Of a stretch of 64,000 nucleotides of DNA, positions 1 through 64,000 are shown one piece after another; the stretch's first letter is position 1, and every line of letters begins with the position of its first letter. The notes below the pieces were generated by a model, which worked only from the letters and a program-made list of their open reading frames with translations, made no database searches and was not told the origin of the DNA. The translations under genes and the position numbers were made by a program. The DNA comes from Chrysomallon squamiferum (lineage: Eukaryota > Animalia > Mollusca). The stretch is taken from assembly GCA_012295275.1 (NCBI GenBank), contig CM022667.1, positions 15,624,001 to 15,688,000 of the forward strand. The letters run 5' to 3'.

Positions 1-291
1 TATTTTATTTGTTTATTACATTCAAATCTAGCCAGTTGCTATTTATATAATTATTTATTTTCTATTCACTTATTATTTTGTGTTTATCATGAAAGGCTAG
101 CCTGGCCCATCCTATTTATGATTGAAGTACTTGTTTGGAGGCCGGATAGAGACTATAACATTGTAAAACTAAGTACTCTGAGATAATATAAAAATAGAAA
201 AAATAAAAAATAGAAAAAAAGTGTGAAAAAAAAGTGTCAGTTGAATTAAATTTATGTGTAAGTAAAAGAAGCTGTAAATAATAATAATAAT

Positions 292-330
<39 letters not shown>

Positions 331-1499
331 TATTGAATAAATAGACAGATTAACAAACTGGTTTGTCAATTTTTTTTATTTTTTTTGTTTCATCTTTATA
401 ATTAAACTATTTATACTGTCATCATCCCTACCACTGCTAAAACAATCACAACTGCTTCCACCATCAATAGTATCACCACCTTCTACCATTATTGCTGCAA
501 CTACTATTACTACTATTACTACTACCATCACAACCACCTATGCTACTATCATCACCGCTATTACCACTGCCACTGTTATTACTAGTATTACTACTTCCAC
601 CACCACAACAACTACCACTACCACAATTCCTACTAGTGCTATGACTATTTATCATTACCTTTACTATTTCAGTTACCACTACTACTGCCACAGTCACAAC
701 TACCATGACAACATGTAAAGTATATTTGTAAATAATAATGACATGCAGAAATTTACAGAACTAATAACTTTTCAGTTTATTTTACTCATTTCGTACACAG
801 AAAAAAAAATAATAGTGAAAATAATAATAATTTAAAAAAACATGTTTATAATCTAAATCTGTCTTAGATATATGTTATACTAATCAATTAGTCAGTTCTA
901 ATTTCAGTATTTAAATTTCAATGATTGATCAGTCAGTTCATTCAAATAATGATTTTTGTTATGCTTTATACAGTCAGCCAGACATTCATATTTTATCCAG
1001 TATTGTTCTCTTCTTTTAATTTTTTTCAGTTGTTTTCAAATATTTATTGAAATAAATAGCAGTATGGTTCTTGATTATCAAGTATTACCACTTTAAAAGG
1101 AAAAATAGGTAACTAAAATTATCACAGTAATATAAAACTATATTGTTAAATCTGAAATATTCTTTCACTTTTTATGAAAGTGCATCTTTCTTCTCTCACT
1201 CTCTCCATTTGTCTGTCTCTTTCTGTCAGCACATCTGTCTACCTGCCACTCTGTCTGTCTATCTGTCTATTGTATTTCATTGTCTGCCTATCTATATTTG
1301 CTTAACCTTATTTTAAAAAAATATATATATTAAAAAAATACACATACATGTCAGTTAACTATCTGTATGGTCAAAGGGGAGATAATTAGAAAATCTAGGG
1401 ACATATGTATTTGACAGTGCTTTTTATTTTTGTTTTTTTAAAATAAAACTAAAATTTTCTTTTACTATATAACACATAGACACACACATTTTTGCTGAA

Positions 1500-1840
1500 T
1501 AATAATTAAAAAAAAATAGTTTATCAAGTTTTGTAATTATTGTTATGAATGTGACTTTTCCTATCATCATTAGTAAGCTTTCACTGTTACTGCTACTACT
1601 TTTTATTATTACCATTGCCATTACTACTACTATTCCTGCTTAAAATGACTGCTGCTATAACTATTACTATTAGTACTACTAATGCTCCTACAACTACGAC
1701 TGCTATGACTGCTGTAACTACTACTGATATTACTACTAATATTAATGTATCATTTTTGTTTTTATTTATTTATTTATTTATTTGCAGGTACACCACAACA
1801 CCACTGTTCTGTAAAAGAGATTTTAAACACTGCATGTAAT
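1500..1840 (+). repeat. Local direct duplication of intron plus the 5' part of a BtpA exon; the other copy is at about 3130-3411
   Basis: Near-identical intron text, and 1788-1840 is identical to 3359-3411 (gtacaccacaac...gcatgtaat) before diverging abruptly. Confidence 0.9.
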
Positions 1841-3358
1841 TTTTGCTGCATATATATATATACATCTTTGATTTAAATTATTTGCTAATAAAACTGAGAA
1901 ATTTCCGTACAAGTTTATTTTTAGATATAAATAAAAAGTTATATTATTAATTTTTAAAAAGGGAAAGAAAGAAAAAGAAATTAAATGCTGTTCATATATC
2001 CTTTCATAATTGGACTTTATTTCACAATCAAAGCAAAATGAAACAGGAATAATATTAATAACTATTATTTTATCAGTAGGCTATATTATGCATAACTTAA
2101 AAAAACCATAATAATAATTTTTACAACAACAATTGCAAAATGAAACAAACAACCACAAATTCTGAAACTGTATCATTAACTAAATACTTACAGTTCAAGA
2201 ATCAAATTAAAACTCCAAAAATCTGCTTTCATAAATTCCCTGAATGTTGACAACCACTAAACTATTTGCCACACACTTTCACTCTTGTGTCAATATCTCT
2301 AACAAGTACTGATATTATTTTTTGTTTTGTTTCAAGTTTAAGCTGTGCTGTCGAGTGGCAGGAGCAGTAATGGTGGGGGAGGGTGGGTGGGATGGTTACA
2401 ACAATTTACTAAGCTTACCAATTGACTGGTTTGAGTTAACAGTGTAAGCTGTGTTTTCAAAGTGTCAAGCATTAATCACCGGAGTAGAAAGAAGCTGTGA
2501 AGAGGTTAGGCAGAAAGAAGTGTTTGTCTTAATTGTTTTCACTGCTGGATGTCTGTGTGTCTGTGTGTATGTTTGGTGTATTTGTTGCAGCTATTTACAG
2601 TGCATTTTAAGTTCATATTTTGAACATAATTCTCTGGGAAGATCAGAGCTTACATATATAACTGGTATTGTAGACTTGTTCTCTGACAGAAAATTGTGAA
2701 AAACTACTGTTATATATAAACATATATATTGTTGATTATTTGTATTAAATCAAGTCATATGTATAATCAGAATGAAATTCATGTTCATCCTGTTACCCAG
2801 ACTGATATATATATTTTTTTGTTTTTTTTGTTTATTGAAACGGTGTCATACAGTTCTAATAATGATGTAATGGCATCCTTTGTGTTGTCTCTTTCTCTGT
2901 GTCCATTCATCCATCTCTTTGTTTATTCGTGAGTCTCTTCATATATTACTCAGCATGTTCCTTTTCACATGACACTTATCAATCCACCAGTCAGTCAGTT
3001 TGTTTGTTAATTGTAAACTTGGATTAAAAAAAAAAAATATATATATATATATTTTTTTATTATTATCATTAGAATTATTTATTTATTATTATTTATTTAT
3101 TTATTTAAACTGTTTTAAATGGGGAAAGAATAATAATAAAAAAAAATAGTTTATCTAGTTTTGTAATTATTGTTATGAATGCGACTTTTCCTAGCTTCCA
3201 CTGTTACTGCTGCTATAACTATTACTATTACTATTACTACTACTAATGCTCCTACAACTACTACGACTGCTATGACTGCTGTAATTACTACTGATATTAC
3301 TACTAATATTAATGTATCATTTTTGTTTTTATTTATTTATTTATTTATTTATTTGCAG

Positions 3359-3441
3359 GTACACCACAACACCACTGTTCTGTAAAAGAGATTTTAAACA
3401 CTGCATGTAATGAGGCAAAGATTTATAAAGATGCTGGTCTG
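3359..3441 (+). CDS. BtpA/SgcQ-family (F13E9.13-like) gene, first visible coding exon; the upstream exon(s) were not found in the window
   Basis: tttgcag acceptor and gtatgt donor, phase 1 to 0. Reads (G)TPQHHCSVKEILNTACNEAKIYKDAGL, matching the family PG(T/S)P...A..EA..Y..AG segment. Confidence 0.9.
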
Positions 3442-3955
3442 GTATGTTTACATTCATTTTCATTGATATGTCAGAATTTTTGTTGTGCTTTTTTATCAGT
3501 AAAGAAAAAAAAAATTGTTTGTTTTATTCTTATCTGTTAAGATATGTTATATTTTTTCTTTCCATTATTAATTTAAATAATAATAATAATAATAATAATA
3601 ATCATGATCATAATCATTAATAGTAATAGTAAATGTAATAATAATATTTATATTTATATATTTATTTGATTACCGGAAATCAAAACGATTATAAGATTTC
3701 TAGAGTAACCTCCCTTAACGTGTGATATTCATTAATAGGCCTGATCTTTTTAGGTTTTGTTCAAAGCTCAGTCTGATAGGAATATTTAAAAGGCAGAATG
3801 TTTATGCTAAATATTATTAATTCGCTTTTTTTTTTGTATTTTATTACTATTACCGAAAAGACAGTTTATAGGTGTTTTTTTTTATTTTTATTTTTCATTT
3901 TAAAATTTTCAAAAATTATATTTATTTATCTCTCTATCTGCTATTTTTTTTATAG

Positions 3956-4142
3956 GATGCTATCATGGTGGAGAACATGCATGATGTTCCTTACCTTCAC
4001 ACCACTGAAGTTGGACCAGAAATTACCTCCACAATGGCTGTTGTCTGTGCAGAAGTGAGAAAAGTGTTCTACCCTGGTCCAGTGGGAATCCAGGTTTTAG
4101 CTGGAGCTAATAAACAGGCTCTTGCTGTGGCAAAGGCAGCAG
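3956..4142 (+). CDS. BtpA/SgcQ-family gene, internal exon
   Basis: tttatag acceptor and gtttga donor, 187 nt, phase 0 to 1. Reads DAIMVENMHDVPY...GIQVLAGANKQALAVAKAA, containing the family (I/V)ENxxDxPY motif. Confidence 0.95.
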
Positions 4143-4425
4143 GTTTGATGTCCACAGAAGATATTCTTTTTAATTTTATATTTCAGTACAGATTACATGG
4201 GGTTAATTTTGATATGTGCAATTTGTTTTAGTTGTTGTTTTATATTTTTATTTATTTATTTTGAATTTATAGGCTTTCAGATATGCATAGGCTTGCAGAT
4301 ATGCACAAATACACACAAACATGTTTTACAGGCATACCTTCGTATTCTAACCATAGAGTCACAACTAGCTTATCAAAATGCTTGAGTCATGATATATGAC
4401 AATGTCCAAAGAAAATATCTTCTGG

Positions 4426-4460
<35 letters not shown>

Positions 4461-4628
4461 CTTGTTAGAATTTAGTTAATCTATAATGCCATTTCTAAAT
4501 CATAATTAATAACAAATAATCATTAATACATTCAGCCTACCTCACCCATGTGTGTTTTTGTGTGTGATTATGTGTGTGTGTTCATGTGTGATTATGTGTG
4601 TATTTGTGTGTGTGATTATGTGTGTGTA

Positions 4629-4661
<33 letters not shown>

Positions 4662-4758
4662 AGTTGGTCAGAACACTGATGCCAAACCCATGTACGTAGA
4701 CTGTATAAAACAAAGTCACACGGTATTAAACTAATATTTATTTATTTATTTATTTCAG

Positions 4759-4909
4759 ATTTACAGTTTGTTCGAGCTGAAGGTTTTGTGTTTTCTCATG
4801 TCGCTGATGAAGGTTTGATGAATGCATGTGCTGGGGAGCTGTTGAGATACCGGAAACAGATAGATGCTGACAACATTCTTGTTTTCACTGATGTGAAGAA
4901 AAAACACAG
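4759..4909 (+). CDS. BtpA/SgcQ-family gene, internal exon
   Basis: tttcag acceptor and gt donor, 151 nt, phase 1 to 2. Reads DLQFVRAEGFVFSHVADEGLMNACAGELLRYRKQIDADNILVFTDVKKKH, with FxR, DEG and DVxxKH motifs. Confidence 0.95.
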
Positions 4910-4919
4910 GTTTTTGTGA

Positions 4920-4929
4920 TCATAATAAC

Positions 4930-4980
<51 letters not shown>

Positions 4981-5143
4981 CATGATGATAATAGTAATAA
5001 TAATAATCATCATAATAATAATAATTATAATTATAATAATAATAATAATAATGTTAATAATCATGACAATAATAGTAATAATAATAACAGTAAGAATAAT
5101 AATTATAACAATAAAAGTAGTAATAGTGGTAGTAGAACAATAA
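4920..5143. repeat. (AAT)n imperfect microsatellite in a BtpA intron
   Basis: Long ataataata run giving a poly-Ile pseudo-ORF. Confidence 0.95.
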
Positions 5144-5382
5144 TAAAATATTATTTTATAAATCAGTTATAATCATGAACATATACTCAACAGACATATG
5201 TACAGTCATGGACACACACACACACACACACAAACATGCATACATACCAGTACATTCACACACAAACAAAATACATACACAAACAAAAATAAATACACTT
5301 CAATTTTGTACAAGCAGTTTTTAATTTCATAAGATCCTGTCACTTATGTAGCTACTGTTTAATATTAAAAGTGATTTTTCAG

Positions 5383-5510
5383 TGCACATTTGATAACACA
5401 AGACGTGAACATTTCTGATACAGCAAAAGCTGCAGAGATGTTTCTCAGTGACGGAGTTATCCTCACAGGTGGCGCCACTGGAGAACCAGCCAACACTGAC
5501 GAGCTCAAAA
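5383..5510 (+). CDS. BtpA/SgcQ-family gene, internal exon
   Basis: ttttcag acceptor and gtaaat donor, 128 nt, phase 2 to 1. Reads SAHLITQDVNISDTAKAAEMFLSDGVILTGGATGEPANTDELK, with the DGxIxTGxxTG motif. Confidence 0.95.
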
Positions 5511-5996
5511 GTAAATTATGTCATTTTTTGATGTTATGTTGAGATATATTTGATAAAAAAAATAAAATAAAAAATAACAACACCAAAAATATAATAATAA
5601 TAATAATAATAATAATAAAATAGAGTTTATAATAATTAAATAATACTGTTATTGAATTCAGTTAATTTAACAAATCTTGCACTTATTAAGTTTCTAAATT
5701 GGTGGAATCAGTGGAAAAGGATAATCCAATAATCCATTTTAAAAGATATTCTTAACACTGCTTGTTGAACTGAAAAGTTTATGGATGCTGATAAACATTC
5801 TTTCTCTGAATTTGTTTGCATTACATTACATCATCAGTCTTTCTATATCTCTCTATCTCTTTTACCTGCATTATTTTTCTCGCTGTCATTAAATATTAAA
5901 TTTTTCAGTTATTATTAAACACGTATAATATTTCGAAACGTAAAAAAGCTATTTTTGTAATTAACATGTATTAATATTTTCACCCCCACCACTCAG

Positions 5997-6218
5997 GTGT
6001 TTTGAACAGTGTAGGAATCCCTGTCCTGATAGGATCGGGAGTCAGCACCGCCAACGTCGTACAGTACAAGAATGCGCACGCCCTCATTGTTGGCTCGCAC
6101 TTCAAAAAGGACGGGAAGTGGTACAACAACATCGACGAAAGAGCGAGTGTCTCGGTTCATGGAACAAGTGAAAAATGTCAGAGCTAATAAAGTCACAGAA
6201 TCTACAATGATCATTTGA
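5997..6218 (+). CDS. BtpA/SgcQ-family gene, terminal coding exon; stop at 6187 as written, or at 6218 if one A at 6138-6140 is removed
   Basis: actcag acceptor, phase 1. Reads SVLNSVGIPVLIGSGVSTANVVQYKNAHALIVGSHFKKDGKWYNNIDE, with PVLIGSG and IVGSxFK motifs. The family-like ERVSRFMEQV ending lies in the +1 frame. Confidence 0.88.
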
Positions 6219-6703
6219 AAAAACAACAATTCAAAAGTGATTTCATTACTTCATGTCACTTCAAAAATTCCACACAGGGAAAATTTAATATTTTTTTTTT
6301 TTTTTTTAGGATTCCACATGGAGAATTTAATACTTAAGGCCATCCTAAATATTTCATGTCTAAAACTTATTACTTTATGTTTTTTTAAAATTCCATGTGG
6401 AGAATTTAATACTTCATATCTTTTAAAAAATTCACGAGAGCATTACTTATTTTGATGTCATGTTTCCAGAGGCAGATAGAAGAATTCTTCCATGTGAGAT
6501 ATTAGTTATTGTAGGATGAGGAAACTTAGCAAACTACCTCCATATCCTGATGGATTTGCTTCTTTATGTATTCCTCCTAATTTAGTGCTAGAAATGCTTT
6601 TTATATACTGTTAATGATATATTCTTTTTTGTTATCATTACATTATACCTCCACCTATTGTTATTATTTGTTTTTAGTAACAGTTTATGAAAGAAGCATG
6701 TTG

Positions 6704-6744
<41 letters not shown>

Positions 6745-9682
6745 AACACACAAATACACATAAACACACATGTTTATACATGAAGGTGTTAATCATGTTT
6801 CATATCTGAATTTTCATTTATAATCAGTTTTAAACTGTTTATAATATTATATTTCAGGAATTTTCTTTCATTCAAAATTTTTGCAATCACTTATATACCG
6901 CCATGTTTTTAAATTTATACAAAATTGTTACCTATTTTCACACATTTATCACATTTTGATAATAAAAATATACTAGCTATTCAAATTGTATTATTTATGT
7001 ATGTGTGCATGTGGTCATGTATGCAGCCAAGAATGAATGTTATGTACTTTCATATTAAAATGCTAACATAATGTTCATATTCATTTATAGTATTAACAAT
7101 TTATCCCAGCATTTTTCAGCGAGTAATATGTTAGTTTCAATAGGTTTGTTATACAAGGGAGATAACTCTTTGAAGCTTCCTTTCACATTCAGTTTTAGAA
7201 TTGTACAAAAAAAAAAAAAATTAATAATAATAATAAAAAATAATGATAATAACAACAAAACAGACATGTGCACACAACAGTAATTGAGGAATTTCTCCAT
7301 AGCACTTGACACTATCTTACATAAATACACTTAACAGATAAAACATTATGTTTGAACATAATTAAATATGGAGTTTTTCCAATATACATAAAAGATACTT
7401 TAAATATAAAAAATTTTGAGTCATATACAAACATATTGTAACATTTTCAGATCAATTTTATATAAATTAAATTTTAAATATTTTATCTAGCTCCAGCAAA
7501 AAAAATAATTATTAATATATACCAGAACTTTGTTTCATGTCCATTCATAGACCTTAGATTTGTATATTTTTGTTAACATTTATCGTTCTTTTAAATATTT
7601 AATTATCAATGCTTACAAATTCTTCGAATAATGCTTTACATACTTTTAAATTGGTTTTTATTATAAAGATCTCAAGAGAAGAGGTTTAATGAGCTATCTG
7701 AAATAAACAAATGATGCCTAATATATGTGCTTTGATTTCTTGATCATCTTCAGTTATACTGGAGCACTGACTAGAACAGGAAATATCCCAACAAAACCAC
7801 TGAAGAGGGTTTATGATGTGACATTATAAGGTCTTAAAATCATATTCTACTAAATTTAATTATTCTCTCTCTGTGTATATGTGGTTATATATCAATGTGT
7901 ATGTGTTTGTATATACATTTTTCAAATATTATATATTCAAATATATAATATTAGGAAAATTTAAGTTTCCACAGTCAAATTCAAAATTACTGTACCATAA
8001 TAATGATTAATACAAGTAAGTAAATAAACAACAAAAACAAACAATATATGTAACATCTTTAATGTAATTTGTTTTAAGCCATCAAAGTATCAGGCAACAT
8101 ACATTCAAACTGCAAATAATTAACATAATTTATGCATAGACCTTGAAGGTCATTGGTTGAAACACTTGGTTTATTTTTAAATGATTATTATGACAACAAA
8201 AATAATAAACAGCAGATTTGCTTTCATTTTTAACTGGTCACTGACCTATGTACTAACTATCAAAGAAAAATGGTTGAAAATAAACACAGGCTTAAACAAC
8301 AACAAAAAAAAGGAAATAGAAAAGAAAGACAAATGAATTTGAAATGTTTTATAACCTAGAAAATTAAAAATTTTAATTAAAAGAATAAGAACATATATAC
8401 ATGAAGAATGTATCTAATAATGGCACACATGCAAAGTTATCCATCATAAGAGGAATTTAATATAAATTTAAAAAAACTGAATGATTAATGATGAAATAAA
8501 CTAAATTTAAGTTCTTTTAACTCTGTTATACCAAAAAAAAAAAAAAAAGAGAAAAGTGTGAAATGAAAACAATTTTGTTATTGCACATGAATCTGAATAA
8601 ATCAGCAACAATATTATTCATGATACAAAAATAAAAAAAGAAAGGAAAATAAAAAAGAAAGATAATGTAAAAAAAAACCAATGAAAGATGAATGAACAGA
8701 ACTCTCAGGAACATTATTTAAACAGTGTAACATAAATTAACAAAATGGGGTTAAAACTTGAACTCTTTTTAATTAAAGTCCAATTAAATTGGAACTTGCA
8801 CATCAAGCTCGACGTACAGACCAGAGTTTGTCTTCCACCCATCTAGAGTTATCTCCCTGTAATAACTAATGAATAGTGACAATTATTTTTTATTATTATT
8901 TTAATGTAATATTGATTGTACATTAAAAAAAAAATATATATATTAACTGCTATTGTAATGAATGACATAAGCAAAATGTACATAATCTAAAAACATAAAA
9001 TATGTAAGAAAGAAATAAAAAATGAGTTGTTAACCATGCTACTGACTGCAGTTATTAAAACAATTAAAAAACAAAAAACAAAAAAAAAAAAAAAAAAAAA
9101 AATTTTTGTAAAGAAAAGAAACAAGAAAAAAAAATATTGTGCAAATCTTACAATAAAAATTACCCCTAAAAAAACAACCTCCATAACAAAGCATTAATAT
9201 TTAATTAAAATAAGCATTATATATATATATACAATTTGTCTTTGAATAAAGTAATGATAAAATTCCTGCACCAAATTATTTATTAGTGATGGAAAAAAAA
9301 AAAAAAAAAAAAAAAAAAACCCATCCATACATCCCTACTTTTATTTTTATTAAGCTGATAATCAATTACGTTTGTAGTATTAGATACAAGTAAACATTTA
9401 AATCTGAATATAAGAAAGAAAAAGAAACCTACACTTCTTTTTAGTGCCCCATGTATGGATTATGTCTGAAGCTATGAAGACATGCAGATGCATATACACA
9501 TATATCAAATATTTGTTGTTTATGTGTGTGCATTTCTGGATTTAAAAGAATATATTGAAGTACGTGATTACACTTGATGTATGAATCAAAGTTCAATACA
9601 TGTGCACATAATTTTATTAATTATAGAACCATTTTCTAAAATCCTGAACCCACTCAATAATTATTTACATTTGAATCTGTAT

Positions 9683-9738
<56 letters not shown>

Positions 9739-9773
9739 TACTATATTTACTTTTATCTTAAAACCACAAGTTT

Positions 9774-9818
<45 letters not shown>

Positions 9819-11067
9819 AAGGAGTAAAATAAAGTAAAAAAGAAGCTAAAAATAACAAAAATGGCACTGAAATCCTTTTACCTCATTAGAGAAAAAAAAA
9901 AGAAAATAAAAGAACAACCAAAAGAATTATATTACAAATATTTGGAATGTAAAAACAATTATCTCCCTTCAGTGCCACCCACTTTACTATTATCCATTCA
10001 AGTAGGCAGAACTCTGAAGTGGATTACAAACACTATTACATGTTCAGTGAGCAAAAAAAAGCATCATTTACGAAACACACAAAATTCGGTTGCTTGTCCA
10101 AATCCAGGAAGAGTACATATTTTTGTATGTACTTTGTACATATACAACAGAAAAATTACATATATAATAAAAATCAAATAAGTTATGTCCTTAAAGATAT
10201 AAAATTTGCTATGAATATTAATGTATGTATAAAGGTACACTGAACTAAAATAAATGTGGATCATGAAAGATTTTTCAAATGTTACATACATTTGGTTTAA
10301 ATTGCTGTTTATATTTCTTATAAACAGAAATTAAAATTTATTTTGTGGATGACATTTATTGCTAGTCATCAAGTTTTCCTCTGTGGTATCAACCAGCTAT
10401 TGTAAAGAAGTACAAAATTCAAAATAATTGGAACAAATATTCCATGATCCCTGCATTTGTTTTAATTCTGTAAAGTCATCTAAATCTAAATCTCTCGTAT
10501 TATTCAGTTTTGAGTTTATGTAAAAGTTCTGTGAGAGTGCCAACCTAAGTAAAGTTTGCACTTCTAAGCAAAGTGACAAAAACAAGAAATTTTTGTACGT
10601 AATTTTCATCAATTTCACATTTTTTATTTATTTATATTTGAAAATAATATGTTTCAAAAAGTTTTTGACAAGAAATAGTAAAGAGGAAAAATAATATAAA
10701 GCCAGTTTTCAAAAAATTACAATTCTTTTATAAATTTGAATACTACAGTTTTATTAAAGATGACATTAAAGGCATTTCTGTCTCTTTTTCACAGGTATAA
10801 AAAAAAATCCAACATATTTTTTACCTGCATTTACATAATATGGTTAAATCTAATAAAATGTGAATAAAAAATTTCAGAACTCTTTTTCAAAAATATTTTT
10901 TCACTTGTTCAATCAAATGTAAATGTTTACAAAAAGAAAAAAAATACCAATAAACAAACATTTTCTTGGCTCATGAATATTTGTTTCACTATCTTTTTTT
11001 AGCAAATGATTCAACTTCAGGGTTTGAAATTAAAAGAAGTTGCTATCTCAATGTCAGTTTTACTGAG

Positions 11068-11182
<115 letters not shown>

Positions 11183-11298
11183 ACAAGAAAGTAATACAGT
11201 TTTAAATTAGATCTTAAAATTCCAGACTGTTTAATGAAACAAAATAGAAATATTAATTAAAACTTTATGTAATTTCAAACCCTGGAACTCTCGTCTAA

Positions 11299-12125
11299 TC
11301 AACATGCTGGAGATTCAATATGGCCGTTCATTGTCAAAGAAGGCTGAGGTGTGTTTTCAACATCACATGGAGAACAATCTGCAGACTTAGAAACATCATT
11401 GTCTGCTGCCAAGCTATTATCCACTGCCAAATTATTACTTACTCCCACACTATTATCCATTGCCAAATTATCAGCAACTACCAAATTATTATCTGCTTCA
11501 GAAATATCCACCAGTTTGTCATATTCGTGAGTGTCACTGTCAGTAATGGGATGAATTAACTTTTCGTAATTTGAGCAATCGAGTGTTTGTCGTTTCTGCA
11601 AATCCTCGCCCAGTATTACCGAATCGTCACTTTGTAAAACCAGCTCCTGCTGCAGAACGACCTCATTCTGCAAACCTTTCTCCTGATTCTGCTGCAGTGA
11701 TGTTGACCCTGCACCTACTGCATCTGCAGTTAAACAGTTGTAATACAAACTGTCAAAGCTCTCTTCAATAACAGCTGAACACTGAACACTGTTCTCGGAT
11801 TCAAGAATTTTCGCAGTTCCACTTAGCACCTCGTGAATATCTTTACTACTAGATTTTTGAATATTTTCCCTAACAACATCGGCGTTATTGTCGTAAATTA
11901 AAGGTGGAGCTGTGGCCTTTTCAAATGAATCTCCTTCTTGCTGTTGCTGTGCAAGTTTTTCCTTGTTGTTGAAAAGGTCAGTGTATCTAGGAGGGTCGTC
12001 TTCGTACTGCTTGCTCATAGCCTTGCAGTCTCGAATCTCTTCGTATTCGGATTCCATTATTCTCGAACCTGCATCATCCACACAGACATTTCCTTCTCTC
12101 TCCATCTCACCTGCTTCGTCTATAT
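11299..12125 (-). CDS. EMI-like receptor, terminal coding exon (acidic cytoplasmic tail with Tyr motifs)
   Basis: ttttcag acceptor inside the 292-aa ORF 11299..12177, phase 1. It is the only long non-repetitive ORF in the window. The six exons sum to 1329 nt, or 442 aa plus stop. Confidence 0.88.
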
Positions 12126-12556
12126 CTGAAAATAAAAGTGAACAAATGAATATTTGCTTAAAGACATCATATGTCATGTTTTTACATTTTGTGTCATACT
12201 TATATATTCTAATACTGAAATAATTATTGTATGGAAATTGGATTTAAAAACATTTGAAAGCTGATATAGGAAAGGAAAAAATTGGCTGTTCTTATACAGT
12301 AGCCATAAAGATATTTCTTTATACAATCCTTCTCACAGACAGAAAGAATATTATAAACTGAGGACATGCTGGAATGTGAAATACCATTAGTGATAACATT
12401 TTTAAATCAATACTCTACTTGACATAATTTCACAAGCTTTCAGATAAAATGGCTTGTTTTGAAAATTACAAGTTCTATTTGTTTATTTATTTTACTGTTT
12501 AATTTAATGAAAACACATGATCAAACAATGTAACGGTTTTTATTTTCAGCTCTCAC

Positions 12557-12606
12557 CCTCGGCAGTTTCATATATATGATTTCTTTCCTCACAGATCATA
12601 GGACAT
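12557..12606 (-). CDS. EMI-like receptor, coding exon 5 (juxtamembrane)
   Basis: tttcag acceptor and gtgaga donor, 50 nt, phase 2 to 1, exactly bridging the phases of exons 4 and 6. Reads (R)CPMICEERNHIYETAE. Confidence 0.8.
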
Positions 12607-13057
12607 CTGAAATGGAAACAAGACTAAAATTACTGATGGACTAATTTTCTGTTATCTACTGTTACAAACGTTAGTCTGCTTTGTATCATGGCCTGCTTAA
12701 AATATCATTTCCTAATGTATTCTCGGATGTCATTATGCCTGCCATTAAACATAGACATATATAGCACTGTCTTGTTCACTAGTCATACAGCGATGGTTAG
12801 ATATTGTCCAGTGTGCAAATCAAAGATCATTAGTCTGATTACACCTGAAGCTGTCACTTTACTGAAGGGCAGCAATCTGACCAATACATTTTGATTTACA
12901 AATTAAAAGATACAAGTCAAACTGAATGGTTTTTCTTTTATATGTTATTATATAAACAGTTCTGATTTCAGTGGGTATGGAGAATTATACACACAGGCAG
13001 ACAGAATGACAAACACACACACATACATATTCATGGTTTATGATTCTTGGACATTTT

Positions 13058-13097
<40 letters not shown>

Positions 13098-13120
13098 TAC
13101 ATACATACGTAAGTGAACGT

Positions 13121-13154
<34 letters not shown>

Positions 13155-14223
13155 CAAGAGAGAATAAGGGAGAATGAGGAAAGGAAAGAAAGAAGAGAGA
13201 AAGACAGAAAAAAAACCCACCACACACACACTCAGAATCAGTTAGCCATTTTGCAGTAACATTTAATACGACACCAATCTTTTCTAAACGACTAAGCTCT
13301 CTTCCGAAACTGATGCACTTATTTGAAAAATAAAAGCTACATCCACTAATTAGAAGAGACTTTTCTATCTGAGGAGTTATCTGGACTGGACTGACAACCA
13401 CTAGAGACGCGAGACTCTGTGACAGGGTCTCCTGCTTCTGTCTGTGTAGAACTCGACAATCGACAAATCCAAAACGACTTGTCAATTAGGTGCATTAAGC
13501 ATGGGCCACTTGTCCCAGCACTGAGCCACCTGCATTTGAAAAAGATGCATCCAGCGATGACAGCTAAGAACAGCATCACAGAACCTGACTCAGATACAGA
13601 TACAGATATTGAGAAAGAGAAAAGAAGAAAGAGAGAGAGAGAGAGAAAAAAATCTAAATCAATCAAATAATAATTTGTCATGAAGGGTCTGGCCAGTTTT
13701 ACTGTCTTTGATCAATCAATTGGTGAATCAATTCTCAGGTCTGCGGTGCTGTGTTGCTCGTGCTGCAGATACACACAGTTTGTGACCTGAATTAAGTGAT
13801 CATTTTAACAACAATGTTGCTCGGGAATCTAGAAAATGAATATCAGCAAACTGAATTAACCTCCAGTAGTGTTGGAAATAAAATTAAGCCGAGTCTATTC
13901 GTTGACTTTGAGAGGAATACTAATGCCGCTTGTGAGAGTTTTCCAAGTCGTAGACGGTTTTATTGCTGTTACTGTTGTCTGAACAAATCCTGCAGCTTCC
14001 AGAAGGCTAATTTGAGAATGTCCACTCCAGCGACAAGGTTGTTAAAGTTGACTTAAGGCCGTGATGAAATATTTCAGTGTTTCATGTGCATTTGGAAGGA
14101 TTTATTAATCACACACACACACACACACACACAAATACAAACACATTTAAGTTTTTCAAGGTGCTTATTGAAGCCTTTAATGATGACATGTGCAAATGTG
14201 TGTGTGTGTGTGTGTATTTAAAA

Positions 14224-14312
14224 TGTTCAGTGTGCTGTTTATTGCAAGGCATTATGATATTATATCTGTATGTTTTAATCTGCACTATGTTTGTGTAGTG
14301 CATATGAATGTG

Positions 14313-14343
<31 letters not shown>

Positions 14344-14548
14344 ATCATGATGATATAAACAAAATTCTAGGTAAAAGGATGTTACCGTAGACGTCTCCTT
14401 CTGTAACACACGCTGATGGCGATGATGGTGATTATGAAAATAGCAGCTGCAGTTGATCCAAGGACGATGGTGAGGAATTTCTCATCTGGCGGATTAGAAT
14501 CTGAAGATTTAATATCATAAAGCCATGCAATAAACAGCACACTGAACA
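14224..14548. repeat. 44-nt inverted repeat (arms 14224-14267 and 14505-14548) flanking the TM exon
   Basis: tgttcagtgtgctgtttattgcaaggcattatgatattatatct matches the reverse complement of the second arm at 41/44 positions. Confidence 0.92.
14386..14500 (-). CDS. EMI-like receptor, coding exon 4 (transmembrane)
   Basis: cttcag acceptor and gtaaca donor, 115 nt, phase 1 to 2. Reads (D)SNPPDEKFLTIVLGSTAAAIFIITIIAISVCYRRRRL, a hydrophobic helix followed by a poly-Arg stop-transfer. Confidence 0.88.
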
Positions 14549-14943
14549 GTACAGGCATAAAAACTAAATATATCATCTAGCACTGTTTAATTCAAAAATA
14601 AAAATAGCACATAAAACACAAACCTGAAATTTATTTACTTACTTATTTTTTTTATAAATATATGACCAGTTTTATAATAAAGCACATGAAAACAAAATAT
14701 TAAAGATATATAAATAAATAAATAAATAAAACAAAAACAACAACAGTCAACAAAATACCACCAAAAAACCCCAATAAAAACAAGAAGGGCCATTTTTATA
14801 TCTAAACAGTTTCACAAAAACCACCTACCATATACAGTGCTTAGTTTAAAATTACACATTAAATATAAAGTCTAGAAAGTGTATTTATATATCTATCAGA
14901 TCTATTTCTCTATATCTAGCTCTCGCCCTCTCTATTTGTCTGA

Positions 14944-14974
<31 letters not shown>

Positions 14975-16986
14975 TATTATTTATATATATGTAAAGGCTG
15001 GACTCAAAGTTATGAGTCATACAAAATAAAAGGAGAACACAAAACACTAAAAACAAGACATTTCATAAACAGAACTACACATGACAATGTTACAGAATAA
15101 AACACAAAATACAATAAAAATGTTCGAATAAGAAACTGTAAATAACACATTTAAAAGCTCAGGGCACAAGAATTGACACTGTACAGAAAAGTAAGATTTC
15201 ACTTGAAGTATCAAAAAGTTTTAGAAACATCAAACAGAAAGATCAAAGTTTAAACAGTGTCTAAATAAAAACTAAAAAAAACCCCCCCACAAAAAACACA
15301 AGATAAAAAAACATTTCACCCAAAAATATCTCACAATACAAAAAACAGTAATTTACAAACATCAAACAAATAATGAACACACAATATCTGTAGAAAAACA
15401 TCTTCCACAACAAATGCACTGACAGTGTTATCAACCATTCATTTACTAAAAAAATTAAACATGAAGATTAGCTGCTTGTTTCATAAGAAGCTGTAAAGCC
15501 TAAAAGTTCAGTAAAAATTTTCTTTTTAAATTTTGTTCTATAAAATTTGTTTTAATTAAATAATGGTAAATAACCCGTACAAAGCAAAAATTTAAAAAAA
15601 AAAGAAAAAAAGTTCAAAATAAATTTAATTTTTTGTTAGTTTACTTTTAAAAAGTACATTTCAAAATGTGATTTATTGTCATATATAATTAATTTTGTTA
15701 GAATCCATAAAGGAATGACTGCATTTTTTTTTACAAGATCCTATAAACAATTTTTGTTCCACCATAACTGATGTTTGTAACCTTTCTGCAGCTTTGTCAA
15801 GCATATGAACAATTCTCAAGTTATTTCAAATCTTTATGTTTCCTAGCTTTTCACTTACATGACTTTCTGTTGTCAAAAAATAATGAATAAAGTTTTACAG
15901 ATAACAAAATAAAAACCACCATCAAAATTAGATTCAGCAAAAATCTCATTTATAAAAATTGTCAAAGTCAAGCAGAAAAACCAATAATACACAATCGATA
16001 CCAATATCTGTTTTCCAGTGACTCCAGTTCTGACACAATCAAGTCTATGAGTGATGAGGAGATAACTCTAAAGCCATGCACTAGATCAGAGTAGTCTGTC
16101 ATGATCTGCCATTTTAATAAACTGATAAGGGAGCCAACAATGGATTGGGAATTGACAATTATTTTTTTTTTTTTTTTTTTTTTTTTTTTGGACAAAATTG
16201 AACTAGGGAAGGAAATTTATTCCAAACAAGAAACAAATCAGAAAGAATGAGAGATAACTACACGAAATATTGACTATCTGTGATTACGTCAATCATAATT
16301 ATCATGTAACAGAATTTTACACCACTCTTAAAGCACTGGGAATTAATTCAATAAAAGAAACAGGTTCAGGAATGTGGTAGCTCAGATTATTTCTGATAAA
16401 AAAACAAATGACTTTTTTTTTCTTCCCTCTCCTGTTTTCATGTGCCAAGAAGAATTTGTTTTAATTCCATTTCAAAAAGAACATATCTATAAAACGTTTT
16501 CAAGTCTGTGTCATCATAACTTAGAAAAACTTTATGTGCTATTCTTTTTAACCTATGCTAAAGTTTTATCACTCTCTCTCTCTGGAATTAGTACTTTAAA
16601 TCCTGCCTTATAAAATTAAAATCTTCCATAGTAAATAAGAACAATGATTTTAGATTAAATTCAAAAAATAAATCATGTCAATGAATGTTACTTTATATAG
16701 AAAATAATTAAAACCATAATTTTAAACTTTGTTTCCCTAATTTTTAAAAATATTTTTCTTTGAAGTTTCTTTTTCTCTTTTATTTTTTAAAAATTTGAAT
16801 AACAAAAATCTTAAATTTAATCATATTTCATCAATGAATTTTAATTTAACAAGTATGACATTAAAAGCTAAAGGACTATCAAGCAGAATTAAAAAAATAA
16901 AAATAAAAAAATTAAAAAATCAATGACTTTTTTGACTTTTTCTAAAACTGTAAAAACATAAAACTTTAAAAACATATTTCACTCAC

Positions 16987-17075
16987 CATTTTCACAATTC
17001 TTGTCGCCAGGACAACAAACTTTTTTCTGTCTGTAGGTGACAATTTCAGTAGGTGGAACAGTGATGTAATCTAAC
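16987..17075 (-). CDS. EMI-like receptor, coding exon 3 (CCPG motif)
   Basis: ttcacag acceptor and gtgagt donor, 89 nt, phase 2 to 1. Reads (K)LDYITVPPTEIVTYRQKKVCCPGDKNCEN; YR...CCPG...C is the usual EMI domain ending. Confidence 0.87.
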
Positions 17076-20000
17076 CTGTGAAAATATAAACATAAATCAA
17101 TAATGCTGTATAACAGAAAAATTGTACATTAACAAATTTTTGCCATTATTTTATACCATCATAACATTAAATGCAAAATTAAAATTAAAATTAAAAAAAT
17201 ATATATATATTTTGCATTATCTAGGAATGATAATAAAAAGGAATATTTGTACATTTTTTTTTTGTTTTAATGAAGCCAGTTATTATTATTACATTGTGGG
17301 TTAAAGATATTTTTGGAAAGTGGATGGTTTTTTTTTTTTTTTTTGATGGTTTTATTAACATTAGTAAAGCGTATTAAATATGTGTAAAGTTTTATTTTCA
17401 GTCTCCTTTAAATGAATGAATGTCTTGTTTTACAGATCTGTAAAATGAACTATTTAGATGGCACTTTCCTAGTTAACTAATGGCTCCTGACAAAATCACA
17501 AGACTAGTAGTTTTGCTGCAGCCCCACAGATGGCAGCACTGCTGGGTGATACAATGACTGGGAGTGTCCTGGATGGTGCCTGCATCCTGCAGCTTAGTGA
17601 GAAGTTTCTTTTAAGGCTGTGGGACAAATCTGCTGTGAGCAGTTAATGTTAAGAAGATTTTAGTGGATATCTGTCTATCACAAGGAATGGGTTAACGTAA
17701 ACAATTATTTTAATCATTTATTTATTTATTATGTAATAAAGCATTATAAACACAATATAATACAATATAATAAATTAACTTGTAACATGGTTATAACAAG
17801 TTTTAAGTTATGCTTGCAAAATGATCCATTTGCATTATTTTTTGAGTTTAATTTTAAAACATACAAGTTTTGTTATTAAAAGATATTTGTTTAAAATGTA
17901 GTCAAAATTTAATGTCAACATATAGGTTATATCTGCTGGACCATTTAAATAAATGGATTTTTTTATCTGCCCAAGTTTAAATCTTATTTATTTATTTATT
18001 TATTTATGAATTAAGATCCAATCTGATTAAGTCATCTTGTAATATTAAAATATTCTTGACATAAAAAGAAAAAAATTCAACAAACATTTTCTTCTTTTTT
18101 CATAAATGCTCATATAGGCAGAACATCCAAATTTATTGATCTTATTTCCCTCATCATTTATTTTTCACTATCAATGTGGTTTTTTTTTTTTTGGCTAACT
18201 ACAGCCATTAACCCTTTTGATCTCCAGACATCAGAATTAACATCAAACTTCACTTCCACACCTGCTGCAGCCAAATTAATCCATTTATCTGCTGCAGCCA
18301 AAGCCCATTATCTTGAACTCTTGTACAGCCAAACTGCATTAATAAGAAGATAGAGCAACAAGATAATTAGCCAAACTCCTCAGTTTAGCATGCGTACATC
18401 ATTTCCGACACCCCTCTGACCCAGCAAGGGAACTCTTTCCTAACACAGGGAACAATATTCTACCGAGCAAAGCTCACTTCAAGTCCCTGGTGTTATGAAT
18501 ATGTATGGAATCAAAGAAAGAAAGTTGATAAATATTGATTCATGTAACTCAAATGAACATTCCTCCTTATAAATATAAAAATTAACAAAGGCGAAATGGG
18601 TCCCGAGAGTAAAAAAGATAATTTGCTGTCGGACGCCATGGACTGTGTGCTGTCAGAAAATAAATTGCCATAACCAAAAGGCCAAATGCCCAAATGACAA
18701 GCTTGTGACAAAAACAATTATATTTGGATCTTGTTGTGTTTCACAGAGGTGCATGATGGGAATGCAGCCAGTGTTTTCTGAATTCTGGACCTACTCAGGG
18801 GAGAGTATAATTTACAGCGAAAAGCTTTATGATGTAGACTGGTAATATAATAACAGCTTCTCTTTGTGGTGTTTAAAAAAGGAATTCCAACCTCAAAGTT
18901 CTACACATCTAATTCATTAGTTAATACACACATTTCATTGGTATGGCTTTTGAACCAGCCAGTTTCTATATCCATAATTGAGTTTTGAAAAAAATCTAAA
19001 AAACCCACCTAATAGTAAGTAAACTAAGATGATGATACACAATATACCCTCTTTCTTCTTTTCATTTCTGATTGCACTTTTATTAATAACTGATATAATT
19101 TCATCCCTTAAGTTACACCCACCAACTAAAGGCATGCTCTGATCAGATTCTGGATCTGTCATATTAATAAAACAAATTTAATTTCATGTTGATCATTTTT
19201 ATTCTGGTTTGTATCTAATCCAGTGGTTAAAGCTCGTTTTTCATTTATTTACAGTAATCAGCTACGATGGCAGTTATACCCAGTTTTAAAACGTATATTT
19301 TACTGAATGAAGAACACCCATGTTTAACCTGCTGCATTGTGTTTACTTACATTTTACACCATTCACAACAACAGTTTCACCATTTTTCTGAAATCTTTTT
19401 TTTATCACAAAATTCCATAATGGCCCCATGACATTTTGAAAACTGATGATTTGCATATGTTAATACTTTGATTCTAACTTCTAGTTGTTTTGTGAAAACA
19501 GAACATCAAAATACTGGGATATACTGTAAAATATGTTTGTGTGAGTGTGCATGTATGTATTTGTGTGTGTACGTGTTTGTGTATAATAATCATACTGAAC
19601 AGAATGTAGAATGTTAATGAAGAGTTAATGTGATGTGGGGCTGTTTTAAAATGTGTCTGTATCCTGTGAAGTGTGAATGTTAAAATAGTTATCAGTTTAA
19701 CTTGTCACAATTTGAGAGAATCTCAAAACAGTTTAAATATCCAATTAACATATTTTTATTTCATTGTTACAATTGTTATTACTGTTATATTTCATCACAG
19801 ATAATTTATTTTACTCTTTTACTAAATTATTTATTTGTTAACTTTTTTATAATTTATTATCAACAACATTATTGTTAGCAAGGCAGGTTTTTTTTTTTTT
19901 TTTTTGAATTTTTTAATGAACACTACCAATTCCTGTTATAAAATGTGTTTTCCATTTACTTAATTAAAATTATATTCCTGTTTCTTATTATATTAAAGTT

Positions 20001-20816
20001 TCTGACTGCTGTGCCTTTTTAGTGCGTTTAATAAACAATATGCTTTGATCATAAACATTTATTTAATATAATGGTACAGATGCAACATCTGTCACATACA
20101 CATACATTAGATATATATCAAATATTAATTTTGAAATCTCAAGACATTAATAATGTTTATTCCATTGTGCCTTTATTTTGTATCAATTATATTTAATAAC
20201 TGAAAAGATTTTTTTGTAAACAAATAAAAGCTTTGGATTTCAGTTATTATTAATTCAGAAAGCATGGAGTCTTTTCTCAGTCTGGTGCTGACTTCATCAG
20301 TGTTTGGTGGAAAGATGAATGCTGAAGTGTGACAGTTAATTTCTGCAAAATGAGCGCATGTTCCCTTGCATGTGCGTAATCAAACACGTCCTAGGAATCA
20401 GCCAACAGAACAAAAATTGAACTGAGCCAAGTGATAAAAACTTAAAACAAAACAGCAGCCAGCAATATTTGGAAATCTGTGTTATGTAACTCTGACTGTT
20501 GTGCCTTAATGGTTCAAATAATCTATTAAGCAGAACAATGCTATATGTATTTTACTAATGAATAAATAAATATGTGACCTGTTGAAAAAAAATTGTCATT
20601 TTTGTTTGACAAATGGGAAAAATGCTATTTTTGTTTAAGATTTCTAAATTTTGCATTCATGGAAAAACTGGTGCCCCTTTATTACTAATGCTGAACTTTA
20701 TTACAGATTGTTTATTTTATTTATTTGCTAATTTATTTATTTACTCATTTTATTTTATTTTACCACATCAAAAGAAGTCATTGTTATTCAACTATTGCAA
20801 GTAAAAATGTAATTAC

Positions 20817-20930
20817 TTGTATTTTGTTCCACAGTCAACTTTTGTGAGCCACGACCAGGATTTGTCCCAGTGAGAACAGGCAGCTGGAACTCTACGTAGC
20901 ACCTGAAGTCTTTTAGCAGGATTTTCAACT
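20817..20930 (-). CDS. EMI-like receptor, coding exon 2
   Basis: attcag acceptor and gtaatt donor, 114 nt, phase 2 to 2. Reads (P)VENPAKRLQVLRRVPAACSHWDKSWSWLTKVDCGTKY. Confidence 0.82.
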
Positions 20931-21268
20931 CTGAATTCAAAACAAGGATATAATAATAATAATAATAATAATAATAGCTAGAAGAAGAAGATGATGATGA
21001 CAAGAAGAATATGAAAATAATGATAAAACAAAGGAATGATGTTGATAATAAATATTAAAATAAAAATAAAAACATTAATAATAATAAGAAAAAACAGCAA
21101 TAACGAGGAAGATGATAACGACAAATTAAAAAGTTTATTAATATTAAAAATAATCATAATTCAATCTTAAAATTTTAGTACATTTGAAGTTGTCTCTTAA
21201 TACAAAATATTAAAATATTTAATCTTGATTTCTGAGTGGAAACAAAATTTTAAATTTAACAGACAAAA

Positions 21269-21435
21269 CAGTGGTGTAACATGGGATGGGCCATAGGCGT
21301 GGTTGCCCCAGGTGCTAAATTCTTAGGACAACTACTGGACTAGCAGTAGGGGCCTAGGTATGGCTAAAGGATTAGTTGATGCAATACACTTGTCTTGCCC
21401 CCCCCCAGGTGCTGGCAACCAGCACTAAGCCTCTG
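21269..21435. mobile_element. Degraded non-autonomous DNA transposon (hAT/MITE-like)
   Basis: GC-rich insert in an AT-rich intron. The ends cagtggtgtaac and actaagcctctg resemble decayed CAGTGGCGTAGC-type terminal inverted repeats, with internal ttgccc..caggtgct repeated. No clear target-site duplication. Confidence 0.4.
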
Positions 21436-21467
21436 CAATCAATTAATCATTTCTAAGTTACACTTAC

Positions 21468-21601
21468 GGGACTGCCTGGGTGCAGAAGGAAAGAGCTGCA
21501 GCAGAAAAGAAACCAAACTCCTGGAAGAGAATCCACTGAAGAAGGATCCATGCTCCTATATGCCACTCCATGAACATTGCCTTGAATTTGGTGACAAGCA
21601 T
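21468..21601 (-). CDS. EMI-like-domain type I membrane protein, coding exon 1 (signal peptide); the exon itself begins at 21636
   Basis: tttgtag acceptor ending at 21637, in-frame TAG TAA before the ATG, gtaagt donor, phase 2. Reads MLVTKFKAMFMEWHIGAWILLQWILFQEFGFFSAAALSFCTQAV, a hydrophobic leader with a small-residue cleavage region. Confidence 0.8.
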
Positions 21602-22683
21602 CAATTACTACATCAACATCGCTTGACTAAACACACCTACAAATAAAAACACAAGACTAAATTAAATAATGGTAGCCTGGTAAATAGTAAGACAAAATTT
21701 TCTGAGAGTGAGCGAGAAACCAACTTGTAAGAAATAAAAAACGTTTAATGTAGGTTTATTTGATTGCACCTGCCACTGAACATATTCTTCTACTCTGAAT
21801 AGCTAGTCTACAAATCTTATCTAAGGATGTAAAGGTCTAAGTAAAACTATACTAGCACTTTCTCCATTAAGAAATTGTGCTTTTTAATTTTTTTTTTTTT
21901 TTTTAGAAATTATAAATTATAATAAATTGTAAAAGATAAAAAAAAAAAAAAAAAAAAAAAATTAAAATTCATTAAATTAATTAATTTATTATTATTATTA
22001 TTATTATTAAAGGAACTGTTTCTCTGGGTTCTGATATCTATTTGGGATTACAGTTTCGCGTTTATGAATTATGGACTAAATCGGGGGTCACCACCATTTT
22101 GAACACGAGGTACCGAGTCATACGAAGGGCTATCATTTTGTTACACCATTCTGAAATAACACATTTGTTCAGTTTATCTTTAGTTATTATTAATGATACC
22201 CATCTCTGTGATCACGGTAATGATTTCTCGCAGTGTTGTCCCATTTTAGGAACCGGCCTGCGGTCGACTCGTGTGGTTCTTGGGGGATACCTGTTTCCCG
22301 CGGTTACCGTGTTGGTGATCCCTTGACTAAATTTTTCGTATGTTTAAACTTGCTTTATTTATCAGCTTCTCTGGCAGAAATAACTTTTTAAAAATGTTCA
22401 GCTCTGTCATAAAAACAGAAAACAAAACAAAACAGAAGGACAGGCACCTAAATTTTCCCGCCAAGCCAACACCAGGCAAATTATATCTTGGACATGTGAC
22501 TTGTGTTTTAAGTGCGCGGGCTAGTTGATAATCTATCGTCAAAGATAATTATTACCTATGCATCGATCAACAACAACTGATCATATGCAATAATTATTCA
22601 TATCTCTGGCATTTACTTTGGTTATTTTAACAAATTCTACTTTTTTTTCCACGTGAAGTATGTGATTTTGAAAAACGACTTAC

Positions 22684-22810
22684 CGTAAAAATTTGCAGCA
22701 AGAAACGCTAATCAGCTAATGCAATTATCGTTCAAGAGACGACGTTTTCTATTGGTTGGTTCTCTATACGTAATCCATGCTTAGTCATCATATCAGTCTT
22801 TTTGGGGCGC
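22684..22810 (-). promoter_or_regulatory. Probable promoter and non-coding first exon of the EMI-like receptor gene
   Basis: Strong minus-strand donor CG|gtaagt at 22683 and CCAAT on the minus strand at 22751-22755. The site sits at the edge of the CpG-retaining domain. Confidence 0.45.
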
Positions 22811-25266
22811 CTTCTTATTACGTTATATATAAAAATAGATTTTAATGTCTTTTTTAATTTTTTTTGTTTTCATAATTTTTGTTTTTTTAAAATTATTATT
22901 ATTTATTAACATCGCTTAATACATCAAGAGCTCTTTCAACTACGCCACAATTCGTGCATCGTCGGAATAGACTACGTTTGATCTAATTCGTTATTTTTTT
23001 CTTTATCTTTATTTTTCTTTCTGGTTTCTTTTCTTCTTTCTTTATTTCTTTCTTTATTTATTTATTTGGTGTTTTTTTTCTTTTTTTTTTTATTATTTAT
23101 TTTTTATGTTTTGCTCGCGCACACACACACACACACGCAAGTATTCCATGATTATGTTTCCTAAGTTAAACTCGCTACATTTTGGCTACGTTTACTTCAG
23201 AGTTTTGCCACCAGCGAACGTACTTAATATGCCCGTATTGCATAACTCCTTTAAATGCTAAATCAGATACTGGGCTATCTTTCCGCTGGGCAGCTAAATT
23301 CAGTGGTTACAAATAAGTGTCAGTTATACGTTTATCAACTCTCTTAGTCTGGCCTTTGTTTATCGGATGGCGCCGAATCTGAAACGTGTAAAATGGCTTA
23401 GAAAGTCCGCATTACATAAACTTTGAATATACATTTAAGAACATGTTCATCTAAAGGCAGCAAACAAAAAAAAAACAAAAAAACAACAACAACAACAACA
23501 AAACAACAACAACAAAAAACAACAAACAAAGAAAAAAAAACAAAAAAACAAGCATAGTTGTATTTATTTTACTTCCATCTCTTGTTTCGCTCATTTTTAA
23601 CATTCACTTTAATCTCTCATCCGAGTAATCTAATAAAATTGGTCCCAGGATGCCAGTTTCGTAAACTTTCGACATTCGCAGACTTGCACGGAGATGAACG
23701 AAATTAACCGATCAATAACTTGCTAGATGTTAATCAAATAATTGAGTTTTCGTTCGGAAACAAAACAACAAATTATTCACATTATCGTGAAATTTATGAC
23801 AAGTAAGTATGGTTTTGTGGTGATGGAATTGAAAACGTCACTGAGGAAAGAAAACCTCCAAAGCATCAAATATTTGCATTTATTCCACCATACGATGGTG
23901 AATTAACACGCAAGAACATTATTGACAAATTATGGTCAAAGAAATGATATTTCGCAGCTATCCTCAAGGATTTGAAAATTAGCTTCATGCGAAATCTCGC
24001 GAGACGTTCCAAAACGGATAACGAGATGAAAAATTCGACGCGCACGCCATATTTGACGACTTGGTTATCTCCCCTGAAACCGCCATTTAGTCTTGAAATG
24101 TTGAAAGACGTTCGGACTTGTCCCTCGGGGCAGTCCCGGCATAAAACTGAAAGTTAATTTCAGTTTAGAACGAAGAATGCTGACCATTTGGGCATAAGAT
24201 CTGTCAGACCTTTTTAACGCGTTTTCGTTGAAAAATCGATTTTCTTGCATAGTTTGCGTGCTCGACTCCGACTTCGGCAGTTGAAATTGAATTTAAGAGA
24301 GGAACAGCTGCACTGATTGCTAAAAAGTGTAAGCGTGAGTTTACTTCAGACAAGGGTAATTATGTGCTAGGACAACAAGACAGTTATGTAGAATAACTTT
24401 CCTTCGAACTAGGTAGCGATATAATTATGTAGAGTGTTTGTATAATTTGTGTGTGTTTTTCAGAGAGAGACAGAGAGAACACTTCAGATGAATAGACTTT
24501 TGGATAATAATGAACACTAAAAGTAAATATATTTTAGTAACAAAAAGAACATGACAACGAACAACAAAAGGGAGGGTTAGCCATGTAAATCTAAATTAAT
24601 ATAAAATCCAGTACAGAAATAAAATGAAAATTCTAGCATTCTTAAAAGCTAACATCGTCTGACAGATGTGTAGCATCTTATCAACGAATATACGTCACAC
24701 AACGCGCGCTATATGAAGCCCGCTGTTCGGCGCCATGTTTTCACTTTGATATCCATCGCTCATTAGCAAAATAAACTTCAAACAGCCATGTTCTCTAAAC
24801 TCGTTTCGTCGCACAAGATTAGGAAAGCGATGTTCAGATGTCGTAGTTAATTCTCTGTATTGCTAACAACGAGGTTTCAGAACTATCCACTGGCTTCGCC
24901 TTTTCCTCGCAGACACGAATTTCGTTCTAAACTATTTATGATTTACCGATACACTAATCAGAAGTGAAATGTTTCAAACGTAAGAGAATTATGGCACTTT
25001 TGTGGTTGCCCGAAACGGTCGTAATAAAAAGCTAACCGATAAAATATTTAATAATTATAATAATAATAATAATAAAATGAAATAAATATTTAAATACAAA
25101 TAAGTTAAAATAAGTTAAAATGAGAGAGAGAGAGAGAGAGATTAACCTACAAAATAAGTAGTTTTGACATCTATGTTTGCTACATTTCCGTCGTTATTTA
25201 TTTGTCATCAATGTGTTGTTGTTTTTTTAAATTATCTACATCCTCAGTATGTGTAAAATACTGTGA

Positions 25267-25297
<31 letters not shown>

Positions 25298-25573
25298 GTT
25301 GTTTGTAAATAATGAAATTTTTTAGCCTTGAAAGCAAGTGAGAAGTAAATAAATAGTAGTATGCAAATCTATAATTTTATAATCACAGAAAAGACGGTTA
25401 GTCTGACCAGGAAACCATCTAAACTTAGATTGCAATGAAACGGTTACTTGACATTATCACATAAAGCTCTTAATATAATAAGGAGATAGAAGAAACTGTC
25501 CTCATTACAGTCTGTGAAAAATTAAGTGCTGTCGCTGACAACTGCATATATGTATATAGGTGTTTGTTGTTGT

Positions 25574-25631
25574 TGTTCAATGTATATCTGTGACTGCTGA
25601 TGCATATTGTTACATGGGCTAGAAAAACACA

Positions 25632-25696
<65 letters not shown>

Positions 25697-25741
25697 CGCT
25701 TGTAACAATATGCATCAGCAGTCATAGATATACAATGAACA
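25574..25741. repeat. 48-nt inverted repeat (25574-25621 and 25694-25741) enclosing a (GT)n tract
   Basis: The arms are reverse-complementary at 44/48 positions. Confidence 0.9.
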
Positions 25742-27021
25742 CTGAACAACAACAACAACAACAAAAATCAGTGTCTGGATAAAAAAAAAAAAAAAAAAAA
25801 GCCACCGGGTACATTAACTAAATTGAAGACAACAATGACATTAAAATGTCGACGTTGATGTCGTTTTTCTTTAATGGCACCATCGAGGCAGGTGCGCTAA
25901 GCAACAATAACGATAACTGAGAGTGACAGCTCCGAAGCAAAATCTGCTCAAGAAGAAGAAAAAAGAAGTAAAACGTGGAAAATATCGTCTTCTAACCATT
26001 AGTGCTGATCTGCATAATTATCTGCATACGCTGTGGAAATAATCCGATAAAATGCAGCTTCTAGAAACTCGTCACCTTCAGATGAGATGTGCAAACACGA
26101 ACATTTCGCGAAGGAAATTATTAAATTTTGATAGCCTCGGACATGTTCGTAAGGTTTCGGAGAGTTTCGTTAACGAATTTTTCCGAAGTTATTCGAAAAC
26201 GAACGTATTTTGAATTGCAATTTGTATATTAACATCTACGATCCCAGTTATAGGAACAAGATTACTGAAGGTTAAACGATCAAATAGTCTCACACACACA
26301 CACACACACAAAAACACATACACATATAAATAAAAGCCACAAGCAAGAGCTTATAGACATTTAAAAACTAGCTCTTGTTAATACACTGTTTATAATTATC
26401 AGCAGTGTAACAGTAACATCACGTGTGTGGAACAGTCAATCATTTAGCTAACTACGCCCCGATCTGAACATTCCCCAATCTGTAAAAATTTTTACCATTA
26501 TTATAATTTATTTTTTAATATCCTATTTAATAGCTTTGCTCAGTACATCTCGACTGTTTTCCTGATGTTTATATTCAGACATTTCCGAAGGCGCCAAGTT
26601 TATAATGGGAAGCGATTTGTTTTTGAAGTAAAACGTCTCTGCGAAATTTTATGTATTGTGGCTTTAGGCAAAATGCAGAAAATTAAAAAGAAAGAAAGAA
26701 AAGAAATGATGAACGAATAACAAACAGATAATAATTGTGAACAGTAAGAAGATAATGGAAGTATGATAACGATGGTTGATACTGTTGTTACTATTAACAT
26801 TTTTGTTGTTATAGTTGTATTGCTATTATTATTGTTGTTTTGTGCTATTATTATTATTATTATTATTTGAAATTTTATGTTTATATACAATATATTGTTA
26901 TAATTATATTAAATATTTTCATATGCCGTAGACTACGGTATTGAGAAAAGAAAAAAAAAAAAAAAAAAAAATAATAATAAATCAGTTAAAATAAAATGCC
27001 AATATATCTGAAGCTTTATCT

Positions 27022-27077
<56 letters not shown>

Positions 27078-27499
27078 TTTTATTTTATTTTATTTTATTT
27101 TTATTTTATTTTATTTTATTTTATTTTTAAAAAGTCTTTGAAATAGCAACTAAAAAGTAAGAATTGAAACCTATAGCAGACGGTGCTAAGGACTAAATAA
27201 ATTATATCCGACACCAAATCGACTCTAGTTATTACAAAACCATCTGTGTCCGTCCATCAATGAGTCTGTTAGTTCGTGTTAGTGTTCACGGTTACCGCTC
27301 TAGCAAGTAGTTTCGGTCAAACGAAGATGGTTTTGTCTGAAATGACCGAGACTAAATAAATATCCAGCTGTTAAACATGTGCAGCGTAACAAAATGTAGG
27401 GAACTGGTATACAGCGTTATGGGCCTACCGCGTTTCAATACTCTTTGAAGAGGTGTTATTGTTGATTTTTCTTTGTTTCGTTCTTGTTTCTTTTTCTTG

Positions 27500-27541
<42 letters not shown>

Positions 27542-27949
27542 CTTTTTTTTTTCTTCTTCTTCTTCTGAATAAGTTACATTTGCAAAGCAGCGTTGCTAAA
27601 AACAAATCAGTTGCGTATCTAACCTGTTTTGTAAGTTTTAGTTTGGTACAAGGAAATATCACATCTCATGGGAGAATTTTGTTTTTTTCTTTTAAAAGAA
27701 CAATCGTTTTATGGGTGTATTAACAAAGGGTATACATTTTGTATGAGATTTTTCAGATATTTAATATTTGCTTATGGGAGAGTACTGTTGAAGTAAGTGT
27801 TTAAAAAAAAAAAAAAAGTGAAGAGAGAAAAAGGTACAAATCAACAGACAGAAATATTATTAGAAACAAAACACATTACCGAGTTGAACAGTTCTCTCTC
27901 TCTTTCACACACACATACATACACATCGTTAGTTAACTAATTTACGAAC

Positions 27950-28005
<56 letters not shown>

Positions 28006-28469
28006 TTGACAAAGGTGATGAACATTTTAATATAATGATATGTATGATAACCCAAGCACATGTACTTCTATGATTAAATGGAAAAAAAAAAAAAAAATAA
28101 TGAGTTAAAATATTTTAAAGGCCTGTTAGTCGCCACATTGCCCACTTTCGGCGTGCTTTAGACGTGAACCACTTGTGTAATATAAATATAAAGTTAATTA
28201 ATTTACAGTTTAGATAATGTAAACTACTGACACACGAAAACCAGGAACAAACATCAGGCCATATAAAAACAAAGGAAAAAAAAACAAATTGCCAAAAAAA
28301 GAAAGAAGTCGAAGGAACTGACAAGAGTTCATATTTCTTAAGTTTTGCTGTGAATCTGAATGAATATTTAAAATACAGATGTCTGCAAACACTAATTGTA
28401 GATATTTAATGACTCACAGAGGAAGTACAGATCGAAATTGTTACGATCGTTATCTTAACGTAATCATTT

Positions 28470-28517
<48 letters not shown>

Positions 28518-29398
28518 TTAAAATTATTTTTTATAAAAATAACTGAGCAGGAGATATCGTTCGTAATATTATTTTTTTATTATATTTATTTTTTTAAATA
28601 TATATTATAGCCTTATGTTTCCACCATAATCATGCATCTGTACATAAGCAAGCTGATTACCGTATAAAATTTAATACTCGGGAGCAGAGCGGAGGAAATA
28701 ACAATACATGAAAGAAAATGATATTTACCATAATCGGATAATAAACCGTAGTAATTGATCAAAGTAAAAAAGGTTAATTCATTTTTGCGGATCAAGAAAC
28801 ACCGATCGAAACGATCATTGCACGACAAAGAAAATATAAAATTTCCAGTCAAAGTCACAGGAAGTTAAAATTTGCATAGCAAAATTAAAAAGTGTGTAGA
28901 GGACGCTAGGAAATTACTATCACATGTATTTTTTGAAATAATGCAATTACGTAATTACATGACGTCATCACAGTCGGATTAAAATCTTTTTGGATACCTT
29001 TATGATTACATCTGAAGGTAAGGTGATTATTTGAAACGATTATTATTAAATTTATTTTTTTATTATTATTTTTCATCCATGCATTATTAATGCTATTAAC
29101 GTATATTGATTAATGGAGAGTAAATTAAACACGTGCAGTTGGAAAAGGTCTGTATAATTTCTACAACAAACAATAGATCAAAAGTCTTTTAAGTTATTAA
29201 CTTGTGAAAATCTGAGAATAATTACTCGATAGAAGGAAAATCAGGTATTAATGTTAAACCATTTTCTAGAAATCTTTCAAACAAATAATAAAAAAAGTTT
29301 GTTATTTTAATAAAAAAGAATTATCACTGACGTTACTTGATTTAAATGTTTTATTATTTTATTATTATTATTGTTGTTGTTGTTGTCATTATTATTAC

Positions 29399-29442
<44 letters not shown>

Positions 29443-29760
29443 CGTATCTTTCTTTACTTATTTAGTTGCTTTATCCTATTTTTATACTTTTTCTTTCTTT
29501 TATCTTTCTTTCCCCTTACTTATTTCTGTTTCGTTTCATTTCCGTTGTTATAACTTTTTAAATTATTTTTACTTTTTATTTTAGTTAAAATCTTTAGTAA
29601 AATATTTATATCTTAATCAGTTTTCATAATCAGTTTACTGCCAACATAATGCAACGAAATGATTTAAATTTAATTAAATTTTGCTTCTGCTCTATTTTTA
29701 CGAACTGTTTATAAATCCATAAAGTACAGGTTTTCATTAATTTGCAAGCCTCATATATTT

Positions 29761-29826
<66 letters not shown>

Positions 29827-30611
29827 ACACACACACACACACGCACACACATACACACTAATATACTGAAATCTACATATTCTTTTATTTTCAATACATT
29901 ACATCAAAAAGCCAGACAGTCTCTCATTTTATCTGTTAAGTCTTTGTCTCTCTAACAATCTGCATGTTTACCTTCTCTCCTTAACTCAAAAAATCATGCG
30001 TTAAATTTAATTTATATATATTTTTTTTTTTGTTCTCCCGTCTACCCAGCCCTCATACCACAGACACTTCGACCATACATCATCTCATTATCATTTTACC
30101 TTCACGTCTAACTTTGGAATCCTTTCTGTCACTGGGAAACCTCTTGAAAACCTGCCAGCCACATCAAAGCTTGGAACTTACAAAGACATAGATCAAATAC
30201 CTCAGTAATTGCACCCTAAAGGTATCGAAAGTGGCGTTATATCACCTAGGCTCAAACACGCGATGCTGCGACGTGCACGAAATGTTAGATATCCAGCTAA
30301 TTCCATCACATCACGTGTTGATATTTATGAGGAATCCTTATAGATGTGTTTAGATACTTAAAAATATGTCTGTGAAAGAAAGGAGGAATGCAAGAGCAAG
30401 AGAGAGAGAGAGAGAGAGAGAGGTAAAGAGAGATAGAAAGACAGACATGAAAAGAATCAGACAGACAGAGTCAAAGAGTTAAAAGAGGTATGAATACATG
30501 TGTTGTGTGTGTTTGTGTGGGTGTTAAAAGTGTTAAAGTTTAAGTTTTATATATAGCTGAAAAGGATAATGTGTACGTGTTTGTCTGAAACATGTATGTA
30601 TGTGTGTGTGA

Positions 30612-30663
<52 letters not shown>

Positions 30664-31225
30664 ATGTATGTATGTATATATGTGTTAATACTTATCAAGA
30701 CCATAACCGGCGGGTAGTTTCTTGAAGATATGGGTTTAAAATGGCGACTTCGGAATTAGTCCAAAAACACCTACTGAGCCATACCAACACAGATACATAA
30801 CTAACACCCTGATTTTTCAAATTTCAGGCAGCTGTGTATGTTAGTGTCCATGTGCTAAATACTGACCACCCATCAACACTAGTTATATAATCGAGAAAAT
30901 ATGCTGACCATTTCTATCAGACAGCCGGAACAGAAGAGAGTGAAGGACATAGCTCTCCACAACCATTTTAACGTTTCTATCTTACATTTCTTTTCTTTAT
31001 ACTGAAATGAATTTGAATTATAAGGACAGAAGATATGATTTTAATTATAAGAAAGAATGTATTATCTGAATTATAAAGACAAGAAAGAAAATAGCATTAA
31101 AATTAAAGGAGGGAATAATACCATTTGAATTATGAAGAAAGAATATATCACTGTAATATCACTATAATAAAATAAAATTTCAACTGAATTAGAAAGAAAT
31201 TAGAAAGAAAGAAAATATCTTTAGA

Positions 31226-31278
<53 letters not shown>

Positions 31279-31670
31279 GAAAAAAAAATCGTTCGAGTTA
31301 AAAAGAAACAAAACATCTCTTGAATTTCAGTTTGAAAGTTAAGATTCATCTCCACCACAACGATGGAACCCACACCCCTTTTTCTAAGAATTTGGCGTCG
31401 GCCCTGTCCTTTCCACAACTGTAGCTAAAGGGTAACAAGGAATGTTTTCTCAGATTTGCAACAGGTTTTGACGTCGCCCAGGTGTTATTCAATTACCACA
31501 TCAGTTGTTTGCGTGTGTCGCCCGATTCCGAGCTGGTCTCGGGAGTATTGCTTCAGTTCGTCTTTCAGTAATTAAATTTATCCCAGATTAAATACGTGAC
31601 AGTCATTCGAATATCCCCGCAACGGTCTGGTGAGTCATCGGTCTCTTTGTGTTAAGATCACTTAAAGAGT

Positions 31671-32560
31671 GCATAATTGTTACAGCCTTATGCAAGAAAC
31701 TAGAATTAATAATTGTTAGAGACTTATGCAAGAAACTAGAATTAATAATTGTTAGAGACTTATGCAAGAAACTAGAATTAATAATGGTTAGAGACTTATG
31801 CAAGAAACTAGAATTAATAATTGTTACAGCCTTATGCAAGAAACTAGAATTAATAATGGTTACAGCCTTATGCAAGAAACTAGAATTAATAATTGTTAGA
31901 GACTTATGCAAGAAACTAGAATTAATAATTGTTAGAGACTTATGCAAGAAACTAGAATTAATAATTGTTAGAGACTTATGCAAGAAACTAGAATTAATAA
32001 TGGTTAGAGACTTATGCAAGAAACTAGAATTAATAATTGTTACAGCCTTATGCAAGAAACTAGAATTAATAATGGTTACAGACTTATGCAAGAAACTAGA
32101 ATTAATAATTGTTAGAGACTTATGCAAGAAACTAGAATTAATAATTGTTAGAGACTTATGCAAGAAACTAGAATTAATAATGGTTAGAGACTTATGCAAG
32201 AAACTAGAATTAATAATTGTTAGAGACTTATGCAAGAAACTAGAATTAATAATTGTTAGAGACTTATGCAAGAAACTAGAATTAATAATTGTTAGAGACT
32301 TATGCAAGAAACTAGAATTAATAATTGTTAGAGACTTATGCAAGAAACTAGAATTAATAATTGTTAGAGACTTATGCATGAAACTAGAATTAATAATTGT
32401 TATAGTGTTATCCAAGAAACTAGAATTAATAATTGTTATATATATATATATATATGAAAGAAACTAGAATTAATAATTACTACGTCTTATACAAGAAACT
32501 AGAATGATAATTGTTATACTCTTATGTAAGAAAGTAGTCTTGTACAAGAAACTAGAATGT
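31671..32560. repeat. 36-bp minisatellite, about 19 near-perfect units plus degenerate flanking units
   Basis: Unit TGCAAGAAACTAGAATTAATAATTGTTAGAGACTTA with aatggtt and acagcc variants. It generates both the 270-aa and 272-aa ORFs. Confidence 0.97.
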
Positions 32561-34173
32561 TTGTCATTTTCCTGTATCACGTAAAAAACCAGTAACAGAC
32601 GATAATTGTTAAAGGGATCACACTACATGAGAAACAATAATTATTATAACAGAAAAAAAAAATAAATAAATAAATAAATAAAAAATAAATAAAACCCATA
32701 ATGTAAATTATAGTGATAATGAGCCATAATTATTGTACGATATTCTGCAAAAAGCCAAAATGTCGGAAACGATAAAAAAAAAAAAAAAAAAAAATCCAGT
32801 TACATTTGATACGTCACGTAACAATTTAACATTCCATTGCTGTTTAGAGGTGATAACGACTCCATAATTACAGTTCAGTATATGATATAATAAGTAAGTA
32901 CATGATACTGTAACGGTGTGTGGTATGATTCGACTAAATAGATATAATTCAGTATGATTTAACAGATTGCATAACTGCTTGTAGGAACGTGGTACGACAT
33001 AAACTTTTATTTAGCTTAATTTTACTGAAATTTTTATCCTCTGTGAATAAAACTAATTTTATATCTGACGCCGATCTGTCGTTTAGCATTCCTAGTAATA
33101 GACAGCGATAAAAAGATTACTGCAATAGGACGAAAAACAGAAATTTACATTCGCACGGCCTAAAGATAATTAATTCTGTGTATGGTGCTATGAGTTAAGC
33201 AAGCAAACATAATTTTGTAATCCAAGGTTCTCCAGTGTGATGCGATATCGTAATCTGTTATACAGAACAGAAAAAGGGGCTGCAGTTTCTTTTTTTTTTT
33301 TTTTTTTTTTCTGTTTTGGAAATGCTAATAACATTAACATAAGGCGATTCTTAAATAAATAAATAAATAAATAATCATAAAAGTAAGAAAGAAATAATGG
33401 AATGAATGAAAGAAAGAAAATATATAAAGATTGGAAAATAAATGACATTAAAATAACGAAAAAAAGAGTTTATTAATTTTTGTCTTCCTTTTCTTTCTTT
33501 TTTTCCCCTACTGGAATTAACCACTAAATTTTTTGGAAAAGAAACATTCTTATGTATGCATGAATGCATGAATGCACGTATGTATTTATCTACATGTGTA
33601 TCTGTATGTATGTAAATCAACTTTCTATTCTAAAATACATTATCTGATGTCTTTCAAAACTGATATGACTAGACCTACAGAAAGTCTATTGTATTTTCCA
33701 CTGCGGGCCATAAGCTCGACATTGTACCTTCCCGACGTCTTAAAACTGTTCCGACGAGAACCATATTTCATCAAAATACTGCTCACAGAACCCCTCCATT
33801 GTGACCAGGGGCTATTAAACTACCAGCTTGTGGTTTAAACATGATGTAACTGCAGCATAATGCTGGACCGACCGTTTACAAGATTGACAGCGAAACACAG
33901 GAACCGCCGTTGTAATAAATTTATGTTTTGCTATAATGTCGATGTACATGGCGAAAACGTTATTATATCGACTGTGAAATGGAGTTCATGGTAATATTAA
34001 TTTGTGGCTGTGTGTTGTAAACTTGCAATATGATTAGAGTTATGTTAGGACACGACAGATTTATTACTTATTGGTAATGCAAAGATAAGTGCCGTGTTTA
34101 TGTTAAGTTTTGTAAACGTTTACAGAGCTACAACAAGTAAATAAAACGGTTTGTTAAAATGGAATAAACACGA

Positions 34174-34280
34174 AAAATAAGGTACATAATTTAAACAAAT
34201 TATAATAAAATAAGGTACATAATTTAATTTTTTTTATAATAAAATAAGGTACATAATTTAATTAAATTTATAATAAAATA
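34174..34280. repeat. Short tandem repeat, three copies of an approximately 33-bp unit
   Basis: aaaataaggtacataatttaa recurs three times. Confidence 0.8.
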
Positions 34281-35654
34281 AAGATAAAAATGAAATAAAA
34301 TAAAGATTAATTGTAGTTCTATTGTTGTGTTGATAAATGGATTATTTTGTTGCTCTCAGTTTTTTGTGTGTGTTTCTTTGTTTTTGTTTTTTAATATATT
34401 TGTGTGTGTGTGTGTGTGTATGTGTGTGCGTGTATGTTTTATTGTCGTCGTTGTTGTTGTTGCTTTTACTGTTGCATTGGTTATTAATACTATTACTGGG
34501 GTTTATTTTGGGGTTTTTAATTTCTTATTTATTTTTTTATTTTTTTATTTATATACTTACTTATTTGTTTAGTTGCTGTTACTATCGCTACAGTTGTTTT
34601 CCATATTTATCTAAAGCTCAGAACTTATTATTAACACAAAGCCACCTTCAAACTGGATGTCTTTGCCTTTTTCTTCCTGTATCTTTTAATAAGGATTATT
34701 TTTAGATCTATAAACTGATCGCAAACAGTAAAAGGTTAAAATGGTGCAGTCAAAATTAACAATATACCTATTTCACCTCTAGATAAAAATAACAAGGAAT
34801 TTCCGCACATCTGGAAAGCTGAATTTGTAATTTTAAAAATTATTCATTCTGACTTTTGCGGAACTTTTAAAAAAAAAAAAAAAAGACTGTATGGATAAAT
34901 TAGGATATAATGGAAGACCAGAAAACAACTGTTAGTGCTAATTCAAACCGTTGACGCACAATAGAGGCGTAGGCCTATACTCAAACATATTCTAACATCC
35001 AACCATTCTTCAGTCCATGTATGAATATATAAACACATTATACATAATATAGATTATACAAGCAAGCAAACCGACCTTATCTGATAAGTAAATAAACAGA
35101 TACAAAACATAAAAAGATAATCGCACATGTTCTTAATAAAACTCTCGTCATATTCCGAAATTAAGAACATCACGGAATTAGAGCACTCGAGGATACGTAC
35201 CACTTTCGCGTTACATTAGTTCCGGTATTTGTAATGACTTAATGATGATAATAACTCTGCATCACAATCTTGTACACCAAAAGAAACCAGCCAAATACAG
35301 TACACTCGTTAATATGTTTGCTACAACACATCATCCAATAAATTAGGATTGTACTTACCTTGGTCGGCACGAAGGGCGCATTCCAGCGCAGACGGAACGC
35401 GTTTTGTAAGATCTCCGACACTGCTACCTACACCCATCCCATTCGCTTTGCTAACCTGCTCCCCCTGCTTGCTAGTGCGAGAACTCGCCAAGAAAAAAAA
35501 GGGTTACAGTGAAATAAATACAGACGATAGATTCCCGCACAACTTCGGATGCTCTCATCATCATCATCTCTCTCTATTCCTCTCCGAGACTGATGTTAAG
35601 ATACAGCACCAGCTGGGATTCGCAGAATGAATCCTTCGAGATGATTGTAAGATA

Positions 35655-36020
35655 TCGTTTTGCATCCGCACCAGGCCACGAAGGTAGATGTGTGCTGGTT
35701 CTTCAGTAGAGGACCTCCTTTTACGTCGGCACCATCCCACATTTACGTCTGGCTTTTACTTACTCGTTTACATCCGCACATTCAGTCACGGATAGATGTG
35801 TCTGCCTCAAGTTTACACTTCACTACAGCCGCACGTCCCACGGAGGTGTTTCGTCTCTAATTTACTCTTGTTTACGTCCGCACTATCACTCATAGATGTA
35901 CGTGCTACACCATGAATTTACTTTTCTTTTCAACCGCACCATTCTCAAAAGACGCACGTACTATTTTGCCTCTATCGTTTGCTCGTTTACGTCCGCACCA
36001 TCCACATAGATTCAGATGTT
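35655..36020. repeat. Degenerate spaced array of a TTTAC(G/A)TCCGCAC-like motif, seven copies at 47-61 bp spacing
   Basis: Cores near 35665, 35726, 35773, 35828, 35877, 35933 and 35992 with divergent intervening sequence. Confidence 0.75.
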
Positions 36021-39000
36021 TTGTGCAGCCTTAATACTCTACAGAGTTAAAAGGTATTCACAATAGAAGTTGTTATATACGTGGCATCAAGCCACAAAAC
36101 TCGAGACATATAAAAAAAATGTACTAGAAATTTGTTAAGCTCATGCTATCTCCCTGTAGCTAAAAGCGTATATACAGAATGTATCTAGCACAACCAGGCT
36201 TCCTATCTCATATTAGCATTACAAAATAAAATGACTGATACACATAATAGTGACTAGAAAAACCTGTTAAAAATTCGTTCATTCATTCAGCAGGCAACAT
36301 CCGATTTACTCATCAAGACCTTGCAAGTTTATCATTTTATCTGTAAACAATGAATTCGTGTACATTTATTTTCGTTCATTAGATATGCTTGTAAACATAC
36401 TTGTGTTTTATTCTTTCTATTCTACCATTAACTATTGTTTTGGATATTAACTTAGTAAAGTTTGTTTCTTTGGCTCATAAAAAAGTCTTAAAAACAGAAC
36501 TCGTCGAACATTTAGACTGCAGCTGAATTTATTTCATTGTTGCTTGTATATTTGTGATATACTTGTGTTTATTTGTGTTTACTCGATAATTGTTATTCCT
36601 TTTTTATGATTTCAAATCAAGGTAGGAATATCATGTATGATAACAGGTAACCAGAAAAAAAAAAAAAAAAAAAAAAAATCTGATAGATTGCGGCATTTTA
36701 AAGTACATAACATTATTGTTGTTGCTGTGGTTGTTGTTATTGATATTATTGTTACTGTTTTGGTTGTTAATATTATTATTATTATTAGCACAGATCAGTA
36801 ACATAGATACATATATGTATATATAGGCAAGTAAAAAGTGTATTTGGGTAACTGTTTTCGTAATACGATAGGTCGTTTGCAATAAAGATTAATAAAAACA
36901 CATTTTGAGATATTCTTGAAAAATTATATATATAATTTGATTTTAAAAATAAATAAATGGATAAAGAGAAATATGAGAAAGCATGATGGTGATCGACGTG
37001 TGAACTAACAGATTCCGGTAATAAAGGTTTTAAAATACCTCGTATCCTGGAATTTCGCTTATTAAACACGACACTGGAGACGTGTTTAACTGATATTCTA
37101 CGAGTACACGCTTCAAACGTCCGCCTGTAAAACGTTTAAAGTCAGAATAGCTATAACTGCCTTGCTGTAGAATCGAAAAATGTCAAATAGAATAAATCTG
37201 CAAATTAAACTCGTTATCTGAATGAAGTCACGCGTTTAATTTGCCTAACGAACGCCATTTAAAACGACGTACCTAATATGTTAAAGTTAGGTAATAAAAA
37301 GTAAAGATGTTTGGGACGCAAATAGGTGAGGCACAACCTTGTCGGAACAATTCACGTTTATTCGATTTAATTTGGATTTAAGTAGGAAATTCGTGTCTTG
37401 AACAATTTCCATCTTTACGTTTTAATTTGGATTTAAGTGGGAAATTGATGCCGTTTCAAAGTACTGTCGCAACCATTCGTAAATTTTAATTAAAAGTTAG
37501 ACAACAGATTACGGAGGTCTAGAAATGGTTTATACAGCGAACTGCAACCTTTCGTATGAACGCAGCTATTATCATAATCATCGTCGTCAAAATTTTCATC
37601 AATATAATCATTATTGTGTTTTCTTTCTCACTGTAAAGTCAGAATGGTTTTCTGGCCAAAGTTTCCACACGTGAACAAAAAGAACAATGAAGTCGAGTCA
37701 AATAACAAGAAGGAAAATCGCACACAGCTGAAACTGTCATGCCAGAATGTCTACACATGCACAAATACAAAAAAAAAAAGTCGAGTAAAGAAAAAGAAAA
37801 AAAGAGAAAAAGTTGCCCTCAGCTATTCCAGATAGACTGATAAAAGAAAGGTGAAAGAGTTGATGGTCGTCTGCTATGAAAAGTTCTGCACGGAAAAAAG
37901 AAAACACATTTGTGCGTGATTTGAAAGGCACATTGTGAAATGCATGTAAACAGAAGTCCTGTACTGGCAATAAATTGAATCCAGCCCCCGACAGCTGGTT
38001 TCCACATATCCTTCACAAACCAGTCCGGCTTTTAGGCCATGCAGAATTAATTATACGATTCGAGTTCCACATGAAAAATGGGAAACGATTTAGAGAAATT
38101 ATTTTCTGTTTCAATATATGAAGCTTCTAAATTATTAGAATAATTTTTAAATTAAAAAAAATTCAGATTTGTCATTGAATCTGTTTCGACTGAATAACTG
38201 TACAAGTGCACGTGTGTCTGAGCGCGCGTGAGTATTTATATATCTATATATGTTACTTGCTGACTGTATTATAATAATTAGATTTAAAATATCTTCGCAT
38301 TCTTCACCAACAGCAACAACAACAATGCACTCGCACACTCACGTACACATATATAATCTACAACATTTACACTTTTATTATCTTTAGTTTATATCATATT
38401 AACTGAATCATGGCTTTGAATTATAATTATGTGTTTAAAAATGCATTTGAATCAAAAGTACTGTTATTATCTTACAGTATTAACCTGAGTGGGGAAAAAA
38501 TCATATATACATATATACATATATATATATATATAAAATTGGTTATTCTATGTGGATAGATAGATAATAATCCAAGAAATATTTTTGAATGATGCCGGTA
38601 ATGGGACGCGATCCTGATTATTTTAGTCATTAACCAAACGTCTGGCTCACCTTGATTATAAAAACAGTTGAAAGATTGAGTCTTATTTCCGAAGTACCGC
38701 AACTTTCATTTGTGTCTCTATCACTTTGACTGAAGCATGCCAGAGAAGAATGTCGAATTTAATGAAGAGTTTAACAGCTGATCTCTTTCTTGTTTTTGTT
38801 GTTCGGACTTAACTCAGAATATGATGAATGACGTCTGAGAGAAAAAAAATAAATATATACAAGAAAAATAATGCTAAGAATGAACTTTGACCTCTCGAAC
38901 AAAAGTTTCCAAAAGAAAATAGCCCGATAATTGATGCTAATACCATTAATTACCGTTGTCAAGTGTTATTTACAGACTGGTGAGGAATTTGTGCGCGTCG

Positions 39001-39337
39001 CTATGAAGGATGTTGCTAGGCGTGTGATGAGCATGCGTGGAAGAAAGGAGATGATGCGGTGGTTTTTAAAAGAAGATTAACAAAGACGTTAGAGACGAGG
39101 TGACCAAGGATTCAAGATCGAATATTATCAATCTCATTTAAAATATTTTAACTAGTAATGTTTTGTGAGAAGTTGCTATGGAAACGTGTTCTTCTGTACT
39201 AATCACTATGGCGTCAAGAGGGTTGTTATGAGATTAGAAAATGGCGACACGTCATAAGCGGATTTGATATCTTGTTCTTTTCTTTTTATGTTTTCTTATG
39301 GTAATAAAAAAATAGTTTATTTATACAAAGATAATAA

Positions 39338-39446
39338 GCTGTAGCTCAGTGATAGAAAGTTCGCCTCTCGTTTGCTAGATCAAAATTATGATCAGTTCTC
39401 CATTAGTCTTTTTCCTATTCTAACCCTATGCTCCAAGATGGTGTGT
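39338..39446 (+). mobile_element. Degenerate tRNA-derived SINE fragment, Nin-domain-like
   Basis: A-box-like head gtagctcagtgatagaaagttcgcc followed by ccattagtctttttcctattctaaccctatgctccaagatggtgt. This resembles, from memory, the molluscan Nin core ctatttctcgttccagccagtgctccacgactggt. Confidence 0.55.
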
Positions 39447-39766
39447 CGAACGTATTATTATTATTATTATTATTATTAGTAGTAGTAGTAGTAGTAGTAG
39501 TAGTACTAGCTGTACTGGTAGTAGTAGCACTAGTAGTATTTTTGCTGCTTTTGTTGTTGTTGCTGATGTTGTTCTTGTACTGTTATGATTTTGTTTTCTT
39601 GTTACAACGGCAACTACAAGTATAACCACTGCCTCTAATGTTTCTATAACTCCACCGCACCACTATAGTAAATACTACTACTACGTCTACAACCATTGCT
39701 ATTCTTTATTACATCATCACTACTATTCCATTACTATCATTACTACTACTACTGCTACTACTACTT

Positions 39767-39808
<42 letters not shown>

Positions 39809-41440
39809 GTGATGTTTTTGGTAAAGTTATTTTGCAAAACTTCTGTTGCAGAGAGACTGTAGTTTATCAAACTTAATTTTGATCTGAAATTGCGGTTTTA
39901 AACTAATTATTAAGCAGAATATTTACGAATTTTAAAAGTACATTATATTTTACATCATTTGACGAACTTCTGAAGTTTTACTGTATTTAAATTCATTATT
40001 TGATGTATTTGTAATGACATAAAAATTATTCAGTATCGCTTAAAATTAATTATAAATGGAGCATTAAAAATATATGAAAGCATAATGTAAGCACAGATCT
40101 TTATTTTTACTGACGTAACTATAACAACTGAACTCAAATAATAATTATTTATAAATTCGTGGAATTTTATGTTGTTTGTTATTTTTATTTATTTATTTAT
40201 ATTGTAGCTTTGGTTATTTTTTTATTTAATATTTTTTTTTTTTTTTTTTTTTTTATTACTTTAAATGAATAATATCAAGAAATTATAGTTAACATCAGTT
40301 AATATATAACAGTTAATTTCATTTTCTTCATAATACCATGATATATTTTATTTTAATTTATTAATTATATCAAGTTATAATTTACTTTCAGTTCAATTAT
40401 AACTGTGAATTTATTTAAAGTATCAGCTAATCAGTAAATTAAAACTATAATTTATTTTCTGTAGTTGATTAATTACATTAATATTACTCAGATCGATTTT
40501 CTGAAAGAGTAATGTTTTATATCTACAGTTAATGTTTTATATCTACAATTAATGTTGGTATCCTTAAATGTTCACGAAAGAAAATATATAAAACAATAAA
40601 TTCAGTTAAAATAATACAAACTTTTCTGAGTATTAATAATCTTCATAATTTACTGAATATTTTTAATACATTTTAAGTCGTGATCAAATTTACCCTTCTT
40701 TTTTCTAATATATATATATACTACATATATATATATTTAAATTCCCCACCAGTAAAGAAAAATATTTCTTATTTCTTAATATCTATTTATTTTAATTATG
40801 ACAACTAAAGGAACACATCAACATACACCTTCAAATATAAATCATACATAGACTTGCTACGTGCATACATTTTGTAATTACATTTTATTAATTAATGTTT
40901 ATATTACGAAAATAATCCAAATAACTTTTTATGGAATTCACGTAACATCAATCTATTTATTAACAAATAAAATTTATAATTTAATAATAATAATAATAAT
41001 AATAATCATTATAAATTATAAACATTTCTTTTTTATCTGTAACCCATAATATAAATAAATAAAATCTTCATAATCAGATGAAATCACCTAACGCTATGTT
41101 GTTAAGCTAATGAATACAATTCAGAATTTAAGGAATTTAGTTAGTATTAATTATTACCATTACAAAAGTTTAATAAATCTGATTACAGGTGTCAGTGTGA
41201 TTAAATATATAAGCCACATTCAGTAAATTCAGTTAGACATTCCTCATAATTCTGTGACGTTTTTATTTAGTGAATTTAGTTAGACAGTTGTTATAATTCT
41301 TCTAGGAAGTTACTGAGTTAATTTAGTAAAACAGTTATAAATCAGTGAAATATTCAATTAAAATATTATTTTTAAAGTTTTATGTTTGAAGGTGTTAACA
41401 CATTATTTATTTTATCTTTTCAACAATTTAAAATTAAAAA

Positions 41441-41532
<92 letters not shown>

Positions 41533-42196
41533 CTTATCTTAACTGTATATTTTTCACTTTAATATAGTTTATATTTCATATACCAAATATCTTTATTTGC
41601 TAAATATACGAATAGAAATTATAAGTTTTGGGCTGCAAGCAAAGCCCAACCCATAAAAAAAAAAATAATAATAAAAACGATAGATAATTTTAAACCAATA
41701 CAGTTAATAATCAGACTAATTCGTTGCTCCAGGCTGTTATTTTATTATTGTATTTTTGGGTTTTTTTGCTGACAAAGTTTGGTCGCCACATTTCAACATA
41801 TAATTAATAAAAACGACGACACTGACGACAAAGTGAGGGTTGTTGTCGCGTTACAAAAACAACGACATCAACAGGTTGTCAGAGTTTGAAAAGGAAACAA
41901 GTTATTAGTATTGTCATTATTAGATTATGCTGGACAATAACCCCGACAAAAGGGCGGTTCCATATGGGTCACTGGGGTGGGTGTTAGCTAATTAAACTCA
42001 TTTTTCTTTCTACTTTTTTTACGCACAGACACACACCGTGTTTAGAATAATGATAAAGCGGCATTAAAATTAAAAGTTTTACTCTACAAATATTGATAAA
42101 AAAAATTATATAGAAATGTATGTAACTTCAAATTAATCTTTTTTATTAATTATTTATTTGTTGTGCATATAAAATTGATATATCATCATCATCATA

Positions 42197-42230
<34 letters not shown>

Positions 42231-42309
42231 TGTTATTATTGTTATGTTACAGCACCTGTACTAACACAAGCAGTGTTAGTAGTAATATTAATAGTTATAA
42301 TACTAATAT

Positions 42310-42540
42310 TAGTAGTAATAGTAATAATAGTAACAATAGTAGTAATAGTCGTAGCAGCAGCACTTCAAGAGAAGTGGTAATAATGTTAGTAGTAATAGTA
42401 ATAATAGTAACAATAGTAGTAATAGTCGTAGCAGCAGCACTTCAAGAGAAGTGGTAATAATGTTAGTAGTAATAGTAATAATAGTAACACTAGTAGTAAT
42501 AGTCGTAGCAGCAGCACTTCAAGGTAATAATGTTAGTAGC
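42310..42540. repeat. 77-bp tandem repeat, about three copies, built on (AGT/AAT)n
   Basis: gtcgtagcagcagcacttcaag recurs with its C at 42350, 42427 and 42504. Confidence 0.88.
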
Positions 42541-43002
42541 AGAGAACCAAGAAAAAGAAATAGCAAATGAGTATATAAATGAAAGTTTGATGAAGTTTTT
42601 CTTATGTATAAAAGTTTTGAGACCAGCTAAAAAAATAAATAAATGTTTGCATAATAATAATTAATAATAAAATAATATCATTATCAGTTAATAAACAAAT
42701 AAGATAGTGGTGTCTATTTTATTCAAGTTTCCTTAGTTCAGTTTTGTTTGATTAGTTAAAAATAAATTAAGTATTTTAAAAATTGTTTATATAATCGTGA
42801 CAATGAATTGGCGAAGAAAAAAAAATAAGTTGTGTTTGTTTGAATTTTTAAAAAGGAAAATAAAAGAAATGGTTCGTGTTTTTATACAAAAGTCCATAAG
42901 GTACTGGCATAGAGGAAATTAAATTTAAAGAAAAAAAAATTATATAATAAAATAATTTAATGTAAAAATAAGAAAGAAAAAGAAGAAATTAAAAAAAAAG
43001 TA

Positions 43003-43040
<38 letters not shown>

Positions 43041-43082
43041 AACAAGAAAAACAAACAACGTAAACGATATCTATTAACAAGA

Positions 43083-43120
<38 letters not shown>

Positions 43121-43692
43121 CAATTTCATTTAACACCGATCCAAAACAACAGACCGGTGTAGCATAAAAAACATACCTTATGAAGTAAAATCCGGGATTA
43201 TGCAGAACAAGCTTATTACATCCATCTAAGCAGGAAGCCCCGCGCGGATTGTTATATACTCTGCCATGCACGCTCACACGAGTGTACGTAATTATATCCT
43301 GACTAGAGACGGCCCTAACTCTAACATGAATGGCGGGAGCAATTTTATAGCCTGGCTTTTCCTACACTTGTCAATATAGTTAATTATAATAATGGCAATA
43401 GACACATCAGCGTTATCTGGAAGCGAGTTCAGTTTATAACTAGTTGAGTTTTGTTTTATGTTGTAAACAGACTCTGCGGCTTCTCTGTCGATTTAACGTT
43501 ATTTCTGTTCAAACATCCATTTACTTGTCTTTAAGACAATAGACACGCTAACTGTTATAATGCAGACTTACTCTTTTTAAGACAGAAAAGTACATACACT
43601 AGCTTTGATCATGTAGGTATACTACACACTAAACAGATACACTGTTATTGCTCATGTAAGCATACTATTTAATTAATTAATTAATTTAATTA

Positions 43693-43753
<61 letters not shown>

Positions 43754-44205
43754 TGTTTTATTTTTTATTTTTTTTTTAAAATAATAGATACATTAGCTTT
43801 GATCATTAAAGCTCTCTATTTACAATGTGTTGGTGCCTATGCACATTTCAGTGTACTTCAAATACATACAAGTATTTTGCCATTTTTTTAAGGCGAAACT
43901 AAAGCAAAGAAGATTTAAAGATCAGCAATTACATGGATCGCGTACTGTGACTGATGTCTTCACGATTCTCTAAGGGCATTCATTTTATATATATATATCA
44001 CTGTTAGGTTGAAACTAGTTCGTTGCAGTCGTATGTTAGTACTGTCACTGACAAGAGAAACGTTATGTTATAATAAGAATTTCAAATATCTTTATCACGT
44101 AGAAAATAAATAAATAATAAATAAATAAATAAATACTGACGTTAGAAAATAGAAAATTATTTACGTGTGTGTGTGGTGTGGACATGTGTTAATCTAACTA
44201 TCTAC

Positions 44206-44267
<62 letters not shown>

Positions 44268-44382
44268 GTCTGTCTGTCTGTCTGTCAGTCTGTCTACATA
44301 TAAAACTTTAGCATCAGTAACACTATTAAAACATTTAAATGTTATGATAATAGACATAACACATATACACAGCACACACACA

Positions 44383-44488
<106 letters not shown>

Positions 44489-45395
44489 TTTAAAGAGATG
44501 TATCTGGTGATCTAAATCAATTACTACCGAGGCGTTTAAACAGACGGCAGTCGGCTCAAAGGGTTAACGGCAATTATCATACGATAAATTCCTTATCACG
44601 GCTCATGACAACAGACTGTTCCATAACGGCAATAATCCGGGATTTGCTAAGGCGTTATATAAACAGTATTCCCCTTATGCAACGACCTGGATCAGGTGCG
44701 TTTAATGAGAAACGAAAACTTTATCAAAGATTCCCGGAACGGATTTATAGGGTCGTTAAAAAGTTAATTACACCGGTTACGTAAACGTCAGAAGGGAACG
44801 CGACGCTAAGTAAGAACGTCGCACGCGACAGCGCGTGCTATTACCAGATCAGAAGTCAATTCGTGAACACGAGATGATGTTGTATTAATCGATGGTATCC
44901 ATTTGTAATGTAAATTAAAAGTGGCCAAGCATAAATTTCACAGATTGAAACGGGCCTATTAGAAATAATGCAGAGCCATTTCAGGCGCCGGTTGGCTGTC
45001 CAGTGAAGCGAGAAGTGTGGTTACAGTATTTTAGTACATACCAAGGCCAGACTCACTAATGTTGAAAGTTACGTTCTTAAGACTAAAGTCTGATAATAAG
45101 AACTGATTTTCGAATTAAATTACTGCCAAACATAAACTTTTCTTACGAAGAATAAAAAGGAGAATTGCTTATGCCGTATCATGTCACAGTGTCATCGTAT
45201 CTGATTGAAATAAAATTACATAAAATTGATATAATATCGTTTCGTGTCATATGAAAAAAAAATAATGTACCATATAATATTATTATAAAAAATATTATTA
45301 TGTTATAACATTTTCATGACGAACCGGTGAAACGTTTTATAGTAATCCATTAGAAAAAAGTAACCAGGAATTAAAATACTACTGCTACTGACTGA

Positions 45396-45452
<57 letters not shown>

Positions 45453-45940
45453 AACTACTACTACTACTACTACTAATAATAATAATAATGGTGGTGGTGG
45501 TGGTGGACATTCATCTCACGGTCCATTGCGAGGTTTCTTCCAGCTGGCCTCTCTTTGACGTACATAATGAGACCTTATCATGGCTAGTTGATTTGTTATT
45601 ATTAATAGAAACAGACAGGAAACAGGACTAATTCATCGACTTTTCTCATATTAGACCATAAAGGGTTAAACGGAAATTACTCCTTGCAACTGCGCCCCAG
45701 GCTGTGAGCTTTACCAGCCTGGTGAATTGTGCTCTCTCGTAGTAAAATGAAATGTACTCGAACCGTATTTAATCTCGTTTCGTGGACTCGATAGCTGGCC
45801 GTTTCAGATTCGTCCACGTATTTCGTACTTAAACCAGTGAACTGCACTTGATTAATAGAGACAGATAGAGAGAAAGAAAAAGAGAGAGAGACACACACAC
45901 AGATAGAAAGAGGGAGGCAAAGATATAGAGACATATCGTG

Positions 45941-46044
<104 letters not shown>

Positions 46045-48476
46045 TAACAACACGTGTATGTACTTCTGATTCGTAAAAAAGGCGTGGTCTGCAACGAGTT
46101 TATTTTCGTCTTGTTCTTCAGCTACAGAATTACTCGGATACAGTGGAAAACATTACACCATATTGTAAAAGACCATAGGGAATCCAAGACATAATAAACT
46201 CATGTGTGAGACCCTCCGGAGATGAAAAGGTGGTGACTTGGTGTAGCAATAAAATGCCAGAAACTCCGTCTTTTCATCAGAACCATCGCAGAAATGTCAG
46301 AGATACAGCAGAGTATTTACCAGAATTACTGCCACCTTTACAGAGAAACAGTTGTTGGTAACCTCGCTGTTTATATATCTACGTCTTTAAAAGTTTAAGT
46401 GAAAACGCCGAAGACAGTTTATGTCATGGTCTTAAAAACCTCAAATCAAGGCCTCTAAAATGATTACAACCAGGCTTCTCTGCAATTTAGTTTTAGGCCT
46501 TAACAGTCATTAGATAATAATGGCTTTAAGCGTAGTTTGGACCTTCATGAATACATGTATTACATTTAGATATATTAGATATTCAATAGAGAAATCTAGG
46601 TTTTTATTAGTAATGATCAAGTTTTTAACTATTAAGATCAAGGGCCCGAAAAAAGAATTTAGCTTTATGCCTTTACAATACTTTATATCAAGATATTAAC
46701 AGTTAAGATGTTTTATCTTAAAAAGTTCAGTTCTCGTTCATGAACATATTTATTTCAAGACTTTAAAATTCTGTCATTTATATAAATATTTTATTCATTC
46801 ACGAAAAAACAAAACCCAAAGAAAAGAGATTTGGTCAGTGTAGATCTAAACAGTTTAGTTTATCATTAAGAGAGAAACAGTTGTTTAAAAAAGATAACGA
46901 ACACAGAAAATAGACTGGTTTAATTCCGCTACTGACCGAATATTAAAGATAATAAAAGGCGGTTAACCAACAGATGCGATAAGTCTAAAACAAGAGCGCG
47001 TTCAATAGTTACAAAACAGTTGCCATTTTCCGAGTTAATGGAAATATTCTACAGATAACAGATATTTTTGTTCTCTATCTATACTACTTCTATTACTACT
47101 ACTAGAAAAACAATTAAATGAATATAAAGTCCAACAACGTGTTTTGTTTCAGTAGTTTTCGTTATAATTACTTCTCCACCAAGATTACAAAATTTCGCCA
47201 AAACTATTTCTTTGAATACACTTTTTTATTTATTTATTTTTTATTTTTTATTTATTTTTATTTTTTGACGTCCACCAGTTACGGCTCAAAAAGTAAACCC
47301 AATTCGCTATATTTACCAGAATTAAAAATTATGCAATTTATTTTTACGAGAAAATCATTCGAAACTTCCAAGAAAACCCCCACATTTTAACCAAAGTAAA
47401 CATGTCTTCAAAGTCGTTACGTCCTCGGTAATTGCCGTACTCCGTCGACATTCACATCGGGTCAACTCGGAAGCAATCTATTTTCCGCTAAAACGGCCAC
47501 CTAAATGCGCCATGGCGGCATCACTCGTAGATGCGTTCATATTTTACGACTTACAGACAGTCATTTTGTGAGTTTTGTGAAAATAATTTCGCTATAATGG
47601 ACTGCACACGAATAGATGAAGTGATTACGTCGGCCAAAAACTAAGTTTATTCGAGAATTAACTTAACACTGCTTTGTAATGGGCTTGGGTAAATGTGACG
47701 AAATGTGATAGGGAGGCAGACTCCATCAGAAACCAAGTCTCGTGAGATCAAATCGTCTAGACTGTCTTTCTCCTCCCTTCTCTCTCTCTCACTCACACAC
47801 ACACGCACACATTTACACAAATATTACCCTGACCAATTATTATTAATAATTTTGTTTCATAACAAATTTTTTAATGATCTGAAAGTTATCAAATTACTTC
47901 CATAGTCTTTACTGAAATTTCCACGGTTCACCCCCTTACTATTCAATGGACCATCTCCTTTAATTATGACCTCGAAAGCTTCTAAAACACAGTTTCCTTC
48001 AAATCGACGTATTATGCAAGTTAATGAATATTAATGGCATCTATTGGTAATCTTTATTCATGAATCTTGGCGACATTTATTTAATAAATGTATGAAAACG
48101 GCTTTCCGGCATAATCGCTGTTTCTTGTTAATAGATTTAAAAAAAAAATAAAAAAAAAAAAAAAAAAAAAAAATTTAAAAAAAAGAATGATTATTGACAG
48201 TAAAAACAAACGAGAAAAAACAAAAGAAAGAAAAATAAACTGACATCCATTTGGTTATATTTACTAAAGTAGAAAATCTTTTTCGTCAACAGTAATAAAA
48301 TTCAGATTTTTTGAGTGGAGAATGGGGTATGGGTGTTATAATGAAACAAATTAATAATAATAGTAATAATAACAATAATTATAATTATAATAATAATCAA
48401 CTGGTTCATAAATCAATTAATTGTAAAATTAATCAAATTTACTTTGAGCAAAAAAACTAAATTAAATTAATCCTAT

Positions 48477-48939
48477 AACTGATAACTAGAAGCATTTTTT
48501 GAAAGTTTTAAAAGTTGCAACAAGCATCAAAGAACAAAAGGAAGTGAGGCGTGCGCATGTCATTACATCCGTGGATGTTTATTTCACGACCGATTGAAAC
48601 TGACAAGAAGTAAATCGATTGTATCCGAAGTTGAACGAAAAGTGTCTGTAACTTTGTTAAACAAACACGTGCTCGCGTGCATAGCAGCCAGTTAGATAAA
48701 AACTGGGATACGTGGAAATGTCGGACTGGACTGAAATTTGTGATGGAGAAGAAAAATATGTCGAACGGATTGAATAAATGAAAAATATGTGAAAAAAGCA
48801 AAAAAAAAAAGTAAAAAGAAAGAAAAGGAAAAGGTTACATCCAAAAATGAAAGTTATAAACAAGACAAATTCAGTAACATAAAAATAATAAATAAATAAT
48901 TAAATAATATTCTTTTAATAATAATAATAATAATAATAA

Positions 48940-48970
<31 letters not shown>

Positions 48971-49451
48971 AAGAAGAAAGAAAGAAAGAAAGAATTAAAG
49001 AAAACAAACAAACAAATAAAAGAACCCATCGACGAACCATAGTTAAAGGGGATCTGTGACGATGCGAATAAATGGTCTGATACAATTATTCATACTTGTA
49101 AATTATTGTTTTATTGTTTTGGGCGATCTGTCATAACAAGAAAGACAGTAAAATGATACTAATACGAAACATATGAATGACAAAATTATATTTTTCAAAA
49201 CTGAAGTCATGACGTCATAGCAATCAAGCAATAATATATATTGTTATAATGTTTTTTTTTTAAATAATTGTGCTAACTGGTACATAACTTCACTGTAAGC
49301 AAAGTATCTCATGATATCACTTTTTAAGGTAAAATAAATCGCTAAGAAGTTTGTCTGTGTGTGGGTAATCTAGTATTATTTAACACCTTTTTTTCAACTG
49401 TATTTCATTCAAAAATTATGTCTTATTCATTATAATGTTTAAGTTTCAGTA

Positions 49452-49538
<87 letters not shown>

Positions 49539-50462
49539 AAATCTGTTTTTCTTGGCATCTTCGTATCTCTTATAAATGAATAACAAAATGGAAACACGTC
49601 TAAATGGAAATAAGAGTCAATTTGGGGTGAAATTACGAGTAAATATCTGGTTTTCGTTATACTGTCGTAAAATCAAACATATATTTCACATAAAAATGAG
49701 GGTAAAAAAAATTAGGAAAAAAATTGAATCTAAAAATAACGAAAGAAAGAAAAGAAAAAAAGAGAACGGAATAATGAAATAATAAACTTGACTATTATTA
49801 TAACTGTTGTTGTTGTTATTATTATATTATTATTATTATTTATTTTGCTTTGTTTTTCCTATACAGACTCTTTTGTTCCATTTCCACATGTTCTATGACA
49901 CAAATAAAGAGTCTGTAAATGGAAATCCAAAACTCCACTTTCTTAATATTATAATTTCCAGTTCTAGCTGGTGCTCCGTTATTATGTTATTAAATGACTG
50001 ATTCGATATCTGTATGAATATGATTATTGAGCCAGGCGCAAGTCATTATAAGCGTGGATGTCTGTTTCACAGTCGAGTGAATCTGACAACTAGTGAATCA
50101 ATTAAATAATTATGACGTTATACAACAAAGGAAAAAACAAAATAAAAAATGTCTGTAACTTTGTAAAACAAACAGATGCTCTCACGCTACAATCCATATT
50201 TAGCACATGAAAATGAGAAATTAATAAAAATCAGAGACAGAGAGATATGTTGTTTAAATAAATTCTTAATAAAATAACAACAATATAAAATAATATGTGT
50301 TTTGTGTGTGTGTGTGTGTGAAATAACTATAATATATATAACCAAATTAGTTCAAACTGATAATTAGAACACTTATTAAAAGTTTTAAAACATGCAGCAA
50401 CCATCAAAGAACTAAAGGAAGTGAGGAGTTTGTTTATTTGACGACCGACTGAAACTGATAAC
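48477..50462. repeat. Dispersed local duplication in two blocks (A: 48477-48605 and 50356-50462; B: 48643-48676 and 50151-50186)
   Basis: Block A copies share catcaaagaac(a/t)aaaggaagtgagg and tgtttattt(c/g)acgaccga(t/c)tgaaactga. Block B copies share gtctgtaactttgt(t/a)aaacaaaca. Confidence 0.8.
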
Positions 50463-50863
50463 TCGTAAATAAATAATTTATATTGTTTTCAAAACCTAGT
50501 TTTTAATTTTCAGATACCCACTTTCACTTATACAGCGCTCTCATCCACTGAGTACTCACCCCTGTACACGTTCTTTAGATGTTGCACGTTCTGACCTAAG
50601 CAAGTTCATGTAACATAAACATTTATCGTTTAGTTAGTGGTTATACATATCACGTTAACACGTTTAATTAGCCCGGGATGTGTCGTTTACGTTTTAACCC
50701 GCGTTAATATCATAACAAACGCCGTAATGTGATGTAAAACAGACTTACACGCAAGAGATCTCGGAAACGGAAGTTCATTTGCTGTTTATAAACAAGCTAA
50801 CTCAGTCGCGAATACACGTGGAAGGGTATGGAAGGGAGTGCAAACTAATCTATAAATGTATGA

Positions 50864-50895
<32 letters not shown>

Positions 50896-51377
50896 TCACA
50901 CGAACACCTACGTAAACACAGATATGTTTTCACTTCAAAAATGAGTAACATTTCTGCCTTCAAATCACTGGAATTTTCGATCAACTCCGACATTCATGTC
51001 TACCTACCAACACCTACGTCAAAAAAAAAAAAAAAAAGGCTGGGCCTACCTTGTTATGCATTTGAACTGAAGCGATACCGTACACACATCTACAGCTACG
51101 TTCACGATTATTTATATGGAACCGTCACGCAGCGTTTGAAGCCTGCAACAGATGGTCAAGCGTTTCTTTCTAATTGATTTTAAATTGTTTTATTCTGGAT
51201 GATCACTACCTCTAGATATAAGGATTAAATTTCTCTGGTCTGAGTTGGTGTGAGATGATTTCGAGTTTTACCTTATCAGTATAATAAAGGAATCTGGGTT
51301 ATAGGAATTTATTTCTTTATCATTTCATTATCAGCAACATTGTCAGTACAGACTTAGTATGAATCTCTCTCTAGTAC

Positions 51378-51521
<144 letters not shown>

Positions 51522-51825
51522 GCACCTCTTTCAACACGATTATTTGTTACCTAAACAGTCGTTTAGTAATACATCTTTTTTTTCAACAGGTGCATTAAGT
51601 TCTTAGGAGGGTATCAAATGTCACAAAAGAAACTATTAGCTGTCGAAAAATATAGCAATTTAAATACTGATTTAAAATAAACAGTCTGCTCATATATCAA
51701 TTTAGTCGTATACATACGTATACAAATATAATGGTATACAAACACACACATATACTCATGCACATGTATAGACATGCATTTTTGATTTAATTTAATTTAA
51801 TGAATTTAATTTATTTATTTATTTA

Positions 51826-51877
<52 letters not shown>

Positions 51878-53276
51878 TCAGTAAAACGTATCTCTACATG
51901 TTATCGACAGTTTAATTAATGTTGATAACGTGTTTCAGGACGCACTTCAGTAAATATACATCACTACCTTAACTAAGTGTAAAGGAACATTTTTCGCCCC
52001 ATCTATCATCATTCTTTTCACTACTTGGGTACCAGGCTGTAATATATTATCACCAGCATCTTCTTCTTGTTCTCGTTTTTTTTTTTTTTTTTTTTTTTTC
52101 CCCGGGCATGTTTGGCACCTGGCTCATACTTGCCATAGTTGAAGATTTCTTTCTCCTTTGTCTGAACACGTGTTGGAGCTTGGAGTGATAAATAATAAAT
52201 GAAATTATCTTTTTTACCCCCAGTCTGTCTCTCTCTGTGTGCGAGTAATTTCTCCAGTAAATTTATGTGCTCTGATTAAAACATTACTGAAAATATTCCC
52301 CATGTTGTTCTGTGTTGTGTGTTTCCCGTTGAGCAGATTCGTATTCGATTAGTTCCAGTATTTTCGTTCTGTGGTTTTTTTCCTTTTCGCTAATTAGAAT
52401 AATTATTTTAAACTCGTTTCCATTTACGTTACAATATTTTTAAAATATTCCATTTAGATTATGGATTCTGTCTGCAAATTTTTGAATCTTTATTTGAATT
52501 TGTTCAATATTTCATTTACAACTTCACAAATCATAAATCATATTTTTTTAAATGTTTCATTATAGTATTCCGAAGTAAAACCATTAATCTTTATTCCCAG
52601 TATTGAAACTGTTTTAATTTTTAATATATTCTTTATGTGTGTGTCATCATTGAATTTAAATTATTGAGTATATTTCATTCAGTTTTTGGCAAAGAATTTG
52701 TCTTGACCATTTCTTCGATTTTGAAAACCATCTATTTTTATTTTAAAAAAAAATTCTTTATCTGCTGTTTCCTTCCTTCATATTATTATTATTTTTAAAT
52801 AATTACTTTAATTTTCCCTTTTCTTAATAATAATAATAATAATAATAATTGTTGTTGTTATTATTATATATTTTTTATAATTACTATTGTCATATCATAT
52901 GAAAATCATAAACATACAAATGCACGTAACAGCAGTATTAAATAAGCTGTCGGCATGATGAAGTATTTAATTAGAAATTGCAAATGCGGAAAAATATTTT
53001 GACTACATCTTATGTGATTCTATCTAATTATATTTCTGTTATTCTAATATATTTATCATCATCATCATCATCTTCTGCTTCTTTGTAGAACCCAGGCTGT
53101 TGCTTGCAATATAATTAATTCACATCGATCGTTTAAATAAATATTCATTTATTCGTTTATTCATCCATCCATCCATTTATAAGTATTTGACAATATTCTC
53201 CCCAAAAAATTATCTGTGCACATGCAGCGCAATTATGTTAAATATATTCACTTATTCATGTATTTATCCATACACC

Positions 53277-53382
<106 letters not shown>

Positions 53383-54125
53383 TATGTCACATACACACAC
53401 ACGCACACATTTAAATATCAATGATACATATGACAACTACTGCACTCGGTATCATTACAAAACGATGGACGCGAGAGCAAAAAAAACAAACAAAAAAAAC
53501 AAATATTAACACAGACTATAATTTCAACAACACCGTCATCAAAATAAACATCAACACGTCAACAGTGATACCATCATTTCAGCAACTCTGTCACCAGCAC
53601 GGCATTATTTAATCAGAAATCGTCCAGGCGAGACATTTCTGTGTCTCACTCCCGTCTCTCTGTCCAAAGTTGCCCACACTTCTGTCCCCACCTCTCCGCC
53701 ATCTTTGTTGACAAGGCAATCAATTTCTGTCAGTTCCGGTGGAGCACGTGCTAATATGAGTTCAGCCGGAGAACACCGGGAACGAGAAGGCGGTAGGGAA
53801 ATTGACACATGAAATTTATCATCGCTGGTCAAAGGTTATTTTAATAACGAGACACGTGACGGGTCGGGTATCGTTTGTAGACGCGAGTTTACAGTTTGGG
53901 ATGTAACAGGTTCGACGAAAATGATAGTTTGATACCTTTAACATTTCGAAACAGATGAAATATTAATGTTTGTTGTTGTTGCAATACAAATATTAGAAGT
54001 TATGAAATGTGGCCAGATAATATGTGCAGAAGTTATTTATTTATTTATTTATTTATTATTATTTTTTTATTTTAAAATTTAAAATTTTTTTTTTTTTAGC
54101 AATATGTTATGCATAACTGAAAGGG

Positions 54126-54178
<53 letters not shown>

Positions 54179-54468
54179 CTGTTTTTCGACTTCTCTCTTC
54201 AACACCATGGAATGTATTTACCGTCTATGGGAAGGTAGATATAAATAATCCCTTATTGCTAATCGATTTGGAAAGGCCGATCTCATTATGTGTGTGGTCC
54301 TTATGCATTACAGACCACAAATGTGTTGAATACATCTTTAAACAAAATCTTTTATTATTATTATTATTATTGTTGTTGTTGTTGTTGTTATTGTTAATAT
54401 TATTATTGTTGTTGTTATTGTTATTTTGTTTTTGTTTATATATATATATATACCCAAGTCAATACAAA

Positions 54469-54504
<36 letters not shown>

Positions 54505-55065
54505 TTTTCATCCTAATGTAACTATCTGAAGCTGAGCCAATAAAAATAATCAACACACACTGCCCATTTCCAATCATATTTTAAAATCAAAATGCCATGA
54601 TTTATTACTGTTGTATTTCAATTTTTTTTTTAAATTAAATTTTTATCGCTCTTTTTTTCATTTTTTTTCACAGCTTTTAGGTCCCAGAAGGGCAGACGCT
54701 AGTAAATCTATGAATTTCGTTCATAAACGTAACAGACCGACAATTTTTTAATATATATTTTTTTGGACCATAAATATGAATTTACGATCACGGTCGACAC
54801 CCCGGCTAAACATTACCATGGATGTTAATCAAACACGCAGGCGCCAAAATTACTCTCTGTGGCGGAATCGCAATCATTTTTCATGGTTTTAATTCGAAAA
54901 GGCATTCGTCCGAAACTGTCTCTGTCTCTAGGCGGGAAAATAGAAGCCAGAAAAAAGAGAAAAATCGTAGCCATAAACATTGTTAAGTTCGATGATAGCA
55001 GAAGAAAAAAAAAAAAAAAAAAAAAAAAAGAAGAAGAAAAAAGGAGATTGCTCACTGGCGCAAGC

Positions 55066-55695
55066 AGTCTAGAGGTTAAATGTTAATTTCGTTTTTTTGT
55101 TATTTACTTTTGTTTGAACAGTCTTGAGGTTAATAATGTCAGTTTCGTGGGTTTTTTTGTGATTATACTTTGAGGTTAAAAATGTTAATTTTCCGTATTT
55201 CTTTTTTGTTTTGTGGTTTCATTTAGTATCGACATAAGTTTAAGTTTAAGTTTAAACAATGTTAATTTCGTTTTTTTGTGGTTTCATTTAGTTTTGAACA
55301 GTCTTGAGGTTAAAAATGTTAATTTCTTTTTCTTTTTTTATGATTTCGTTTAGTTGGAATAGTCATGAGGTTAAAAATGTTCATGTCATTTTTTTATTTA
55401 ATTTTTTTTTTTTTGTGATTTCATTTAGTTTGAACATGCTAGAGGTTAAAAGTATAAATTTCATTTTTTATAATTTCATTTAGTTTGGCTTGATACTTAT
55501 AAATTTGATAAAACCGACCCATGGTTAAAGTTCATTTTTTTTTTTTTCTTCTTTTTTTTTTTTTTTGTGTTATTTCATTTAGTTTTTTAAAAGTATAAAT
55601 TTCATTTTTTATAATTTCATTTTGTTTGTGTGTGTGTGTGTTAAAGTTCATTCTTTTTTTTTTTTTGTGTGTGTGTTTGTGAATTCATTTAGATT
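55066..55695. repeat. Degenerate AT-rich minisatellite, unit about 50-70 bp
   Basis: gaggttaaaaatgttaatttc, T-run and tttcatttagtt recur many times. Confidence 0.8.
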
Positions 55696-58693
55696 GCCTT
55701 TATTAATAAATTTTATAAACCCATCTAATTTCGCCAGTTTATCGAGGTGTTGTTATTTGCAAACGTCATCGCTTTAGTTAAATTACTTAAGCGAGTTTTC
55801 AAACATGGGAACGAAATCGTCACATATTTTGTTTATTTGGTGTATTCGTATAGACAATGGTATGTAATTTTAGGTCATTTAAAAATATGCATAAAATGAA
55901 ATTAAAAAAACAACAACAAACAGCTATTAAAAACGTTTTGACAGTGAGAGATACATCACCAACATTATCAACAGAAAGTTAAATAAATATCTTCAAATTA
56001 ATATATATCGTTTAATTATTACATTTAATAAATGGAGACAACTAAAGTGGCTAAAAAAAACATTACGCATAGCAGAAAAAACAAACAAACTGGGAATAAA
56101 TTGAAAGGAAGTCAATGGTGAGAAACTCATGAAGCGTTTTAAAAACAAAATATGTCAAAACAATAAGGTCACTGTGTACGCGACATCATAAAGCAAGGTT
56201 ATTCCCAGAATGACGCATTTTATAAAGATTTACACATCCCGCTGTCTTGAAAAAAATCAGAACAAAAAGCACCGTAAACAATGCAAGGCGAAAATAAACC
56301 TGTTAAACGAATTAAACGTGTACTTACCAACCGAAGACGAAGAACAAGAAGATGAAGATGAAACCAGCACACAGAACACAATTAAGTCCTTACACAGTAA
56401 TCCTGAAAAGATACAAGAATTTACTTTTAGATTCAAGAAAACGTTGACAGTATCGGCCAAATCAATACACGTGTATTTTTTAATAAAATCTGTAGTGGTT
56501 TTTCCGATCAAATAAAACATGCGAGGACTGACAAAGAACTTTTATTAAACGTTTCCATACTTACAATATATTAATCTCAATGGCTTTGCAAATATTGTAT
56601 TATTATTATTATTACTTTTTTCCCCCTCCTTTGAGATTAATAATGGCGACAGAGCGGACTGTTAATATCTCACGTTGTGTTACAGTTAGAAAAATTATTA
56701 AAATTTATGTCGTTTTCCCGCAGTAATTACCACATCGAGTTTTCAGTTACAATTGTTAATTGTCCTTCGCGGTAACAGGTGTTTAGTTATGACTAAATGC
56801 AAAGCAAAGTTTTTGTTTTAATTAACAAACTGGAAACAGAGAGATTTTACTTTTACAATGTCGCTGGTTACAAATTGTAAAAATATTAGAAATATTAATT
56901 GCGATTTCATGCAAAGTATAAACGATTTTATTTCAGATATTAATAATTCGACAAATCTGAACATTGAACAGATTTGAGTAAACTGTAAACATTCGAGACA
57001 TAGCCAGTTCGATATATCTGTAAAGCAGATATTTCAGCAGTTCATACATATTTGATATATTGAAAATTCGTCATATACGTATAATGTAAATGCTTGTTGC
57101 ATTAACGTTTGATACACCGTGATCGAAAAATTATTGTTTTCTTTTTCAGAAATTTGTTTTAATATTCGATGTATCTCACCTGTATGTATGCATTTGGGTT
57201 TATACAAAAATGTATCTATTTCTCTATATAGCTTCTGCATATTTGAAACAATATATTATATATTTCTATATAATGCGTCAAAGGTTAATGCAAGTTTCAG
57301 ATTCATAAAACTTGCCTTTACAATTTTGCTTTCATGTGAATACGATACGTCGATAAATAAATTATTGAACATGCATTAGTGTAATACAATATTTATCAAA
57401 CTCATTTGAAAAATTGTACTTCATCCTTCAGCGTTTTCTCTCAGGGATTATAAACCCTCAGAAACATTTTCTCCAAAATCTGCTATTTCAGTCATCTCTT
57501 GCACTCACATTCTCCCTAAAGCTAGTCTGTAAATAATTATGTCACATTCACGCGCAGCCTGGGTCAAACTGTGTCACGTGACCTTACTGAAAATAACGGG
57601 ATTCCGGCAACTTATCGTGAGTGACGGCAGTACACCGGTAACCCAAACTATACGGGTTGGTATTTCACGCACCCCGTGAAAGAGATCACTAGCGTAATGC
57701 AAAACCGGTACAGTATGGCACTTTATATTTCGATGGGTATCGAAGAAAAGAGCATGCACGTCCCCACTGGGTCTGCACGTGCAGAGACGTCGTCCGAGGC
57801 AACTGAAGTAGGAATGTGGCATGGGAACAGAAAGTTTAGTGTGATATCTCCGAAATGTCAGAGGCATATTTGACATAAAGAAAATGGAAATCTTGCATAA
57901 CCGTTAAACATCTTTCATACAGTACATGTTTGTGGAATATAAGTACACTAAAATAAACACACACTCGCACATATACACGTACACGCGTAGAAAAACGCGC
58001 ACATTACTGTATAATACACATAGTCATTCACATACATAATTTGTGTGCAATTAAATTTACTAACTGAAGATTCATTTTAAATAATGAATACTGAAACTAT
58101 TTTAAATTTGATTTAATAAACATATAAGACGATAAAGACAGAAATAAAATTATTAAAAAGTAAAATATGTCACATTTCAGTAGATAGATATATTTATCTC
58201 TTTCTTTAATATAACAAGTCTATTACAGAACGCGTAAAGATGCTTATTTTTTGGGGTGTACTTGAAGATGGATCAGTGCAATGTAACACGTGCAGCGGAA
58301 GAAAGGATAAAGAAATCTATTTCAAGTCTTAACAAAAGAAAAGAAAAAAGCCAAAACACATGTCAGATACAAACGCAAATGAATCATTAACACGCAAATA
58401 ACAACAAATTTGACTAATTATTTTTAAACCGGCTTATGTACTAACCATTTTGAAATGACAACATATTACAAGAGTTTGAATGTATAAGATAATGCCTCTG
58501 GACCGAAAGATGGGTATATTCTGTGATGATATCTGTATGTAAATAACATGCACGGTTTACACACATCTCTAAATCGATAGATTTCAGTATAATAACAATT
58601 ATTAATTAATTAGCTCCGTTTTGTTTCCACGTCCAGGTGCCAGACTAATGAATCAACAGATTTGAATAACTGAATCAGAACAGTGACCATGTG

Positions 58694-58784
<91 letters not shown>

Positions 58785-60471
58785 ACACACACACACACAC
58801 AAACAACTACGCACACATTTTTTTCTTGATCTGTGTGTGTGTGTCTGTAAATAAATGTCATTTTTGTACATATTTACACGTTTGTGTGTATGTGTGTGTG
58901 TGTGAGTGTGCGTGTGTGTATATGCGTGTGTGTGTGTGTGTGTGTGTGTCTGAGCGGTGTCTGAGATCTAGGCCCTAGTCGTTTTTCTGTCTCTCTTTTT
59001 CTCTGTTTTTCTGTCTCTTAGTCTCTAAGTTTGTTTCTCTCTCATTCTGTGGACAAATACACATACACATACGTACACGTACTCTGTGTTTCTCGTCTTC
59101 TGCTTGTTTGTTTCGTGTCTTCGTGCACACAACAAACATAAATATCAACCTGTCATGCATAAACCTTGCGCTTTATCGATCATAATAATCTTACTTCCCT
59201 TACTCTTGACCCTGTAAATCAACTATAGCCTTCTTTAATGAACCATTTAATGAACAAAAAAGAAGAAAAAAGAAGAAGAAAAGGCAGGCACCACCATCAC
59301 AGTATTTTGTCTAAGCCTTGAGGGAGAAATTAACAAAGTCAAAGTGATTTTCCGCGAGAAATGCGCCGTCCATTTTGTTTTCTACTAAGGGGAGATTATT
59401 CCAGAGGGAAATATTTGCAGGTGCTGATTGCCGTGTTACCACATTCTCAGAAAATTGAGTGTTTTTTATTCCCGTGTCTGTTAACACCGAGGTGGGATGA
59501 TAGTCTTCACGACATCTGTATGGATGTAAACATCGACGTGTAAATATATACAGAAAAACAAAGGCGTATCCTAATATCACTCAGTCAGTTTATAGTGATA
59601 ATGTAATCTTATCTCCCGAACATGTAAAGCGTAATACTACTTAAGGTTTCTTTTACAAAGAGCAATAGGAACTGACACAGCATTAAATATCCCAAATATA
59701 ATTTAAAAAGTATTGCTTATATTTTTTTATTTTTTTATTTTTTTATAAAACATCTCTGGTATGAGACTATTTTAAAAAATAGAACTTCATATTCATTCAG
59801 TAGTTTAGTCAACACTGTTCATTAGGAATTCATTATTCATTGATTCATTACAAATTCACTATTTACTGATTTATTAAATTATTCTTATTCATCAATCATT
59901 AAAAATTATAATTAATTATTCATTTATTAATTGGCCGATTCCATTATATATGAAAGTTATTATTAACATACGAAACCCATTCATCAGCAAATATTTTACA
60001 ACATTAATTTAACAATCGTATCTCTGACGTATTTCTGACGTCATGAAAGCAAGTCTTATCAAAAACTCACAAGAACATATCTCATTAACTTAGTCTTGTC
60101 ACGGACTGGTTAATGAATACAACCGAAGTTTATTCGGTATCTACGAACAATGAATTCAAACATTCCACGTCATGAAGCTAGAACGTAATCAATAATGTGC
60201 ATAGATACTGATATATTATCCTTTCTGTTTTTAATATAGTTAGATTTTCATATCCATTATTCATACTTATTTTCTCTATATCTGTAAGTCCTACATGTGT
60301 GTATGTGTGAGTGTGTCTGTGTAAGTGCGTACTTTTGAGTGAAATATATATACACACACACACACATACATACATACCTTTATACACACAAGCATACATC
60401 TGTTTACATACATACATGCACATATCCATTGATGCTACTACATACATATATGTACACATACATACGTATTT

Positions 60472-60525
<54 letters not shown>

Positions 60526-61437
60526 GCAAACACAGATGTATTTAAACACATCAGATCATTCAGCGTACCTTCCACTAAACTGTATTTTTTTATTATCAAA
60601 CCTAATTCAGTGTTGATTTATTTTGACATAAACCCACGCTGCTTTAAAAAACTCAGTGCACGTTACTTTTGGCACGCAGGTGTATTGTGTTAATACACCA
60701 GCGTCTTGATCGAAGAAAAAAAAATTATGACTCGGTTAATTCACATCTGTATCTACTTAAACCCTGTTGGCCTGGAAACCGTATATTTTTTTTTTCTTCT
60801 TATTTTTCAGACATTTTATCAAAGTTCATTGGAAGAGAAAGGAGGGAGGGGAATCGGAAGAAATTTTATGAGATCGTTGGATTATTTGTTAGGAGTGGGT
60901 GCGAATTTGTCTCTTTACGTTTGAAAAGGGAGGGTAAGAGAAGCTGTATGCAGCTGCATATCTTTGTTGTGAAAAAAGAAATAAAAACATGCATAATTTA
61001 TAAGCAGATAAAAAATCGTTAAATCTTACTGCAGTATTAAAATTTCAGGAATCCTCAGTAATTTTAAGAACAGTTATTAAAAATCTTATATAAAACATAA
61101 CGTCTGAGGTAAGGTATTTTTTATTTTTTTATTATTATTATTATTTTTTTTTTTATTGCATGCAGTTAAACAAAATCCTATTTCTATAATATACTGCGAT
61201 CTAGTAAACAGTCAATGTAAAATGAATTTTCAACTGTTATATCCTTCTTTCTTCTTTCTCAAATGCTCAGTGGTAGCAGAGGGTGCCCGACTTATTATAT
61301 AACCAAACAAACAAACAAACAAATATATTAATAAATATATATGTTCCCGAAAAATAATTATTTGAGACTGGTACGAATGATTGAATGAAAGAATAAACGA
61401 ACGATCAAACAAATAAATAATCAAACAAACACACAAA

Positions 61438-61492
<55 letters not shown>

Positions 61493-61744
61493 ATGAATGA
61501 ATAAATAAATAAATAAATAAATAAATAAATATTTATATTCCCTAAAATATTTTATGAGATTAGTACTAATGAACAATCAGACATTATACAAGCACTATAC
61601 GAAATCGCACAATTTTAAAAATAATTCTGAAATGCATAACTCATTGCATTTCTTTTATCACCAACAAGGAATTTCTGATTAAAACTGTTTTCCATATACA
61701 GTACTTTTCCTAACTCGCAGCTTGTTAGAAAGTGAAATAACTGA

Positions 61745-61820
61745 ACTGGAACACACATAAGATTCGAACCTAGATACGTCGTGCGTTAGACAAGAGCTTT
61801 ATCGTTAGCTATGCATCACC
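61745..61820 (-). mobile_element. Degenerate tRNA-derived (SINE head-like) sequence
   Basis: Perfect B-box GGTTCGAATC on the minus strand (61761-61770), with a decayed A-box-like tagctaacgataaag about 30 nt upstream. No cloverleaf. Confidence 0.35.
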
Positions 61821-62074
61821 TAGTCTACTCTGAAAGAAACGTCAAACGTTTTCATATCTTGTTGTGATAGCGATACATGAATTGCGTCTGACATGACTAG
61901 AACGCGTGAAATGTACTTAATCTGATGTGTGCTCAACAGGGAACAGAACAGAGGAACTCCCTCGAAGAAATAAAATAAAGTTAACTCGGCTTATTAAAAA
62001 AAAGGAAACGAGACGAAAGACGGATGAAAGATCGATAGCTAAGGGTGAATAAAACCCAAAAAGAATTGGAAGAA

Positions 62075-62295
62075 GAGATAAAGGAAAGAAAAGAGAGAAA
62101 AAAAGAAGAGAAAAACCATTAAAGAAAGAAAAGAAACGAGAAAGGAATAATAGAAAATAGAAAGAAAGACTGAACAAAATAAAGGAAAGAAAAGAGAAAA
62201 AAGAACATAAAGAATGAAAAGAAACGAGAAAAGAAAAAAAAGAAAATAGAAAGAAAGACTGAACAAAATATAGAAATTAAAAAGAAGAAAATACG
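62075..62295. repeat. Purine-rich degenerate tandem repeat, unit about 90 bp
   Basis: aaagaaacgagaaa and aaaatagaaagaaagactgaacaaaata each occur twice. Confidence 0.7.
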
Positions 62296-63969
62296 GAATA
62301 ATGAATAACAAAGGAGGTAAATCAAGCAGGAAGGAAAAATAGAATTTAAAAAAAAAAATTAAATATTATCACTAGTTGAGAGTGGAACTAGATTTATAAC
62401 ATAAAGACAGCCCATCAGGCGCACAGAACAGATCTGATGCTGGATCCATTAGTTTTAAACACACACTCTAGACACTGAATTACTTCACTTTCCTATTGCA
62501 TGTACTCTCGGATCTACATCTTAAGTCTGAAATAAGTCTGTTTAAAATATAATTACAAAAATTACACTCCAGATAAGCTGAAATGTTTTCACGTTATTTT
62601 TGACTCTCATGGAAATATGATTATTCAATAACTACGTTTCTGGACACTTAGAGGTCTCGCTGTAAAACCAGCTCTCTCGTCGATTCTACTTTTCCAAGTG
62701 GGGTTTAATTGGTTTTGATAAAATGTTCTCCTCGGCAGGCAAGCGAGTAGGCGATTTGAGTGTTTTCTCCCATCTTCCCAATCACAGATAAATGGCCAAT
62801 AATTGTATGTATGTGGCTGAAAAGGGTGCATTTCGGAGGCTGTGGAAACTGCCATCTATTTTCAGAATCTGATGACCCGATATCGAGCCATCCCCGTTAA
62901 TTGACAAAGATTGGAAAGCATTGCATGATATTTTCGCGAAGAGAGTTGGACATCTTTCTCATTCCCCTATAACGTCTTAATAATTTTCTTTCACTTTGAC
63001 CCGAAGGTTATCTTAGCCCTGGGGAGAGTGTTGCGTGCGATGTTTGATAGAAGAATAATTCGAAATGGTTTCCAATATCGACAAGAGAATTGAGTTACGT
63101 TGGATTTGTATCATTTTTTTTTTCTCAACATTCTCGGAGTGTTTTCAGAGCCCTAATGCATCTGTCGAAGTAAATCTCCCAAGTCCATCATCGCAAATTA
63201 GCAGATTAAATATTGACGGATGAAATTTCATGTGATGTAAGAAATCGTGGAATATTTCATTCTCCGATGATGATTGAAAGTGAAAACTTGTTAAAGAATG
63301 ATATATGATCTTGTTACAAATGTTCGAATTTAAACTTTTTTTTTTTTTTTTTTTTTTCCTTTCTCGATCTCTCAACCGCTTTGATAAAACGACAAAACGG
63401 CAACCACGGAAAAACACCCACTGGCGCTCTACAACTTTAAAACTTCTTAAATCAAGACTATGAAATTAGCCAGACTCGGGGATTCGCCTTGGCAAAATCT
63501 GCAGCTTTCAACGAACCAATTCTTAACGTAATTTATGGATGCCAATTCTGTTTAATCTAATATTTCTAGAAGTGGTCTTATTTGAAGTCGGCCATCTTGG
63601 AACCAGTTCGATGTCTGCGCGTAATACCAATCTAGTCGTCTTCCCGATGTGTTAGTTCTCAGCGTAACAAGTTTATTTTGTTCGGTCCATCGCGTCCACC
63701 AATCAAAGTTGATTTTATGACCTGATAAATCATTCTAAGTTTTGATGAAGAAAAAGAAATATTATTTCACAGAGAAATGTAGATAAATCATTGTTCTAGA
63801 CAGCAGGATGGTTTAAAACAGTGGCCTGGATTTATTCAAACATAAGGAAGAGCAATAACAATGTCAGCCACAGCCGTTTAATTAATAAATACAGCAACAT
63901 TCGTAAACCCAAAAAACAAAACAAAGAATGCATTTAATAACAGTGCCATCAGTAAGCAACAACACCACC

Positions 63970-64000
<31 letters not shown>

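What the first reader, a model, noticed from the sequence alone, without database searches (positions are those of the whole stretch)
14224..14548. Inverted repeat that could loop out the TM exon and switch the receptor to a secreted EMI protein
Seen: 44-nt arms (41/44 complementary) lie in the two introns flanking the 115-nt TM exon. The upstream arm covers positions -48 to -5 of the acceptor, the branch-point and pyrimidine region. Joining exon 3 to exon 5 reads GAA AAT G|AT GTC CTA TGA, a clean 115-aa signal peptide plus EMI protein. Its stop is 39 nt before the last exon junction. Known: intronic pairing around exons promotes skipping or back-splicing, and stops under about 50 nt from the last junction escape EJC-type NMD in vertebrates. 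Inference: an RNA-structure switch between a signalling receptor and a soluble decoy or opsonin, potentially tuned by ADAR. A neutral foldback duplication is the null explanation.
Basis: partly seen in the sequence, partly recalled or inferred. Interest (0 to 1): 0.82.

Follow-up and report, generated by a model that had tools for sequence, protein, structure and literature searches.

The report
Mirror copy of a splice site
A snail receptor gene carries a short mirror-image copy of the splice signal in front of its membrane-anchor exon; the copy is predicted to fold back over that signal, but the few transcripts seen keep the exon, so it is likely a DNA copying accident rather than a switch to a secreted protein.

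Summary
The inverted repeat is real and far beyond chance (41/44; z about -7). It is longer than reported: 60 nt, crossing the acceptor AG and 12 exon bases. It is a local inverted copy of the TM exon's own 3' splice site, in a gastropod single-pass receptor conserved across snails and bivalves.

Pairing is predicted to bury the acceptor region (opening cost 29.6 versus 5-13 kcal/mol for the other four acceptors). No evidence for a secreted switch was found:
- Two shallow RNA contigs join exon 3 to the TM exon; none shown skips it; neither shows A-to-G.
- Orthologue isoforms vary only stalk length.
- The early stop and NMD escape follow from frame and a 50-nt exon.
- No mismatch is G-U in the transcript.
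- An equally strong, exon-free foldback lies 11 kb away.

Best reading: a tolerated template-switch foldback (0.55). Notable rival (0.2): it masked ancestral upstream acceptors, because the arm's inner part resembles the stalk codons that a relative splices in. EMI is a loose label. The scan had not noted this on other DNA.

The parts
14489..14548 (-). Upstream arm: intron 3 positions -48 to -1 plus TM-exon bases +1 to +12; the source of the copy
14505..14548 (-). 44-nt core of the upstream arm (41/44; outer 23 nt perfect)
14224..14283 (-). Downstream arm in intron 4, 103-162 nt past the donor: inverted copy of the acceptor region; AG decayed; has G at +1 and T at +4
14386..14500 (-). Exon 4 (115 nt, phase 1 to 2): stalk, TM helix and basic stop-transfer
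   Evidence: both junctions in RNA contigs
14502..14516 (-). Likely intronised stalk codons: reads D-I-K-S-S in exon frame, 3 nt from the G-L-K-S-T that Gigantopelta isoform X1 includes
   Evidence: 16 of 1614 CAG-ending 15-mers score as well; inference
14485..14487 (-). In-frame internal AG (+15), matching the junction of Patella isoform X3; use here not seen
14313..14340 (.). (TG)n microsatellite in the loop, between donor and downstream arm; a complementary tract lies just outside the arm near 14197-14214 (crossing pairing)
21468..21601 (-). First coding exon (hydrophobic leader; ATG 21601 or 21577)
   Evidence: sequence and orthologues
20817..20930 (-). Exon 2, first half of the 6-Cys EMI-like ectodomain
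16987..17075 (-). Exon 3, second half of the ectodomain
   Evidence: its 3' end is the loose end joined to exon 4 in X2 and X3
12557..12606 (-). Exon 5 (50 nt, phase 2 to 1)
   Evidence: exon 4-5 joint in X3
11299..12125 (-). Exon 6, cytoplasmic tail with conserved tyrosine motifs
   Evidence: RNA cover
25564..25755 (.). Control: second local foldback (44/48 core), 72-nt loop mostly (TG)n with no exon

Best explanation
This is a 60-nt inverted copy of the TM exon's own 3' splice site, placed about 100 nt past the exon's donor, likely made by a replication template switch next to a (TG)n tract and likely tolerated rather than used as a switch. The stem is predicted to be stable, but only once about 150 nt beyond the donor has been transcribed, which would leave time to define the exon, and the AG itself sits in a mismatch bulge. 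The TM exon is spliced in (shown), so the gene makes a membrane receptor. Any skipped RNA would be a minor, frameshifted by-product (inferred). Shown: the repeat, its extent and exon inclusion. Predicted: pairing and its timing. Inferred: origin and neutrality.
For: (1) Inclusion: exon 3-4 join in X2 and X3, exon 4-5 join in X3, and no exon 3-5 join among the rows shown. (2) The copy runs into coding sequence and ends there, as a copied block would. (3) 0 of 9 mismatches are G-U in the pre-mRNA, while 4 of 9 would be on the opposite strand; the antisense strand folds better, -135 versus -119 kcal/mol. 0 of 4 transitions has p = 0.06, so this is weak. (4) A second foldback of equal score (76 versus 75), also beside (TG)n, encloses no exon; these are the only 2 above background in 64 kb. 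(5) 31 of 32 relatives spanning the CC motif keep the TM helix right after it. RefSeq isoforms of Gigantopelta, Haliotis and Patella differ only by 2-12 stalk residues. (6) The -48 to -5 region stays 0.43-0.44 unpaired until 131 nt past the donor and falls to 0.09 at 162 nt; the AG stays 0.68 unpaired. (7) Template switching creates and homogenises inverted repeats in eukaryotes (PMC5453318 and PMC8604942 passages; PMC8794818 abstract).
Against: (1) Opening -30 to +3 costs 29.6 kcal/mol against 5.4-13.0 for the other four acceptors, so some effect on splicing is plausible. (2) Mismatches cluster at the splice site, 6 of 16 versus 3 of 44, with permutation p = 0.027, which uniform decay does not predict. 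(3) A foldback would touch one of this gene's acceptors with rough probability 0.013 (anywhere in the window) to 0.078 (within the gene). (4) This acceptor has the weakest pyrimidine tract of the five (0.56 versus 0.69-0.81), and weak acceptors are the ones prone to loop-out skipping (PMC13019027 abstract). (6) Two genome-derived models lack the TM (P0039, P0051). (7) No orthologous intron DNA was obtained.
Confidence: 0.55

Rival explanations
1. Self-made antisense mask that rewired acceptor choice. The ancestor had tandem in-frame acceptors giving long and short stalks. The foldback buried the upstream acceptor(s), 15-21 exon bases became intron, and changes around the surviving AG freed it, fixing the short-stalk receptor.
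For: Stalk-length isoforms at this junction exist in 3 genera. Bases -16 to -2 still read D-I-K-S-S, 3 nt from Gigantopelta G-L-K-S-T; 16 of 1614 control 15-mers do as well. No AG remains at -15 or -21. The copy has G at +1 and T at +4, fitting the Gly-Leu/Phe of most orthologues, where the exon has A and C; the copy is closer than the exon in 12 of 14 related proteins, but this rests on two bases. Mismatch clustering p = 0.027. Both RNA contigs use the 14500 acceptor.
Against: The order of events (acceptor loss versus foldback) is unknown. Arm homogenisation alone can give uneven identity (PMC8604942 passages).
Confidence: 0.2
2. One reading: regulated loop-out of the TM exon gives a stable mRNA for a secreted 107-115-aa ectodomain (decoy or opsonin), tuned by ADAR or elongation rate.
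For: Strong predicted stem over a weak acceptor. The ectodomain is complete in exons 1-3 and gains only three residues. An A-C mismatch sits at exon +1. Loop-out skipping and soluble receptor isoforms are known (PMC7404189 and PMC13019027 passages).
Against: No skip join or editing seen. A search for proteins of 30-214 aa found 1 hit among 3 candidates, a fragment ending at exon 2. The two TM-less models are genome-derived and also lack or truncate the N-terminus, and the same species has a TM-bearing model for P0039. The stem is predicted closed at 10, 20 and 37 C alike. No ligand or immune role is known from any call.
Confidence: 0.12
3. Skipping occurs but serves or amounts to decay: the frameshifted mRNA with a long 3' UTR is degraded, so the stem lowers receptor level. 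A 115-nt circle or the in-frame double skip of exons 4 and 5 are minor variants.
For: Extra UTR of at least 866 nt. Long-3'UTR NMD is described in animals (PMC6173133 passages). Decay would hide the product. Exons 4+5 total 165 nt and stay in frame.
Against: No direct evidence. Back-splicing needs the same acceptor that the stem hides (inference). No circular or double-skip joint appeared.
Confidence: 0.1

Closest known systems
Local template-switch inverted repeats (four-point model; PMC5453318 passages, PMC8794818 abstract, PMC8604942 passages)
   Same: Reverse-complement copy of nearby unique sequence, able to form a long stem; arms can be homogenised later.
   Different: Here the arm is 60 nt with a 205-nt spacer, longer than the yeast cases read (arms 7-16 bp, spacer up to 70). 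No ancestral allele was available to map the switch points.
Loop-out exon skipping by inverted Alu pairs, e.g. TBXT (PMC13019027 abstract and passages; PMC7404189 passages)
   Same: Complementary sequence on both sides of an exon with a weak 3' splice site.
   Different: The arms are unique sequence, not a transposon pair. One arm is the splice signal itself, so any effect would be direct masking. Skipping is not shown.
Soluble receptor isoforms by TM-exon skipping (FcuR, CEACAM1: search listing only)
   Same: Single TM exon whose loss would release the ectodomain.
   Different: No such transcript seen here, and none among RefSeq isoforms of the orthologues examined.
EMI-domain proteins (EMILIN/multimerin; CED-1/MEGF10/Draper placement partly recalled; PMC3342094 passages)
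   Same: N-terminal cysteine-rich domain of about 75-80 aa, split over two exons, with CCPG near its end; three orthologues are named 'EMI domain-containing' by UniRef.
   Different: Six cysteines, shorter final spacing, no Pfam hit, no EGF repeats; the domain is followed directly by the TM helix.

Membership tests
Functional loop-out / splice-site-masking RNA structure | Stable complementary arms around or over the exon's signals | tested here: met
   (prediction only)
Functional loop-out / splice-site-masking RNA structure | Skipped isoform exists | tested here: inconclusive
   inclusion in 2 of 3 RNA runs, no skip shown, depth 2.6-4, contigs only
Functional loop-out / splice-site-masking RNA structure | Conservation and covariation of the arms in orthologous introns | not testable with these tools
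   No genome held; metagenome scans empty; in run X5 the upstream arm is present but the downstream arm was skipped as repeat-bearing
Functional loop-out / splice-site-masking RNA structure | Substitutions keep pairing on the transcribed strand (G-U bias) | tested here: not met
   0 of 9 mismatches G-U on sense, 4 of 9 on antisense; p = 0.06, weak
Functional loop-out / splice-site-masking RNA structure | Disrupting and compensatory mutations change splicing | not testable with these tools
   needs a minigene
ADAR-edited editing-complementary sequence | A-to-G differences in the paired region | tested here: inconclusive
   None in the two contigs covering exon +1 to +12; intronic arms not covered by RNA
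Template-switch inverted repeat | Insert is the reverse complement of nearby sequence | tested here: met
Template-switch inverted repeat | Ancestral allele lacking the arm, explained by four switch points | not testable with these tools
   no outgroup DNA
EMI domain (strict EMILIN type) | Seven cysteines | tested here: not met
   six invariant Cys in A4; definition from PMC3342094 passages
EMI domain (strict EMILIN type) | WRCCPG(Y/F)xGxxC motif | tested here: not met
   CCPG is present, but the last Cys follows after 5 residues, not 7
EMI domain (broad) | Profile match | tested here: inconclusive
   No Pfam EMI hit in 19 full proteins or 11 ectodomains, but UniRef names three orthologues EMI-containing; Atlas top hit STAB2 fragment 0.82, a lead only
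EMI domain (broad) | Fold | tested here: inconclusive
   Model pLDDT 69, pTM 0.27; no structural match
EMI domain (broad) | N-terminal position after a leader | tested here: met
   signal peptide judged from hydrophobic helix, no dedicated predictor run

The most novel reading that the evidence does not exclude
One template-switch mutation copied an exon's own acceptor into the next intron and so created a built-in antisense mask. This silenced the long-stalk acceptors used by related snails, turned stalk codons into intron, drove the surviving AG to escape by mismatches, and now yields a minority secreted ectodomain when transcription outruns exon definition: a splice switch born in a single step without any transposon.
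Probability: 0.2. Interest if true: 0.6.

Novelty: new member of a known kind. Interest (0 to 1): 0.27.

Why it matters
If neutral, it shows only that a strong stem over a 3' splice site can be tolerated, which is ordinary. If the rival holds, it is a datable natural case of local template switching, rather than transposon pairs, creating splice-site-masking structure and reshaping an exon boundary. One minigene and a few sister genomes would test that. Separately, the host gene belongs to a family of single-pass receptors found across gastropods and bivalves, with conserved stalk-length splicing; one paper search found no description of it.

Tried and rejected
- Whole-genome survey of foldbacks: no genome held, so the background comes from this window only.
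- Orthologous DNA: TM-exon pattern in metagenome contigs, 0 matches; alignment query, 165 pattern hits, 0 confirmed; arm core in prokaryote genomes, 0.
- First tile scan cut through the repeat and missed it; it was redone with a finer step.
- Conservation from run X5: 1 difference in 271 nt over exon 4 and the upstream arm, versus 54 in 1848 nt and 8 in 337 nt further down the gene, but 0 substitutions in 151 nt of nearby intron 3. This is read as patchy haplotype distance, not constraint.
- RNA thermometer: rejected; the stem is predicted closed at 10-37 C.
- Separate stalk microexon in intron 3: three in-frame candidates, none convincing; one 12-nt candidate at 15866-15855 begins E-S like the Gigantopelta insert.
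- Shared element behind both foldbacks: both carry the same 10-mer near their outer ends (4 matches, 0.16 expected; two are the repeat itself, one is in exon 6), with no similarity beyond it; unexplained.
- Rfam: 0 matches in 11000-27000.
- PDB sequence searches: nothing meaningful. Fold searches with the whole model hit only the TM helix.
- P0039 and P0051 as TM-less isoforms: set aside as incomplete genome models, but not disproved.
- Earlier scan notes: none on this feature or protein.

Full report
OBSERVATION. The arms 14548-14505 and 14224-14267 agree at 41 of 44 bases, and the upstream arm spans -48 to -5 of the exon 4 acceptor. It is longer than reported: 60 nt at 85%, running through the AG and 12 exon bases. 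Its 23-nt outer core occurs twice in the window and never twice in 100 shuffles. The region folds at z = -6.6 or -8.3. Its alignment score of 75 exceeds all 3000 distant control pairs, whose maximum is 52. The downstream arm is therefore an inverted copy of the acceptor region, not chance complementarity.

THE GENE. Six coding exons on the minus strand give an open frame of 434 aa, or 442 aa from the upstream ATG. The best named relative is a Gigantopelta aegis protein (53% identity over the tail). Relatives occur in Haliotis, Lottia, Patella, Biomphalaria, Lymnaea, Bradybaena, Pomacea, Nucella, Batillaria, Ylistrum and Mercenaria, so the host is most likely a gastropod. The layout is a leader, a six-cysteine ectodomain, a short stalk, one TM helix and a disordered tail with invariant tyrosines, including Y-x-E-I in 19 of 19 aligned. 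'EMI' is loose. UniRef uses the name for three orthologues, and CCPG and the two-exon split fit. But the strict definition asks for seven cysteines and a longer final motif (PMC3342094 passages), Pfam gave no EMI hit in 19 proteins or 11 ectodomains, and the ectodomain model was too weak to match a fold. 'Opsonin' or 'decoy' rests on that label alone.

IS THE EXON SKIPPED? Five runs hold exon 6; four were laid, three of them RNA. X2 and X3 each have a contig joining the end of exon 3 to 14500, and X3 continues through exon 4 into exon 5; X1 does not cover exon 4. No exon 3-5 or circular joint is among the rows shown, and neither contig has the T-to-C change that A-to-I editing would give. This is shallow evidence: depth 2.6-4, contigs drop minor forms, 18 loose ends and 21 differences were not displayed, and exon 3 was visible only as a loose end. 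Among relatives, 31 of 32 proteins spanning the CC motif have the TM helix right after it (59 proteins examined; one spurious tail match dropped). The exception, P0039, is a Batillaria genome model that also lacks the first half of the domain, while another model from that species has the TM. P0051, an unnamed 88-aa clam-type genome model, also ends without a TM and cannot be judged. A search for short forms found one fragment among 3 candidates. Where RefSeq lists protein isoforms of different length (Gigantopelta, Haliotis, Patella), all differences lie in the stalk at the exon 3/4 junction: 7, 5, and 2 or 12 residues. RefSeq may omit NMD-prone forms (my knowledge), so this is moderate evidence.

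THE 'CLEAN' PRODUCT. Exon 4 is 115 nt, so skipping shifts the frame. A stop within four codons occurs in 214 of 876 off-frame starts in this gene, and within 16 codons in 559 of 852. Exon 5 is 50 nt, so any stop in it is under 50 nt from the next junction. The skipped mRNA would gain at least 866 nt of 3' UTR. [quoted passage not shown] Stability of such an mRNA is thus open, and the 39-nt distance is not evidence of design.

WOULD THE STEM MATTER? Possibly. Opening -30 to +3 costs 29.6 kcal/mol, against 5.4-13.0 for the other four acceptors. The acceptor also has the weakest pyrimidine tract of the five, and weak acceptors are the ones prone to loop-out skipping by inverted Alus (PMC13019027 abstract and passages; mechanism review PMC7404189 passages). 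But in prefix folds the region closes only after 146-162 nt past the donor, and the AG stays 0.68 unpaired. Exon definition could finish first (inference).

SIGNS OF ORIGIN. None of nine mismatches is G-U in the transcript, four would be on the other strand, and that strand folds better. Selection for an RNA helix should lean the other way, though p is only 0.06. The window holds exactly two local foldbacks above background. The other (25564-25755, 44 of 48) has a loop of mostly (TG)n and no exon. The finding's repeat also has (TG)n tracts on both sides of its downstream arm. Template switching is a documented source of such repeats and of later arm homogenisation (PMC5453318 passages; PMC8604942 passages; PMC8794818 abstract and outline). 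Near-perfect local inverted copies reach 0.3-0.4% of loci in frog and octopus (PMC5625713 passages). Against pure neutrality: the position over an acceptor has a rough prior of 0.013-0.078 per foldback, and mismatches cluster at the splice site (6 of 16 versus 3 of 44, permutation p = 0.027).

A DIFFERENT LEAD. The inner third of the upstream arm looks like former exon. Bases -16 to -2 read D-I-K-S-S in frame, three changes from the G-L-K-S-T that Gigantopelta X1 includes; 16 of 1614 CAG-ending 15-mers do as well. No AG survives at -15 or -21. The intronic copy has G at +1 and T at +4, which fit the Gly-Leu/Phe of most orthologues, while the exon has A and C; the copy is nearer in 12 of 14 related proteins, but this rests on two bases. 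This suggests the copy predates those two exon changes, which both weaken pairing. One reading is that the foldback masked ancestral upstream acceptors and the surviving one escaped. Without orthologous DNA the order of events cannot be set, and the extra stalk could be a microexon.

VERDICT. Real feature, known kind. Tolerated template-switch foldback 0.55; acceptor-masking that fixed a short stalk 0.2; regulated secreted switch 0.12; skip-to-decay or circle 0.1. No earlier scan note covers it. One search for a description of the family (EMI domain + mollusc + transmembrane) listed three unrelated papers, and one for soluble TM-exon isoforms listed none on this gene; both were seen as listings only, so absence from print is not established. 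No supplements were read; orthologue splicing data could lie in genome-paper supplements.

Noticed in passing
window 11299-21601 (-): The host gene belongs to a gastropod and bivalve family of single-pass receptors with one 6-Cys EMI-like domain and invariant tail tyrosines (Y-x-E-I; resemblance to an SH2-binding motif is recalled). No convincing Pfam or PDB match; stalk-length isoforms recur in three genera.
   Followed up: partly
window 25564-25755: Second foldback (44/48 core) around a (TG)n loop, upstream of the gene; carries the same 10-mer as the finding's arms near its outer end.
   Followed up: partly
window 14563-14501 (-): An in-frame AG at -63 would add 21 stop-free, hydrophobic codons through the whole upstream arm; use not seen.
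   Followed up: partly
window 14500-12557 (-): Skipping exons 4 and 5 together (165 nt) keeps the frame and would give a TM-less protein with the full tail.
   Followed up: partly
window 15866-15855 (-): Microexon-like stretch in intron 3: pyrimidine tract and AG, then a perfect GTAAGT after 8 nt or a GTGA after 12 nt.
   Followed up: no
window 12126-12556: Run X5 differs from the window by many substitutions and indels in intron 5, far more than near exon 4: a divergent haplotype or population.
   Followed up: no
window about 13660-14100: No cover in run X5; possibly a polymorphic insertion, though the tool warns that holes prove nothing.
   Followed up: no
window 31673-32537: Tandem array of a 36-nt unit, about 24 copies, open in frames on both strands.
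   Followed up: no
window 3956-4231 (-) and 5993-6250 (-): Open frames that read as the reverse strand or frame of exons of a neighbouring gene; not identified.
   Followed up: no
window about 22680-22800 (-): CCAAT-like boxes followed by a GTAAGT donor near 22684: a likely non-coding first exon of the receptor gene.
   Followed up: no
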